Below are positions 1 through 64,000 of a stretch of DNA of 64,000 bases, one piece after another (the first letter of the stretch is position 1; every line of letters begins with the position of its first letter). This stretch comes from an uncultured cyanobacterium (GTDB lineage: Bacteria > Cyanobacteriota > Cyanobacteriia > CAKZMO01). The position numbers and the translations under genes are program-made. The stretch covers positions 64,001 to 128,000 of the forward strand of contig CAVRCJ010000008.1 in assembly GCA_963719515.1 (NCBI GenBank), given 5' to 3'. The notes below the pieces were generated by a model. The model was not told the origin of the DNA, ran no database searches, and worked only from the letters and a program-made list of their open reading frames with translations.

Positions 1-3000
1 TCAAAATTCTTAAAGAGCGGCCGGTTCGAGTCGATCAGCGGCTAGAGTCCCTATTTCTACAGGTTTTTGACGCGCTCAAGGCGCTAATTGAGCAGCTGCA
101 AAGCCCCTTCGGTCTAACTGACCAAAGCGCCAATAGTATCGTACAGGCGGTAACGCCGGTGGTCGAGGAGCTGCAGGTCCACTTCAACCAGCTGCTGCGC
201 TCTGATGAATCGCCATCGGTGATGGAGGGCGGGATCTCCTCAGACGTCTCGGCCCTTTCTGAAGGAGAGCTTTCCCCAATAGCCCGGCGGTTTTTCCAGG
301 CTGACGTCCCGGAACACTTGCGGCACATGCTGCAGCTTTTCAAGCAGCCTGATAGTTCTGAAGGCCGCTACCGGCTCGATCAGTGCTGTCAGCAACTGCT
401 CACCCCCAGTCGTGCCGTTGACCTACCGGCGCAGTGGCATCAGCTTGTGACCTACGTCCAGCGGGCGATCGCCTACCCCACAAATTCGTATCGCCAGCTC
501 GCGCCCATCATTATTAAGAACCTCAAGCGTGCACAAGAAAACGCCGTTGCGGGACGGGCCTACGCCATAGACGTTAGCGATGACCTGCAGGCCTTACTGC
601 CAGCAACGCAGGATCCGTCAACTCAAGGCAGCGAGCTAGATCTGCTGCTCGCAGGCGCAGCCTTTTCCGGCGATTCACCTGGGGATAGCGCTGATGACAT
701 GGCTGCCTTTGATGACGAGGCGATCGCCGCTGGGGATGGCGATGCTGAGACGGGTGCTATCGATGAGGCCGCGCTGGACGACTTAGACCTTTTCTCTGAC
801 CCCGACGCAAATCTTGCCGATGTTGATATTGCTGATATAGATGGCTTGGCGGATTTGTTTGAGGCGGAGCTACTAGAGCCAGGGCTGTCAGAGCCTGAGC
901 TACCAGAGCCAGAACCTTCCGAGTTAGAGCTACCAGAGCTAGAGCTTTCCGAGCCAGAGCAGCCAGAGCCAGAGTTACCAGAGCTAGAGCTTTCCCTAGA
1001 TTCGGAGAGCAGCGACGACCTGGATATCCTGTTTGGAGTAGGTGACTTCGGTGACAGCGACGCAGAGGCTGCTGTAGAGCCCGACACGCAAGACCCTATT
1101 GCGGACGCTTTTGATGCTGAAGGTGACGTTACCGATGGGGACGACCTCTCAACGTTGCTGGCTATGGATAGTGAACCTGAAGCTGAGCGTCTAGTCTCGG
1201 CCCTTTCGGATACGGTCGACAGCGATTTGGACGAGCTATTTGGCGATTTGCTAGGGGGTGACGATTTAGAGAGTGAGAATCTGGCAAACGAGAATCTGGC
1301 AAACGAGAGTCTGGAGAGCGAGAACCCGGAGGGCGAGAATCTGGGGAGCGAGACCTTTGAGAGGGATTTGCTAGAGAGCGACGATCTGTCAAACGAGACC
1401 TTGGAGAGCGAGAATTCAGAGGGCTATATAGAGGCTACGACAGAGGCTCAAACTCAGGAGGCTCAAACTCAGGAGGCTCAAACTCAGGAGGCTCAAACTC
1501 AGGCAGCCGAGAGTGATGTTGTGCCTGAGACCGACGTCACTGAGTTGGGCGCAATAGAGGATGACGCCGAATTAGACCTTAGCTTGTTCGACTCAGTTAG
1601 CCCTGACGAGGCTCCTCCAGAACAGCCCTCTCTGGCGCTAGATGACCTCTTTGCTGACTTTGCTGAGCCGTCTGAGGCAGCGCTAGAGCTAGAACCAGAA
1701 TTTGATACAGAATCAGAGCTTGATACAGAACCAGACTCTGATATAGATACCGACCTAGACCTTCTCGCAGTTGCTCCTGACGACCAACCCCCAGCGCAGA
1801 TAGTGGAGGACGATTTTGACCTGGGTTTGGAGCTAGAGGCTCAAGCCGCTCCCTCCGCCTCGCTAGAGGATTCTGCATCCTTGGAATCAGACGAATTTTC
1901 TGCTCTTTTCGAGTCTACCCCGGAGCCCTCCGCTAGCCTTTTCGATGAACAGCCCGATGCGCCTGTTGCCGAGGGCGACAGCGGCTTAGACGGGTTCTCC
2001 TCACTGGAGCCAGAGACCGGTGATGCTGAGGCTTCCGGCGATATTGAGTTCTCTAACGACACTAGCGCTGCCGACGCTTCTGTCCCCGATGACGCACTGG
2101 ATTTTAGTCTAGACGCGATCGCTGACCTAGAGGCTACCGCCGTAGAGGTGGACGCTAGCCCTGAGGAGGCGCTAGGCTTTGATATCTCCACGGTCGATGT
2201 CACAGAGGATGTCTGGGAGAGCGAAGACAACGAGCCGGAGTGGATGGAGGCGATCGGGTCTGACGCTGAGGGCGAGAATCCCTTTGAGGTCTCGGCCACC
2301 GGCCTTGAGGAGGAGGGCCTCACTGAGTCAGCGGAGAGCGGACTCGACGAGCTATTTGAGGGCCTACCGCTACTTGATATCCTGTCTGACTCGCCGCTGG
2401 ACATTGTTGAAGCGCAAGAGCCTGCCCTCGGCGAGACTGACGCCATGGCAGACGGTAGCGATGCTTCCTCAGAAGATGCCACACCGCTAGAGGCCACATC
2501 ACTTCAGTTTGAGGGGGAGGAGATATTTGAAGGCGATGCACCCGGAGAAAACGCGCCTCTTGAGGAGAGCGTCCCCCCTGAAGAGAGCGATATCGATGCC
2601 AATCAGTTCGATGCGCTGTTTACCGATTTTCCCGGCGTCGCCCAGCCGGACAGTGCAGCGGCGGAAGATCCCTTCAGCCTGGATGACCTAATGACAGCCG
2701 AGGCAGAGCTGGCCCCCGACGACTCTGCCGTTGAAGATGACCAGGCTTCGGAGCGCCTTGATGATTGGGCTGTAGGCTCCTCTGACGCGGCGCTATCCGA
2801 GCCGCAGGAAGAGGTGGAGTTGTCCGAGCCCGAGCCATCGCCCGACGAGTTCGACGACCTGCTCAGCATTGGTAGTTCAGACTCCACTGACGGGGCTGAG
2901 GCGGATTTAGCCGATGATGCTGGTCTAGGAAATAGCCCGCAGAATAGGTCTGGGGAACAGCGGTATCGTACCGAAGACGTCGCCGATGACTTCTCAGATT

Positions 3001-5315
3001 TGGACGCCCTATTGGGAGACCCCGATGCCGATGTTCAGGCGGACCTGTCGGTCATAGACTCGGCGGAGTATAACGATTCGGCTGCAGCTGACTTAGCTTC
3101 AGGCGACTCGTCCGAGCCCTACGATCTTGCAGAATCTGACTTAGAGTACATAGACCAGTCGCTCGGCGGAACAGAGCAAATTGAGGCGGCTATTCAGGAG
3201 CTAGAGGGACGGGGAGAATCCGATCTATCTTTAGACCCGCTAGAGGACAACGCCCAAAGCGCCGATGACTTTGCTGATCTAGAGAAGCTGCTGGAGCAGG
3301 CCGATGAGACCTTGGGCGGTACCCCAATGCCCTCCACAGCCCTGCGGCTGGCTTCACCGGGTCGCCGCGCTGCTCGTCGCCCCGCCTTGGGAAACCAGAC
3401 CATGCGGGTCGCCGTCAAAAATCTGGACAACTTGAACAACCTGGTTGGAGAGCTGGTGGTCAACCGTAACAGCCTAGAGCAGTCTCAAGATCGGTTGCGG
3501 CAATTTCTGGATAATCTCATGTCCCAGGTGCAGCAGCTGGGGGATTTGGGCCAGCGGATCCGCGATCTCTACGAGCGATCGCTGCTGGAAAGCTCCCTGC
3601 GGTCGAGTCGCCCGCAGCAGACCGTTTCTTTTGTCTCTGACGACCAGCAACACGTCACCGGGGCGCGGTTTGACGCGCTTGAGATGGACCGCTTTACAGG
3701 CTTTCACAGCTTGTCTCAGGAGATCATTGAGCTGATTGTGCGCGTCCGGGAAGCCGCCTCTGATATTGACTTCGTCGTCGATGAGAGCGACCAGGGTACG
3801 CGGATGCTCAGGCAGATCACCACACAGCTGCAGGAGGGCATCAACCACACCCGCATGGTGCCTTTCGCGCAAGCCGCCGATCGCCTTCCTCGAGCCGTGC
3901 GCGACATCTCGGTCAAGTTCAACAAGCAGGCTGAGCTAGTGGTTGAAGGGCGAGATACCCTAGTGGACAAAATGATCCTAGAGCAGCTCTACGATCCCAT
4001 GACCCATCTGGTGAATAACGCCATCACCCACGGCATTGAGCAACCCGAAGCGCGAGTAGCGGCGGGTAAGCCGTCCGTAGGCAAGATCACGGTGCGCGCG
4101 TTTCACCAGGGCAACCAAACCATCATCTCGGTCACGGACGATGGCGCTGGCATTGATGCCCATGAGGTGAAGCAAAAGGCGCTACAGCGCGGGCTGATCT
4201 CGCCGCAGGAAGCCGAAACGATGACCCAGCTGGACACCTACGATCTCTTGTTTCACCATGGGTTTAGCACCAGGGACCAGGCGGATGACTTTGCGGGGCG
4301 GGGCGTAGGGATGGACGTGGTGCGCACTAGCCTCAGCGAAGTGCGCGGCACCGTCAACATCGATTCTACGGTGGGACGGGGGACCACGTTCACGATTCGT
4401 CTGCCGCTTACCCTCAGCATTTCCAAAGCGCTGCTGTGCGTGAGCGATCGCTCACGTATAGCCTTCCCCATGGATGGGGTCGAGGACATGTTCGACATCC
4501 CCCAAGACCGGGTACAGAGAAACAGCGCCGGGCAGACCTGCATTCCCTGGCGCGAGACTCTGCTCCCGTTCCGGCCCCTGTCCAATCTGCTGAAGTTTAA
4601 CCGCACCATTGGTCGCGGTAGCGTCTATGGCGGCAGTCAGGACGACGACATGATTTCTATTGTGGTGCTCCGCAGTACTGGCAACTACTTAGCGCTGCAG
4701 GTGGATCAGGTACTGGAAGAGCGGGAGATCGTCATTAAGCAGCTAGAGCCCCCCGTGCCCAAGCCTGCCGGGATCGCGGGAGCGACGGTGCTGGGGGATG
4801 GTCGGGTAATGCCTATCACCGATGTCCTCGAGCTAGTCGATCTCTCCCTAGGGCGATCGCGCCGGGAGCTATCGCGGGAGGAGGAGCCCCCTGTCGAAGA
4901 ACCGCCCACTGAAGAACGCGAGCCTACCGTCCTGATTGTGGACGACTCGATCACGGTGAGAGAGCTGCTGTCGATGACCTTTGCCAAGGTGGGGTATCGG
5001 GTAGAGCAGGCTAGAGATGGTCAGGAGGCTTGGGAGAAGCTCAAGTCAGGCTTACCCTGTGATCTGGTATTCTGCGACATTGAGATGCCGCGTATGGATG
5101 GCCTAGAGCTGCTGTCGCGCCTGCAGCGAGACCCCGATCTAAAGGCGCTGCCGGTAGCAATGCTGACGTCGCGAGGAGCCGATCGCCACCGACAAATGGC
5201 GGTGGAGCTGGGGGCCAAGGGATACTTCACAAAGCCCTACTTAGAGGAGGCTCTGCTGGAGGCGGCTCACCGGATGCTGACGGGAGAGGCGTTGGTCGCT
5301 AAGTCAAAATCGTAG
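1..5315 (+). CDS. CheA-like hybrid histidine kinase/response regulator (PilL/PixL type), 5' end outside the window
   Basis: The frame is open from the window edge (KILKERPVRVDQRLESLFLQVFDAL..., probable Hpt tail). It continues through a long acidic linker, then MRVAVKNLDNLNNLVGELVVNRN, HATPase motifs (HLVNNAITHGIE, DDGAGID, GFSTRDQADDFAGRGVGMDVV), a CheW-like domain and a C-terminal receiver (LIVDDS, FCDIEMPRMDG, TKP). Confidence 0.93.
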   Translation, partial: KILKERPVRVDQRLESLFLQVFDALKALIEQLQSPFGLTDQSANSIVQAVTPVVEELQVHFNQLLRSDESPSVMEGGISSDVSALSEGELSPIARRFFQADVPEHLRHMLQLFKQPDSSEGRYRLDQCCQQLLTPSRAVDLPAQWHQLVTYVQRAIAYPTNSYRQLAPIIIKNLKRAQENAVAGRAYAIDVSDDLQALLPATQDPSTQGSELDLLLAGAAFSGDSPGDSADDMAAFDDEAIAAGDGDAETGAIDEAALDDLDLFSDPDANLADVDIADIDGLADLFEAELLEPGLSEPELPEPEPSELELPELELSEPEQPEPELPELELSLDSESSDDLDILFGVGDFGDSDAEAAVEPDTQDPIADAFDAEGDVTDGDDLSTLLAMDSEPEAERLVSALSDTVDSDLDELFGDLLGGDDLESENLANENLANESLESENPEGENLGSETFERDLLESDDLSNETLESENSEGYIEATTEAQTQEAQTQEAQTQEAQTQAAESDVVPETDVTELGAIEDDAELDLSLFDSVSPDEAPPEQPSLALDDLFADFAEPSEAALELEPEFDTESELDTEPDSDIDTDLDLLAVAPDDQPPAQIVEDDFDLGLELEAQAAPSASLEDSASLESDEFSALFESTPEPSASLFDEQPDAPVAEGDSGLDGFSSLEPETGDAEASGDIEFSNDTSAADASVPDDALDFSLDAIADLEATAVEVDASPEEALGFDISTVDVTEDVWESEDNEPEWMEAIGSDAEGENPFEVSATGLEEEGLTESAESGLDELFEGLPLLDILSDSPLDIVEAQEPALGETDAMADGSDASSEDATPLEATSLQFEGEEIFEGDAPGENAPLEESVPPEESDIDANQFDALFTDFPGVAQPDSAAAEDPFSLDDLMTAEAELAPDDSAVEDDQASERLDDWAVGSSDAALSEPQEEVELSEPEPSPDEFDDLLSIGSSDSTDGAEADLADDAGLGNSPQNRSGEQRYRTEDVADDFSDLDALLGDPDADVQADLSVIDSAEYNDSAAADLASGDSSEPYDLAESDLEYIDQSLGGTEQIEAAIQELEGRGESDLSLDPLEDNAQSADDFADLEKLLEQADETLGGTPMPSTALRLASPGRRAARRPALGNQTMRVAVKNLDNLNNLVGELVVNRNSLEQSQDRLRQFLDNLMSQVQQLGDLGQRIRDLYERSLLESSLRSSRPQQTVSFVSDDQQHVTGARFDALEMDRFTGFHSLSQEIIELIVRVREAASDIDFVVDESDQGTRMLRQITTQLQEGINHTRMVPFAQAADRLPRAVRDISVKFNKQAELVVEGRDTLVDKMILEQLYDPMTHLVNNAITHGIEQPEARVAAGKPSVGKITVRAFHQGNQTIISVTDDGAGIDAHEVKQKALQRGLISPQEAETMTQLDTYDLLFHHGFSTRDQADDFAGRGVGMDVVRTSLSEVRGTVNIDSTVGRGTTFTIRLPLTLSISKALLCVSDRSRIAFPMDGVEDMFDIPQDRVQRNSAGQTCIPWRETLLPFRPLSNLLKFNRTIGRGSVYGGSQDDDMISIVVLRSTGNYLALQVDQVLEEREIVIKQLEPPVPKPAGIAGATVLGDGRVMPITDVLELVDLSLGRSRRELSREEEPPVEEPPTEEREPTVLIVDDSITVRELLSMTFAKVGYRVEQARDGQEAWEKLKSGLPCDLVFCDIEMPRMDGLELLSRLQRDPDLKALPVAMLTSRGADRHRQMAVELGAKGYFTKPYLEEALLEAAHRMLTGEALVAKSKS

Positions 5316-5328
5316 CGATCCGTTTTCT

Positions 5329-5952
5329 GTGTCACTGGTCTTTGCAGCTCGAAATCCTGCCGTGCAAAACCCTGTCCTGCTTATCCATGGCCTCGACGAC
5401 ACGTCCGCCAAATTCTACCGGCTTGGGTCTTATTTGCGCGATCGCGGCTGGTCAGTCCACAGCTTAGATTTGTACCCTAGCAATGGTTCTGTCGGCATCG
5501 ACGTTTTGGCTCATCAAGTGAGCCGATATGTCGACGAGAATTTTAGCGTCGAGCAGCCTATTGACGTTGTGGGCTATAGCATGGGCGGTCTTATAGGGCG
5601 CTACTACCTGCAGCAGCTGGGCGCAGTCCAGCGGGTGCGGCGACTTGTGACTGTCGCTTCCCCCCACCACGGCACCCTCACAGCCTATCTACGACCTAAC
5701 GTTGGCGCTTCTCAGATGAGACCGGGCAGCCCCTTTTTGGCTGCGCTCAACGAAACGGTAGCGCGGCTCAATGGTATCTGCGTCACCTCTATCTGGACCC
5801 CGCTGGACCTGATGATCGTCCCGGCCAGCAGCAGCCAGCTGCCGGTAGGCCACCAGGTGCAGGTTCCCGTGGCGCTGCACCACTGGATGGTGGAAGACCC
5901 CCTAGCGCTGTCGGCGATCGCCGCTGCCCTGCGCAGACCCGTAGACCCGTAG
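5329..5952 (+). CDS. alpha/beta hydrolase, lipase/esterase family
   Basis: LLIHGL oxyanion motif, GYSMGG nucleophile elbow, SPHHGT, DLMIVP and a C-terminal His. The start may instead be GTG near 5362. Confidence 0.88.
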   Translation: MSLVFAARNPAVQNPVLLIHGLDDTSAKFYRLGSYLRDRGWSVHSLDLYPSNGSVGIDVLAHQVSRYVDENFSVEQPIDVVGYSMGGLIGRYYLQQLGAVQRVRRLVTVASPHHGTLTAYLRPNVGASQMRPGSPFLAALNETVARLNGICVTSIWTPLDLMIVPASSSQLPVGHQVQVPVALHHWMVEDPLALSAIAAALRRPVDP

Positions 5953-5979
5953 ACCCGTAGAGAGAGAAAGGAGGACGGG

Positions 5980-6405
5980 TTAAGTTTCCCCAACTTGCTT
6001 ATGGTCAACCGCGCCAAAAATCACTTCAGCATTGCGGTAGTACTTAAACTCCATCAGGTTGTGGAACGGGTCAGCCAGGAAAAACGTGCGGTGTTCCAGC
6101 AAGGAACCTTCAAAGCGGCGCTTGGGGCTGACGTGAAAGCCGATATTGTTGCCATAGAGCCGCTGCAGAAAGGTGTCGAACTCACTCTCTTCGGGAAAGA
6201 CTAGCCCAAAATGCCGAGGATAGATTCCGGCCTGGGGTTCGATGGGCTCGGACGTCAGGTGAGCCACGAGCTGGTGACCCTGAAGATTGAGAATGACGGA
6301 TTTATCGTTTTCACGTCCGGCGCTGCAGCCTAGCTTCTCGCAATAGAACTGCTTAGTCTGGGCAATGTCAGTGACGGGAAACGCAATGTGAAAGATCGGA
6401 CTCAT
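5980..6405 (-). CDS. VOC/glyoxalase family protein
   Basis: FHIAFPVTDIAQTKQFY, HQLVAH, PRHFGLVF, FFLADPFHNLMEFK. ATG at 6405 preferred over the longer ORF-track start. Confidence 0.88.
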   Translation of the reverse strand: MSPIFHIAFPVTDIAQTKQFYCEKLGCSAGRENDKSVILNLQGHQLVAHLTSEPIEPQAGIYPRHFGLVFPEESEFDTFLQRLYGNNIGFHVSPKRRFEGSLLEHRTFFLADPFHNLMEFKYYRNAEVIFGAVDHKQVGET

Positions 6406-6698
6406 TGTTGGTTTGCAAGCAGCAGCGGAGATGACAATTATTCTAATCTGCAGGAGAGCGTGACGCTGAACTGTGCGATTTGAACATTTCAAAAGAATAG
6501 CGCCAGGTTTACTTTGTTAAACAAAGCCAGCGAGGAACAAACGAGCGGACAGACGCGGTGAGGGAGAAACCCTTGTGTCATAGGGCGCTCAGCGAATGCA
6601 AAGCTACAGTATTTTCCTAGGTCTACCGCATTTTCCTCAGCAATTTAGAGGCGGTGCGATTTAAAATAAGGAAAAAATTATGAGCGGGCGCGAAAATG

Positions 6699-6728
6699 CT
6701 TGTTTTTTGCAGGAAGTTCTAATATAGT
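6699..6728 (+). promoter_or_regulatory. putative sigma70-type promoter upstream of the structured non-coding region
   Basis: TTGTTT at 6700-6705 and TATAGT at 6723-6728 with a 17-nt spacer, after an AT-rich stretch. Confidence 0.4.
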
Positions 6729-6729
6729 G

Positions 6730-7190
6730 AAGACATGCAGTCAGCAGTTGGATGTAGGGCCAAAGTCAATACAGGTTAGTCTTGTCGACTTTGAGCAGTC
6801 TGACAGCGGTTTTTGCCTTAAGTCTACGACCCAAATCTAGAGCGTTAACTCTAGGGTGTTAAGTAGACTTGCATATTGACTGAACTCTCGGCAGGCTACG
6901 GCCAAATCCGTTTGAGGCTCTCGGCCCAAGCGTTTAAACTGCCGAGCTTACAGGAGTTCACAGGGCAGAAGCCTGATAGCTGGCTCGACAGCATGATGCT
7001 TCGGGGCGGGCCTGATTTGTCCCCGCGCTTTGAGTTCAGTAAGGTCCGTCTTGGTCCGTCGCCGATCTGCTTCAGCCGCGCAAAGCTAACCTTTTTGCAA
7101 GTCGCTCTCGGGTGACTGAGCTTTAGGCTTGCCCTTAAATCTGATGAGAATCGGCAGGGCTTTGGCGGTTTTCTCAGCTGACTTGGTCTT
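6730..7190 (+). ncRNA. candidate long structured ncRNA or 5' leader, family unknown
   Basis: No credible ORF. Contains serial hairpins and end-to-end complementarity: AAGAC/AGTCAGC at 6730-6745 with GCTGACT/GTCTT at 7177-7190. Confidence 0.45.
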
Positions 7191-7408
7191 GCTCTCGACC
7201 TCGAAGACGCTCAGCGGTTTCGCCGCGCACTCGCCCTAGGTAGTGTCCCGCTGGCTGTCGCACTGGCCGATCGCATTTCACCTGTTTGCAGCAGCGTGTC
7301 TCAGCGCCGAGCGCACCGCTCAACCCATCTCCGCAGCTTGCCCACCGCTGCTGAGAATCACCAAGCCTCAAATTCCACCAACTAACGTTTCAGTTTCAAC
7401 GGTTGCCG

Positions 7409-7750
7409 ATGTCCCCAAAATCTCTCCTTCTCCCACTTTGCCTCTCTTTCTTCTGTCTATCTATCGCCCTTCTGACAGGCATTAGCCGTCTGTCGTTGGC
7501 AGAATTTTTGCCTTATCAAGACGCCGCTCAAGTCAGCTTTGCTCTAGAGCAGTCCTTCGCCCCTGCTGCGCTGCCGGTGGAAACGGTGCTGCTGGCCGTC
7601 AGCGATCGCCCGTCTGCTGAACTCGTTGCCCTACGGTCTCCCCATCAGCAGTGGGGCATCTGGAGCCGGGCGCTGCAGCGCACCCGGCAGCTTTTGTGGA
7701 TGCTGACCCGCCAAAGCCAGACCCTCCGCCAGGGTACGCAGCTTGCATAA
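7409..7750 (+). CDS. hypothetical protein with N-terminal hydrophobic/signal segment
   Basis: ORF of about 113 aa from ATG 7409, hydrophobic N-terminus, co-oriented with tsaC. No recognised domain. Confidence 0.4.
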   Translation: MSPKSLLLPLCLSFFCLSIALLTGISRLSLAEFLPYQDAAQVSFALEQSFAPAALPVETVLLAVSDRPSAELVALRSPHQQWGIWSRALQRTRQLLWMLTRQSQTLRQGTQLA

Positions 7751-7790
7751 TTGAGGGGTACGCCTTCTGAGTTAGCGAGATTGTTCATCA

Positions 7791-8393
7791 ATGGGTCAGG
7801 TGTCGCTTCAAAAACTGATTGACCAGGTGCAAGGCGGGGGCCGTTTGGTGAGCTTCCCCACCGACACCCTACCCGCGCTGGCGTCTCGCCCTGAAGATGC
7901 CGCCCTCGTTTTTAAGGCCAAGCAGCGCCCCGCCCACAAGCCGCTGATTTTGATGGCCGCTCGTGCCGAAGCGGTTTGGCCTTGGGCGATGGGCAGCGAG
8001 GCGGAGCTAGCGCTGTGGCAGGCCGCCGCTCGGCGATACTGGCCGGGGATGGTCACCCTAATCCTGCCGGTCGGCGATCGCGTGCCTAGAGCCATGCACC
8101 CAAGCGATCCCCATACCCTCGGATTTCGGATTCCCAACTGCGCGATCGCCCGCGAAATTTTATCCCAGACGGGGCCGCTGGCAACCACCAGCGTCAACAG
8201 GTCTGGTCAGCCGCCCTTAGAAAATCTAGATGAAATTAACCGCCAGTTCCCCGAAGTTTTGACCCTCGCTGCTGATGAACTCGAGCGCCGCGCCATAGGG
8301 TACACCGGGGGCGGGCAAGCATCGACCGTCGTCAAGTGGACGGGGCAAGGGTGGACCACTGTGCGCCAGGGCAGCGTTGCTTTTTCGGGCTAG
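7791..8393 (+). CDS. tsaC: L-threonylcarbamoyladenylate synthase (Sua5/YrdC family)
   Basis: FPTDT, KQRPAHKPL, WPGMVTLIL, GFRIP, GPLATTSVNRSG, ASTVV motifs. Confidence 0.9.
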   Translation: MGQVSLQKLIDQVQGGGRLVSFPTDTLPALASRPEDAALVFKAKQRPAHKPLILMAARAEAVWPWAMGSEAELALWQAAARRYWPGMVTLILPVGDRVPRAMHPSDPHTLGFRIPNCAIAREILSQTGPLATTSVNRSGQPPLENLDEINRQFPEVLTLAADELERRAIGYTGGGQASTVVKWTGQGWTTVRQGSVAFSG

Positions 8394-8401
8394 CGCAAAG
8401 C

Positions 8402-10798
8402 TTAGAGCTCAAAATCGGTCCACACCCCGTATATGAGCCAAATGGCCATGGCCCGCAGGTAGTGGCAAGCGCGGAACGTCCCCGCAGCCGTAATTGCCTC
8501 TGGTGTGCGGAACTGCAGGCCGTGGTCATACACCTGGCGCACGACCGCCTCTGTCAGCCGCAGCGCCCGATTGGGCTGATCCATCTGCAGTAAAAACGCC
8601 GCCAGTCCAAAGTTGATGCCGGTCCACACTTCTAATGGATGGGTATCGTCTGGATTTTCCGGGGAGCCGTCGGGCCGCAGCCCATTGGCTGCCCCAAGCG
8701 TCCCGTCGGCGAAGCGCAGGAAGCAGGTCTGATAGACCGTGTCCAACGCCGCCTGAGCGCAGTCCGCAGGCACAATATCCGGCAGCCCCAGCAGCCGCGC
8801 GTAGAACTGCCCGCAGAGCTGGTCCGCCATCACGACGTCAGAGCCGCTGCCGGTGTCTAGCCGGTAATACTCGCCGGTCCACAGCCGCGCCTGATAGAGG
8901 GGCTGGGCTTGGGCAAACCAGCGCCGCCACCGCAAGATCGCGCCCTCTATTTCGTTACTATCTCCCAAACCCGCGTCCAACAGCCGCTGCCCGATAGCGA
9001 TCGCCGCCTGGAGGGCCGCCAGCCACAGCCCGCCGCAGTAGGCGCTGATGCCTTTGAGCTGCCAATCGTCGAAGGTTTGGTCCGGCGCGCCGCTGTTTTC
9101 AGGAATGCCGTCGCCGTCAATATCAAAGCGCTTCAGGTAGTCCAGCGCCGCTACAGTCGCCTCCCAGCAGTCCAGCAAAAAGGCGTTGTCGCTGCCGCCG
9201 GTGAGGTAAAAGTCGCGGTAGACCTGCAGCACGAAATCCGAGGCCAGGTCTTTCCACTGGTTGCAGTCTTGATAGCTGGTGTAGTTGGTCTGCTCCCAGG
9301 GAAACTCGTTGGGAGCCCCCAAGTCGTGGGGCGTGGCCCCAGCCAGCTTGCGCTGGGCGGCGGGGCTGGCTTTGCCCACCGTCATGTAGTAGCCGATGGT
9401 GCGGGTGCGCAGGTCCGCTAGGGGAATGGCTCGGGCAAAAGCCCGCAAGATGGCCTTGTCGAGCTTGGGAAACAGCATCAGCAGGGCAAAGGAGCCGTAC
9501 AGCCGCACGTCCAGGCTTTCATACCAGCGGTAGTCTAGGCTCTCCAGCACCGCGAACTGGCCTTCTGGGTTGCGATCGCTCGCCGCACTCCACAGACTGC
9601 CGCCGCTGGCCAGGTCATACAGCTCGTTAAATAGAGCCATCTTGAACCAGTCCGGCAGGTCGCCGCGCTCCAGCACGGGCTGCTGCCAGGTCTCAATCTG
9701 CGATCGCCATTGGGGATAGGTTTCCAAGGCTCTGCAGGCAATGTCCCAAGCCGAGCGGCCCGAGGTGCCAAAAAAATCCGTGTAGCGGCGGTAGGTCTGC
9801 ACCCCAGAAGCAAATTCCGTCACCGGAAAATCCCAGGCCAGCGCCATGGGGATGCGGCGCTGCTCTCCGGGCTGTAGAGTCACCCGCACTGCGACCGCCG
9901 CGCCAATGCGCTCTTCCGCTGCGGCGGGCGTCTCGTCTGCCACATTGGCCAGGGAGCCGTCTTTAGAAAAATCATGCCATAGGTCTGCGCCGTCGCCGAT
10001 TGGGTTCCAGCGGCTGTGGTAGAACACCTCAGCCGCACCCGCGCAAGCCTCCACCGCGATCGCCCATTCTCCGTCCCCCTCCCGAGGCGGCTCGCTGCGG
10101 GCCTGACCCAAGACGCAGCCGTAGCGCGAGCCGTCAGTCACCCAGCGATTGCTGTTGCCCTCGCTGTTGCCCAGCCGAGGCTCATAGACATACACGGGGC
10201 TGCCGTCATCCCGTACAGTCACCTCAGGAGACGCCGAGGCATTGGTAAACCAGCCCGCCATGTTCTCCCAGCTCAGCAAAATGCTCAGAGTGACGGGGCG
10301 ATCGCTGGGGTTTTGTAGGGTCCAAAGAAACACCGCCACCGGGTAGCTGGTGTCCTGATAGTTGTGGGGCAGGATGGGGGAAAGCTGCTCGCAGGTAATC
10401 TGGGTTTGAAAGACCTCTCGGTAGGTAAACCAGCTGCGAGGGTAGAGGGCGTGGTATTGCCCTGTATTGTGCTCCTCTTTTGAAGCGAGGCCAGGATAGG
10501 GGCACCAAGCTTCTAGCCCTGATTCTATCGGCCCCAGAGCGCAGGCGCGAGACTGCTCTCCCACCCGCTCAAAGACGCTGAACTGACAGGCCGGCATAGC
10601 CGCAAACACATGCTCGCCCCCGTCGATGTGCCAGAGGTTAAACTCCCCCCGAGGCGATCGCCCGATACAGCCTGCTCCCAGCCCGCCTAGCGGCGCGCCA
10701 TGCCAGGGACCATCGTCTAGATTGCTGTCGTAGCGTACGCGGTAGGGCTTATCCCACGGCAATCCCAGCGGGCGGCTCCAGGCACAGGTTGGAATCAT
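8402..10798 (-). CDS. GH116 glycoside hydrolase (GBA2/non-lysosomal glucosylceramidase-like)
   Basis: GAPLGGLGAGCIGR, SPILPHNYQDTSYPV, FAVLESLDYRWYESLDVRLYGS, PHDLGAP, WKDL, PDQTFDDW, MADQLCGQFY, EVWTGINF, FRTPEA, YLRAMAIW. Confidence 0.92.
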   Translation of the reverse strand: MIPTCAWSRPLGLPWDKPYRVRYDSNLDDGPWHGAPLGGLGAGCIGRSPRGEFNLWHIDGGEHVFAAMPACQFSVFERVGEQSRACALGPIESGLEAWCPYPGLASKEEHNTGQYHALYPRSWFTYREVFQTQITCEQLSPILPHNYQDTSYPVAVFLWTLQNPSDRPVTLSILLSWENMAGWFTNASASPEVTVRDDGSPVYVYEPRLGNSEGNSNRWVTDGSRYGCVLGQARSEPPREGDGEWAIAVEACAGAAEVFYHSRWNPIGDGADLWHDFSKDGSLANVADETPAAAEERIGAAVAVRVTLQPGEQRRIPMALAWDFPVTEFASGVQTYRRYTDFFGTSGRSAWDIACRALETYPQWRSQIETWQQPVLERGDLPDWFKMALFNELYDLASGGSLWSAASDRNPEGQFAVLESLDYRWYESLDVRLYGSFALLMLFPKLDKAILRAFARAIPLADLRTRTIGYYMTVGKASPAAQRKLAGATPHDLGAPNEFPWEQTNYTSYQDCNQWKDLASDFVLQVYRDFYLTGGSDNAFLLDCWEATVAALDYLKRFDIDGDGIPENSGAPDQTFDDWQLKGISAYCGGLWLAALQAAIAIGQRLLDAGLGDSNEIEGAILRWRRWFAQAQPLYQARLWTGEYYRLDTGSGSDVVMADQLCGQFYARLLGLPDIVPADCAQAALDTVYQTCFLRFADGTLGAANGLRPDGSPENPDDTHPLEVWTGINFGLAAFLLQMDQPNRALRLTEAVVRQVYDHGLQFRTPEAITAAGTFRACHYLRAMAIWLIYGVWTDFEL

Positions 10799-10841
10799 AT
10801 TAAGTCACTTAACAGTCGCGGCAGTCCACATCAGCAGTGTA

Positions 10842-11117
10842 TTACGGCGCGTCTTCTCGCGCGATTGCTTCTGATGCGCCCTCTTCCGGCGCAGTTGCGA
10901 GGGGCTGCCATCCCGCCTGCCAGAGATCTGGATCCTTGAGCGCCTGAGCGTTGAGCCAAAAGCGTACGCTCGGGTCGCAGGCGGCGACGAGCTCAGCGAA
11001 TACCCATCTATCTTTATTCTTGCGATTTGTAACTCGAAAATGCCGCCATCCCCAAGTTTTTTGTCGCGCTGTCCACTTTGAACCCACTAGATAAGGAAAT
11101 CGCTGCCGTTTCGCCAT
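10842..11117 (-). CDS. small Trp-rich conserved protein (TIGR02450-like)
   Basis: LVGSKWTA...GWRHF...L.D...WQAGW pattern. Confidence 0.8.
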   Translation of the reverse strand: MAKRQRFPYLVGSKWTARQKTWGWRHFRVTNRKNKDRWVFAELVAACDPSVRFWLNAQALKDPDLWQAGWQPLATAPEEGASEAIAREDAP

Positions 11118-11491
11118 AGTTTTGTTAAGAAAAGTGTCGCTCTAGATTGAATTTTGCTATGCGAACAGCCTAAGCCAGGGATGGAGCAACTATTACGACT
11201 TGCTACACTTGACAAGTACAGCCGAGGCAGCGAATTAAAGGCAAATTTCGGATGTCTTCGCTAAACTATTTTAGTGTCCCAGGCTACGAGCCGCTCAATC
11301 GGTGTGGCTCGGGACAACAAGCCCATGTGAAGCATACATATGCGCAAGACTGCTTTTGGAGAGTGCCACATCTTTATAAAAATTGTGGTGACCCTCTCAA
11401 TCTTTGGCTAAACTTGTGGCATCTACTGGTGTGTAGTGGTTTTCTGTAGTGGCTTTTTACTGTCTTGATTTAGGAGCATGAGGAACGCGGC

Positions 11492-12613
11492 ATGACCCAA
11501 GCTAAAAATGCATTGGATGTTGATCGTTCTAAACTGGATGGCAACCAGTCTAGAGCAGGTGTGGAGCTGGCTTCGTCTAGCGATGTAAAGTCGGAGACGG
11601 CCAAAACCGAAAAGAAAGGTAAAGCTAAGGGACGCGCGTCTCGTCGAGTGCAGGCCAAAAAGAAGCACTATACCGAAGACTCTATTCGCCTTTATCTGCA
11701 GGAAATTGGCCGAATCCGCCTCTTGAGAGCTGATGAAGAAATTGAGCTGGCCCGTAAAATTGCGGACTTGCTAGAGCTAGAGCGGATTCGCGAGCAGCTG
11801 ACCGAGGATCTCGATCGCTGTCCGACCGACGCCGACTGGGCTGAAAAGGTAGAGATGAGCCTGCCCGCCTTTCGCCGCCGCCTGCATCTAGGCCGCCGCG
11901 CTAAGGACAAAATGGTTCAGTCTAACTTGAGGCTGGTGGTCTCCATCGCTAAAAAGTATATGAACCGCGGCTTGTCCTTCCAGGATCTAATTCAGGAAGG
12001 CAGCTTGGGCCTTATCAGAGCCGCAGAGAAGTTCGACCACGAGAAGGGCTACAAATTCTCCACCTACGCCACCTGGTGGATTCGTCAGGCCATCACCCGA
12101 GCGATCGCCGACCAGTCCCGCACGATTCGGCTGCCGGTTCACCTCTACGAAACCATTTCCCGCATTAAGAAAACCACCAAGCTGCTCTCCCAGGAGATGG
12201 GCCGCAAGCCCACCGAAGAAGAAATTGCCACCCGTATGGAGATGACCATTGAGAAGCTGCGCTTTATTGCTAAGTCAGCTCAACTTCCCATTTCCCTAGA
12301 AACGCCCATCGGTAAGGAAGAAGATTCTCGCTTAGGCGACTTCATTGAGTCAGACGGCGAGACGCCGGAAGACCAGGTCTCCAAGAATCTGCTCCGAGAA
12401 GACCTAGAGAGCGTCCTCGATACCCTCAGCCCTCGGGAGCGCGATGTGCTGCGTCTGCGCTATGGCCTAGACGATGGCCGCATGAAAACCCTTGAAGAAA
12501 TCGGCCAGATCTTCAACGTCACCCGCGAGCGCATTCGCCAAATAGAGGCCAAGGCGCTGCGTAAGCTTCGTCATCCCAATCGCAACAGCGTTCTCAAGGA
12601 ATACATTCGCTAA
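11492..12613 (+). CDS. sigA: principal RNA polymerase sigma factor SigA/RpoD
   Basis: [83 protein letters not shown]. Confidence 0.97.
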
Positions 12614-12657
12614 AGATATGCGCTGTTGAGGGCGATCGCGCACCGCAACATGAATCT

Positions 12658-12692
12658 GACGGGGGAGCAGCATGGGTTGTTCCCCCGTTTTC
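12658..12692 (+). terminator. intrinsic terminator after sigA
   Basis: Stem GACGGGGGAGCAGC / GTTGTTCCCCCGTT with an ATGG loop and G-U pairs on the + strand, ending in a short T run. Confidence 0.7.
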
Positions 12693-12963
12693 AATTATTC
12701 GCAAATTTTGAGGCAGGCCACCCGACCAGATCGATTCAAAAAGAGTTGTTTGCTTTTCGTATGGGACAGCTTGCGCTAAGTTGGCGTTACGCTTTGTGTC
12801 TTCTGCAGGGATAGGAATTTGTGTAAAAGCGGGTAATATCTTTTGTAATCAGATAGATAGTGATAAGATTTCGAGCAGTTATTGGCTCTACGTCAGGTCC
12901 AGGGTTCGTCTAGAGTTCGCGCAGCTATTCTTGCATCTCGCTAAAACAAGTGATCCTATTGTC

Positions 12964-14076
12964 GTGAGTTTTCTCTCTAATCTCTTTTCAAAAAAGTCAA
13001 AAGGCATCGGCGTTGAATTGACCCCTGAGCGAGTCAACGTTGCCCAAGTTAGACGAAACGGGCAATCGTTCCGCTTGACTCAGCTAGCCTCTGCTGACGT
13101 TCCTGAAGGTGTCTTTCATGAAGGGCAGATTCTCGAGCCGTCGGCCATGGCCGATATTATCCAGCAGCTGTTCTCTGAGCAAAAGCTAAAGGCGACTACT
13201 GTGGCCACCGCTATCTCAGGGGGACGCGACACCGTAACGCGAATTATCCCAGTTCCCGCCGAACTAGACGACAACGAATTGCGGGAGATGGTTCTTGACC
13301 AGGAGGCCGGACTTTACCTTCCCTTTCCCCGCGACGAGGCGGACGTTGACTATCAAAAGCTGGGGTTTTTCGTCGACGAGGACGGGATTGAAAAAGTTCA
13401 GGTGCTGCTGGTGGCCACCCGCAAAGAGGTGACCGACAACTACCTGACCACCTTTCAGCAGGCTGGGCTGGACGTCAATATCCTCGAAATTTCTAGCTTT
13501 TCGCTCATTCGCACCATCCGCGAGCAGCTGCGGCAGTTTACCCCCCAAGAAGCGGTGGCGATCGTCGATACCGAGTTTGAGAATACCGAGATTTCCATCG
13601 TCGTCGATGGCGTCCCCCACTTCTCTAGGACGGTCCCCATCGGCACCTACCAAATTCAGTCGGCGTTGAGCCGGGCCATGAACTTGCCCCCCTCGCGCAA
13701 CACCGACCTCCTTCAGGGCATGACCATCCCAGTAACGCCCATGGATAGCGTGGGTGTCCCTCAGATGGGGGCGGGAACCAATCCCGGTACGGCGGCCATG
13801 ATTCGAGTGCTAGGTGAGCTTGCCGATGAGCTGCGGCGCTCTATCGACTTCTACCTCAATCAGGGGGAGGAGTTAGAGGTCGCCCAGCTGCTGCTGTCGG
13901 GGCCGGGTGCCGCCATCGGGCAGCTTGACGAATTCTTTTCTCAGCGTTTGAGCCTGCCGGCGACCCAAATTGATCCGATATCGGCGCTGTCTTTGGATGT
14001 TGAAGCTGATATTCCAGACATTCAGCGTTCTGGGTTAGGCGTGGTTATTGGTTTAGGGCTAAGGGAGGCTTGGTAG
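12964..14076 (+). CDS. pilM: type IV pilus assembly protein PilM
   Basis: GIGVEL, YLPFPRDEADVDYQKLG, VLLVATRKEV, ELADELRRSIDFY, VIGLGLRE; first gene of the tight MNOQ operon. GTG 12964 is the likely start. Confidence 0.93.
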   Translation: MSFLSNLFSKKSKGIGVELTPERVNVAQVRRNGQSFRLTQLASADVPEGVFHEGQILEPSAMADIIQQLFSEQKLKATTVATAISGGRDTVTRIIPVPAELDDNELREMVLDQEAGLYLPFPRDEADVDYQKLGFFVDEDGIEKVQVLLVATRKEVTDNYLTTFQQAGLDVNILEISSFSLIRTIREQLRQFTPQEAVAIVDTEFENTEISIVVDGVPHFSRTVPIGTYQIQSALSRAMNLPPSRNTDLLQGMTIPVTPMDSVGVPQMGAGTNPGTAAMIRVLGELADELRRSIDFYLNQGEELEVAQLLLSGPGAAIGQLDEFFSQRLSLPATQIDPISALSLDVEADIPDIQRSGLGVVIGLGLREAW

Positions 14077-14077
14077 G

Positions 14078-14818
14078 ATGTACGGCCTTGATATTAATTT
14101 TCTGAACGACCGCAACGCTCAGGTCGCGGCCTCGGCGGCGAACGAACCCACTATCCGAGAGGAGTCTAACTGGCGACCTACAATCTTGGGAGCGGCTATT
14201 GGCCTTGCGCCACTGGTGCTGTTGTTGGCCTCCTGGCTAGCGCTAAACACCATGAATAGTCGGCTTGAGGCCCGGCGGGATGAGCTCGACCGGGAGCTAG
14301 CGGCTCAGCAGGCGACGCGGCAAGAACTCGCGAGCGCCTTGGCCCGCGCTCAGCAGGCCGAGAACGACGCCAAAGCGCTAGTGACGGTATTTGACCAGAT
14401 CAAACCTTGGTCTGCGCTACTGCAAAGCATTCAGGACAATGTCCCTAGCGGCGTTCAAATCGCTGGGGTAGAGCAAACCGCTGAGAGCGAAGAGCAGAGT
14501 ATCAGCATCTCGGGATATGCCGTTTCCTTCGACGACGTCAATGACTTCGTGCTGGTGCTGAGGCGATCGCCGTTCCTCGACCCTGAGGAAACCAGTCTGG
14601 AAACAGCCAGCTTAATAGACTACCCCGTTGACTTTGAGCTGCCCGAGGGTACGCCTTCTGGCGCTGACGTTCAGGTTCCTCAGGTGGTGGACTACACCAT
14701 CTCAGCAGACTTAACTGAGCTACCGGCCTCTGAGCTGCTAGCGGAGCTGGAGAGTACGCTAGCGGTTGGGTTGACCTCTAGAATTCAGGCCCTAAGAGAT
14801 AGAGGAGCGTTTGAGTAA
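14078..14818 (+). CDS. pilN: type IV pilus assembly protein PilN
   Basis: MYGLDINFL N-terminal motif, TM segment, coiled coil, KPWSALL, SFDDVNDF. Confidence 0.9.
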   Translation: MYGLDINFLNDRNAQVAASAANEPTIREESNWRPTILGAAIGLAPLVLLLASWLALNTMNSRLEARRDELDRELAAQQATRQELASALARAQQAENDAKALVTVFDQIKPWSALLQSIQDNVPSGVQIAGVEQTAESEEQSISISGYAVSFDDVNDFVLVLRRSPFLDPEETSLETASLIDYPVDFELPEGTPSGADVQVPQVVDYTISADLTELPASELLAELESTLAVGLTSRIQALRDRGAFE

Positions 14819-15654
14819 TGACCGTAAGCGATTATCCCGACGATGATCAGGAGTATTATCAAGCCGAGCCGGTCTATCCGACGGCATTTGGCGTCGAGCT
14901 AACGCCGACTGTTTTAGGAATCCTAGCGGCGGTTGTGGGGATTGGGTTAACGATTTACCTTCTTCTTAACTTCGTCTGGCCCGCGTTCCAGCAGCGTCAG
15001 CAGCTACAGCGCGAGGTTACCGAACGGGAGGCGCTCATCCAAGACCCGGAAGAGACGCAGCGTGAAATTGCCGAGGCGAGAGAGCGGCTGGCGAGAGCAG
15101 AGCAGCTTCAGGCCGACGTGCTTGCTTTATTTGCCAACGAGGAGAACCTCGAAACGCTGCTGTATGACATCAACCAGCGGGTGCAGTCGGTCAACGCTGG
15201 CATTGTCGACGAGGACCGCAGGGCTGAGCTGGTTCGATTCGATGTGGATGAGGCGTCTTCTGGCCTTGTTCAAGATGGCTCGCTGGGCGAGAGCGTCAAC
15301 GGTCGTATAGAGCGGCGCGTGTACAATGTTGAGCTTGCAGGAAGTTTTGCCCAAACTCAATCCATACTGCGTAATGTGGAGCGACTACAGCCGCTTTTGA
15401 TTATCCAAGAGTTCGATAGCGATCTAGAAACGGCCAATCAAACCGTTCAGATCGATCAGCAGGGCAACGTTGTACCCACTAGTGCGCCGCCCCAAGCGCG
15501 GCTCAATACTGCATTCAGACTAGACGCTCTGCTGCCTGCATCACCAGAAGCCGTCGCGGCAAGTGGGGCAGTAGGACAGGACGGTGAGGCAGCTGAAGGC
15601 GAAGCGACTGAGAACGGCACCAGCGACTCAGCTGCCGAGGGAGCATCGGAATAG
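14818..15654 (+). CDS. pilO: type IV pilus assembly protein PilO-like
   Basis: YPTAFGVELTP plus TM, coiled coil, GSFAQTQSILRNVERLQPLL; TAATG stop/start overlap with pilN. Confidence 0.82.
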   Translation: MTVSDYPDDDQEYYQAEPVYPTAFGVELTPTVLGILAAVVGIGLTIYLLLNFVWPAFQQRQQLQREVTEREALIQDPEETQREIAEARERLARAEQLQADVLALFANEENLETLLYDINQRVQSVNAGIVDEDRRAELVRFDVDEASSGLVQDGSLGESVNGRIERRVYNVELAGSFAQTQSILRNVERLQPLLIIQEFDSDLETANQTVQIDQQGNVVPTSAPPQARLNTAFRLDALLPASPEAVAASGAVGQDGEAAEGEATENGTSDSAAEGASE

Positions 15655-15721
15655 GGTAGAAGGCTAGCGGTAGTCATAGGTCTGAACGTACACAAGAAAT
15701 TTTCATTGGGAGGAGAGAACG

Positions 15722-17869
15722 GTGAAACGGCATCTCGGAATAGGACTTAGCGCCTTAAGTGGCTGCGCGGCAGTGACCTTAGTAGCCACCTCTGCCGCTG
15801 CGCAATCGGTCGCGGTGATTACTGACGTCGCCATTCGTCAAGCGGCAGAAGGAATTGAGGTCGTCTTGACCACAGACAGCGGCACACAGCCGCAGATCTT
15901 TACCGTCAGCCGCGACAATACGCTGGTGGCTGATTTAATCAATAGCGAGCTGAGCTTGGCGAGCGGCGGCGATTTTGTCAACAATAATCCAGCTCCCGGT
16001 ATCGAGTCCGTCACCGTCTCTCAGCTGGACGCCAACAGCATTCGCGTGGTTGTGGCGGGGGAGACGGAGCTGCCCATAGGACAGGTTCGTCAAACCGATA
16101 GCGCCATCATCTTTGATTTTTCAACGGCGACGGCGCTGGAAGTGGAAGATCCTATCCCGGTGACTGTAGAGCCTGCCCAACCCTCCGCACCGCTACCAGA
16201 GCCTCCAGATCTAGCTCAAGCACCGGACCCCATCATCGACAATGACAATGATGTCTTAGTGCCCGATCCAGACGTGCGGATTGATGGCGTAGAGGTGGAT
16301 CCCGCTCCTGTCGTCACCGCCCCTGCAGCCCTTCCTCGGGCGATCGCCCCGCCGGTGGGCGATATCGCCGTCACGAGCATTGATCCCTCACCCTCCACTA
16401 TTTCTCTCGGCACCTCTGAGGTACTGCCGCGCCTGGTGCTGCGAAACGCGCCGGTTCGCGAGGTACTTTCTCTGCTGGCGCGGGCTGCAGGACTCAACCT
16501 AGCGTTTGTTGGCGATCCAGCAGCCGATATCGACGAAGAGGATATCACTATCTCGCTGGACATCGAAAATGAGCCCATCCAGGACGTGTTCAACTACGTC
16601 TTGAGGCTATCGGGTCTAGACGCGAGCCGGTTCGGCCGCACGATTTTTGCAGGGCCTCGTTTGCCCAATGAGGCGCGGCAGCTCGTGGTGCGCAATCTAC
16701 GCCTCAACCAGGTAGACGTTCCCACGGCGCTCAACTTTTTGGTCGGTTTGGGTGCGGAAACCGCCGTCAGCCGCCAGCGGCTGGTGACCAACGTCAACGC
16801 GGTCTCAATCGGTGACAACGTCGAGCCGCTGACGCAAACTCAAACGATAGAGGAAGAGCGGATTGAAACGCAGCGCATCGAGTATCAAGACTCGTCACCC
16901 ATTCTGCGGGGCCTTCAGGTCGTAGGGGATGAGCGCACCAATTCCATTACCCTAGTCGGTTCGCCCAGGCAAATCGAAATTGCCGTCGCGCAGCTGATTC
17001 CTCTCGATATCAGGCGGCGACAGGTCGCCGTCAATGTCAAGGTTGTCGATGTCGACCTCAATGCTATTGACCGGGCATCGACCAGCTTCTCCTTCGGGGT
17101 TGATGGGACGACAGTAGTGTCTGACGGGGGAGTCGGCGTCATCAACTTTGGCGACCAAAGCCCTATCTCCGTTCCCGGTGATATCTTGACCGACAACTTC
17201 GGAGCGGTAACGGGCACCCTCGGGTCACCCTTTGACTTCGAATTTGGTGAGGATTTTCTGGGGCAGCTGCAGCTCGCTATAACCAACAGCAACGCCAAAA
17301 TTCTGACAGATCCTACGCTGGTTGTACAGGAGGGGCAGCAGGCCGAGGTTGTTTTGGCCGATGAGGTCATTACAAACGTCGAGATTGAGACGGACGGTAC
17401 GGGGGATGACCAAACGCAGACGGTCACCGTTGTCACAGAGCCAGCTGGCGTTATTCTTAGAGTCCAGATTGACCGCATCGACGATAACGGGTTTGTCAAT
17501 CTCTCTGTCGCGCCAACAGTCTCTGAGCCCAGCACCACCGAAGATGTTACGGTTGATGGGGCTAGCATAACCCTCACCTTACTCTCCGAGCGGCGCTTGA
17601 CCTCCGGGCAGCTACGACTGCGGGATGGTCAGACTATCGTTCTATCCGGAATCATCCAGGATACTGACCAAGTCAGCTCGACTAAAATTCCGATCTTGGG
17701 CGATCTGCCCATTATTGGTGCCCTCTTCCGCCGTACTGAACGGTCGAATGAGCGGAGCGAGGTGATCATTGTGATGACGGTCAACGTCCTAGACGATTCT
17801 GAGGGCTCTACCTTTGGCTATAGCTATACGCCAGGCAGCGCTGACTCTCAGGAGCTTCTGCGGCGCTAA
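15722..17869 (+). CDS. pilQ: type IV pilus secretin PilQ (AMIN + secretin)
   Basis: Signal peptide, AMIN-like domain, PRAIAPPVGDI, DERTNSITLVG, AKILTDPTLVVQEGQ, KIPILGDLPIIGALFR. Confidence 0.93.
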   Translation: MKRHLGIGLSALSGCAAVTLVATSAAAQSVAVITDVAIRQAAEGIEVVLTTDSGTQPQIFTVSRDNTLVADLINSELSLASGGDFVNNNPAPGIESVTVSQLDANSIRVVVAGETELPIGQVRQTDSAIIFDFSTATALEVEDPIPVTVEPAQPSAPLPEPPDLAQAPDPIIDNDNDVLVPDPDVRIDGVEVDPAPVVTAPAALPRAIAPPVGDIAVTSIDPSPSTISLGTSEVLPRLVLRNAPVREVLSLLARAAGLNLAFVGDPAADIDEEDITISLDIENEPIQDVFNYVLRLSGLDASRFGRTIFAGPRLPNEARQLVVRNLRLNQVDVPTALNFLVGLGAETAVSRQRLVTNVNAVSIGDNVEPLTQTQTIEEERIETQRIEYQDSSPILRGLQVVGDERTNSITLVGSPRQIEIAVAQLIPLDIRRRQVAVNVKVVDVDLNAIDRASTSFSFGVDGTTVVSDGGVGVINFGDQSPISVPGDILTDNFGAVTGTLGSPFDFEFGEDFLGQLQLAITNSNAKILTDPTLVVQEGQQAEVVLADEVITNVEIETDGTGDDQTQTVTVVTEPAGVILRVQIDRIDDNGFVNLSVAPTVSEPSTTEDVTVDGASITLTLLSERRLTSGQLRLRDGQTIVLSGIIQDTDQVSSTKIPILGDLPIIGALFRRTERSNERSEVIIVMTVNVLDDSEGSTFGYSYTPGSADSQELLRR

Positions 17870-18411
17870 CTCTGCGGGCTAATGTTATAGTGACCTGAGC
17901 ATGTTTGTCTTCTTTGGCAGACATGCTTCAGTCTGTCTATATCCCTTGGGGGGCGATTGAACTGAGCGCAGAGCGGTGCGTGCTGTTTCGGCATTACCGG
18001 CGCGGTGAGCAAAGCTCGATACTGCTCTTAACTTTTCAATTAAGACCTGTGTCTAGCACAGTTGCTACACATGCTGCACCGTTTTCTATACTTTTACGAT
18101 AAGCGAAACATAGTTAACAAAATGTGCTGTGGGCGATGGGCTGCAGTTAACGCCATCACTATTCAACGCATTTCTTGACGATTGGAAAAACGGGCTATGC
18201 TCAGTAATGACAAAAATAGCTGGTTTTTTCCAAAAATTTCAAAAAAAATTCTCAAATCGCCGAAAATTAGGCGTTTGGTTATTCCAAATTATCGGACTTC
18301 CCTCTAGAATAGGGCATTGAAACTCAGCTTTTACTGGAGTTTCGGAACTTGGCAAAGTTTTATCTCAATCATGCCTGCCCGTTTATCTCAATTCAAATCT
18401 AGGAGATTCTT

Positions 18412-18690
18412 ATGAACAAAGGTGAATTAGTTGACAAAATTGCTGAGAGAGCAAGCGTCACCAAAAAGGAAGCAGATGCTGTACTAACGGCCGCCTTAGA
18501 GGCAATCATGGATGCCGTCTCGGACAACGACAAAGTGACGCTAGTCGGCTTTGGCTCATTTGAGCCCCGCGAGCGGAAGGCTCGAGAAGGCCGCAACCCG
18601 AAAACGGGAGAAGCGATGACAATTCCGGCTACGCGGGTGCCGGCTTTTTCTGCGGGCAAACTTTTCAAAGAGAAGGTTGCCCCCAAATAG
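18412..18690 (+). CDS. hup: DNA-binding protein HU
   Basis: MNKGELVD, VTLVGFGSF, REGRNPKTGE, VPAFSAGKLFK; AGGAG RBS upstream. Confidence 0.97.
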   Translation: MNKGELVDKIAERASVTKKEADAVLTAALEAIMDAVSDNDKVTLVGFGSFEPRERKAREGRNPKTGEAMTIPATRVPAFSAGKLFKEKVAPK

Positions 18691-18729
18691 CCGCGGTGCC
18701 ATGATTACAGTGGCTCAGGTGCCACAGCC

Positions 18730-19818
18730 ATGATGACACCACCACATCACGGGGGAAACTTAGCTTGGGCAGCTCAGCTAGCGGGCTGTTTTCCCCATGA
18801 TATTTTGGATTTCTCGGCCAGCATCAATCCTCTAGGTCCGCCCAGTTCAGCGATCGCGGCCATTCAAGACAACCTCCATCAGCTGCGGGTCTATCCTGAC
18901 CCGGCCTACGGCCAGCTGCGGCAGGTGCTCTGCAATCTTCATCAGCTCCCTCCAGAATGGGTTTGCCCCGGCAATGGCTCAGCCGAGCTGTTGACTTGGG
19001 CCTGCCGGGAGCTGGCTCAAACTCAGACCACCACCCTGATTACGCCTGCCTTTAGCGACTACTGGCGCGCCCTAGAGTCTTTCGGAGCTCACGTAACGCC
19101 CCAGCCCCTACCGCTTGGCGCAGCGCCAGAGATTCAGTGCCGACTTCCTATCGACCTGCCGGCGTCGGGCTGCGGGCTGCTGATCAATACGCCCCATAAC
19201 CCTACAGGCCTGCTGTTTGACTACTCAGACCTGTGCGACTGTTTAGATGCGTTCGAGCTGGTGGTTGTAGACGAAGCGTTCATCGACTTTCTCCCTCCCG
19301 CTCAACGGCTCAGTCTAGTTCCGCTAGTCCCTCAATATCCCAATCTTGTAGTGCTGCGATCGCTGACCAAGTTTTACAGCCTGCCGGGCCTGCGCATTGG
19401 CTATGCGGTGGCCCACCCGGACCGGCTGCAGCGCTGGCAGCGCTGGCGCGACCCTTGGTCCGTCAATGCACTGGCTGCGATCGCGGCAGAGGCCGCCGTT
19501 CAAGATAGGGCATTTCAAGCTCAGACCTGGAGCTGGCTGCTGCCCGCCCGGCAGCATCTGACCGCAGGCTTGAGGCAGCTCCCTGGACTTGTTCCCCGTA
19601 GCAGCGCCGCCAACTACCTGCTGGTGAACTGCGATAGCTCTGTAGTTGAGATTCAGCGCCAGCTGCTTCAGCGCCATCGCATCCTCATTCGAGACTGCAT
19701 AAGCTTTCCTGAACTGGGCGATCGCTATTTTCGCGTTGCGGTGCGCACCATCGCTGAGAATCAGCGACTGCTAGAGGCGCTCTCCGACGTGCTGACCCCC
19801 AAGGCGATCGTAGGATAG
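18730..19818 (+). CDS. cobD: threonine-phosphate decarboxylase (cobalamin pathway, PLP)
   Basis: HGGN, LDFSASINPLGPP, YPDP, GNGSAEL, NPTG, VDEAFIDF, RSLTKFYSLPGLRIGY, ILIRDC.SF. Confidence 0.88.
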   Translation: MMTPPHHGGNLAWAAQLAGCFPHDILDFSASINPLGPPSSAIAAIQDNLHQLRVYPDPAYGQLRQVLCNLHQLPPEWVCPGNGSAELLTWACRELAQTQTTTLITPAFSDYWRALESFGAHVTPQPLPLGAAPEIQCRLPIDLPASGCGLLINTPHNPTGLLFDYSDLCDCLDAFELVVVDEAFIDFLPPAQRLSLVPLVPQYPNLVVLRSLTKFYSLPGLRIGYAVAHPDRLQRWQRWRDPWSVNALAAIAAEAAVQDRAFQAQTWSWLLPARQHLTAGLRQLPGLVPRSSAANYLLVNCDSSVVEIQRQLLQRHRILIRDCISFPELGDRYFRVAVRTIAENQRLLEALSDVLTPKAIVG

Positions 19819-19850
19819 ATGAGCCCAGCCGCTACTTCCGGATTGTAAAG

Positions 19851-21260
19851 ATGGCCGTTGACTATAACCTTGTCATTTTGGGGGGCAGCTTAGTAGCCCG
19901 TCACGCCGCCATTCGTGCTGCAGGGTGGAGCGCTAGGGTTGCCCTGGTGGAGCCGCCCCACGGCGATACAGACTGGGAGAGAGAGCAGCTCCAGCTGGAG
20001 TATCTGCAGGCGAGCTACAAAAAAGCTAGTGACGACGTGTCTCAGAGAGAGCTCACAGACCGGGCCGCGCGGCTGGCCCAAGCCCGTGACTTTGCCGCTT
20101 GGCAGTTTGAGCAGTCCTCTCCGGCCGTGCTGGCAGCTCAGGGCATTGATGTCGTTGCAGAAGCAGGGCGATTCGTTCATCAGCCCACTCTGGGGGTGCA
20201 GGTCGGCACTCGAGTGCTGCGCGGACACCACTATCTCGTCGCCGTGGCGGCTGTGCCCCAGCCTCCTCCCAACACATACACCAGGGTTGCTGCTCTACAG
20301 CAGTGCCTACAGCCTCAGCTGCAATCTGTTGCCGTGTGGGGAGCAGAACCGCAGGGCCTTGTCTTAGCCCAGGTGCTGCAGCGGCTGGGGCTGTCGGTGA
20401 TCTTGGCTACCCCTGCAGCCCGACTGCTTCCCCAAGAAGATCAGGCTATTGCCGACCTGGTTCAGGCGCAGCTCGAAGCTGAAGGAGTCCGTGTGATGAC
20501 GACAGCAGCAATTAGGCCTCGGTCTCAGTATCGTTTACCGCAGACCAGCGCCCCAGAACCCATTCCTATCCCCCCAGGCGTAGATGTCCAGTCTGGGCCG
20601 CTGACTCTCAAGGCCGATGCTGCCATAGCCTGCGGAGGCTACCGGCCCAGCCTCTCTACCCTCAATCTTCCCGCCGCCGTTGGCTTAACGCCTGAGGGCA
20701 TTCGAGTAAACTCCCGTTTGCAAACCAAGCACCCCCGCATCTACGCCTGCGCCCTCAGCGCCGGCTGCTCTAGCGATGTTGCGATCGCCGAGGCTCAGGT
20801 GGCCGTTGATAACGCGCTGTCCTGGCCCTACCGCCGTGTTTCCTACGATAGGATTCCACAGACCATTCAAACCGACCCGCTGGTGGTGCGGGTCGGACTG
20901 ACAGCGGCGCAAGCGCGAAAAGTGAACCGAAATGCCGCGGTGCTGCAGCAGTCCCTCGCGCCCATGAGGCGATCGCAGCTGGGCGGGGCAACCGGAGGAC
21001 AATGCCAGGTGGTGGTCTCGGCGGGCGGCACAATTTTGGGAGCCTACGCCGTTGGTCCCGCCGCTCAAGAGTGGATAGGACTGCTGAGCTGGGCGATCGC
21101 ACGCCGCTTGCCGCTCCAGGCTTTAGAGGTCGTTTGGCCCAGCCCAGCCTATGGCGAAGCGATATCAAACCTGGTAGGCCAGTGGCGACGGCAGCGACGG
21201 CTATGGCGCGCGGATGGCGCTGAGCTGTTGCTCAACTGGCGGCGCGACTGGACGCGATAG
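19851..21260 (+). CDS. dihydrolipoamide dehydrogenase/mercuric reductase-like flavoprotein with degenerate catalytic motifs
   Basis: Fold remnants are present (YNLVILGG, RVALVE, RLLPQED, VNSRLQT..PRIYAC, VGLT..QA, ILGA..VGP.A.E), but the CxxxxC redox motif is absent. Confidence 0.78.
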   Translation: MAVDYNLVILGGSLVARHAAIRAAGWSARVALVEPPHGDTDWEREQLQLEYLQASYKKASDDVSQRELTDRAARLAQARDFAAWQFEQSSPAVLAAQGIDVVAEAGRFVHQPTLGVQVGTRVLRGHHYLVAVAAVPQPPPNTYTRVAALQQCLQPQLQSVAVWGAEPQGLVLAQVLQRLGLSVILATPAARLLPQEDQAIADLVQAQLEAEGVRVMTTAAIRPRSQYRLPQTSAPEPIPIPPGVDVQSGPLTLKADAAIACGGYRPSLSTLNLPAAVGLTPEGIRVNSRLQTKHPRIYACALSAGCSSDVAIAEAQVAVDNALSWPYRRVSYDRIPQTIQTDPLVVRVGLTAAQARKVNRNAAVLQQSLAPMRRSQLGGATGGQCQVVVSAGGTILGAYAVGPAAQEWIGLLSWAIARRLPLQALEVVWPSPAYGEAISNLVGQWRRQRRLWRADGAELLLNWRRDWTR

Positions 21261-21335
21261 GACGGACGCGATAGGGCGGGCGCGATAGATTGGGCGCACC
21301 AAAGTCACGGGGGAGCCGTGCGGGAGCATAGCCTT

Positions 21336-21418
21336 ACTGTATGCCTTCAAGACTGTATGCCCCCGAGACTGTATGCCCCCAAGACTGTATGCCCCCGAGA
21401 CTATACGTCCCTAAGACT
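21336..21418. repeat. 16-nt tandem repeat, 5 copies (ACTGTATGCCCCCRAG consensus)
   Basis: Units start at 21336, 21352, 21368, 21384 and 21400; the last overlaps the stop codon of the 21411-21623 gene. Confidence 0.9.
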
Positions 21419-21623
21419 CGTCGTAGGCTTCCATATCCAGCAGGTGTAGATAGGTTTCTACCATGTCAGGGCGCTGAAAGGCGATCGCCCGCAGCAGGTG
21501 CCAGTCCTGGAGGCCATCAAAGGGGCTGCTGTATTCGTCTTGCTCTAGTCGCGCGGCGAGCTGTGCAATATCAAGTTCAGTAATGTTGTCTATGTCGTGC
21601 TGCGAAATCGTTAACGTCGTCAT
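21411..21623 (-). CDS. small conserved cyanobacterial protein (DUF2555-like)
   Basis: LAARLEQDEYSSPFDGLQDWHLLRAIAFQRP...YLHLLDMEAYDE. Confidence 0.8.
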   Translation of the reverse strand: MTTLTISQHDIDNITELDIAQLAARLEQDEYSSPFDGLQDWHLLRAIAFQRPDMVETYLHLLDMEAYDES

Positions 21624-21725
21624 AGTGAGGATCTCCAGAGCGAATACAGCAGTTGCGAGCTGAGCGAACTCAGGTCTAGCGAGAGGGCACGGCAGTAGGG
21701 CCCCTGCTTTCTTATCCTATTCGGT

Positions 21726-22373
21726 CTAATCTACCATTGGCCTATTACGTTCGATAAAACTTTGCATAAGATTGAGAACTTTAAGGGAAATTTCGTGGCC
21801 CATGGGCAGCTCGTGGTAGTCCACCGGGGTGGAGAGGGCCGTGAGCTGCTCGTGGGCTTGGTGGGCCGCCTGCAGCGGAACGACCGCATCTTGAGCGCCA
21901 TGCACCAGCAGCGTTGGGGCCGGGCGCTCTTCCATCAGCGCTCGGTGAAGGTAGCCGCTCAGCACCATCAGCTGCGCTAGCGGCAGCTGCGTCCCCACGT
22001 CTAGGGTCATAGCGCCCCCCTGAGAAAATCCTCCCAAAACCGTACGCGATAGGGGCACATTGAGTTGCTCACAGAGCGCCAGAATCCAGGTCCGCAGCCG
22101 CTGACGGCTTTCCTGAAGGTCGGCCTGATCTAGGCCCAAAAGCTGGTTAAGGCCGGTATTGGGGAAGTCATACCACATGAACCCCCCCGGTGACTCATGG
22201 CGAAACGGCGCGTTGGGAAACGCCATTGCGTATCCGGGCAACCGCAGCTCGTCTGCCAGCGCCGCAACGTCCTGGGCATTCGCGCCCCAGCCATGGAGGA
22301 TTATGAGCAGATTTTCGGGCTGGGACTGGGCGTTGCGGACGATGCCGGTGAGGGCGTCAGTGCTGTTGACCAT
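21726..22373 (-). CDS. phospholipase/carboxylesterase family alpha/beta hydrolase
   Basis: LHGWGANAQD, GGFSQGGAM, HGAQDAVVP, MGHEI. ATG 22373 preferred. Confidence 0.9.
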   Translation of the reverse strand: MVNSTDALTGIVRNAQSQPENLLIILHGWGANAQDVAALADELRLPGYAMAFPNAPFRHESPGGFMWYDFPNTGLNQLLGLDQADLQESRQRLRTWILALCEQLNVPLSRTVLGGFSQGGAMTLDVGTQLPLAQLMVLSGYLHRALMEERPAPTLLVHGAQDAVVPLQAAHQAHEQLTALSTPVDYHELPMGHEISLKVLNLMQSFIERNRPMVD

Positions 22374-22479
22374 AGCCAATAATGAGGGGCAAATAACTAA
22401 GACGAACAGGTATAACGCCGTTCTCGTTGATAATAGGGTGCAGGTAAGGGCAAAGTCCATCAAATTTCAGGGAGAAGAC

Positions 22480-24030
22480 ATGGCACCATTGGCACTGCTG
22501 AGCGTATCGGACAAGACAGGGCTAGTGGAGCTGGCCCGCGCTCTAGTAGATGAGTTTGGCTTTGGGCTGGTGAGCAGCGGCGGCACGGCTAAAGCGCTGC
22601 AGCAGGCCAACATCGCGGTGACGAAGGTCTCTGACTACACGGGATCCCCGGAAATTTTGGGGGGCCGGGTCAAAACGCTGCACCCTCGAATTCACGGCGG
22701 CATCTTAGCTCGTCAGGACAATGACCAAGACCTAGCTGAGCTAGAGGCCAACCAGATTCGCCCGTTTGAGCTAGTGGTGGTCAACCTCTACCCCTTCGAG
22801 CAGACGATCGCCACCGCCGACGTTACCCTGCCTGAAGCCATCGAGCAAATCGACATCGGGGGCCCCACCCTCATTCGCGCCGCCGCCAAGAACTTTGCCC
22901 ATGTGACGGTGCTCTGTCAGCCGGAGCAGTACAGGACCTACCTAGACGAGCGCCGCAGTCACGGTACCCTGTCACCAGAGTTTCGCCGTCGCTGCGCCCA
23001 GCAGGCGTTTTGGCAAACGGCCTGCTACGACCAGGCGATCGCCACCTATCTCACCCAGGCTGATGCGCAGACAGCCGATCAGGCTACCCTGCCCCAGCGC
23101 TTCGCCCTCACTGGCCAGCAGCGCCAGAGCCTGCGATACGGCGAAAACCCCCACCAATCTGCCGCCTGGTACCAGACCGGAACGGTGGCCTCGGGCTGGG
23201 CCGCCGCCGATAAGCTCCAGGGCAAAGACCTGAGCTACAACAACCTAGTGGATTTGGAAGCAGCCCGGCGGATTATTGCCGAGTTTTCTGCCGAGCAGCC
23301 CGCCGCCGCCGTACTCAAACACACTAATCCCTGCGGCGTAGCCGTTGCGGACACCCTTGTAGAGGCCTACAGGCGGGCCTTTGACGCCGACAGCACCTCC
23401 GCCTTCGGCGGCATCGTCGCCCTTAACCAGCCCATCGATGCGGAGACGGCCAAGGCGCTCACCCAGACCTTTCTAGAGTGTGTCGTGGCTCCGAGCTGCG
23501 ACCCTGAGGCGGAAGCTATTCTTGCAAAGAAATCGAAGCTCAGGGTGCTGACCCTGAGCGATATCGCCGGGCCAAGCCAGCTGGTGCGGCCCATCGCCGG
23601 GGGCTTTTTGATGCAGCAAAGTGACGACCGGCCCATCGTTCCCAGCGACTGGACGGTGGCCACCGACGCTCAGCCTACCGACGCCCAGCTGGCCGAGCTG
23701 GCCTTCGCCTGGCGGGTGGTCAAGCATGTGAAATCGAACGCCATCGTCGTCAGCCGCGATCGCGTCACGCGCGGCATCGGAGCAGGGCAGATGAACCGAG
23801 TGGGGGCGGTGGCGATCGCTCTGGCGCAGGCTGAAGAATCTGTGTCGGGGGCGGTGTTGGCCAGCGACGGTTTTTTCCCCTTCGACGATTCGGTGCGCAG
23901 CGCGGCAGCCGCTGGCGTGGGCGCTATCATTCAGCCGGGGGGAAGTATACGAGATCAAGACTCTATTGATGCGGCCAATGAGCTAGGCATCATTATGGTG
24001 CTCACGGGAATGCGTCACTTTCTCCACTAG
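22480..24030 (+). CDS. purH: bifunctional AICAR formyltransferase/IMP cyclohydrolase
   Basis: ALLSVSDKTG, GGRVKTLHP, IDIGGP, LRYGENPHQ, LSYNN, KHVKSNAIV, ASDGFFPF, QPGGSIRD, RHFLH; GGAG RBS before ATG 22480. Confidence 0.97.
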   Translation: MAPLALLSVSDKTGLVELARALVDEFGFGLVSSGGTAKALQQANIAVTKVSDYTGSPEILGGRVKTLHPRIHGGILARQDNDQDLAELEANQIRPFELVVVNLYPFEQTIATADVTLPEAIEQIDIGGPTLIRAAAKNFAHVTVLCQPEQYRTYLDERRSHGTLSPEFRRRCAQQAFWQTACYDQAIATYLTQADAQTADQATLPQRFALTGQQRQSLRYGENPHQSAAWYQTGTVASGWAAADKLQGKDLSYNNLVDLEAARRIIAEFSAEQPAAAVLKHTNPCGVAVADTLVEAYRRAFDADSTSAFGGIVALNQPIDAETAKALTQTFLECVVAPSCDPEAEAILAKKSKLRVLTLSDIAGPSQLVRPIAGGFLMQQSDDRPIVPSDWTVATDAQPTDAQLAELAFAWRVVKHVKSNAIVVSRDRVTRGIGAGQMNRVGAVAIALAQAEESVSGAVLASDGFFPFDDSVRSAAAAGVGAIIQPGGSIRDQDSIDAANELGIIMVLTGMRHFLH

Positions 24031-24082
24031 AAAATGTAAAGAAGATTAAAATCGATAGCAGTGCTGCTTTTCTACAAACTTT

Positions 24083-24559
24083 ATGGACTTCATTCCCGAC
24101 GCGATTAAACCTTGGCTGAACTTCATCCACCCTGTTTTGATGTGGGTGCTGCTCATTGTGTCACTTTATGCCCTCTACCTGGGTTGGCAGGTCCGTCAAA
24201 TTCGTTCGGCCGACCCCGAAACCCGCAAAGAGCTTGTCAAGAAAAAGGTCAACGTCAAGCATTTTCAGATTGGCTCTGCCCTGCTGGCGCTCATGGTGAT
24301 TGGCTCCATCAGCGCGATGGCGGTCACCTATATCAACAACGGCAAGCTGTTTTTTGGGCCTCATCTGCTGGTCGGTTTGGGGATGACGGGCCTAATCGCC
24401 ACCTCGGCTTCCCTCTCCCCCTTTATGCAAAGGGGTCAAGACTGGGCTCGCTATACCCACATTGCGCTCAACGTCACCCTGGTGGCCCTATTCGGCTGGC
24501 AGGCGGTGACTGGAATGCAGATTGTGCAGAAAATTCTAGAGCAAATGCTGAACGCTTGA
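24083..24559 (+). CDS. DUF4079-like membrane protein
   Basis: Four hydrophobic segments with conserved His (FIHP, KHFQIG, GPHL, YTHI). Confidence 0.8.
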   Translation: MDFIPDAIKPWLNFIHPVLMWVLLIVSLYALYLGWQVRQIRSADPETRKELVKKKVNVKHFQIGSALLALMVIGSISAMAVTYINNGKLFFGPHLLVGLGMTGLIATSASLSPFMQRGQDWARYTHIALNVTLVALFGWQAVTGMQIVQKILEQMLNA

Positions 24560-24612
24560 GGGCAATAGTTGACCCATGGCCTGGCGGCCCGAAGAGGGGC
24601 TACTGCCCTTCG
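24558..24612. terminator. possible bidirectional hairpin between convergent genes
   Basis: GAGGGCAATAG pairs imperfectly with CTACTGCCCTT between DUF4079 and the NfeD-like gene. Confidence 0.35.
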
Positions 24613-24629
24613 ACGACCGCCAAGCTCCC

Positions 24630-24875
24630 CTAGACATTGACGATCGGTTGACTAGCGCCGGTCACAAGTAAGGTTGTTGCATTGAGGCGACCCGTAATTT
24701 GGACTAGGTCTCCAGGCTTAACCCTCAGCGGCTGCTCAGAAAAAGCAAACCATTCGGTGGCCTGAAAGCGGACCCGCATGCGTCTGTCGGCAGCGGATAC
24801 GCTGGTCACCGTGCCAGACTGCGGCGGTTTGGCTTTTGCTGCGGGTGTCACGGTCTGTCTGAAGAATCTCAGCAT
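24630..24875 (-). CDS. small NfeD C-terminal (OB-fold)-like protein
   Basis: GTV...RVRFQATEWFA...KPGDLVQITGR..TTLLV; GGAGG RBS on the minus strand. Confidence 0.65.
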   Translation of the reverse strand: MLRFFRQTVTPAAKAKPPQSGTVTSVSAADRRMRVRFQATEWFAFSEQPLRVKPGDLVQITGRLNATTLLVTGASQPIVNV

Positions 24876-25033
24876 AGATGCCTCCTTTGCTTGCGCTCGG
24901 CGGTTTCGTTATGTGAGTATTCTTCACAGTAGGCCGTGAAAGTACGGACAAGTTTTTTAACTCTACAGAAAAATGTAGCTGGCTTGCCCTAGTCTGGCTT
25001 GATTTAATCTAGTTTGATCTAATTTGGTTTGAT

Positions 25034-28000
25034 CTAATTTGGCGGAGCCGACGCCGATACGGCAGTCTCTGCGTCAGACTCATCGTCAGGCGCGCTGAGA
25101 TCGAGCAAGAACTGCAGCGCCTTGGCGATATATTCAGCGCAAACTTTGGGAGACGACTCGTAAAACTGCTGCCACGCTTGGTCAACGTAGTGGTCATAAT
25201 GGGCTTCGCTCAAATCGTGGTCGACGATATGGTCTATCCACGACAGACGAACCGCATGGCCAATAAGCACGTCTAGAACGATATTGCTTTCGATTTCAAG
25301 GTCTGCGTTGCGCTGAGCGATCGCCGCCAGCTCTACTAACGCTTCCACCACAAGCTGTCGGTACTCAGGGGCCTGCAGCTTGTTGAGCAGGTGCTCCACC
25401 CGCAGGGCAAAGTTCTGCTCCTCGGGGGTCATCTCTGAGAGCACCAGCTCGCTGTCCAAGCGATTGCGGCGCTCTAGCTTGTCGCCGATGACGAGCCCTT
25501 TGCAGTGCTTCAACACCTCGCGCACATCGCCGTAGAAATTCTCCGGCATGCGGTTGAGTGACCCTTCCCGCTGCCGATGCCGCCACCAGCTGCCGCCAAA
25601 GGGCTCGCTGTCCCCCACCTCAAACATCATCTTCTCCGGCAGCACCCACTGAATCGCTTGCCGGCGCTTAACCTGTAGAGACTCATGGCGCGCCAGCTTT
25701 TGGCCCAGGGCGCTATAGCCTTCAAGCACGTGCTGCAGCCGCTGCTTCACCTCAAACGGACTCATCTGCGTCAGCAGCTCAAAGGCCTCATCTTGAGACA
25801 CCCCCTGCTCTTGAGCAATCTCGTCGGTGAGCAGCAGCATCAAGTAGCCCGTCCGTAGGGTTAGCAGGCCGTCAAACAGATCGGGGTTTGTTTTGATTAA
25901 GATGCTCAAGTAGATCAAAATCTCTTGGGTTAGCGGGCGCTCCCGCAGATCTTCGCCGCTGCAGGCCTCGATTTTCTCCATGATTTCGCCGTGGGACATG
26001 GGCTCTTGAATCAGACAGTCCTCGCTGTAGATCTTGCCGATGGCGATTTGCTTTTGTCTCACTAAAATGTCGGTAACGGCGTCGGATAGCCCAATGTCGA
26101 TTTTGACCAGCAGCCCAGCGGCGTGACGAATAATCGACCACAGCTCTAACTCGCTGGCCTTGGCGTAGACCTCCGTCAGCAGCTCGGTCACCGTGATGAC
26201 TTCGTCCTCTTCCCCAAATCCTGTATCAAATCCGAGCCCCTCCAGCCGCACCAGCAGGTCCAGCAGCTCGATCTGCTCGTACAGGTTCTGGGACTCTCGC
26301 AGCGCCTGCAGGAGCTTACCGCGATCGCGCTCCTCTTCAATTAAGAACTCCTGGCTGTAGCTCAGTGGAGCGCTCAGCTCAGAGGAAAACTGCAGCAGCC
26401 GAGACAAGGCAACGCTGTCCTGCACCGATGCCCGAGACAATACAAAGTCGGGCAGGTGGTCGATGCGCTCGACGTTGGCGGTCAGGCTGAACTGATTGAG
26501 ATGCCCTAGCGTCACAGGCGTGCCGTCACAGTCTCCGTCCCTGAGCTGCTTGATAAGCGCCAGCAGAGGCGATCGCTCAATGCTGTCAAACCGATTGAGC
26601 TCAAACATCGAGTTGGTGAGCAGCAGCGTCACTGTGGGTCGCCCCAGCTCGTGCCAATGGCAGTGAATGTAGGCCAGCTCGCCGCGAATCTGAGCCACCA
26701 AAAAGTGGTAATCCCGCGTCAGATAGAACTCCCGCTGGTCGAGAAACGCCGGCAAAAAGACTACGGTATCCCCCTGAATGCGAAACAGATGGGCCGTCGT
26801 TAAGCTCCGCAGCCGCCGAATAGGTCTCCCAGAGAGGCCAAGCTTTTCGTTGCGCCCAATTTGAGAATAGATGGCCGACAGTTCGCTCACTTGCCGCACC
26901 TGAATCGGGTCTAGCTCGGCGAGGGTTTGGGTGTCGATGCCGTTAGCGGCCAGCTCGCTCTGCAGGGCCTTATCTTCTGCTAGTAGAGCCACCTGAACTA
27001 GCGGCTGCCGGTTTTGCCCCCGCCGCCGATAGCGCCCCAGCGGGTCGATATCTCCCATGGAGATCAGGCCGTCCTGCAGCATCCGGCCCAGCAGATAAAG
27101 GCTCTGTGCCCACACCAGGGGCAGATTTTCGTTGGGCAGACGCTTTTGGCTGCTGGGCTGCTCGCGCTCCGCCTCGATGGCCTCTTCGGGCACGTAGTAC
27201 AGCTCTGGCAGCACCCGAAATCCATCTTGCTCGACAGTGATCTCGTCGAGCCGCTGCCGGTAGCGCTTAGCCGTAGGGCGATCGCCTCGGGCAATGGCGT
27301 CTAGCAGCAAATAGGTAAAAAACAGGGGCCACTCGCACTCGATATGCTCAAACTGCTTGAGTTCCGCCGGCTCGTAGTGCAGGCGCGTCACGTCCTCAAT
27401 CGCGGCCTGGTGGCCGTCCCGCAAAAAGCGCTTGCAGCCGTAGTAGCCCTCTAGCTTGCCCGTGATGGTATCGCGGGTCTTGTCCACTAGCTCAACGTTT
27501 TCAATAGCAAAAGCCGGATAGCCGATGATGCTCAACACCGAAGCGTCGACCTCCTTGGATCCCGATTCTCTGGGCAGCAGCGACTCTAGGGTGATGCGGG
27601 CGCGGGCAATCTCATCGGGCAGCACGTAGACCACTGAAGCCGCCCCGCCCTGGATTCCAAATAGGTTAAACCCATTTAAAGCTTCCAGCGCGGCTTTGGC
27701 CATGCCCACGGAGCTAGCGTTTAGCTCGGGTTTGCCGTGGTTGATTTTGTTGCCCCGCTCCCAAATACCGTAATCCGGCGTCCGATAGGCGCGCCCGATG
27801 TAGTACAGCAGGTTTTGGACAAAGTTAACCTCGTCTAGGGTTTGAATGATGCTCAGCCCCGAGGCAATCATTTGGGCCAGCATCAGCAGATAAATTGAGG
27901 TGGCGTCAATCTGCAGGTGGCCCCACTCATCGTCACCCACCACAGGATTAGCCGATAGGGGGTGGTATTTGGCGTGGAGCGAATCGATGGGGGCTTGGGT

Positions 28001-28348
28001 GACCTTGAACTGCTCGACCTTGTCGGCCTGCTTCATCATGGCGTACAGCAGGCCGCGCATCAGCTTGATGGTGCTGTGCTCTAGCTCGTATCTCCGCCCT
28101 TGGTCGTTGTCGAGCTTGCGGTAGGCTAGCGCCAGCCCCCACACCGCCAGAATGCTATAGACGTTATCGCGGACCCAGGCATCGGTGTAGTCACCGTGGA
28201 CCGTAACGGCGGTGCTGGCCGGAAGCAGCCCCACTAGAGGCGTCTGCTTCGCTAGTATGATCGCCTGAACCTCAGCGTAGTAGGCCTCTAGACGGTCTTG
28301 AGACGGAAATACTGTCGGCCAGAACTCAGATCGACGTGCGTCAGCCAT
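25034..28348 (-). CDS. GH15-like / phosphorylase kinase alpha/beta subunit-like protein
   Basis: GLLPAST, DAWVRDNVYSI, KLMRGLL, LHAKY, WGHLQIDA, DYGIWERG.K.NHG.PELNASS.GMAKAALEA, LLPRESGSKEVDA, YGCKRFLRDGH, IECEWPLF. Confidence 0.9.
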   Translation of the reverse strand: MADARRSEFWPTVFPSQDRLEAYYAEVQAIILAKQTPLVGLLPASTAVTVHGDYTDAWVRDNVYSILAVWGLALAYRKLDNDQGRRYELEHSTIKLMRGLLYAMMKQADKVEQFKVTQAPIDSLHAKYHPLSANPVVGDDEWGHLQIDATSIYLLMLAQMIASGLSIIQTLDEVNFVQNLLYYIGRAYRTPDYGIWERGNKINHGKPELNASSVGMAKAALEALNGFNLFGIQGGAASVVYVLPDEIARARITLESLLPRESGSKEVDASVLSIIGYPAFAIENVELVDKTRDTITGKLEGYYGCKRFLRDGHQAAIEDVTRLHYEPAELKQFEHIECEWPLFFTYLLLDAIARGDRPTAKRYRQRLDEITVEQDGFRVLPELYYVPEEAIEAEREQPSSQKRLPNENLPLVWAQSLYLLGRMLQDGLISMGDIDPLGRYRRRGQNRQPLVQVALLAEDKALQSELAANGIDTQTLAELDPIQVRQVSELSAIYSQIGRNEKLGLSGRPIRRLRSLTTAHLFRIQGDTVVFLPAFLDQREFYLTRDYHFLVAQIRGELAYIHCHWHELGRPTVTLLLTNSMFELNRFDSIERSPLLALIKQLRDGDCDGTPVTLGHLNQFSLTANVERIDHLPDFVLSRASVQDSVALSRLLQFSSELSAPLSYSQEFLIEEERDRGKLLQALRESQNLYEQIELLDLLVRLEGLGFDTGFGEEDEVITVTELLTEVYAKASELELWSIIRHAAGLLVKIDIGLSDAVTDILVRQKQIAIGKIYSEDCLIQEPMSHGEIMEKIEACSGEDLRERPLTQEILIYLSILIKTNPDLFDGLLTLRTGYLMLLLTDEIAQEQGVSQDEAFELLTQMSPFEVKQRLQHVLEGYSALGQKLARHESLQVKRRQAIQWVLPEKMMFEVGDSEPFGGSWWRHRQREGSLNRMPENFYGDVREVLKHCKGLVIGDKLERRNRLDSELVLSEMTPEEQNFALRVEHLLNKLQAPEYRQLVVEALVELAAIAQRNADLEIESNIVLDVLIGHAVRLSWIDHIVDHDLSEAHYDHYVDQAWQQFYESSPKVCAEYIAKALQFLLDLSAPDDESDAETAVSASAPPN

Positions 28349-28707
28349 AGTGGTTGCCTAATGATACTTACACCAATGCAGTGGGTCCCTGCCTCGCCAA
28401 TATGCCCAGATGGGGTCACCAAATTTTGGCCACCCTCGAACCGAACCCTCGAACCGACGGTGCAATCTAACCCGACGAAGCGCGATCGCCTCGGGGATGT
28501 ACACCGCTAGCGGACGTTTGGCAAACCAAGTGTAACCTAAAGTTATATTTGTGCAGATATTCTCTCGCAAAGAGCCGCCTGCAGAATGCTGAGGGGACGG
28601 GCACTGACGAGGTTCACGAGATTCACTGTTGCTGATGGTGTTTCGGGGGCTGAGCCCGTGTAATATGAGCGGTGAACACCGGCACCGCTGGGGCACTCTC
28701 AAATTCG

Positions 28708-29487
28708 ATGACTAAACGACTGGAGCAACCGAGATATCTGGACGCTAGGCTGGAAATGCGGGTATTAGGACTGCCGGTGCATGTGCTTGACGACTATGCT
28801 GGCTGGCTCCTGCAGCAGATTCAGCGGGACAGCTCGGTCCATGTCGTTACCCTGAACGCTGAAATGGCGATGCAGGCCGAGGGCGATCGCGACTCTCCTG
28901 CAGGTCAACGCAATCTAGCCGACATTATCTGCGGCGCTGAGCTAGTTGTTCCTGATGGCTCTGGGGTGGTGCTCTACCTCCGACTGCGCAACCAGCGCAT
29001 TCAGCGCTGCCCTGGTATCGAGCTGTCAGAGTCCCTTATCCGGCGGCTGGGGGCGTCTCCCGACCACAGCATCTTTTTCTACGGTGGCGAACCCGGCGTG
29101 GCTCAGGGGGCAGCTCAGCGCTGGCAAGCTCGCTGCCCCCAGCTCAATGTTGCTGGCGCTGAGCACGGCTACATCTCCCCCGAGGAGCAAGAGGCTCTGT
29201 GCGATCGCCTTCGCCGCGAGCAACCCGCCGTAATTTTCGTAGGCCTGGGCGTTCCTCGTCAGGAGTTTTGGATTGACCGCCACCGGCATCTATGCCCCCG
29301 CTCCATCTGGGTTGGCGTGGGGGGGAGTCTAGATATCTGGGCCGGAACTAAGGTGCGGGCACCAGCTTGGCTACGCAACAACCATTTGGAATGGAGTTAC
29401 CGACTGTATAAAGAGCCCTGGCGCTGGCGACGGATGCTGGTGCTGCCTCAGTTTGCCTGGCGGGCGCTAACTGCGCCAAGACGTTAA
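28708..29487 (+). CDS. WecB/TagA/CpsF family glycosyltransferase
   Basis: VVTLNAE, VPDGSGV, VGLGVPRQE, GVGGSLD, LEWSYRLYKEPWRWRR. Start uncertain (28672-28756). Confidence 0.92.
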   Translation: MTKRLEQPRYLDARLEMRVLGLPVHVLDDYAGWLLQQIQRDSSVHVVTLNAEMAMQAEGDRDSPAGQRNLADIICGAELVVPDGSGVVLYLRLRNQRIQRCPGIELSESLIRRLGASPDHSIFFYGGEPGVAQGAAQRWQARCPQLNVAGAEHGYISPEEQEALCDRLRREQPAVIFVGLGVPRQEFWIDRHRHLCPRSIWVGVGGSLDIWAGTKVRAPAWLRNNHLEWSYRLYKEPWRWRRMLVLPQFAWRALTAPRR

Positions 29488-29642
29488 GATTACCGGCCAA
29501 GTTTGGCGGCTGAGGCAGGTTGGGTACGCAATTTGCAATTAAATTGTGTAAGTGCTTGGTTATTTAACGTGCATAGTTTAAGATTCCAGAGTCAGTATCA
29601 CAATCCGCTGCTGCCCAAATCGATCCATAGGTTGATTCGCCC

Positions 29643-30554
29643 ATGCCGCTCAAGACTGCCGCTGATATCCCCTCATCTGAATCCTCTGATACGGTATCTC
29701 GCTCCCGTCGGGCGGCATTTCGCCCAGCGCCTCCCATTCCTCCGCTAGCTGCGCGGCCCGAGCAATCAGCGACGCAGCCTTCCTCGGATCAAGCCTCAGA
29801 GTCGGCGCGAGGCTCAGAAGAGCGGCCCGCATCTCGGCAGGCGGCTCAACCGGTCATTCGCCTAGAGCAAGTCACCAAAACCTACGCCAACGGCAGCCTG
29901 GCGCTCAATAACGTCAACTGGCAAATCCGCAAAGGAGACTTTTGGTTCGTTACCGGACCCTCCGGGGCCGGAAAGTCTACCCTGCTGAAGCTGCTCTACG
30001 GCGCTGAGCAATGCTGCAGCGGCAACATCACCGTCAATGACCAATCTGTGTGCGGTCTTCGGGGCAACCGGCTATCGAAGCTGCGCCGGCAGATCGGCGT
30101 TGTCTTTCAAGATTACAAGCTAATTTCCCGGCGCACGGTGTCTGAAAACGTGGCGTTTGTACTGTGGGCGCAGGGCTTTACCCGCAAAGAGATCCGGCGG
30201 CGGCTGGTGCCTACTCTAAAAATGGTGGGCCTGCAGGATAAAGCAGACTGCTTTCCTCACGAGCTGTCGGGGGGCGAACAGCAGCGGGTGAGCATTGCCC
30301 GCGCCATCGTCAACACGCCATCCGTACTGCTGGCGGATGAGCCGACGGGTAATTTAGACGCCTACAACTCCTGGCAGGTGGTCAAAATTCTCAAGAAGCT
30401 GAATGCGGTAGGCATCACGGTGATTATTACGACCCACGATGAGCATTTGGTGCGCCTATCGGATTTCCCCGTGATGCAGCTGCGGGACGGGCGACTACAT
30501 CAGATGCGCGATTGGGAGATTGGCCGCAGTCAGTCAGCGCCGTTGTCAATATAA
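29643..30554 (+). CDS. ftsE: cell division ATP-binding protein FtsE
   Basis: [57 protein letters not shown]-terminal low-complexity extension. Confidence 0.85.
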
Positions 30555-30615
30555 ATGCGATACGGACTGCGGCTAGGGTCAAAGGGCTGCTGGCCCCTCC
30601 GATGAGCAAATGACC

Positions 30616-31017
30616 CTACCGGAGGCGATCGCGCAGTCGATTCAGGTGGTCGGTGGAGCTAATGGGCGATCGCGGCTGGGGAAGGTCAAAGTTTGGCCAG
30701 GTGGGCAGGTCGTTGCAGGGACAGGTTGGGGCTCCGATACCTACGGTTGCCGCTGGGACAGGCATCTCGCAGCGGGCGCAGGACTTAATATCCCAGGTCT
30801 CGCTGAGTAGATCGGCAACAGTTTGATCCGTGCCGTCTAGGTAACAGGTGTCTTTTGAAGCCAGTGCCGTTTGCCAAAGCGCCTCAAAGGCGTCACTGTA
30901 GCGATCGCCAGAGAACACCGGCTCCGGGCGATCGCAGTCGCCTTGAGGAGAGGTGATTCCCTTACCAGCCTGGAACCAGTAGGCCAAATATTTGCGGACG
31001 TCTTGTTCAGTCGCCAT
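30616..31017 (-). CDS. conserved cyanobacterial hypothetical protein, Cys-rich
   Basis: VRKYLAYWFQAGK, CYLDGTDQT, CARCEMP, CPCNDLPTWPN...PQPRSP. Confidence 0.75.
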   Translation of the reverse strand: MATEQDVRKYLAYWFQAGKGITSPQGDCDRPEPVFSGDRYSDAFEALWQTALASKDTCYLDGTDQTVADLLSETWDIKSCARCEMPVPAATVGIGAPTCPCNDLPTWPNFDLPQPRSPISSTDHLNRLRDRLR

Positions 31018-31181
31018 AGTCAGTCATCGTAGTATGGTTCTAGGAAACGTGGTGCGAACTTCTGATGCGTGCCTTCTACAATCCTAAGCATAAGTCTTAG
31101 ATTTATTGTCAGGTCCACAGGAACTCTGCAGATTTAAGCTAACTTACTGCTACCCTGACAGGTGTAGCGTGGAGTAAGCCT

Positions 31182-31640
31182 ATGCCCCTGCTGTTGATTG
31201 CGGCGCTTGTCGTGGCGTTTCTCGCCGTTGTGTTTGCCTTGCAAAACTCGATTCCTGTGGAGGTCAGCCTGGGAATTTGGCAGTTTGAGGCGTCGCTGGC
31301 TATCATTTTGCTGGTTACGCTGGCGCTGGGCTTTTTCGTAGGGCTGTGCGTTGCCGTGCCCTCTTTGATTCGGCGCAATCTGCGTATCTCTCGCCAAAAG
31401 AAGCAGATTGCTCAGCTGCAAAGCGAGCTGGTGGACGCTAAGACTTCTGCCCCCAGCGAGTTTCCTGCCTCACCGATGCTGATGCCGTCCACATCGCCGC
31501 GCGCCGAAGAGCGCAGTACGACTACCCTACGAGATGCTCGGGCAACGGATATGAGAGATTCAGAGCGGGGATCAACTTGGGAGGATGCTTCCACGGATGC
31601 TCCGATTGATGATCCAGCGGGTTCCCAGGGCTACTCTTAG
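31182..31640 (+). CDS. LapA/DUF1049 family membrane protein
   Basis: TM-FALQN-short loop-TM followed by a basic coiled coil. Confidence 0.8.
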   Translation: MPLLLIAALVVAFLAVVFALQNSIPVEVSLGIWQFEASLAIILLVTLALGFFVGLCVAVPSLIRRNLRISRQKKQIAQLQSELVDAKTSAPSEFPASPMLMPSTSPRAEERSTTTLRDARATDMRDSERGSTWEDASTDAPIDDPAGSQGYS

Positions 31641-31852
31641 CCGTTTTAGTCGGGCAGTCTATGCTGTATGCAAAAAATTGAACCGCTGCAGCGTCAGGAT
31701 TTGGAGGTGATGTGCAATAGTTGTTGAAGGCATACCAATGTTGAAGGCGTACGAATTACGTAGACTTTTTAGAGCTTGACTGGGCTCTCAAGTCATTCAG
31801 CCTTTAGGGTCCACTTCACACGGCCAGCTAGCTGAGAATAGGAGTTTCCGAT

Positions 31853-32068
31853 ATGGCTTTAGATCAACTCAAGGCGTTTCTGAAGAAGATGCAGTCTGAG
31901 CCTGCGCTTAAGAGTGAGGTGCTTGCAGCATCAACTGCGGATGATATTGCGCGAATAGCGCTAAAGCTTGGTTATGAATTTTCAGGCGATGAATTATTGA
32001 GAATATCAGGCCAAAAAGTTGACGGGGTTACTGTTGTGAAAAAGCCTACTCCTGGAGAGTACAATTAA
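31853..32068 (+). CDS. Nif11-like leader peptide family protein
   Basis: QLKAFLKKMQSEPALK...DDIARIA..LGYEFSGDEL; AGGAG RBS; AT-richer than the flanks. Confidence 0.8.
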   Translation: MALDQLKAFLKKMQSEPALKSEVLAASTADDIARIALKLGYEFSGDELLRISGQKVDGVTVVKKPTPGEYN

Positions 32069-32488
32069 GCATCTCTTGAGCGTCAGATTCTAGTTCGTAC
32101 TAACGTTAAGGCATAGGGGTAAAGCACAAATTTCCTAGAACATGCTGCACATCACCACGATTACTGTGGATGTACGTCCTTCCAGCCTAAATGCCGACCA
32201 TCCAGCTTTCACCGCTGGCTAGAGTTGAGCTTCGGCCTACTACGATTCCGTTGACCCGACCCTTAATAGAATTAGATCGAACCTTGGAAGTTCGAAGCAG
32301 CTCAACAACGAGTCACAAGTGTCTTGAAGTTCTTCGAAGGGCTGCTCAACAAGCAGTTGGCTGAAAGCATATCCAGACGGCCAATTATTTGCATTTTTCC
32401 AAATTGAGAATTGCTGGCTTGCGTAAGCTTTGATGCCGTGAGGCGGGCAGAAAACGCTAAAATAGGCTCTGAAGCGACGGTACTACTC

Positions 32489-32824
32489 GTGGGTAAAAAG
32501 AAGGCTAAAGGTAAGCAGCAGTTTGGCCATCAACCGCCTCAGCACGACTTTTTTCTTAATCCTTACAGCGATGTTCGGTTCACCCGCTGCCCGAAATGCG
32601 ACGGCACCACCAAACTGAGTAAGAAGCCGCCGCTCATAGAGATGACGTGTCTGCAGCACTACCCACAGCTAATCGGTCACGATTATCTTATCGTGGGCAC
32701 AATGGAGCGCAAGTCTTGGCGCGAGGGGCACCACAAAGCGTCGGACCTTTTCGAAACGCTTCACGACTTCAAGCAACATCTAGAGTTCAAGCCCGCTCGC
32801 TACAGTTGGGCTAAGGAAGGCTGA
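32489..32824 (+). CDS. hypothetical protein with one CxxC, possibly internally deleted
   Basis: FFLNPYSDVRFTRCPKC...IGHDYLIVGTMERKSWREG; GTG 32489 likely start; ends 4 nt before the Uma2 gene. Confidence 0.5.
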   Translation: MGKKKAKGKQQFGHQPPQHDFFLNPYSDVRFTRCPKCDGTTKLSKKPPLIEMTCLQHYPQLIGHDYLIVGTMERKSWREGHHKASDLFETLHDFKQHLEFKPARYSWAKEG

Positions 32825-32828
32825 CGCC

Positions 32829-33440
32829 ATGGTTCAAGCGCAGACAACAGGTCCAATGAGCTTCGAGACATTTTTGGGGTGGTATCCCAACGATGGCCGT
32901 CGATACCAGCTAATCGAGGGAGCAGTCGTTGAAATGTTGCCAACAGGTCCCCACGAAGATGTCAGCGGTTTCTTGGCGGCAGAACTCAGCATTGCAATTC
33001 GGCAACAGGGGCTGCCCTACTCAATTCCGCGAACCTGTTTGGTCAGACCTCGTGCCGCAGGCTCTGGCTATATCCCGGATGTAGTCGTTTTAGATCGCGA
33101 AGCCTTGGGTCGTGAACCTCTTTGGCCGACAGCATCAGTAATTCAGTATGGGGGGACGGCTCCCCTAGTCATCGAGGTCGTCAGCATAAACTGGCGGGAC
33201 GATTATGGTCACAAGCTGGTCGAGTACGAAGCTATGGGAATCGCGGAATACTGGCTGGTCGATTTCCACGCCCTTGGAGCCGTACGCCACATCGGCAAGC
33301 CGAAGCAGCCCACGATTACGGTCTGCCAGCTTGAAGAAGAGTATCAGATGCGCCGCTTTGTGGCGGGCGATCGCCTGATATCGCCCGCCTTCCCTCAGCT
33401 GGATTTAGCCGTAGACGCCGTGTTTGCAGCGGCAGGCTGA
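32829..33440 (+). CDS. Uma2 (DUF820) family PD-(D/E)xK endonuclease
   Basis: RYQLIEG, PTGPHE, YIPDVVVL, LVIEVVS, DYGHKLVEYEAMGIAEYWLVD, SPAFPQL. Confidence 0.92.
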   Translation: MVQAQTTGPMSFETFLGWYPNDGRRYQLIEGAVVEMLPTGPHEDVSGFLAAELSIAIRQQGLPYSIPRTCLVRPRAAGSGYIPDVVVLDREALGREPLWPTASVIQYGGTAPLVIEVVSINWRDDYGHKLVEYEAMGIAEYWLVDFHALGAVRHIGKPKQPTITVCQLEEEYQMRRFVAGDRLISPAFPQLDLAVDAVFAAAG

Positions 33441-35728
33441 TAGACCAGCACCGGCACCCGCTTATAGGCTGGCGTCTGCGATCGCGGGTCGATGTGGCCC
33501 TTCATCAGCACGTTGGCTTCGGGGTAGAACATCAGCGCCGCCCCCTGACGCACCGCGCCGCAGATGATTTCGATGTTCTCTAGCTCGCCCGCGTCCCCCT
33601 GCACCGTCACCCGCTGGTGGTCTTCCAGCCCCGCTTCGGCCACGTCGTCGGGGTGCATGAGGATGCAGTGGCGGTGGGGCATGCCGCGATACTTATCTGC
33701 GGTGCGGTAGACCACGGTGTTGTGCTGGCCGTAGCCCCGGCCCGTGACCAGCGCCACCACAGCGCCTCGCGTCTCCGCTGCTGCGCCAAAATCCTGCTTG
33801 GCGGGCAGGGTGAGGGTGGGCAGCTCGGGGGTCTGCATCTGCGCTTTGCCGGAGGGGGTGGGGAAGTGGGGCTCGGTGATGATCCTGCCGCCAATGGTGA
33901 ACTCCTCTAGGGTCTCGTCGATGGTGGCGATCGCCTCGTAGCCGGGCACCGTTTGGGCGATCAGCTGGCGCACGTAGTGGGTATCTTTGAGCCGCCGCCA
34001 GTCCACGGGAGAATCGCCGTGGAGACGGTGGGCGATTTCGGTGATAAAGTCCACCTCGGCCACTAAATCCGCGTCTTTGAGGTGGGTTTCCCCCGCGTCG
34101 TTGAGGCGCACAAAGTTGTTGCCCGACTCGACGGTGGTCTGGTGGGGGTTCTCGAAGCGGTTGAACACCGGCAGCACTAGAGTATTTTGGCGGGCCAGCC
34201 CGTGGAAGTGGCCTAGGTTGGGCTTGGTGGCCAGGTAGGCGATGGTGTCGATATTGCCCAGGGCGCGCTTGGCCTGGGTGAGGTCCGGGTTGGCGGCGTA
34301 GAAGTTGCCCCCCAGGCACAGCAGGGTATCTACCTTACCGGCGTCGGCAGCCTCCACCAGCGATCGCGAGTCGTAGCCCGGATCTCGGTTGAGCGATCGC
34401 TCCAGGATTTTCTCCAGGGCTCCCCGCAGCTCTTCTTTGAGCTTGTTGAATACCCCCATGGAGCCAAAGCCCTGCACGTTGGAATGGCCACGAATCGGCA
34501 TTAGGCCGGTGCCCTCGCGGCCTGCGTTGCCGCTCAGCAGGGCCGTGTTGGCGATGCCAAAGATATTGTCGACGCCATTGGTTTGGTGAGTGATGCCCAT
34601 GGCCCAGGCAAACACCACGCGAGACGACTGGGCGATGATTGTGGCTGCGGCCTCGAGGTCCGCCTGCGAGACGCCGCAGGTGCTGGTGATCTCCTCCCAG
34701 CGGGTTGTCTGCACCTGCTCCACCACCGCTTCCCAGTTCTCCGTGTGGGCCTGCAGGAAGGGCTTATCGATGCGATCGCGCTCCACCAGAGCCTTTTGAA
34801 TGCCCATCAGCAGCGCCAGATCGCTGCCGGGCACAGGCTGCAAAAACAGATTAGCGATGTCTGACCCCGGCACTAGGGATTTGAGGGGAAAGGCCGGGGA
34901 GCCGAACTTCACAAGGCCAATCTCTTTGACGGGGTTGACGACAATGACTTTTCCGCCCCGGTCCCGTAGCTTGATCAGCTCGTTTAGCAGGCGGGGATGG
35001 TTGGCGGGGGCGTTGGACCCCAGCAGCACCACGCAGTCCGACTGCCGCAGACTAGCCAGGCTGACCATAGAGGTGCCGCTGCCGAAGACCTCTTTGAGGG
35101 CTATTGAGGAGGGGCGATGGCAAAGGTCAGAGCAGTCCGCTAGGTTGTTGGTGCCCAAGGCCCGCATCATCAGCTGCAGCAAAAACGCCGCCTCGTTAGA
35201 AGAGCGCCCCGAGCTGTAGGAGGCGACCCGCTCTGCGGGCTTGCGAAAGGACTCTGCCACGAGGTCATACACTTCAGGCCAGGAAAGCCGCTCGTAATGA
35301 GACTGGCCCGCCCGCAAAATCATCGGCACGGTCAAGCGCCCCAGCCGGTCTGCCTCGCGGGAGGTCAGCTGCTGCAGTTCGTCAATGCTCCGCTGCTCGA
35401 AGAACTGCGGCTCCACTCCCGCCATCAGCTCGGCTTTGATGGCCTCCATACTTTTGGCGCACCGCTGCAGCCCTTCGTCCAGCTCGTTTTTAAACCCACC
35501 CTTTTGTCCACCGGTGCCCCAGGCGCAGGAGAGGCAGGCGCTTTTCTTGAAGATCACCTCCCAGGCTCTGGGTCCCTGAGTATCCAGCGTGTATTTGGCC
35601 CATTGTTTGATCACGGGCAGGCCGCCGCCAATGTCGCGACCGGGGTGCTCGTCGCTGGCGTGGTCTGCGTCGGTTCCGGTTGCGTCAGCTGGGGTTGCGT
35701 TCGGAGTGTTTACAGGGTCGAGGTCCAT
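33395..35728 (-). CDS. FdhF/YdeP family molybdopterin oxidoreductase
   Basis: GGGLP, CLSCAW, LGRLTVPM, YSSGRSSNEAAF, GTNNLADCSDLCH, WAMGITH, PIRGHSNVQG, QHNTVVY, DPRSQTPAYK. Confidence 0.92.
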   Translation of the reverse strand: MDLDPVNTPNATPADATGTDADHASDEHPGRDIGGGLPVIKQWAKYTLDTQGPRAWEVIFKKSACLSCAWGTGGQKGGFKNELDEGLQRCAKSMEAIKAELMAGVEPQFFEQRSIDELQQLTSREADRLGRLTVPMILRAGQSHYERLSWPEVYDLVAESFRKPAERVASYSSGRSSNEAAFLLQLMMRALGTNNLADCSDLCHRPSSIALKEVFGSGTSMVSLASLRQSDCVVLLGSNAPANHPRLLNELIKLRDRGGKVIVVNPVKEIGLVKFGSPAFPLKSLVPGSDIANLFLQPVPGSDLALLMGIQKALVERDRIDKPFLQAHTENWEAVVEQVQTTRWEEITSTCGVSQADLEAAATIIAQSSRVVFAWAMGITHQTNGVDNIFGIANTALLSGNAGREGTGLMPIRGHSNVQGFGSMGVFNKLKEELRGALEKILERSLNRDPGYDSRSLVEAADAGKVDTLLCLGGNFYAANPDLTQAKRALGNIDTIAYLATKPNLGHFHGLARQNTLVLPVFNRFENPHQTTVESGNNFVRLNDAGETHLKDADLVAEVDFITEIAHRLHGDSPVDWRRLKDTHYVRQLIAQTVPGYEAIATIDETLEEFTIGGRIITEPHFPTPSGKAQMQTPELPTLTLPAKQDFGAAAETRGAVVALVTGRGYGQHNTVVYRTADKYRGMPHRHCILMHPDDVAEAGLEDHQRVTVQGDAGELENIEIICGAVRQGAALMFYPEANVLMKGHIDPRSQTPAYKRVPVLVYQPAAANTASTAKSS

Positions 35729-36080
35729 GAGGGTTGCGGTGTCCTAACGGCAGAGCGGTCGAGCGCTATAGGGCTAGAGGTTCACTTTCCGGGCGCGGGG
35801 ACGCGAATCTGCCCAGCTTTATCCAGAGTTACCTTAGCCTAGCTCTCTTTATTGCAGCATTATCCCTATCAAAACGACTCCTGCGCATCGTTCGCGGTGA
35901 TGAGGCCCTACGCAATATTCGGCAATACAGCGTTCAGCGATACAGCGTTCAGCGATACAGTCGGGCAAATTCGCGATCGCGGTGGAGGTACCGATTCCGT
36001 GTGGGCGATCCATAAGTTCTCGTGAAGCCAAGGGGCGTCTCTGTTACAACAAAGAGGTTGAGGTTTGCTGAGCGTGCCCT

Positions 36081-39000
36081 ATGGCGATGACCCGTGATGA
36101 GCTGCTGGCGCTGATTGACCGTGCGGAGCGGGAGGACTGGGAGGAGCTGGATTTAGCGGGGAATGGCTTGGAGGAGCTGCCGCCGGAGATTGGACGGTTG
36201 ACGGGGTTGAAGCGGCTGATTTTGGGTAGGTGGGATGAAGAGAGATTTGAGACTCTCGGCAACCAGCTGAGCAGCCTGCCGCCTGAAATTGGCCAGCTCA
36301 CCACCCTGCAATCGCTTGACCTCCGCGGTAACCAGCTGAGCAGCCTGCCGCCTCAAATTGCCCAGCTCACCACCCTACAATCGCTTAACCTCTTCAATAA
36401 CCAGCTGAGCAGCCTGCCGCCTGAAATTGGCCAGCTCACCACCCTGCAATCGCTTAACCTCAGCGGTAACCAGCTGAGCAGCCTGCCGCCTGAAATTGTC
36501 CAGCTCACCACCCTGCAATCGCTTGACCTCAGCGGTAACCAGCTGAGCAGCCTGCCGCCTCAAATTGTCCAGCTCACCACCCTGCAATCGCTTGACCTCC
36601 GCTTCAACCAGCTGAGCAGCCTGCCGCCTGAAATTGTCCAGCTCACCACCCTGCAATCGCTTGACCTCCGCTACAACCAGCTGAGCAGCCTGCCGCCTGA
36701 AATTGTCCAGCTCACCACCCTGCAATCGCTTTACCTCCGCTTCAACCAGCTGAGCAGCCTGCCGCCTGAAATTGTCCAGCTCACCACCCTGCAATCGCTT
36801 TACCTCGGCTACAACCAGCTGAGCAGCCTGCCGCCTGAAATTGTCCAGCTCACCACCCTGCAATCGCTTTACCTCAGCTCCAACCAGCTGAGCAGCCTGC
36901 CGCCTGAAATTGTCCAGCTCACCACCCTACAATCGCTCGACCTCAGCGGCAACCAGCTGAGCAGCCTGCCGCCTGAAATTGTCCAGCTCACCACCCTACA
37001 ATCGCTCGACCTCCGCGGTAACCAGCTGAGCAGCCTGCCGCCTGAAATTGTCCAGCTCACCACCCTGCAATCGCTTGACCTCAGCTACAACCAGCTGAGC
37101 AGCCTGCCGCCTGAAATTGGCCTGCTCACCAGCCTGGAAAAGCTTGACCTTCGGGGCAACCCGGTTCCCATTCCCCTCGAGATTCTTGGACCCAAAGAAT
37201 CCTACGAAGATCCAGGAAGCTCAAAAGAAATCCTAGATTTCTACTTCCAAGCTCAAGACCCCAACCAGCAAGAATACCTCTACGAAGCCAAACTGCTCAT
37301 CGTCGGCGAAGGCGGCGCAGGCAAAACCTCCCTCGCTAAAAAGGTCGAAAATGAAGCCTACGACCTTAACCCCGACGAAAAAACCACCGAAGGCATCGAC
37401 GTCATCCGCTGGGACTTTCCCCTCCCAGACGAGCGCACCTTCCGCGTCAACGTCTGGGACTTTGGCGGTCAAGAAATCTACCACCAAACCCACCAGTTCT
37501 TCCTCACCGAGCGATCCCTCTACGCCCTCGTGGTCGACGAGCGCCGCGAAAGCGCTAACTTTTACTACTGGCTAGAAGTGGTGAAGCTGCTTAGCGGCAA
37601 CAGCCCCGTCCTGCTCATCAAAAACGAAAAGCAAGACCGCCAGTGCCAGGTAAACGATCGCCAGCTGCAGCGCGACTTCCCCAGCATCCAGAAAATTCTG
37701 CCCGCCAACCTCAAGACCAATCGTGGTCTGGCCAACATCAAAGCCGCCGTCCAGCAGCACATTTCTAAGCTGGACCACGTCGGCAACCCCCTGCCCAAAT
37801 ACTGGGTGCGCATTCGCTCCGCGCTCGAAAACTACGCCCAGCATTGCAACCACATCTCTCTCGAAAAATACTTTGACCTGTGCCAGCAGTTCGGCTTCAC
37901 CGACAAAACCAATATGCTGCGGGCCAGCAAATATCTGCACGACCTGGGCATCTGCCTCCACTTTCAAAAAGACGACCTGCTGAAGAAGACCGTCATTCTC
38001 AAGCCCGACTGGGCCACCACAGCAGTATATAAGGTGTGCGATACCGACAAAGTAAAAGAGAACCAGGGCCGCTTCACCCGTGACGACCTAAAAGAGATCT
38101 GGCAGGACTCTCAGTACCGCGAGATGCAAGGCGAGCTGCTGCAGCTCATGAAGCAGTTCAAGCTCTGCTACGAAATTCCCGGCCTCAACAACACCTTCAT
38201 TGCCCCTCACCTGCTGCCGCTGGACCAACCAGAATACGACTGGGACGCCGCCGACAATCTGATCATCCGCTACGAATACGAGTTCATGCCCAAGGGAATG
38301 CTGACTCAGTTCATCGTCGAGATGCACAGGCTGATTGAGCGGCAGGTGCTGGTGTGGAAGACCGGCGTGGTTGTCACCGACGGGCAAGGCCCGAGTAGAG
38401 GTGACATGAAGTCCTACCGGCCCCACAAGGGCGAGATTAAGGTGACGGCCTCCGGCACCAATAAAAAGCTGCTGCTAGAGCGGGTACGCCACGAGCTGTG
38501 GAAAATCCACGAGTCCTACGACGACTTACCCTACAAAGAGCTGATCCCCTGCAACTGCTCTCAGTGCAAAAGCGATCGCAAACCCGAATCCTATCCTTAC
38601 GACCTGCTGCAAAAGTACCTCAACGATCGCAGATACAGCATCGAGTGCCGTCGCAGCTACGAAGATGTAGACGTGCGTAAGCTCATGGCCGACGTTGTGC
38701 AGAGCTACGCCGCTGCTGAGGACTCCTACAAAGTTCAGCGTTCTGAGTTTGACCGCTTTAATAGCGATCGCGCCCACAGCGGACAAACGACTCCTATCAA
38801 TCACGTTGAGACGTACTCCAACAAAGAAATCTTCATCTCCTACGCCTGGGGCGGCGACAGCGAAGCTATGGCCGACAAGATCGAAGCAGTCTGCCAACAG
38901 CGCAAAATTCCTCTCATTCGAGACAAACGTGACCTTGGTTTCAAAGGACTAATCAAAGACTTCATGCGCCGCATCGGTCGCGGTAAGGCCGTAATCGTCA

Positions 39001-39371
39001 TCATCAGCGAAAAGTACTTGAAATCGGAAAACTGCATGTTTGAGCTGCTAGAACTCTTGAAAAACGGAAGCTTCCTCGATAGGATTTTCCCCATTGTTCT
39101 CAGCGATGCCAAAATCTACAAAGCTCGTCCACGGCTTCAATACGTCAAGCATTGGGAAGCAGAGATTAAAGCATTAGACGAAGATCTAAAAACTGTCGAT
39201 GCCGCCAACCTTCAGGGGTTCCGAGAAGACATCGACCTCTACACCGAAATTCGAGGGGCGATCGCCGAACTCACCAACACCCTCAAAGACATGAACACCC
39301 TCACCGCCGAGATTCACCAAGATTCAGACTTTGAAGCATTGATCGAGGCAATAGAGAAACAGCTAGAGTAA
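36081..39371 (+). CDS. Roco-family LRR-Roc-COR-TIR protein
   Basis: 23-aa LRRs; Roc GTPase (EAKLLIVGEGGAGKT, WDFGGQEIYHQTHQFFLT); COR (YLHDLG, ILKPDW, YEFMPKG, IPCNCSQC); C-terminal TIR (IFISYAW, IISEKYLKSENCMFEL). Confidence 0.93.
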   Translation: MAMTRDELLALIDRAEREDWEELDLAGNGLEELPPEIGRLTGLKRLILGRWDEERFETLGNQLSSLPPEIGQLTTLQSLDLRGNQLSSLPPQIAQLTTLQSLNLFNNQLSSLPPEIGQLTTLQSLNLSGNQLSSLPPEIVQLTTLQSLDLSGNQLSSLPPQIVQLTTLQSLDLRFNQLSSLPPEIVQLTTLQSLDLRYNQLSSLPPEIVQLTTLQSLYLRFNQLSSLPPEIVQLTTLQSLYLGYNQLSSLPPEIVQLTTLQSLYLSSNQLSSLPPEIVQLTTLQSLDLSGNQLSSLPPEIVQLTTLQSLDLRGNQLSSLPPEIVQLTTLQSLDLSYNQLSSLPPEIGLLTSLEKLDLRGNPVPIPLEILGPKESYEDPGSSKEILDFYFQAQDPNQQEYLYEAKLLIVGEGGAGKTSLAKKVENEAYDLNPDEKTTEGIDVIRWDFPLPDERTFRVNVWDFGGQEIYHQTHQFFLTERSLYALVVDERRESANFYYWLEVVKLLSGNSPVLLIKNEKQDRQCQVNDRQLQRDFPSIQKILPANLKTNRGLANIKAAVQQHISKLDHVGNPLPKYWVRIRSALENYAQHCNHISLEKYFDLCQQFGFTDKTNMLRASKYLHDLGICLHFQKDDLLKKTVILKPDWATTAVYKVCDTDKVKENQGRFTRDDLKEIWQDSQYREMQGELLQLMKQFKLCYEIPGLNNTFIAPHLLPLDQPEYDWDAADNLIIRYEYEFMPKGMLTQFIVEMHRLIERQVLVWKTGVVVTDGQGPSRGDMKSYRPHKGEIKVTASGTNKKLLLERVRHELWKIHESYDDLPYKELIPCNCSQCKSDRKPESYPYDLLQKYLNDRRYSIECRRSYEDVDVRKLMADVVQSYAAAEDSYKVQRSEFDRFNSDRAHSGQTTPINHVETYSNKEIFISYAWGGDSEAMADKIEAVCQQRKIPLIRDKRDLGFKGLIKDFMRRIGRGKAVIVIISEKYLKSENCMFELLELLKNGSFLDRIFPIVLSDAKIYKARPRLQYVKHWEAEIKALDEDLKTVDAANLQGFREDIDLYTEIRGAIAELTNTLKDMNTLTAEIHQDSDFEALIEAIEKQLE
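36261..37157 (+). repeat. 69-nt coding tandem repeat array (12 near-identical LRR units plus one diverged unit)
   Basis: AACCAGCTGAGCAGCCTGCCGCCT recurs every 69 nt from 36261 to 37089. Confidence 0.97.
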
Positions 39372-39454
39372 ACCCCAGCCTCACCCAGCTTGCGATCGCC
39401 ACCACAGACGATCGCCACCACAAAGCCCATCCAAGCCAAAGAAAAAATTTGCCC

Positions 39455-39483
39455 TTGCCCCCAGCGCCCCAAGACGCTACACT
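39455..39483 (+). promoter_or_regulatory. putative sigma70-type promoter
   Basis: TTGCCC at 39455-39460, 17-nt spacer, TACACT at 39478-39483, immediately upstream of the structured leader. Confidence 0.5.
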
Positions 39484-39489
39484 CATCTG

Positions 39490-39713
39490 CTAGAAGCTGT
39501 GACCCAATGCAGCTTGACGACAACCCCAAAAATTTGGTCAAACGGCCACGATCGTCGATGTCAGCGGCGATCGCGGCCTGACCCTTGGACAGACATAGGC
39601 TGTCTTCGAGCTGCAACCATTGTATTTCAATGGTTGCAGCCATCCCAGACGCCCAAAACCAGGGATCGACCTGATTTTTGGGTTTTCTTACCTACTTAAA
39701 CGGAGAAAACCCA
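39490..39713 (+). ncRNA. structured leader / cis-antisense RNA switch candidate
   Basis: Stems 39508-39525/39598-39615 and 39536-39557/39565-39583; perfect 13-bp inverted repeat 39610-39622/39628-39640; RBS-sequestering stem 39679-39688/39704-39713. Confidence 0.6.
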
Positions 39714-40087
39714 TGACATTTTTATACCCCGAGCGGCCTCAACCCGAGGCCGCACCCGACGCGCTGGCCGCAGAATCAGCGCCCGCTCTGTACGGGCAGG
39801 TTTCGCGAGAACACCCACAGTCGCCGCCGAAACCGCTCGACCAAACCTACCCCAACACCATCCCCGACCCTGGCCCCAGCGGCGAAGTGGTCCACCACAT
39901 CATCATCGGCTCCCCCGAAGCCGTCCGCGAGACCATCCACCGGCTGCACCTGAAGCGCTATGTCGAGCAGGCCATGTGGACCGGCCCCATCGAGATTGGC
40001 CCCGACGGCATCAACATCACCCAAAGCCAGGGACAGATCCTGTTCTACTTGATGCGGCTGCGTTCGCTCGACGTACCCGCCGGGTAA
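39713..40087 (+). CDS. small hypothetical protein (H-I-I-I-G-S-P-E-A-V-R-x-T-I-H-x-L-H motif)
   Basis: GGAG RBS at 39702, ATG 39713, host-like codon usage, Pro-rich N-half and compact C-terminal domain. Confidence 0.75.
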   Translation: MTFLYPERPQPEAAPDALAAESAPALYGQVSREHPQSPPKPLDQTYPNTIPDPGPSGEVVHHIIIGSPEAVRETIHRLHLKRYVEQAMWTGPIEIGPDGINITQSQGQILFYLMRLRSLDVPAG

Positions 40088-40107
40088 CCGCTCGACATGG
40101 GCTAATT

Positions 40108-40153
40108 CCTTCTAAATCCCCCTTGGCCCTCGGCGTGAGGGGGATTTAGAAGG
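40108..40153. repeat. 16-bp perfect inverted repeat (cyanobacterial short dispersed palindrome-like; probable terminator)
   Basis: CCTTCTAAATCCCCCT at 40108-40123 and AGGGGGATTTAGAAGG at 40138-40153, between convergent genes. Confidence 0.8.
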
Positions 40154-40270
40154 GACTGATCGTAACCCTAGGCGACAAAGGGGCCTTCACGGTGCGATCG
40201 CTTTTCACTGCCGCAGTATGCGGTGCGTCTGCCCGACGGCAACACCCCCCTACCTGGCTTTCGCATCGCC

Positions 40271-40624
40271 TCAGCGCCCTCCGTCTAGCTCAATCCCCTT
40301 TTGCTGCAAACACTCGCGATAGGCAATCTCAGCCTCACTCAGCTTGCGATCGCTGTAGGTGCCTTTGAAGTTCAGCAGCACCCGCTCCAAAAAGTCATTC
40401 CCCGACTCCTTCAGCGCTCGGGAAAAATTGGACTCGCTCAGCTGCTTAGGCAGACAGGCGGCCATTGCCGTCAGGTCGGTGCCATCGGCAGCCACGAAGC
40501 GCTTTGAAGCCGGGGCATCATCGGCGTAGGCGGGCTGAACTAGGCAGCTGACAGCAGCCACCATCAAAAGCGTGACGACAAGCCGCCGGGTCAGCGCACG
40601 AAGCGCTTTCAGCATTTTGGACAT
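40271..40624 (-). CDS. hypothetical exported protein
   Basis: Basic N-region, hydrophobic core and PAYA cleavage-like site; two Cys in the mature part. Confidence 0.65.
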   Translation of the reverse strand: MSKMLKALRALTRRLVVTLLMVAAVSCLVQPAYADDAPASKRFVAADGTDLTAMAACLPKQLSESNFSRALKESGNDFLERVLLNFKGTYSDRKLSEAEIAYRECLQQKGIELDGGR

Positions 40625-40811
40625 GGAAATACCGGGTAAAAACTACGCAGACGGGCCTATTCTAGTTCAAACCGCACTGCGTCGGCCCTATCGCTGAAGG
40701 CCAATGCTGGCGGCAAAAGCACGACGTCACCCAAGCGACAAGGCCCGATTGCACCCAGAGAAACCGCGCCAAAAGAGATAATGTATCGATTGACGGCTAG
40801 ACGATAGAACC

Positions 40812-42668
40812 ATGGCTGCAGCGCCTCCCAACTCCGACCCCGACCTCTCCCCCACCAAACGCGCCCTGATCGCCCTCAAGCAGCTCCAGGCCAAGCTCGA
40901 CACCCTCGAAGCCGCCCAGCACGAGCCGATCGCCATCGTGGGCATGAGCTGCCGCTTTCCGGGCGGCGTCGAAACCCCAGACGCCTTTTGGACCCTGCTA
41001 GAGCAGCAAACCGACGCCATCACCGAAGTTCCAGGCGATCGCTGGCCCATCGAAGACTACTACAGCCCCGACCGCGACGCCCCCGGCAAAATGGTCTCCC
41101 GCCACGGCGGCTTCGTGCCCCACCTCTACGACTTCGACGCCCCCTTCTTCCGCATCGCCCCCCGAGAAGCGATCGCCCTCGACCCGCAGCAGCGGCTGTG
41201 GCTAGAGCTGGGGTGGGAAGCGCTAGAGCATGCGGGCATTGCCCCCGACAGCGTAGCGGGCCAGCCCGTCGGCGTATTCCTCGGCATCAGCAGCGTAGAC
41301 TACTGGCAGCGACTGTTGGCCCAGCACCCCGAGGCCATCAACGCCTACCTGGCCACAGGAAACACCCACAGCGTCGCCGCCGGACGGCTGTCTTTTCTCC
41401 TTGACGTCACTGGCCCTAGCCTCGCGGTAGATACCGCCTGCGCCTCATCCCTAGTCGCTGTACATCTGGCCTGCCAAAGCCTGCGTCAGCAAGAGTGCAC
41501 CCTGGCGATCGCAGGCGGCGTCAACCGCATCATTACCCCAGAGGCCAGCATCAACTTTTCTAAGGCACGGATGCTCTCGGCGGACGGGCGCTGCCGCACC
41601 TTTGACCAAACCGCCAGCGGATTTGGCCGGGCAGAGGGGGGCGGTGCGGTGGTGCTCAAGCGGCTCAGCGATGCCGAGGCGGCGGGCGATCGCATTGAGG
41701 CGGTGATTCTCGGCTCGGCGGTAAACCACGACGGGCGCACCAGTGGACTGACGGTCCCCAATGGGCCCGCTCAGCAGGCGGTAATTCGTCAAGCGCTGCA
41801 GGCCAGCCGCATCGAGCCGGATGCGGTGGGCTACATAGAGACCCACGGGACGGGGACGGCCCTAGGCGACCCGATTGAAGTGGGGGCACTGGGAGCGGTT
41901 TTTGGAGCGCGATCGCCCGAGCACCCGCTTATTCTCGGGGCCGTCAAGACCAACGTCGGCCATCTAGAATCTGCTGCGGGCATGGCGGGCCTCATCAAAG
42001 CGGTGCTAACCACCCAGCAAGACAGAATCCCCGCCAACCTACACCTGTCCGCCCCCAACGCCCATGTCGACTGGGCTACGTTCCCCTTCAAACTGCCCGC
42101 AGCCCCCACTCCTTGGCCATCGGGCCGCACCGCTGGGGTCAGCGCCTTTGGCTTTAGCGGCACCAACGCCCACATTGTTCTCACGTCGCCCGATCTGGCA
42201 GAGGGTCCAGCCGCCGCGCCGCCCAATCCATCGCCGCCCAACCTGTTGCCGCCCGACCTATCGCCGCCCAAACTCCTGCCGCTCTCCGCCCGCACCCCCG
42301 CAGCTCTTAAACAGCTCGTGGCAAGGTACGCCCAGCATCTGACAGCCCACCCCGAGCTAAACCTGGCCGATCTCTGCTTCACCGCCAGCGTAGGGCGATC
42401 GCACTTCCCCTGCCGTTTGGCGATCGTGACCTCGACGCAGGCCGAACTCCGCCGCGCCCTCATCGACGTCCTAGCGGAGCGGCCCAACGCGACCTGCTGG
42501 ACCTCCGACAGCGCTTCCCCAGAACCCGGCTCAGATCTAGAGCGGCTGGCACAGAGCTATACCCAAGGGGAGGCGATCGTCTGGGGAGAGAGATACGGTG
42601 CGGCGCACCGGAAGGTTGTCCTCCCCACTTACCCCTTTCAGCGGCAGCGGCACGAAGTAACGGGATAA
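40812..42668 (+). CDS. type I PKS-like stand-alone ketosynthase (docking domain + KS, no AT or ACP)
   Basis: [18 protein letters not shown] docking helix, [42 protein letters not shown]; then LLPLSAR...GRSHF leads straight to [10 protein letters not shown]. Confidence 0.93.
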
Positions 42669-42702
42669 AATTGGACGTGAATTCAAACGGACCTCAACCG
42701 CC

Positions 42703-43566
42703 TTGAACCAAAAGCCATCAGGTCAAAACTCAGAGCATGATACGAGGGCTGTACAGACCCGCCCCCACGCCATCATCACCGGTGGCTCCAGCGGCATTGG
42801 CCGCGCGATCGCCCTACGCCTAGCCCGCCAGGGCGCAAATATCTCCATCCTCGCTCGCCGCCCCGACCAGCTAGACACAGCCCAAAAGGACATCCAGCAG
42901 GCGGGCAGCGCGGCGCAGCAGGTGCTGGCGCTGTCCGCAGACGTCAGCGATCGCCCCCAGGCGGAAAAGGCCATCCAGCAGGCGATCGCCCAGCTCGGCC
43001 CACCCCAATGGCTGATCACCTGCGCCGGTATCGCCCGCCCCGGCCACTTCCAGGAGATTCCCATTGAAGTATTTGAGCAGACGATGGCCATCAACTACTT
43101 CGGCACTCTGTACTGCATCCGCGCCGCGCTGCCCGCCATGGCGCAGGGACATATTGCCCTAGTGTCGTCAGGGGCCGGGCTAGTGGGTCTGTATGGCTAC
43201 AGCGCCTACTGCCCCAGCAAATTTGCCCTCCGGGGTCTGGCCGAAGGGCTGCGGGCGGAGCTAAAGCCCATGGGCATCAAGGTGGCGATCGCCTATCCCC
43301 CGGATACCGACACGCCCCAGCTGGCCGAAGAAAACAAGACCAAACCCCCCGCCACCAAGGCCATCACCGCCACAGCAGACGTCTGGTCCGCCGACGGGGT
43401 AGCCCGCGTCATTTTAGAAGGCATGGATCGCGGTAGATTCGCCATCACTCCGGGCGTCGAGATGGGCGTGCTCAACCAGCTGCACAGCCTCATTGCCCCG
43501 CTGCTCAACCGCTACTTCGATCGCATCGTCGCCCGCCACCCCGGCCCAACTAAGGTCAGCGGGTAG
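42703..43566 (+). CDS. SDR oxidoreductase, 3-ketodihydrosphingosine reductase (KDSR/Tsc10)-like
   Basis: HAIITGGSSGIG, INYFGT, VSSGAGLVGLYGYSAYCPSKFALRGLAE, AYPPDTDTPQLAEENKTKP (the PPDTDTP...EN..KP motif typical of KDSR-like SDRs). Confidence 0.85.
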   Translation: MNQKPSGQNSEHDTRAVQTRPHAIITGGSSGIGRAIALRLARQGANISILARRPDQLDTAQKDIQQAGSAAQQVLALSADVSDRPQAEKAIQQAIAQLGPPQWLITCAGIARPGHFQEIPIEVFEQTMAINYFGTLYCIRAALPAMAQGHIALVSSGAGLVGLYGYSAYCPSKFALRGLAEGLRAELKPMGIKVAIAYPPDTDTPQLAEENKTKPPATKAITATADVWSADGVARVILEGMDRGRFAITPGVEMGVLNQLHSLIAPLLNRYFDRIVARHPGPTKVSG

Positions 43567-43570
43567 GGAC

Positions 43571-45295
43571 GTGGCGCTGCCCCCCGACAAAATATCTACC
43601 CCGCCCCGCCCGGCACGCCATTGGCCTTATCTAGCGCTTAGCCTAGCGGCCCCGCTGTACTACGGCGCGGTCACCCTGCATCACGTATTCAGCCACGAGT
43701 TCATCGTCCAAGACGACATGCGGCAGCACGTGGTGTGGTTTCAGCAGTTCCTCGACCCGGCGCTGTTTAACGGAGACGCGATCGCCCAATATTTTCGCAG
43801 CGTTGCGCCGCCCGGCGTCACTGCGGTCTACTGGCTGGGGGTGCAGATGGGCATTGAACCGCTGCTGCTGGCCAAGCTGCTGCCCTTGCCCCTGGCGCTA
43901 ATCGCCACCGTTTTCTTGTTTTACACCACCCTGGCGATCGCCCCTCTGCCCCGCGCCGCCTGGATAGCCACACTCATCTTTAATCAGCACCTGTGGCTCA
44001 ACGACGACCTAGTGTCCGCCACGCCGCGGGCGTTCGTCTATCCTCTATTCGCGGCCTTTCTCTACTACGCCGTGCGGCCAGCCCTAATCCCCATGCTGGT
44101 GTCGTTGGCCCTGCTAGGGCTGTGCTTCCCGCAGATGATGCTGGTGGCAGTCGCGACCCTGGTGGTGGGGCTGGTGGGGCGAGGCCCTTCAACCCGATGG
44201 CGCAATTGGATGTGCCTGACGCGGGACCGCCGCCGCTGGCTCGCGGCCATTCTAGGGCTGGGGGTGGCGATCGCCGTCGCCTTGCCCTTTGCCGCTGGCC
44301 TATCCGACTACGGGGAGGCTGTGACGGCGGCGCAGATGCGATCGCTGCCGGAGTACAGGGCTGGGGGCCGCAACGAATACTTCGGGATGTCCCCAGCTAG
44401 TTTCCTGCTGCACGGCTCAAGCGGCGTGCGCATTCCCGTCTTTCCCTCGATTATCTGGGCGGGATTTGCGCTGCCCTTTGTCCTCCGGCGTAAGTCTTCT
44501 TCGACCCCTTTTGTCACATCCCAGAAAATCCTGCAGGATTTAATGGTAGGGTCTTTCGGCCTTTATCTTTTGGCCCACTTGCTGCTGCTGCGTCTGCATT
44601 TTCCGAGCCGCTACCTCTACCACAGCTGGCGGTTTGTGCTGCCCATTGCGGCGGGGATTGTGCTGGCGGCGCTGATGGCGCGGGGAAGGTCCCCTAAGCC
44701 CCCCCCACAGGCCATCAAGGCTAGCGCCTTCGCTAGCGCGGCCAAACCCCTCTATGCCCTAGCCGCCGTATTGCTCATCGGCGTGCCTATGCTGCCCCCG
44801 CTCATGCTGGCATTTCAGGGCTGGGTCGTAGGCGAAATCCCAGCCGTCTATCGCTATCTCGAAACCCAACCCACCAATATTCAAGTCGCGTCCCTAGCCC
44901 CGGAAGGCAATAACCTCCCCGCCTTCGCCCACCGCAGCGCCTGGGTCGGACGAGAGTTCGCCCTGCCCCACCACCCGCAGTACTACGCCATTGTCCGGCA
45001 GCGCACCGCTGATCTGCTTCGGGCCCTCTACAGCCCCGAGCCCTCAGACCTGCTGCAGTGGCTTGACCAAACAGGGGTTAACTTTCTCCTAGTTGAAGGC
45101 GCGACCTTTGAGCCGGGCTACCTACGCCAAGACTGGCTTGCCAATAGCAGTCTACGGCCCCAGGTCAAAGACATCATGGCGCAGCGGGGCAGCCAGCCGG
45201 CAATTCTCAGTGCCCTGTCCGCCTGCAGCGTCATCACCACAGCGCGATATGACCTAGTCGACACCGCCTGCCTCCGGACCCAGCTAGCGCGGTAG
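43571..45295 (+). CDS. polytopic membrane protein, possibly GT-C-like
   Basis: About ten hydrophobic segments, acidic QDD motif in the first loop after TM1, FPSRY motif and a soluble C-terminal domain; GTG 5 nt after the SDR stop. Confidence 0.7.
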   Translation: MALPPDKISTPPRPARHWPYLALSLAAPLYYGAVTLHHVFSHEFIVQDDMRQHVVWFQQFLDPALFNGDAIAQYFRSVAPPGVTAVYWLGVQMGIEPLLLAKLLPLPLALIATVFLFYTTLAIAPLPRAAWIATLIFNQHLWLNDDLVSATPRAFVYPLFAAFLYYAVRPALIPMLVSLALLGLCFPQMMLVAVATLVVGLVGRGPSTRWRNWMCLTRDRRRWLAAILGLGVAIAVALPFAAGLSDYGEAVTAAQMRSLPEYRAGGRNEYFGMSPASFLLHGSSGVRIPVFPSIIWAGFALPFVLRRKSSSTPFVTSQKILQDLMVGSFGLYLLAHLLLLRLHFPSRYLYHSWRFVLPIAAGIVLAALMARGRSPKPPPQAIKASAFASAAKPLYALAAVLLIGVPMLPPLMLAFQGWVVGEIPAVYRYLETQPTNIQVASLAPEGNNLPAFAHRSAWVGREFALPHHPQYYAIVRQRTADLLRALYSPEPSDLLQWLDQTGVNFLLVEGATFEPGYLRQDWLANSSLRPQVKDIMAQRGSQPAILSALSACSVITTARYDLVDTACLRTQLAR

Positions 45296-46141
45296 GTTGA
45301 GGCCCACGTAGCCCATGACGCTGTCCCGCCCCGGATTGCTGTCGAAGGTGTTGGCATTAGAGATGTGGTGCCAGCGTAGCCCCACCATCAGCCGCTCCTC
45401 ATCGCTGAGGCGAATGGTCGCGCCACCGCCCGCTTGGGGGGTGAAGTTGAAGCTCGACCCGCCGCTGGGCACGTTGTCGGTGGTGCCCAATATCCCAGCG
45501 CCGCCGTCAACGTACAGGGACCAGTTTTCCTGGCGCACAAAGTGGTAGCGCAGCAGCAGGTTCAAGTTCGCGCCCACCGCGTCATCTCCGTCCTGGCTAA
45601 AGGCCATGCCGTTTAGCTCAGCGTTGATGCTGTGACCCTTGGCAAAAAAGTGAGACGCCCCGACCCCAACCAGCGCGAACTCATTGTCGAAGGTGGTGGC
45701 GGCTCCGCTCTGGATATACCAACGGTCAGAGCCTCTGGCCCCGAACGCCTCAGGGCGATTTTCGCGGGTCTCAGCGCTATTGGGGGTACCGTTGGGAGCG
45801 CTATCAGAGGCGCTGTTTGGGGGCGCTGCCGTCTGCGCCACTAGGTCTAGCGCTTCGGTCAGATCAATGGCCTCGGGGGGCGCTATGGTCACCACTTCCT
45901 GGCTTGCCGGGGAGGCGATCGCGGTCGGCGTAGCGGCAGCTGCCTCAGAGATTCCTAATCCGGCCTCGGGTGGCCCTCCTGCCCAGGCAGCGTCAGCCCC
46001 AGGCGCGACCGTAGCCGCCGTCAAGCAGGCTGCGGTGTAGGCCCACCGCTTGGCAGTTCGGGAGGCCGAGAGCCTTTGAACAGTTGAGGACAGCGATGCT
46101 GTATTGTGACCGCTGGGGCGAGGAAGTCCTGAATAAGTCAT
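45284..46141 (-). CDS. PagL-like outer-membrane acyloxyacyl hydrolase (lipid A 3-O-deacylase family)
   Basis: Signal-like N-terminus and low-complexity linker, then beta-strand pattern LLRYHF, YVDGGAG, FNFTPQAGGG, RWHHISNA, NPGRD. Confidence 0.82.
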   Translation of the reverse strand: MTYSGLPRPSGHNTASLSSTVQRLSASRTAKRWAYTAACLTAATVAPGADAAWAGGPPEAGLGISEAAAATPTAIASPASQEVVTIAPPEAIDLTEALDLVAQTAAPPNSASDSAPNGTPNSAETRENRPEAFGARGSDRWYIQSGAATTFDNEFALVGVGASHFFAKGHSINAELNGMAFSQDGDDAVGANLNLLLRYHFVRQENWSLYVDGGAGILGTTDNVPSGGSSFNFTPQAGGGATIRLSDEERLMVGLRWHHISNANTFDSNPGRDSVMGYVGLNLPR

Positions 46142-46247
46142 GTGGTGTGTCGAGCAGTAGTTAAACGGCGCTGAGGGCGTGACGGCAACAAAGCAGCCTA
46201 TATGTTCTCATTTCCAGCGGTTGACTTCCCTCATCCGGCTAACCACT

Positions 46248-47306
46248 TCATAGGGCTGCAGTGAAGTGGTCCACCAGCTCCGCTGTAGTGACGAGCTTCG
46301 TTCGAGGCTGCCCCTCCTGATACAGATCAGCGGTGCGATCGCCCTCAGCTAAAAGCCGCTCCTGAATTGCCATCAGCCGCCGCGCGGCCTGCTTTTCTCC
46401 CCACTGCTCCAGCATCAGCGCCACGGCGGCCAGCGTCCCCAGCGGGTTGGCGATGCCCTTGCCCGCAATATCAGGGGCGGTGCCGTGGACCGGCTCGTAA
46501 AGCCCGAAGCCCTCGGCGTTGAGGCTGGCCGACCCCAGCAGCCCGATAGAGCCAGCGATCGCGCCTCCAAGGTCACTCAAGATATCGCCAAATAGGTTTC
46601 CCGCCAAGATCACGTCGAAGGTCTGGGGGCGCATAACGAGCTGCATCGCCAGGTTGTCCACCAGCATTGGCAGTACGGTCACCTCAGGAAAGCCCTGGGC
46701 CTCTTCTCGAACCAGCCGCGTCCAGGGGATGTGGGGCAGAGCGTTTTCCTTATGGGCGACGGTGAGGTGCTGACGGCGCGACTGGGCATGGCGCAGGGCC
46801 ACCCTGGCGATGCGGCGAATTTCGGCGTCGGCGTAGCGCATGGTGTGGAAGCCATAGCCCCCCTCACCGCTTTTATCGCCTCGCCCCGAGGGGCCAAAGT
46901 AAAGGCCACTCACCAGCTCTCGCACAAACAGCAGGTCTACGCCTTTGAGTAAATTCGGCTTTAGGGGAGAAGTCTGCAGCAGGCTGGGAGACGGGCGCAC
47001 CGGACGCAGGTTAGTAAAGAGGTCAAAATGCCGCCGCAGCGCCAGCAGACCGCCCTGGGTCACTGCCCCAAACAGGATGCCGTCTGCCCCCTCGCACAGA
47101 TGCAGGGTTTCCTGAGGGAGGGCGACCCCGAACCGCTGCCGCGCCGGTTCGCCAATCCAGCCCCGCTCGACGGTGACCGTAAAGCCCTCGGCAGAGGCGA
47201 TCGCCGCCAGCACGGTCAGGCTCCCCTCGACCACCTCCGGGCCGATGCCCTCCCCAGGCAGCGCCGCCAGCCGGTAGCGTCGCGGAGACCGCTCAGGGAC
47301 GCTCAC
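46248..47306 (-). CDS. isocitrate/isopropylmalate dehydrogenase family enzyme (LeuB paralog)
   Basis: LPGEGIGPEV, NLRP, VREL..GLYFG, VDNLAMQL, NLFGDILSD, EPVHGTAPDIAGKGIANP; GTGA overlap with the PKS stop. Confidence 0.9.
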   Translation of the reverse strand: MSVPERSPRRYRLAALPGEGIGPEVVEGSLTVLAAIASAEGFTVTVERGWIGEPARQRFGVALPQETLHLCEGADGILFGAVTQGGLLALRRHFDLFTNLRPVRPSPSLLQTSPLKPNLLKGVDLLFVRELVSGLYFGPSGRGDKSGEGGYGFHTMRYADAEIRRIARVALRHAQSRRQHLTVAHKENALPHIPWTRLVREEAQGFPEVTVLPMLVDNLAMQLVMRPQTFDVILAGNLFGDILSDLGGAIAGSIGLLGSASLNAEGFGLYEPVHGTAPDIAGKGIANPLGTLAAVALMLEQWGEKQAARRLMAIQERLLAEGDRTADLYQEGQPRTKLVTTAELVDHFTAAL

Positions 47307-50300
47307 AGCGCTGCGGCCTGCAAAATCAGCAGCTCGTCGGCCAAGACCTGCAGCGTCTGGCGAATCTGCGCTTCGGTATGCAGGCAGCTAATGAAGAACC
47401 GCAGTCGGGCCGCATCGTAGGGCACCGAGGGGTAGACCATCGGCTGCACGTTGATGCCCTGCTGGAACAGAATGTGGGAGAGCTGTACCGCCTTGCGGGG
47501 TTCGCCCACGATGATGGGCACCACGGGGGAGTCCTGACTAGCCCCAGTGTTGAGACCGTGGGACTGGGCCAACGACAAAAACAGCTGCGAGTTCGCCTGC
47601 ACCTGGGCCACTCGTTCAGGTTCGGCCTGCAGCACCGCCAAGGCGGTCAGCGCCGCAGCGGCATTGGCAGGAGACATGCCGACGCTGAAGATAAATCCCG
47701 GAGCCGTGTATTTGAGGTACTCCACCAGGGCAGAGCAGCCCGCGATATAGCCGCCGCAGCTGGCAAAAGACTTGCTGAGGGTGCCCATCCACAGGTCTAC
47801 TGACCCAGGCGGGACGCCAAAGTGCTCGCCAATGCCCCGCCCTCGCGCCCCCAGCACCCCGATGGAGTGGGCCTCATCCACCAGCAAAAAGGCGTGGTGC
47901 TTCGCCTTGACCCGCACCATGTCGGGCAGGGGCGACAGGTCGCCATCGGTGCTGTACACGCCTTCGATCGCCACCAGCACTTTTTCGTAGTGGCGGCGGT
48001 GCTCATGGAGCAGCTGGTCCAAGGCTTGCCAGTCGTTGTGAGGGAACTCAATGGCGGTAGCCCCAGACAGGTTGCACCCCTCGCGGATGCTGTTGTGGCT
48101 GAGGGCATCGTAGAGAATTAGGTCTTTTTCTTGGAACAGGTGGCCAATGGTCGTGACGTTGGTGGCGTGGCCGCCGATGTAGGCAATGGAAGATTCGGTG
48201 CCCAGGAACTGGGCGATCGCCTGCTCTAGGGCTAAGTGGACCGGGCGCTCCCCTGACACCACGCGGCTGGCGGACACAGAAGTCCCGTACTGGGCGATCG
48301 CGGCCTGGGCGGCGGCATTGACCCTGGGGTCGCCCGACAGTCCTAGGTAGTTGTAGCTGGCGTAGCTGATCAGCGATCGCCCCTGGACCTGGGTGGTGTC
48401 GCGGGCGGTGCCTTCGTGGACCGTGAAGAAGGGATTGCCCAGCAGGCTGAGGCGATCGAGATCTTGGCGGAGGCCGAGGTATTCGGGGGTTTGGTGAAAC
48501 TGGTAGTGGGCTGGAGGGGGCGTATAGGAAGGCGCTGGTTGCAGGGGCGATTTGGGCGCTGCGCCGTTTGTCCCTTGATTGGTGGGGTGGGCAGAGGAGC
48601 CGTTGGCCGGCGGTGGAGTTTTGGGCTGCGGTTGAGGAGTGGGCGGGGCGGTAGGGCGGGGCTCTGAGGCTAAAGGCTCTGAGGCTAAAGGCTCTGAGGC
48701 CGAGGGCGTTGGGGCCGAGGGCAGTGGGGCCGCCGGGAGGTCCAGCGTCGTCGCCAAATGGGCCGCCAGGGCATTGACGGTGGGATAGTCAAAGGCCTGG
48801 GTCTGGGGCACCGGGCGTCCCAGGCTTTTCTGCAGGCGGTTGCTGAACTCCACCGCCATTAGAGAATCCATCCCCAGGTCCCCAAATCGCTCGTTTGGGT
48901 CAATTTGGTTCGGGGCGCTGAAGCCCATGACTTTGGCGAGCTGGGCCTGCAGGTGGGTAGCCAGCAGGGCGACGCGATCTGAGCTGTGGATGAGCTGGTT
49001 GAGAAATTCTGTCGCCCCAGGCGAGTCGGGTCGAATTGGTTTAAGCCCTTTGAGCAGGGATGTTGAGCCGCTCAAGGGACTAGAAGCTACAGTGCGATCG
49101 ACGGGAAGAATGCCGATTTGAGGTTGACCCTGCCCCATGGCGTCTTCAAGCAGCGCCAAGCCGGTCTCAACCGGAATCGCCGTCAGTCCCTGGGCCGCAA
49201 ACCGCCGCTGCTGCTGCTCGCCTAGCCGCGCTGCCATACCCACCTCAGCCCAAGGCCCCCAGTCGAGGCTGAGGGCCGGCAGGCCCAAGCTGGCGCGGTG
49301 GTGGGCGATCGCATCGAGAAAGGCGTTGGCGGCGGCGTAGCTGCCCTGACCGGGGGAGCCGACGAGGGCAGCCATGGAGGAAAAGCAGACGAAGTGGTCC
49401 AAGTCCACGGCCTGGGTGAGCTGGTGCAGATTCCAGGCTCCCGCCACTTTAGGGGCCATTACCGCCGCCATCCGCTCCCAAGACTGGTTGACCAGCAGGC
49501 CGTCATCTAAGGTACCCGCCAGGTGGAATACGCCCTTGAGCGGCGGCGCTACCGCAGCTAGGCAGGGCGCGATCGCCGCTTTTAGGGCGCTCAAATCCGC
49601 TACGTCGGCCTGAAGGATTTGAACGCTAACGCCCTGGCCCTCTAGCCGCTGAATAGTCTGCTGTGCGTCTTCTGAGGGCGATGGCCCTGACGGACCGGTC
49701 CGAGACCCACGCCGTCCCAGCAGCGTCAGATGGCGCGCCCCCTGTTCCGCCAGCCACTCCGCCAGCCGCAGCCCCAACGATCCTAGCCCCCCAGTAACCA
49801 GGTAGGCGGCATCAGCGCGAATCAGCGGAGCAGCGGGGGGAACCGCCGGCAGCATCAGCACCACCTTACCCACATGCCTCGCCTGGGCCATGTAGCGAAA
49901 GGCGTCTGGAGCCGACTGAATGGGGAACACCGTTTTAGGCAGCGGGGAGAGCGTCCCGGACTTAAACTGCGCCATTAGGGCTTTGAGAATGTCTGCAATT
50001 AGGGGGGGGTTGTCTCGGGAGACCTCCAGCAGGTCAAAGGGGAAGTAGGCCACATCGGGCCGTACCTGCCCCATCTGCTCGGCGTCCCAGATGCCAATCT
50101 TGCCAATTTCAACAAACCGTCCCTCGGAGGCCAGGGCCGCCAGGCTTTTGGCGATCGCCTCTCCGTTGAGGCTGTTGAGCACCACGTCGACCCCCTTTCC
50201 CGCCGTTGCCGCCAGCAGCTCGTCGGCGAAGTCTAGGGTGCGGGAGTTCATGACCGGCACCCCCATAGCCCGCAGCACGGGCCACTTCGGCGGACTTGCG

Positions 50301-53300
50301 GTGGCAAACACCTCCGCCCCCAGGGAGTGGGCCACCTGGACCGCCGCCTGCCCGACTCCCCCCGCCGCCGCATGAATGAGGACGCGATCGCCTGCCTTTA
50401 GCTGCGCCAGGTGAACCAGCCCGTAGTAGGCCGTGAGGAACGTCGTGGGTAGGGTCGCCGCTTCTGCAAAGCTCAGAGTATCGGGCTTGGCGATGACGAA
50501 GTCGGTGGACGTCGTCACAAACTGACTCAGGCTGCCCATGGTTTGGGCGACAATTACCGCCTCCCCAACCTCTAGGGTGGTGACGCCTGCGCCAACCGCC
50601 GTCACAACGCCCGCACATTCGCCGCCAAACGGAACGTCAGCAGCGGTGGCAAACCCCATTGCCTCCGCCACAGTCTGCAGCAGCCCCAGGGCGTTTAGCA
50701 CATCTCTAAAGTTGAGCCCTGACGCCTTCACCTGAACCTCCACCTCCCCGGCTTGAGGCGATCGCCGCTGGCTGGGTACTAGCGCTAAGTTATCGAGGAC
50801 GCCGTAGCTAGACAGCCCCAGGCGAAACGACGCGGCGTCAGGAATTGCGGCTTTGGGGGGAGTGCAGGGCAGCAGCCGCGCTACAAAGCGCTTGTCCTGG
50901 CGGTAGGCGATCTCGTCCTCCCCGTCACCATGCTGCAGGTCTGCCAGCAGCAGCGCCATCGTCTCCGGCGTGAGCAAGTCGGGCAAGTCGACGCTGGTGC
51001 AGCCCCAGCTGGGGTGCTCTTGGCGCAGGGTGCGGGCCAGCCCCCAGAGGGTTGTCTGAGACAGATGCAGCGGCGACGGGGCTTCTACGGCCTGGGCGGC
51101 TTGGGTGACCAGCCATAGGCGCAGAGGCTGGTCATTCTGGTCATTCTGATAATTAGAGAAAAGGCCAGCCATCGACTGCAGGAGGCGCATCAGGCTGCCG
51201 CAGCTTTGCTCCTGGGCGGCCAAGCTTCCCGGCGACTCTGGGCTGCGGCCCAGTCCCCAAAGGTAAAGCAGTCGAATCGGCTGGCCGGCGCTCACGGGTT
51301 CAATGCGCGCCTGCAGCTGCTGAAAGGCATCAGGCGCTTTAGGGTCGAGGCTGTAGATATCCTCCGACGGCTGAGCGCCCCCCGGCATCACCACCAGGCA
51401 GCGATCGCCCTGTGCCTCTAAGGCCGCGCCAATTTGCGCCCCAACGCTCTTGCGGCCCGCTTGCGGCGCATCGGCAAAAATGAGCCAGGTGTGTGCCTTT
51501 ATTGGAGGCTTGGTTGGACTGGCTGAAGACAGGTTGGGCTGCAGCTGCCATAAAAGCTGGTAGCGCCAGTCTGCATGGGATGGAGCGGTAGGTGCGGTGG
51601 GTGACGAGGTCGTGGGCGATACCGTCGTGGGTGATACCGTCGTGAGCGGTGGCGTCGTGGGCCATGGGGCCGTCGGTGCCAATAGCCGAGCCAAGGACTC
51701 CCGACTGACGTACCTCAGGGTTAACCCCGTCACCTGAGCGGCGATCGCCCCGCTGTCATCCCAAAGCGCCAGGTCAGCCTTCAGCACCTTGGGGGGAGAC
51801 CCGTTAGCGCCGCCGCTAAGTTCACCACGCGTCGCCCCAAGCCAGACGCCGCACCAGCCCGACGCCCCCAAAGCGTGATGGACCTGAAGCGCCTCAACGC
51901 CAATAGGCAAGTAGGTTCCCGATAGATTCGACCCGACCGACCCAATCGTCTGAAAGGCCGCGTCGAGCAGCACAGGATGCAGGCAATAGCCCTGAACCTC
52001 AACGCCCTGTGGACAGCAAATTTGGCTTAGGGCCTGGCTGCCGCGCTGCCAGAGCTGCTGAATGCCGCGAAAGGCGGGTCCGTAGTGCAGCCCCTGGTCC
52101 GCAAGGGCCTGGTAGTAGGCCGCTGGGTCTATGGGGTAGGGCTGTAGGGCGGCCTGAAGGCTGGCGAGGGGTGCGGCATTAAAAGCGGCATCGCGGCTCA
52201 GGGTGGCGGCGCTGTGGCGCGTGTGGCTCTCCGCAGAAAAACTTTTTTCAGAGAAGCTGTAGATCTGCAGCGTCGCCGCGTCGCCGTCGGGCGTCAGCAC
52301 CAGCTGCAGGTCCGTTGGCTGCTCAGATAGGCGCAGCGGCTGCTCAATAGTCACATCCCGCAGCGAGAGCGGAGTGGATGACCATTGCAGTCCAGCGGCG
52401 ATCGCCATCTCTAAGTAGGCCGCGCCGGGAAAGATAGCCTGACCCGCCACGCAGTGGTCGGCCAAATAGCGGGGAGACTGCACGCTGAGCTGGGCTTGAA
52501 AGCGCTGCTGCTGGGTCCCTGCCAAAGGAAGGCGGCTGCCCAAAAGGGGATGCCCGGCGCTGAGCAAAGATAGCCCCGGCGAGGCCGCCCCGGAAGTCTT
52601 TGCCCCAGCCCACCAGTAGCGCTGCCGCTGAAAGGGATAGGGGGGCAGCGACACAGGCGGGCAATTGGCCACCACTGCCGCCCAGTCCAGCATCGCCCCC
52701 CGCTCGTACAGCTTCGCTAAGCTGCTTAACATCATTGCGTCCTCGGGCAGTTCCGGCCGCAGGCTTGGCAGCCACGCAGCGTCTGACTGCGGCAGACACC
52801 CCAGCCCCATGCCGAGCAAGATAGGCTTGGCCCCCAGCTCCAGGAAGCAAGGCCTGGTCTTGGTCTGCTCGTGGAGGGCGGTCATCGCCTCTAGAAACCG
52901 CACCGGCTCCCGCACATGGCGCACCCAGTAGTCAGGCGTGGCGATTTCGTCAGTGATTAATGTGCCGGTTAACGTGGAAAATAGCGGCACCTCGGGAGTG
53001 CTATAGCGCACTGACTCCGCGACCTCGCGAAATGCCCCTACCATCGGCTCCATCAGGGGAGAGTGAAAGGCGTGGGAGACCCGCAGCGGCCTGCAGTCTA
53101 GCCCCTTAGCCTCTAGCACTTCCACCGCCGCGTCAAACGCCGCTGGCTCGCCCGATATCACCGTATTTTCAGGGCCGTTGGTGGCCGCAATGGCCACTAC
53201 ACCCTCGAAGGGCGCGATCGCCGCCGCCACAGCCTGCGCCGCGGCCCGCACCGCCGCCATCTTGCCCCCCGGCAGCGCCTGCATCAGCCGTCCCCGCGTT

Positions 53301-55282
53301 GCCACCAGCTTCAGGGCATCTTCCAGGCTAAATACCCCCGCTACGCAGGCCGCCACGTACTCCCCCACGCTGTGCCCCAAAACCGCAGATGGGCGAATGC
53401 CCCAAGAGAGCCACAGCTGCGCTAGGGCGTACTCCAGGGCAAAGAGAGACGGCTGGGTGTTGAGGGTTTGCTCCAGCTGCTTCTCCGCAGCGGCAGCATG
53501 GCTGTCTGGATACAGAATCTCCAGCAGCGGCACGGGCAGCAGGTCGGCGCACCGCTGCAGCGCTTTGCGGAAGACCGGCTGGCTATTGTAGAGTTCGCGG
53601 CCCATACCGACGGACTGGGAGCCCTGGCCCGTGAACAGGAACGCGATAGCGGGCGTTGTCGCGGCTGTCGCGAGAGGGACCTCCTCAGCCGGCCAAGCCT
53701 GCAGCTGCTGCCGCAGAACTGCGGCAGACTCGGCGACAAAAGCCGCCCGGTGGGCAAAGTGCGATCGCCTGCGGGCTGCCGTGGCGCACGCCGCCGCTAG
53801 CGCTGTATCGGGGACGTCTTTGAGCCAGGTTTCGTACCGTTGAATCAGAGCTTTTAGCCCAGTCCGGCTCTTTGCAGAGAGGGGCAGAATCTGGGCTGCA
53901 GGCGGCTGAGAGGGGGGCAATTCGCCTTCGAATGAGCCTCCACCCAGCTCTCGCTCCCCCTTATCCGACTGAGCGCTGGCCAGCACGACGTGGGCGTTCG
54001 TGCCCCCAAAGCCAAAGGAGTTTACCCCAATGTAGGTCTGAGGGCAGGGTAGTGTTTCTTGAGGTAAAGGCTCTAGCCCCGTCTGCACCCTTAGCCCTAG
54101 CCGCTCGAAGTCGATGGCCGGATTGGGCTGGCTGAAGTGCAGGTTGGGGGGAATCTGGCGGTGGTGCAGCATCAGCGCCGCTTTGATTACTCCGGCGACC
54201 CCGGCAGCGGTTTCCGTATGGCCAATGTTGGTCTTCACCGAGCCGATGCGGCAGGGACTGTCGGGCGATCGCCCTTCTGAGAGCACCGCCCCCAGCGCCT
54301 GGGCCTCCACGGGGTCTCCTATTTTGGTACCGGTGCCGTGGGCCTCTACATAGGCGACCTGGGCCGGGTCCACCCCCGCCCGCCGGTAGGCTTCCCGCAG
54401 CACGGCTTCCTGGGCCTTGGGGTTGGGAGCCGCCATCCCCTGGCTAAATCCGTCTTGGTTGACGGCGCTGCCCTGAATCACCGCATAGACCCGGTCACCA
54501 TCGGCCACCGCCTGGGCCAAAGGCTTGAGTACCACCAGCCCCGCCCCCTCGCCGCGCACGTAGCCATCAGCGCTGGCGTCAAAGCTCTTACAGCGCCCGC
54601 TGCCCGACATAAAGCCACCCTTAGAGAAGCCCATGGTGACGGTGGAGAGCAGCAGCGCGTTCACCCCTCCGGCGATCGCCATATCAGACTCCCCATTCCA
54701 CAGGCTCTGGCAGGCCAGATGCAGGGCTACTAGGGACGAGGAGCAAGCGGTGTCAACGGCGAGGCTCGGCCCTTTGAAGTCAAATAAGTAGGAGATACGG
54801 TTGGCGGCGATGCAGTTGCCGGTGCCCGTGGTGGCGTAAGGCTCGTTCACCGGCTGCTGCCACAGCATGATGGAGTAGTCGTGGGTGCCAATGCCGATAA
54901 AGACCCCGGTTTTTGAGCCTCGCAGGCGATCGGGCACTTCCCCCGCGTCCTCCAGCGCTTCCCAGGTCACCTCTAGCAGCAGCCGCTGCTGCGGGTCCAT
55001 GGTGGCCGCTTCTCGAGGGGCGATGCCGAAGAACTGCGGGTCGAACTGGTCGATCTGCTCGAGGAAGCCGCCCCAGCGCGTGTTCATCTTGTTGGGCACC
55101 GCGGGGTCTGGGTCGTAAACCGAATCTACGGCCCAGCGGGAGGGGGGCACCTCGCTTACCCCGTCGACGCCATTGCAGAGCAGCTGCCAAAAAGCGTCGG
55201 GCGCGTCAGCCCCCCCCGGATAGCGACACCCGATACCAGTGATTGCGATGGGTGCGGGTGGTGTGGGCTGTTGCAGGGTCAT
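47303..55282 (-). CDS. type I PKS KS-AT-DH-ER-KR-ACP fused to a PLP alpha-oxoamine synthase (AONS/SPT-like) domain
   Basis: KS DTACSSS/EAHGTGT/NIGHTE; AT GHSVG + HAFH; DH DHCVAGQAIFP; ER IHAAAGGVG; KR TGGLGSLG/LDD/YAAAN; ACP GMDSL; AOS SYNYLGL, SHNSI, EGVYSTDGD, DEAHSIG, GTLSKS, RLRF. Confidence 0.95.
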   Translation of the reverse strand: MTLQQPTPPAPIAITGIGCRYPGGADAPDAFWQLLCNGVDGVSEVPPSRWAVDSVYDPDPAVPNKMNTRWGGFLEQIDQFDPQFFGIAPREAATMDPQQRLLLEVTWEALEDAGEVPDRLRGSKTGVFIGIGTHDYSIMLWQQPVNEPYATTGTGNCIAANRISYLFDFKGPSLAVDTACSSSLVALHLACQSLWNGESDMAIAGGVNALLLSTVTMGFSKGGFMSGSGRCKSFDASADGYVRGEGAGLVVLKPLAQAVADGDRVYAVIQGSAVNQDGFSQGMAAPNPKAQEAVLREAYRRAGVDPAQVAYVEAHGTGTKIGDPVEAQALGAVLSEGRSPDSPCRIGSVKTNIGHTETAAGVAGVIKAALMLHHRQIPPNLHFSQPNPAIDFERLGLRVQTGLEPLPQETLPCPQTYIGVNSFGFGGTNAHVVLASAQSDKGERELGGGSFEGELPPSQPPAAQILPLSAKSRTGLKALIQRYETWLKDVPDTALAAACATAARRRSHFAHRAAFVAESAAVLRQQLQAWPAEEVPLATAATTPAIAFLFTGQGSQSVGMGRELYNSQPVFRKALQRCADLLPVPLLEILYPDSHAAAAEKQLEQTLNTQPSLFALEYALAQLWLSWGIRPSAVLGHSVGEYVAACVAGVFSLEDALKLVATRGRLMQALPGGKMAAVRAAAQAVAAAIAPFEGVVAIAATNGPENTVISGEPAAFDAAVEVLEAKGLDCRPLRVSHAFHSPLMEPMVGAFREVAESVRYSTPEVPLFSTLTGTLITDEIATPDYWVRHVREPVRFLEAMTALHEQTKTRPCFLELGAKPILLGMGLGCLPQSDAAWLPSLRPELPEDAMMLSSLAKLYERGAMLDWAAVVANCPPVSLPPYPFQRQRYWWAGAKTSGAASPGLSLLSAGHPLLGSRLPLAGTQQQRFQAQLSVQSPRYLADHCVAGQAIFPGAAYLEMAIAAGLQWSSTPLSLRDVTIEQPLRLSEQPTDLQLVLTPDGDAATLQIYSFSEKSFSAESHTRHSAATLSRDAAFNAAPLASLQAALQPYPIDPAAYYQALADQGLHYGPAFRGIQQLWQRGSQALSQICCPQGVEVQGYCLHPVLLDAAFQTIGSVGSNLSGTYLPIGVEALQVHHALGASGWCGVWLGATRGELSGGANGSPPKVLKADLALWDDSGAIAAQVTGLTLRYVSRESLARLLAPTAPWPTTPPLTTVSPTTVSPTTSSPTAPTAPSHADWRYQLLWQLQPNLSSASPTKPPIKAHTWLIFADAPQAGRKSVGAQIGAALEAQGDRCLVVMPGGAQPSEDIYSLDPKAPDAFQQLQARIEPVSAGQPIRLLYLWGLGRSPESPGSLAAQEQSCGSLMRLLQSMAGLFSNYQNDQNDQPLRLWLVTQAAQAVEAPSPLHLSQTTLWGLARTLRQEHPSWGCTSVDLPDLLTPETMALLLADLQHGDGEDEIAYRQDKRFVARLLPCTPPKAAIPDAASFRLGLSSYGVLDNLALVPSQRRSPQAGEVEVQVKASGLNFRDVLNALGLLQTVAEAMGFATAADVPFGGECAGVVTAVGAGVTTLEVGEAVIVAQTMGSLSQFVTTSTDFVIAKPDTLSFAEAATLPTTFLTAYYGLVHLAQLKAGDRVLIHAAAGGVGQAAVQVAHSLGAEVFATASPPKWPVLRAMGVPVMNSRTLDFADELLAATAGKGVDVVLNSLNGEAIAKSLAALASEGRFVEIGKIGIWDAEQMGQVRPDVAYFPFDLLEVSRDNPPLIADILKALMAQFKSGTLSPLPKTVFPIQSAPDAFRYMAQARHVGKVVLMLPAVPPAAPLIRADAAYLVTGGLGSLGLRLAEWLAEQGARHLTLLGRRGSRTGPSGPSPSEDAQQTIQRLEGQGVSVQILQADVADLSALKAAIAPCLAAVAPPLKGVFHLAGTLDDGLLVNQSWERMAAVMAPKVAGAWNLHQLTQAVDLDHFVCFSSMAALVGSPGQGSYAAANAFLDAIAHHRASLGLPALSLDWGPWAEVGMAARLGEQQQRRFAAQGLTAIPVETGLALLEDAMGQGQPQIGILPVDRTVASSPLSGSTSLLKGLKPIRPDSPGATEFLNQLIHSSDRVALLATHLQAQLAKVMGFSAPNQIDPNERFGDLGMDSLMAVEFSNRLQKSLGRPVPQTQAFDYPTVNALAAHLATTLDLPAAPLPSAPTPSASEPLASEPLASEPRPTAPPTPQPQPKTPPPANGSSAHPTNQGTNGAAPKSPLQPAPSYTPPPAHYQFHQTPEYLGLRQDLDRLSLLGNPFFTVHEGTARDTTQVQGRSLISYASYNYLGLSGDPRVNAAAQAAIAQYGTSVSASRVVSGERPVHLALEQAIAQFLGTESSIAYIGGHATNVTTIGHLFQEKDLILYDALSHNSIREGCNLSGATAIEFPHNDWQALDQLLHEHRRHYEKVLVAIEGVYSTDGDLSPLPDMVRVKAKHHAFLLVDEAHSIGVLGARGRGIGEHFGVPPGSVDLWMGTLSKSFASCGGYIAGCSALVEYLKYTAPGFIFSVGMSPANAAAALTALAVLQAEPERVAQVQANSQLFLSLAQSHGLNTGASQDSPVVPIIVGEPRKAVQLSHILFQQGINVQPMVYPSVPYDAARLRFFISCLHTEAQIRQTLQVLADELLILQAAAL

Positions 55283-55506
55283 AGGTGGATAACTTGACGT
55301 CAACGCTGTGTTAGTCGTGTTAAGTGTTAGTTGTGTTAAGTCCCGCGTTTCGTTCCGCGCTGGCTTAATCAGTGTGAATCGCTATCGATTGGGCTTTTAA
55401 GTAATTAAACTGAAACTTCGGGTGTGTCAAGCTACGGCAAGACCCCGCCGACCACAGCACCCCGTTCCAAGCCAATTCTTGCTCCCAGCTAATCTCCCAG
55501 CTAATC

Positions 55507-56811
55507 ATGTTTCAAGCCACCCGCAGGCGGCTCGCCCTTTGGTATACCGGCGTCACCGCCGTACTCCTCCTCCTGTTCGCCACCGGCTTTTACCTCTACG
55601 TCCGCCACACCCTCGTCGAGCGGGTCGATGATACCCTCAACCACGTCATCGAAGTCGTCCAGCGATCGCTCGTCATTGAGCCCGACGGGCCCCTAGAGGC
55701 CTCCCAGCTGCACATCAACATCGACGCTAGCTTTCGCAACAAGGCTCAGTCCGTGGAGGATGACCGCATTGACCTTGAGTGGTTCGGCCCTACCGGAACG
55801 CTAGAGTGGTCTACCCTAGAGCAGCCCCTGGCTGTCCCCATCCACCTAAACCCCAACGGCGAAACGGTGTACATCACCGACGACCTGCTGCTGCGGCAGA
55901 TTACCCAGCGCATTCAGGTGGGCCGACAGGTGCTGGGCTATCTGCGGGTGAGCCACCCCTGGTTTGAGGTCACCAAGCCCATCCGCCAGCTGACTGTAGA
56001 CTTAGCGATTGGCACCACGCTGACCCTAGGGGTTGTCGCCGGCATTGGCTGGCTTCTTTCCGGCCTCGCCATGCAGCCCATCCGCCATTCCTACCACCAG
56101 CTTAAGCAGTTCACCGCCGACGCCTCCCACGAGCTGCGCAACCCCATCGCCGTGATTCAAACCAATGTCCAGGTGGCCCTCGCCGACCCGGACCCGGACC
56201 CGCAGCAGCAGGAGGCCCAGTTTCGGGTGGTTGAGCGCGTTACCCGGCGGCTGGGTCGCCTAGTGGACGACCTGCTGTTTTTGGCCCGGCAGGAAAGTGG
56301 TATCGACCAGCAGGCGGCGCAGCCCGTCTCCCTCTACGCCCTGCTCAACGACGTGCTGGACGAGCAGCAGGCGATCGCCGTTGAGCAAGGAGTCACCCTG
56401 ACGCTAGCGCCCAATGAAGAGAGCCCCTATCCCGCGACGCCGCTGTGCTGGGTGGAGGGCGATCGCGACCAGCTAGCGCGGCTGTTCACTAACCTGATTG
56501 GCAACGGGCTGCAGTACACGCCAGCAGGGGGAGCGGTGGCGGTGCAGCTAGACCTGCTCTCCGATGCGGTGCGGGTTGAGGTGAGCGATACGGGCATCGG
56601 CATCTCTGCGGAAGACCTGCCCCATATCTTTGACCGGTTTTACCGGGCTAGCGTCCGAGCCAGTCAGCTGTCCCGCAGTGCCCAAACGGGAACCGGACTC
56701 GGTCTGGCGATCGCCAAGGCCATTGTGGAAAACCATCGCGGCCAGATTGACGTTGGCAACAGCGCCAAGGGAGCGATGTTTACCGTCAAGCTGCCTTTGA
56801 GCGATCGCTAA
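55507..56811 (+). CDS. membrane sensor histidine kinase
   Basis: Two TMs, FTADASHELRNP, LFTNLIGNGLQYT, VSDTGIGI, IFDRFYR, GTGLGLAI. Confidence 0.93.
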   Translation: MFQATRRRLALWYTGVTAVLLLLFATGFYLYVRHTLVERVDDTLNHVIEVVQRSLVIEPDGPLEASQLHINIDASFRNKAQSVEDDRIDLEWFGPTGTLEWSTLEQPLAVPIHLNPNGETVYITDDLLLRQITQRIQVGRQVLGYLRVSHPWFEVTKPIRQLTVDLAIGTTLTLGVVAGIGWLLSGLAMQPIRHSYHQLKQFTADASHELRNPIAVIQTNVQVALADPDPDPQQQEAQFRVVERVTRRLGRLVDDLLFLARQESGIDQQAAQPVSLYALLNDVLDEQQAIAVEQGVTLTLAPNEESPYPATPLCWVEGDRDQLARLFTNLIGNGLQYTPAGGAVAVQLDLLSDAVRVEVSDTGIGISAEDLPHIFDRFYRASVRASQLSRSAQTGTGLGLAIAKAIVENHRGQIDVGNSAKGAMFTVKLPLSDR

Positions 56812-56824
56812 AGGGGTTCGCCCC

Positions 56825-58408
56825 CTACGAGCGCGCCTGAATGACGCGCACAAACTCAGACCCAACGATGCGCGGCTCACCCTCCACTAGCTGCACCGTG
56901 AAGGTTCGCGCCTCGCGCTGCCTCGAGCCATCGCTGTAGGTGTAAATGTTTTCTCCCACCAGCGTCAGCGCGTCTGCGTCCTGCTCACGCACCTGCAGAT
57001 TTTCTACCGCGACCCGCTGAAAATTTTGAAAGAAGCCGGGGTCAAACTGCGCAGCAAGGACCCCTGCAGTCAGCGATCGCGCCTCTGCCCAAGATTGGGA
57101 TGAGACCTGGTCGTAAAACTCGGTGACCGTTGCCTGGGCGACAGCTGGGGTCAATTCGTCCGCCGGGTTAGCCTGGGTCGCCGTTGGGGAAATTGGCGGG
57201 GGCGCGCAGGCTCGCCAAGCGAAAGCTCCCGCACCGAAGACGGCGGCGATCGCCATCAGGGTAGGGAGCAGGCGGCCTGAAGGTCTACGGTTCGGTCTCA
57301 GGGGAGAGGCGGCCGCAATCTCTGTGTGACCCCGGCTGAAGCTTTCAGAGGCTCTGGGGCGACCCACCACGGCCACCGTCTGCTGGTCTGGGTCGGGCTG
57401 GGGCGGTGGCGGCGCGGGCTGCGGAGAGGACGCGTTGTCCCTCGCAGGATCTCCGCTGGCGCTGGACTCGCTGAGGGCGGCAGGAAGATGCTGGCTGAGG
57501 GCAGCAGGCAAAGACTGCAGGGCGGCGATCGCCTCTCGGGCTGTGGGGTAGCGGGTACGAAAGTCGTAGCGCACCATGACGTCTAGCACAGACACAAGAC
57601 CGGCAGGCGCGCCGGGGGCATAGCGGTGCCAGTCAATTTCCCCAGTGCTGGAATTGTGGGTGAGCTGCTCAGTCTGCTGCCCCGTAAGGGCCTGAATACC
57701 CATGATGCCCACCGCATAGATATCGCTGCTAAAGCGCGGCTGTCCCGAGAGCTGCTCGCTGGGCATGTAGCCCTGGGTGCCGACGGCCACGGTGTTGGCC
57801 GTACCGGGCTCCAAGTTGACAAGCTGGGTACCGACTTGCTTCACCGCGCCAAAATCTATGGTTACGATCCGGGAATCGCGGTCTCTACGAATGAGGTTGG
57901 AGGGCTTTAGGTCGCGGTGAATGACCCGGTGGTCATGGACGAAGGTCAGCGTGCCCAAAACGTCCCCCAAAAAAGCCACCACATGGGCCGCGTCCCAGGA
58001 CAATCCATTGAATTCTTCTGTCAGGGAGTGGCCGTCAATCAACTCCTGGGCCAGATAAAATTCGCCGTTTTCTTCGAAGTGAGCCAGCAGACGGGGAATT
58101 TGGGGGTGATTGCCGAGTTCGTAGAGGGCGCGGGCCTCGGTGTCAAACAGTCGCCGGGCCACCTGCAGCTGTTGAGCGCCGCGATCGTGAGGTTTGAGCT
58201 GCTTGATGACGCACTGGGGCTGCCCAGGGAGATGCAGGTCTTGAGCCAAAAAGGTCTGCCCAAATCCGCCCGCCCCAAGCTGCTTGAGGATGCTGTAGCG
58301 GCCCCCTAGAGCTGGCCCGGAGTCCGAGCGGAAAGATCGAAGAAAATTTAGCGCCATGCTCGCTATTGTATCTGGACTCGACTTTGTGAGTGATACAGCA
58401 TTTTCCAT
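56825..58408 (-). CDS. Hanks-type Ser/Thr protein kinase with TM and C-terminal domain
   Basis: LGAGGFGQTFLA, CVIKQL, HPQIP, IHRDLKPSN, IDFGAVK, GTQGYMPSEQ, SDIYAVG. Start uncertain. Confidence 0.93.
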   Translation of the reverse strand: MENAVSLTKSSPDTIASMALNFLRSFRSDSGPALGGRYSILKQLGAGGFGQTFLAQDLHLPGQPQCVIKQLKPHDRGAQQLQVARRLFDTEARALYELGNHPQIPRLLAHFEENGEFYLAQELIDGHSLTEEFNGLSWDAAHVVAFLGDVLGTLTFVHDHRVIHRDLKPSNLIRRDRDSRIVTIDFGAVKQVGTQLVNLEPGTANTVAVGTQGYMPSEQLSGQPRFSSDIYAVGIMGIQALTGQQTEQLTHNSSTGEIDWHRYAPGAPAGLVSVLDVMVRYDFRTRYPTAREAIAALQSLPAALSQHLPAALSESSASGDPARDNASSPQPAPPPPQPDPDQQTVAVVGRPRASESFSRGHTEIAAASPLRPNRRPSGRLLPTLMAIAAVFGAGAFAWRACAPPPISPTATQANPADELTPAVAQATVTEFYDQVSSQSWAEARSLTAGVLAAQFDPGFFQNFQRVAVENLQVREQDADALTLVGENIYTYSDGSRQREARTFTVQLVEGEPRIVGSEFVRVIQARS

Positions 58409-58567
58409 GCTGGTGGAGTACGGGTGGTAGTGGCGCGGTGCGCCACTACCACCCAAATCCATACCTCACGCGACTGGAAATCGCTATATGCCGATCTAAA
58501 GTGTGGAGTGTGGGGTATAAGATCAACTGTGGAATCACTGCAGCATTCATCATACGGAGAACTGTCA

Positions 58568-59101
58568 ATGGGACTTTTCGATCAGGTCATTGGGGCAATC
58601 GACAACCCGAAACAGCAGGCTAGCAGCAGCGACCTGGGCGCTATTTTGGGCACGGTGCAGCAGCTCGGCGGAAGTCAGGGCGCTAGCTCAGACAACATTC
58701 AAACGCTGATGTCGATCGTAGGCCAGTACGCCCGCTCTTCGCTTAAAGAAACGAGCCAGACTGCCGGTCGCGGCCAAGCCGAGGAAATGGTCGATCGCTT
58801 CGCCGGTACGGGCCCCAGCACGGATGCGATGCAGGCTCTATTTTCTCCTCGTCAGCGAGATGAAATTGCCAACACTGCCGCACAGCGCACCGGTCTCAAT
58901 CGAGACACCATCATGACCCTCCTGCCGATTGTGGTTCCCCTGGTGCTTAAGTTCCTCAAAACGGGATCCAGCGCGTCTGGAGTGCCCCGTCAAAATCAGT
59001 CCAACTCAGTGCTGAGCATGTTCCTAGATTCCGACAATGATGGTGATGTGGATATGGGGGATGCCATCGCCATGGCGGGGCGCTTTTTGAGCAACCGGTA
59101 G
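58568..59101 (+). CDS. DUF937-like protein
   Basis: MGLFDQVIGAIDNP...AQRTGL...LLPIVVP...FLDSDNDGDVDMGD; GGAG RBS. Confidence 0.78.
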   Translation: MGLFDQVIGAIDNPKQQASSSDLGAILGTVQQLGGSQGASSDNIQTLMSIVGQYARSSLKETSQTAGRGQAEEMVDRFAGTGPSTDAMQALFSPRQRDEIANTAAQRTGLNRDTIMTLLPIVVPLVLKFLKTGSSASGVPRQNQSNSVLSMFLDSDNDGDVDMGDAIAMAGRFLSNR

Positions 59102-59142
59102 CCTCCCGCCATAAGCCCCCGCCACAAGCTGTAAGCCCGCCC

Positions 59143-59937
59143 TCAATCCTTTAGTGTCGGCGGGCGGAACAGCTTCTCGACCGCCGAGACGATCGCCTGG
59201 CGGGGCAAAAATCTCGGCAGGTTGGCGGTGAATTGGTTCATGACGCTGCCGCTGACGACTACAGAATCGTCCGAATCGATCGCCTTCAGGATGTCTTCTA
59301 CGACCGTTTTAGGAGAGGTGGTTTGCTGCATACCCCCCCCTGAGAGCGAGTCGGGAAATCCTGCCTCATCAAAGAACTTTGTGTCTGTGGGGCCTGGGCA
59401 GATGCAGGAGACCTGAACGCCGTCTGTCTTTACCTCCGCCCAGAGCGCTTCGCTAAAGCTGAGAACAAAAGACTTAGAGGCTGCGTATATCGACAGGTAA
59501 GGAATGGGCTGAAACGCCGCAATGGAGGCGATGTTGATGATGCTGCCGCGCTGGCGCGATCGCATCCCTGGCAAAAACTGATAGGTCAGGTCCACCAGCG
59601 CCAGAACGTTGAGCCGTACCATATCCAGGTGGCGCTCTCGGGGGCGATCGCCAAAGGCCCCGTATTCCCCGAATCCGGCGTTGTTTACCAAAATATCCAC
59701 CGCCAGCCCCTGCTGCTCCGTGGCGGCATAGACGGCTTGAGCTGCGTCAGGCTCCGTCAAGTCCTGGACCACCACGTCAGCGCGAATGCCGTGGCGCTGC
59801 TTGAGCTCCTCGGCGAGCGCATAGAGGACGTCTTCTGAGCGGGCCACCAAAACAAGATTGATGCCCTTTGCGGCCATCTCCTCGGCCAGGGTTTTCCCAA
59901 TGCCCGAAGATGCGCCTGTGACTAACGCTGTTCGCAT
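59143..59937 (-). CDS. SDR family oxidoreductase
   Basis: ALVTGASSGIG, LVNNAGFG, YAASK, CPGPT. Confidence 0.92.
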   Translation of the reverse strand: MRTALVTGASSGIGKTLAEEMAAKGINLVLVARSEDVLYALAEELKQRHGIRADVVVQDLTEPDAAQAVYAATEQQGLAVDILVNNAGFGEYGAFGDRPRERHLDMVRLNVLALVDLTYQFLPGMRSRQRGSIINIASIAAFQPIPYLSIYAASKSFVLSFSEALWAEVKTDGVQVSCICPGPTDTKFFDEAGFPDSLSGGGMQQTTSPKTVVEDILKAIDSDDSVVVSGSVMNQFTANLPRFLPRQAIVSAVEKLFRPPTLKD

Positions 59938-59974
59938 GCTGCTGTTCCGTAAACGCCATCCAAATTCTAGCGAT

Positions 59975-60655
59975 CTACAGCCTGTCCATGCCGCGACGGA
60001 GCTTTTTGGGTAAAGACAATCCTAAGTTCTGATGGAAATCCTGCTGCACCTTACGGGTCAACCGGCGAGAGACCTGACGCACAATTTGGGTGATGAGGCG
60101 ATCGCCCGTCGACTGGATGAGCCCTAGCGGTAGCGCGTGGATAAAGCCCGGAAACTGGATCAGTACGGTGAGATCTAGCGCCCACTTGACCTCCGTCACC
60201 AACTGCGCGCCTTGAGCAACCTCAAAGAGCTCTAGCGCCGCCTGAAAGTCAACTTCGTAGCCCAGGTATTGGGCCTCCGGAATCGGAATGGTTTGAATGC
60301 GGTACACTCCGGACTGCTGCGGCAGCAGCTCTAGGCCGATACGGGGCTCTACGTCGTAACCGAACGCGCCGAATCGACCAATTCTAAGGTCGTAGCCGTT
60401 TTTGCCAATGGCTTCAACCGACATGGGGTGAGCGCACCGATGGAACCAATCGCTGTGGTCATCAAGGTAGTGCGCGACAACCTCTGACGAGGCGTTCATC
60501 ACCATACTGCTCGACGAGTGGCTGTGAAATGCGATTGGTTCGTGGGTCTCAACCGATTCCAAGGCGAAATCTCCAGCATCCGGTGACACTAACTCTGAGG
60601 CCATTTGTAGAAGGTTGTCTGGCACTGTCTGTTGGTTCCGAGAGTTGGCCTGCAT
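59975..60655 (-). CDS. DUF1997-like protein
   Basis: YLDDHSDWFHRCAHPM, IGRFGAFGYDVEPRIGLELLP, IQSTGDRL..QIVRQVSRRLT.KVQ.DFH. Confidence 0.8.
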   Translation of the reverse strand: MQANSRNQQTVPDNLLQMASELVSPDAGDFALESVETHEPIAFHSHSSSSMVMNASSEVVAHYLDDHSDWFHRCAHPMSVEAIGKNGYDLRIGRFGAFGYDVEPRIGLELLPQQSGVYRIQTIPIPEAQYLGYEVDFQAALELFEVAQGAQLVTEVKWALDLTVLIQFPGFIHALPLGLIQSTGDRLITQIVRQVSRRLTRKVQQDFHQNLGLSLPKKLRRGMDRL

Positions 60656-61117
60656 AAGCGACGGGGACTCGAGTAGGTCTATACAACAACGTGAGATAGG
60701 GCAATCAGCCGCAAGTCCTGGTAGGGATAGCAGAATATCCTGCTTACAGGAGATGCCGCTAATGTGACCAAGCTCGACAATGGGTACTCGGGACGAAGCT
60801 GTGAACCGATGGCGTTGTCTAGCAAGCCATCGCCTCGGTGGTGTAACCGAATCATAGCGCCATCGCTAGGGTCGAGGTCAATACCCAATGTCTTTAAATG
60901 CCCGTGTCTTTGATGCCCGTGTCTTTGATGCCCAGGGTCTTTAATCAAGATACATAGGGCTACGCTATGATTCCTCATAACTTAGAAAAAGAATCAGCTT
61001 ACGATAGCTCGATTTTATGTAGTTTGATTGTGATCGTCGACAGCAGCAGCCGTAATCTGGCTCAACTGGGCGATCGCCGTCGCAGCCGCACCCAAGTTAT
61101 CTCAATACCAAAAACCA

Positions 61118-61777
61118 ATGAAAGCATTTGTCGCAGGGGCTACAGGAGAAACCGGTCGTCGCATCGTCCAGGCGCTCGTTGAGCGTCAGATTCCGGTGAG
61201 AGCCCTAGTTCGAGACTTGGACAAAGGCCGCAGCATTTTGCCCGCAGCGGTAGAGCTAGTGGTGGGCGACGTGCTCAAACCCGACACCCTAGCCGACGCG
61301 ATCGCCGACAGCACCGTGCTGCTGAGCGCCACGGGAGCCGCCCCTAGCTTTGATCCCACCGGTCCCTACAAAGTCGACTACGAGGGCAATAAGAACCTGG
61401 TGGATGCGGCTAAAGCGGCAGGCCTAGAGCAGTTTGTGATGGTGTCTTCGATGTGCGTCTCCCGCTTTTTCCATCCGCTCAACCTGTTCTGGCTGATTCT
61501 TTACTGGAAGAAGCAGGCCGAAGACTACCTCCAAAGCAGCGGCATGCCCTACACCATTGTTCGCCCCGGCGGGCTGAAGAACGAAGACGGCAGCGATCCC
61601 ATCGTCATGGGCGAAGCCGACACCCTGTTCGAGGGGAGCATCCCGCGATCGCAGGTGGCTCAGGTGTGCGTGGAGGCGCTGTTTGAGTCTGAGGCGAAGA
61701 ACAAAGTCGTGGAGATTGTCGCCAGCGCTGAGGCTCCCAAAAAGCCGATAGAAGAGCTGTTTGCCCAAGTGGGATAG
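61118..61777 (+). CDS. NAD(P)H-binding atypical SDR (NmrA-like)
   Basis: FVAGATGETG, VRALVRD, VDYEGNKNL, YTIVRPGGL, IPR..VA.VCV. Confidence 0.9.
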   Translation: MKAFVAGATGETGRRIVQALVERQIPVRALVRDLDKGRSILPAAVELVVGDVLKPDTLADAIADSTVLLSATGAAPSFDPTGPYKVDYEGNKNLVDAAKAAGLEQFVMVSSMCVSRFFHPLNLFWLILYWKKQAEDYLQSSGMPYTIVRPGGLKNEDGSDPIVMGEADTLFEGSIPRSQVAQVCVEALFESEAKNKVVEIVASAEAPKKPIEELFAQVG

Positions 61778-61886
61778 GTTTTCTGCAGGCAACAGGCGGC
61801 GGGGGAACAACCGTCCCCTTCGTAGCCGCCTCATCTTTAGAAATCGTTACCATAAAAGGAGCTTCTCTTTAGGCAAGCTTTACCCC

Positions 61887-63239
61887 ATGCAGGTTCCCCT
61901 AGTCGGAAAAGTTCGTCGCCCAGGCCTAATTGCCCTTGCCGTCGCTGGCATTCTCAGCATCGGCGGCCTAGCGGCCTACGTCGCCTACCAGCGCCAAACC
62001 CGCCAGGTCGACACCGAGGCGCTCACGGTGCCTGTGGAGTCGCAGCCCTTAGCGGTGCGGATTACCGCCAGCGGCACTGTTGAAGCGGTGGACAGCGTCA
62101 ACCTCAGCCCCCGCACCTCAGACGTGCTGATCGAGGTTTTTGTTGAGCAGGGCGATCGCGTCGCTGAGGGGCAGGTGGTGGCCCGCATGAAGAGCAGCGG
62201 CATTGAGGCCGAGATGGCCCAGGCGGAGGCCCGTATCGCTCAGCTAGAGGCCAGCTTAGCGGCGCTAAGCTCAGGGAGCAGGCCAGAAGAAATTGCCCGA
62301 GCTGAGGCCCAGGTGCGGCAGGCCCAGGCCCAGGTGGCCGACGCCGAGGCCCGGCTACAGCTGGCCGAAGCGCGCGTCGAACGCAATCGCGCGCTGGAAG
62401 CTGAGGGTGCGGTAGCGCTTGACGACCTCGACAACGCCATTCAAGAGCAGCAGCGATCGCAGGCCGGTTTGGCTCAGGTCCAGGCCGGCGTCCAGGAGGC
62501 CGAGGACAATCTGCGGCTGTTGCGAAACGGCAGCCGCGCCGAAGACATCACCGTCGCCGAGGCCCAGCTGCAGGAGGCCCGCGCCCAAAAGCAGGGCACT
62601 CAGGTACGCCTTGAAGATACGTTTATTCGCGCACCCTTTGCGGGCATCATTACCCAGAAGTTCGCTACCGAAGGGGCGTTTGTGACCCCCACCACCTCCG
62701 CTTCAGACGCCTCATCAGCGACCTCCTCGGCCATCGTCGCCTTGGCCAAGGGGCTGCAGGTGGTGGCAGAGGTGCCTGAGGTCGACATCGGCGAAATCAC
62801 GCCGGGGCAGCAGGTGGAGGTGGTGGCCGATGCCTACCCCGATCAGACTTTTGAAGGGCGGGTGGAGCGGGTGGCGCCAGAGGCTATCCAGGACCGCAGC
62901 CGGGGAGACTTTACCTACTTCGAGGTGGTGATTGAGCTGGTGAGCGGGCAGGAGGAGCTCAAGTCGGGGATGAAGACTGACGTGACCTTTGTCGGCGACA
63001 ACCTGCAGGAGGCGCTGGTGGTGCCTTCGGTGGCTATTGTCAGCCAGGACGGCCAGCCCGGGGTGCTGGTGACGGATGAGGCGGGGGAGATTCGCTTTCG
63101 GCGGGTGACCCTGGGCTCCCAAGTGGGCAACCAAATCCAGATTTTAGAAGGGGTAGCGTCGGGCGATCGCATTTTCCTAGAGCTGCCCCCCGGTAAGACT
63201 TTGGATAACTTGAACTTTGGCCAAGGGGAAGAAGACTAG
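61887..63239 (+). CDS. efflux transporter periplasmic adaptor (MacA/HlyD-like)
   Basis: TM, ASGTVE, VEQGDRVAEGQ, long coiled coil, IRAPFAGII, VPEVDI, DAYPDQTF.G.V, VVPSVAI. Confidence 0.92.
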   Translation: MQVPLVGKVRRPGLIALAVAGILSIGGLAAYVAYQRQTRQVDTEALTVPVESQPLAVRITASGTVEAVDSVNLSPRTSDVLIEVFVEQGDRVAEGQVVARMKSSGIEAEMAQAEARIAQLEASLAALSSGSRPEEIARAEAQVRQAQAQVADAEARLQLAEARVERNRALEAEGAVALDDLDNAIQEQQRSQAGLAQVQAGVQEAEDNLRLLRNGSRAEDITVAEAQLQEARAQKQGTQVRLEDTFIRAPFAGIITQKFATEGAFVTPTTSASDASSATSSAIVALAKGLQVVAEVPEVDIGEITPGQQVEVVADAYPDQTFEGRVERVAPEAIQDRSRGDFTYFEVVIELVSGQEELKSGMKTDVTFVGDNLQEALVVPSVAIVSQDGQPGVLVTDEAGEIRFRRVTLGSQVGNQIQILEGVASGDRIFLELPPGKTLDNLNFGQGEED

Positions 63240-63241
63240 CC

Positions 63242-64000
63242 ATGAACTTTTTAGAGAGCGTCAAAATGGCCAGCAAGGCGCTGGCCGCCAATAAGCTGCG
63301 CAGCACCCTGACCATGCTGGGGATCATTATTGGCAACGCCTCGGTGATTGCCATGGTGGGGGTGGGAGAGGGGGCCCAGGACTATATCACAGACGAGATT
63401 GAAGGCCTCGGCCCCAACGTGATGTTCGTCGTCCCCGGCAGCCGCGACACCCAGCGGGCCACCTTCAACGTCCCCAAAACCCTGGTGCTAGAGGATGCGG
63501 AGGCGATCGCTGAGCAGGTGCCCTCAGTGGCGGCGGTGGCCCCCGAATATAACACCCGGGGCCTGATTACCCGAGGCAACCGCAACGTCAACGCTACGGT
63601 GGTGGGCACCACCGATGGATTCTTGTCGGTGCGCAACTTTGACATGGGCCAGGGTCAGTTCTTTGGAGAGCTGGACGCCCGCCGCAGCAACCCCGTAGCC
63701 GTGCTGGGGGCGGACCTAGCAGAGCGACTGATGGACAGCCGCGACCCCATCGGCCAGACCATCCGCATTGACGACGTTAGCTTTCGGGTGATTGGGGTGC
63801 TGGATGAGAAGGGGACTAACCTGGGGCTGAACTACGATGACGCCGTGGTGATTCCTCTGCTAACGATGACCAATCGGCTGGTAGGGCGCACCTCCCCCTA
63901 CGGCATTGAGCTAACCTACATCAGCGCCTCGGTGTCTGACCCCGAGCGTATGGACGCCGCCAAGTTTCAGATTGCCAACCTGCTGCGGCTGCGGCACCAG
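63242..64000 (+). CDS. ABC transporter permease (MacB/FtsX-like), truncated by the window end
   Basis: MNFLESVKMASKALAANKLRSTLTMLGIIIGNASVIAMVGVGEG..., later FRVIGVL; starts 2 nt after the adaptor stop and is open to the edge. Confidence 0.92.
   Translation, partial: MNFLESVKMASKALAANKLRSTLTMLGIIIGNASVIAMVGVGEGAQDYITDEIEGLGPNVMFVVPGSRDTQRATFNVPKTLVLEDAEAIAEQVPSVAAVAPEYNTRGLITRGNRNVNATVVGTTDGFLSVRNFDMGQGQFFGELDARRSNPVAVLGADLAERLMDSRDPIGQTIRIDDVSFRVIGVLDEKGTNLGLNYDDAVVIPLLTMTNRLVGRTSPYGIELTYISASVSDPERMDAAKFQIANLLRLRHQ

Follow-up and report, generated by a model that had tools for sequence, protein, structure and literature searches.

PfSgaABC of Pseudomonas fluorescens MYb115 is among the closest described systems to the locus reported here. 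PfSgaAB makes C24-C28 sphinganines, PfSgaB is a serine-specific serine palmitoyltransferase (SPT), and SgaC has been proposed as the KDSR (Peters et al. 2025, PMC12134224). The genus list given in that paper for 6,101 clusters contains no cyanobacterium, and the string “Cyanobacter” is absent from its main text. A sequence-only reading of the present DNA had cited fungal precedents for a route that combines a polyketide synthase (PKS), an alpha-oxoamine synthase (AOS), and a KDSR. Compared by description, the fumonisin and sphingofungin clusters do share the logic of a reducing PKS, an AOS, and a KDSR-like reductase (cited in PMC12134224), but PfSgaABC is a bacterial precedent that had already been shown. 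The fungal products are described as secreted inhibitors, whereas a membrane glycolipid is proposed here. An AOS plus a Tsc10-like reductase is also the arrangement of canonical SPT and KDSR in eukaryotes and Bacteroides-type bacteria, and loci of the rkp-1 (Sinorhizobium) and wcb (Burkholderia) type, for which capsule-lipid background is available (PMC3908369), carry a free-standing AOS with capsule export genes but have no keto-acid module or FAAL. Cyanobacteria are not generally regarded as sphingolipid producers, as the sequence-only reading remarked, yet ceramides have been reported from two of them, Scytonema julianum and Moorea producens, with the genetic basis given as yet to be reported (Belton et al. 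2022, PMC8895605). The same paper describes Nostoc punctiforme as having only a BioF-like AOS and no sphingolipids.

Here, we analyzed a window of 64,000 nucleotides (the whole stretch of DNA) from an uncultured cyanobacterium. Part of a conserved gene set lies in it; the set very probably directs the synthesis, by a polyketide assembly line, of a predicted sphingolipid-like membrane lipid that bears sugar. The fragment in the window appears intact, and the cyanobacterial pathway to which it belongs is PfSgaABC-like in its working but is no plain member of that type. Both have a reducing type I PKS without a thioesterase, an AOS of the same type, and a KDSR-like short-chain reductase (SDR). 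However, PfSgaABC has a two-gene iterative PKS, a free AOS, and phosphoglycerol head groups, whereas the AOS in the window is fused to its PKS. The cyanobacterial set also differs in having a keto-acid-loading module, a KS-only protein, and Hph-like enzymes, and its FAAL, GT4, and GT-C genes point to an N-acylated glycolipid. We found no description of this gene set in the literature searched, which left subscription journals mostly outside, and the main text of Calteau 2014 does not contain “sphingo,” “oxononanoate,” “FAAL,” or “isopropylmalate.”

RESULTS

Organization of the locus

The six candidate genes were all confirmed, with active-site motifs intact, in the two convergent units in which the sequence-only reading had placed them (KS-only, SDR, and membrane protein on the plus strand; PKS-AOS and LeuB paralog, then the PagL-like gene, on the minus strand).

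40812-42668, plus strand: KS-only protein, 618 amino acids (ORF call)
42703-43566, plus strand: SDR, 287 amino acids, KDSR/Tsc10-like 3-ketosphinganine reductase homologue (Pfam adh_short)
43571-45295, plus strand: membrane protein (GTG start at 43571; exact 574-amino-acid database entry)
45284-46141, minus strand: PagL-like outer-membrane beta-barrel, acyl hydrolase family (PF09411, E 2.5e-15)
46248-47306, minus strand: LeuB-like gene, HphB-like 2-oxo-acid homologation dehydrogenase (Pfam Iso_dh)
47303-55282, minus strand: fully reducing PKS module with terminal AOS (Pfam and motifs; ORF call to 55303)

The GTG start of the membrane-protein gene lies 4 bases past the SDR stop, and the GTG start of the LeuB-like gene overlaps the TGA stop of the PKS. 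The ATG at 55282 is a likelier PKS start than 55303 because relatives begin there. The G+C content of the six-gene stretch was 63-65%, versus 54-63% in the preceding 40 kb. A promoter scan gave no promoter-like sites and 15 terminator-like sites versus 11.4 expected, which was uninformative.

The megasynthase had been described as a full reductive loop ending in an AOS in place of a thioesterase. Pfam and motifs agree with this description, giving the order KS-AT-DH-ER-KR-ACP-Aminotran_1_2 and no thioesterase by Pfam.

55252-54134, minus strand: KS domain (Pfam)
53641-52742, minus strand: AT domain (Pfam)
52552-51689, minus strand: DH domain (Pfam)
50752-49856, minus strand: ER domain (Pfam)
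49810-49244, minus strand: KR domain (Pfam)
48952-48755, minus strand: ACP domain (Pfam)
About 48517-47306, minus strand: AOS domain, PLP alpha-oxoamine synthase of SgaB/RkpG type (PDB match, NCBIfam scores, tree)

Intact motifs were found in every domain checked: DTACS/HGTGT/KTNIGH in the KS, GHSVG and HAFH in the AT, the His and Asp motifs of the DH, HAAAGGVG in the ER, YAAAN in the KR, GMDSL in the ACP, and DEAHS and MGTLSK (K2511) in the AOS.

The AOS groups with PKS-paired enzymes, and the best solved match of the SDR is Tsc10

In a PDB search, the closest solved relative of the AOS domain was the Sphingobacterium-type SPT 3A2B (1.4e-69). The domain nevertheless scored below every NCBIfam SPT cutoff (NF047600, 310.7/640; NF047599, 282.1/500; NF047603, 218.8/670), and its top NCBIfam match was BioF, at 356 bits versus a TIGR00858 cutoff of 426. 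We built the AOS phylogeny that the sequence-only reading had proposed, using 71 rows with family-assigned references and a quick method with SH-aLRT support. The AOS fell in a clade of 37 rows (support of 99), apart from BioF and together with the SgaB/RkpG type. This clade includes a plasmid-borne, PKS-paired AOS from Pseudomonas (54.8% identical), which stood in for PfSgaB since PfSgaB and PfSgaC were absent from the trees, and the AOS of a Sinorhizobium meliloti capsule locus (48%). BioF, Kbl, ALAS, and canonical SPT all lie outside it. Unlike canonical SPT, this AOS sits outside the SPT groups and would take an ACP-bound chain in cis. Seven PKS-fused copies formed a group of their own, also with a support of 99. 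By eye, the published PfSgaB sequence shares SYNYLG, GTSVSASR, GHATNVTTIGHL, HNDW, DEAHS, and MGTLSK with the AOS in the window, and the PKS is 36% identical to the Pseudomonas plasmid PKS over the KS-AT-DH part.

The sequence-only reading had allowed that the AOS might act only as BioF. In the own genome (G000), no BioF and no bioB matched over the cutoff, and two bioY genes were present. Acaryochloris marina carries a true BioF and a clade AOS in one genome. A biotin role is therefore very unlikely, and we rejected it.

The SDR had been singled out by the motif PPDTDTP...EENKTKP. We saw this motif again, in a sequence that contains YPPDTDTPQLAEENKTKPP, and its P-P-D-T-x-T-P-Q part was invariant or nearly so across 18 aligned orthologues. 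The protein also has the Tsc10-type C-terminal P...ENxTKP region and the TGGSSGxG and YxxSK motifs. Tsc10 (8JAT, 1.8e-28) was its sole PDB match at an E of ≤1e-25, and a profile of the 18 sequences again placed Tsc10 first (4.2e-45). At least 27 of 120 SDR relatives among the matches listed carry the automatic name 3-dehydrosphinganine reductase. A tree of bacterial rows only grouped the protein with its S. meliloti counterpart and separated it from the other SDRs encoded in the own genome. The Pseudomonas plasmid SDR gave no usable match for this tree and was compared pairwise instead (32% identical). At the rkp-1-type locus of S. meliloti Ak57, the order is PKS, AOS (48%), and SDR (42%, with the same PPDT.TPQ motif). 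We take rkpG and rkpH to be the names of the AOS- and SDR-type genes there.

Co-occurrence of the AOS, SDR, GT4, and FAAL genes

The co-occurrence check that had been suggested was run on a sample of 401 phylum genomes, with the own genome among them; kin among these are not independent, and the counts are patterns rather than tests. SDR orthologues were present in 21 genomes and the clade AOS in 24 (E of ≤1e-110; next match, 3e-81), with both in 16. A non-BioF AOS was found in 20 of the 21 SDR-positive genomes; in the other, G194 (210 contigs), we found no such AOS. The AOS and SDR were directly adjacent in 8 of 20 fetched loci, showing synteny beyond the window. In four SDR carriers, the place directly before the SDR is taken by a FAAL-ACP fused to another AOS (34-36% identical); the two of these AOSs that were placed in the tree lie among canonical-SPT-like proteins. 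Two AOS lineages in the same operon slot are good evidence that the SDR acts on the AOS product. We consider it highly likely that the AOS and the reductase together make an amino alcohol.

The AOS clade serves other products too, as 8 of its 24 genomes (8 of the 380 SDR-negative genomes) have no SDR; the five of these that we re-checked by profile had general SDRs only. Without the SDR, the clade AOS was found beside methyl- and sulfotransferases.

A GT4 glycosyltransferase was present in 17 of the 401 genomes, all of them SDR-positive, and in none of the other 380. Four SDR carriers have no GT4 (G116, G162, G298, and G364). In the three scanned, the genes beside the SDR were GT28-type genes (G116), an inositol-phosphate synthase, Stealth, LicD, and another GT4 (G298), and CarS-like and MBOAT genes (G364). 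Across 80 named loci of SDR relatives, 22 had an AOS within the locus, and these 22 include 4 of the 10 cyanobacterial loci (Acaryochloris marina, Limnothrix RL_2_0, Thermosynechococcaceae MS004, and Microcystis LSC13-02).

The sequence-only reading had treated the pathway as the six genes of the window. Gene order and linkage differ between genomes, so we rejected a fixed six-gene synteny, and further pathway genes lie elsewhere. Only part of the pathway lies in the window; its missing parts are on other contigs in the own genome and are clustered in relatives. In the own genome they are as follows.

C4:146597: GT4 glycosyltransferase
C10:535700-537769: stand-alone FAAL
C13:198454-206965: keto-acid-loading PKS module (partner PKS)
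C3:748867-752012: LeuA-like (HphA-like) and fused LeuD-LeuC (HphCD-like) genes
C3:748066-752012: phosphopantetheinyl transferase with the LeuA-like and fused LeuCD genes
C3:21665: OlsC/LpxO-like hydroxylase
C10:652732: START protein

This scattering in the own genome is an observation that counts against the pathway we prefer below. In G017, a cluster of about 32 kb joins the fused LeuD-LeuC, LeuB-like, GT-C-type, Asp/Asn-hydroxylase-family, GT4, PagL-like, and PKS-AOS genes with genes for a LeuA-like protein, the loading PKS module, the KS-only protein, a START/cyclase protein, the SDR, and the membrane protein. Plasmid p3 of Planktothrix agardhii NIVA-CYA126/8 carries a similar cluster in which the KS-only gene is in two pieces; the SDR was absent from the 41 kb fetched.

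The stand-alone FAALs formed one clade (20 rows; support of 100 in FastTree) that spans both cluster types, and they often lie beside the GT4. The sole FAAL found in each of G000, G017, and G158 belongs to this clade. Since clusters with their own FAAL-ACP-AOS also keep a stand-alone FAAL, its likeliest role is N-acylation of the long-chain base. Adenylation enzymes that form amides are known. For the ceramide-forming step, an enzyme of the FAAL class was not described in the literature searched.

Probable starter unit and proposed transfer of the chain

The LeuB paralog named in the sequence-only reading is a paralog of LeuB but is more exactly HphB-like. It is 62-63% identical to the LeuB-like genes of three NRPS-linked hphA-B-CD-type operons (these reference copies are NRPS-linked orthologues presumed to be Hph), versus 43% to the ordinary LeuB of its genome. 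HphA-, HphB-, and fused HphCD-type orthologues are all present in the own genome. Of the 401 genomes, 14 have the LeuA-like partner. Three of these are the PKS carriers G000, G017, and G158, which form one clade and hence represent one evolutionary event; from the other 11, we fetched 8, and 7 of the 8 adjoin ORFs with an NRPS condensation motif. As with HphA of the anabaenopeptin clusters (PMC12961565), the top PDB match of the HphA-like protein was 6KTQ, and Ala159 and Ser242 are kept. Of five pocket positions, these 2 are exact; position 73 has a small residue, position 157 differs in being Cys/Ser, and its genes are linked to a lipid-type PKS-AOS rather than to an NRPS. We found no Hph-like genes in two further PKS-AOS carriers, G014 and G202, in which the pocket motifs of the loading domain also differ from those of the three Hph-positive genomes.

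The loading domain of the C13 partner module matched McyG at 3.4e-123 and 6ULX, which we take to be a keto-acid-selecting domain, at 1.5e-112, versus 2e-45 for FAALs. The G017 copy is also of the McyG/StsA type, and a FAAL-loaded partner PKS was therefore rejected. With this loading domain and the HphB-like LeuB paralog, the starter is probably a chain-extended (homologated) 2-oxo acid. In the assembly, the C13 gene carries a frameshift immediately ahead of the DH motif, near 203285. Three covering contigs from two runs of one study have one base fewer at this site, so an assembly error is likely and a true pseudogene unlikely.

The KS-only protein contains only a KS and its linker by Pfam, with no AT or ACP, and keeps the Cys-His-His residues. 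A docking-type N-terminal helix is common to all five orthologues examined, and the gene directly follows the loading module in G017, G158, and the Planktothrix plasmid. The C13 module ends in a docking-type C-terminal helix; we paired the two by a docking pattern that we assume to apply. There is no N-terminal docking helix on the PKS-AOS protein in the window. This distribution of helices suggests that the chain goes first to the KS-only protein, the probable hand-over point from the keto-acid-loading module. That protein then either extends the chain onto the PKS-AOS module or transfers it to an amine. If a short 2-oxo acid were extended two or three times without iteration, the resulting chain would be shorter than that of a membrane lipid, which speaks against the pathway preferred below.

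Putative envelope tailoring genes

The membrane protein matched no Pfam family, and a PDB profile search returned no matches. An AlphaFold2 model from 106 sequences reached a pLDDT of 91.9 (a single-sequence model was unusable, with a pLDDT of 43), and the best Foldseek matches of this model were STT3/AglB/PglB/DPY19/AftA/ArnT (best E, 5.8e-9; TM, about 0.5). A QDD motif is near-invariant. The model thus predicts that the protein is a GT-C-fold glycosyltransferase. The sequence-only reading had offered acylation or glycosylation for the envelope; the predicted fold supports the latter and rules out an acyltransferase here. The protein follows the SDR in the own genome, G017, and G158 and adjoins it in G014. 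Because four paralogues (36-43%) lie elsewhere in the own genome, its tie to the lipid rests on this position by the SDR. The PagL-like gene adjoins the PKS-AOS gene in G017 and G014 as well.

DISCUSSION

The core chemistry suggested earlier for this locus (a chain made by the PKS, released by the AOS as a 3-keto base, reduced by a KDSR-like enzyme, and decorated for the envelope) is supported by homology, trees, and co-occurrence. The earlier scope was too narrow: the PKS, AOS, and KDSR core stood, but the larger scattered pathway and the 2-oxo-acid starter had been missed.

Our preferred model is as follows. The window would encode the second half of a route that leads to a glycosylated, sphingolipid-like lipid of the envelope. 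HphA-, HphCD-, and HphB-like enzymes may first add one carbon to a 2-oxo acid. The C13 partner PKS, in which the McyG/StsA-type adenylation domain was seen, would load this presumed substrate and extend it with malonyl-CoA and full reduction. As the docking helices suggest, the chain would then pass via the KS-only protein to the PKS in the window and be extended again, perhaps several times. The fused AOS would join the acyl-ACP and serine with loss of CO2 and release a 3-keto long-chain base; its clade was observed, and serine is suggested by PfSgaB. By homology, the KDSR-like SDR would reduce this base to the amino alcohol. The sole stand-alone FAAL may attach the N-acyl chain and the conserved GT4 the first sugar, and the GT-C protein, PagL-like barrel, and OlsC/LpxO-like hydroxylase may tailor the lipid in the envelope. 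In other cyanobacteria, the front end is a simpler FAAL-ACP-AOS, combined with the same SDR, FAAL, and GT4. That a PKS chain and serine give a 3-keto base that is reduced, N-acylated, and glycosylated by this proposed wiring is, in our view, reasonably probable. A bolder form is possible but doubtful, namely, that cyanobacteria have a glycosphingolipid route of their own in which a stand-alone FAAL-type ligase forms the ceramide and the base is primed with a homologated aromatic 2-oxo acid to give omega-aryl sphingolipids.

FAALs prime the mycobacterial Mas and Pks2 enzymes. The FAAL here could likewise prime the PKS in the window with an ordinary fatty acid to give a very long base, while the keto-acid module and the KS-only protein, acting as an acyltransferase, supply the N-acyl chain. 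The apparent docking pair formed by the C13 C terminus and the KS-only N terminus, with no helix on the PKS in the window, would fit this wiring, as would the lack of an AT or ACP in the KS-only protein. In MS004, a FAAL-ACP directly precedes the PKS-AOS and SDR, which keeps FAAL priming in play. However, the same FAAL clade is kept in PKS-less clusters with a FAAL-ACP-AOS front end, as expected of an N-acylating enzyme, and the KS-only protein retains both His residues used in decarboxylative condensation. We regard FAAL priming as unlikely.

A small secreted amino alcohol or aminoketone, possibly from a non-serine amino acid (e.g., one homologated via the Hph enzymes), would involve no membrane lipid. 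Clusters for cyanobacterial peptides and polyketides are the typical setting of keto-acid loading domains and Hph-like enzymes, one cluster is plasmid-borne, and the clade AOS was also seen next to methyl- and sulfotransferases where there is no SDR. The conserved partners are nevertheless of lipid type (GT4, GT-C, PagL-like, OlsC/LpxO-like and fatty-acid hydroxylases, flippase, and inositol-phosphate synthase), and G014 and G202 keep the PKS-AOS without Hph genes, which makes such a product rather improbable.

The amino alcohol might serve chiefly to anchor or carry a surface polysaccharide, a role that has been proposed at the rkp-1/wcb capsule loci, but we give this only a slim chance. In S. 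meliloti and on the Pseudomonas plasmid, a PKS, an SDR, and an AOS with 48-55% identity do stand with capsule-export genes, and the cyanobacterial clusters have GT-C and flippase genes, but neither the 40.8-55.3 kb stretch nor the neighbours scanned yielded a KpsC/KpsS or LTA-synthase-like gene. Finally, a BioF with a PKS-made pimeloyl substrate, or a decaying relic, is barely credible: BioF is the top NCBIfam match, the genome has no BioF over the cutoff, and the partner PKS is frameshifted, but the AOS scores below 426 and lies outside the BioF clade, in a genome with two bioY and no bioB, Acaryochloris has both enzymes, the three covering contigs lack the frameshift, and all motifs are intact.

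The preferred pathway, from PKS chain to glycosylated base, would extend PKS-derived sphingolipids beyond the genera listed in 2025 (PMC12134224) and is relevant to where the sphingolipids of environmental lipidomes come from. It also predicts a new way of forming the ceramide amide. The AOS, KDSR-like reductase, FAAL, and GT4 occur as a set in about 5% of the phylum genomes sampled and are candidates for the genetic origin of the few sphingolipids that have been reported in cyanobacteria. Among the named carriers, Acaryochloris marina MBIC11017, Moorena producens, and, for the SDR, Lyngbya sp. PCC 8106 are culturable. Moorena, a genus with a reported cerebroside producer, has both the AOS and the SDR. 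In the Moorena producens records, whose strain may differ from the cerebroside producer, an ACP-AOS is 62% identical to the domain in the window, and in records of the genus Moorena, the SDR is two accession numbers from the AOS (e.g., EGJ32282 and EGJ32284).

AOS genes with and without the SDR in other genomes

In five cyanobacterial loci (L028, L029, L033, L034, and L097), an operon runs in the order FAAL-ACP-AOS, SDR, FAAL, GT4, flippase, and fatty-acid hydroxylase. The AOS of this operon type is canonical-SPT-like and lies outside the SgaB clade. We consider this operon to be the simplest system for testing a cyanobacterial glycosphingolipid. A FAAL-ACP-AOS with the SDR was also found in an SDR-carrying genome of the phylum, G298:

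L023:69-11776, FAAL-ACP-AOS and SDR locus, among genes for inositol-1-phosphate synthase, Stealth, LicD, GT4, CarS-like, and lipid-kinase proteins

An inositol head group is a candidate for the product of this locus. In Stappia and Shimia (L107, L109, and L115), a run of three consecutive genes encodes an AOS, an inositol-1-phosphate synthase, and the SDR. The AOS lies directly 3' of the SDR in eight Chloroflexota loci (L110, L121, L125, L128, L129, L132, L133, and L141), and for those that were scanned, the top model was the CFB SPT, with a score under its cutoff.

The clade AOS also occurs without the KDSR-like SDR (L083, L088, L089, L090, and L091), where the neighboring genes encode a methyltransferase, an acyltransferase, KS III, or a sulfotransferase. 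These loci probably represent other aminoketone pathways.

Genes elsewhere in the same genome

Three further features lie on other contigs of the window's own genome:

C10:653372-654421 (L178:3372-4421), second HphB-like gene, adjoining the START protein gene
C3:25634-26929 (L181:5634-6929), second AOS-fold protein, on a long branch in the AOS tree
C6:313618-324959 (L182:4618-15959), separate hybrid of the NRPS-PKS type, in two parts of 3183 aa and 613 aa

The C10 HphB-like copy shares 55% identity with the HphB-like protein of the window, having GNILSN in place of GDILSD and AYKGG in place of AHKEN, and is probably inactive or regulatory. The C3 protein (29% identity) falls under all cutoffs. 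The C6 hybrid has a break inside the KR region, and MBOAT-like genes adjoin it.

Other genes in the window

36081-39371, 1096-aa protein, read by eye as numerous near-identical leucine-rich repeats, after which come one part resembling a GTPase and another resembling a TIR domain
55507-58462, histidine kinase and Ser/Thr kinase genes

The GC-skew dip of the window falls at the leucine-rich-repeat gene. The histidine kinase gene is divergent from the PKS gene, and the Ser/Thr kinase gene is convergent on it.
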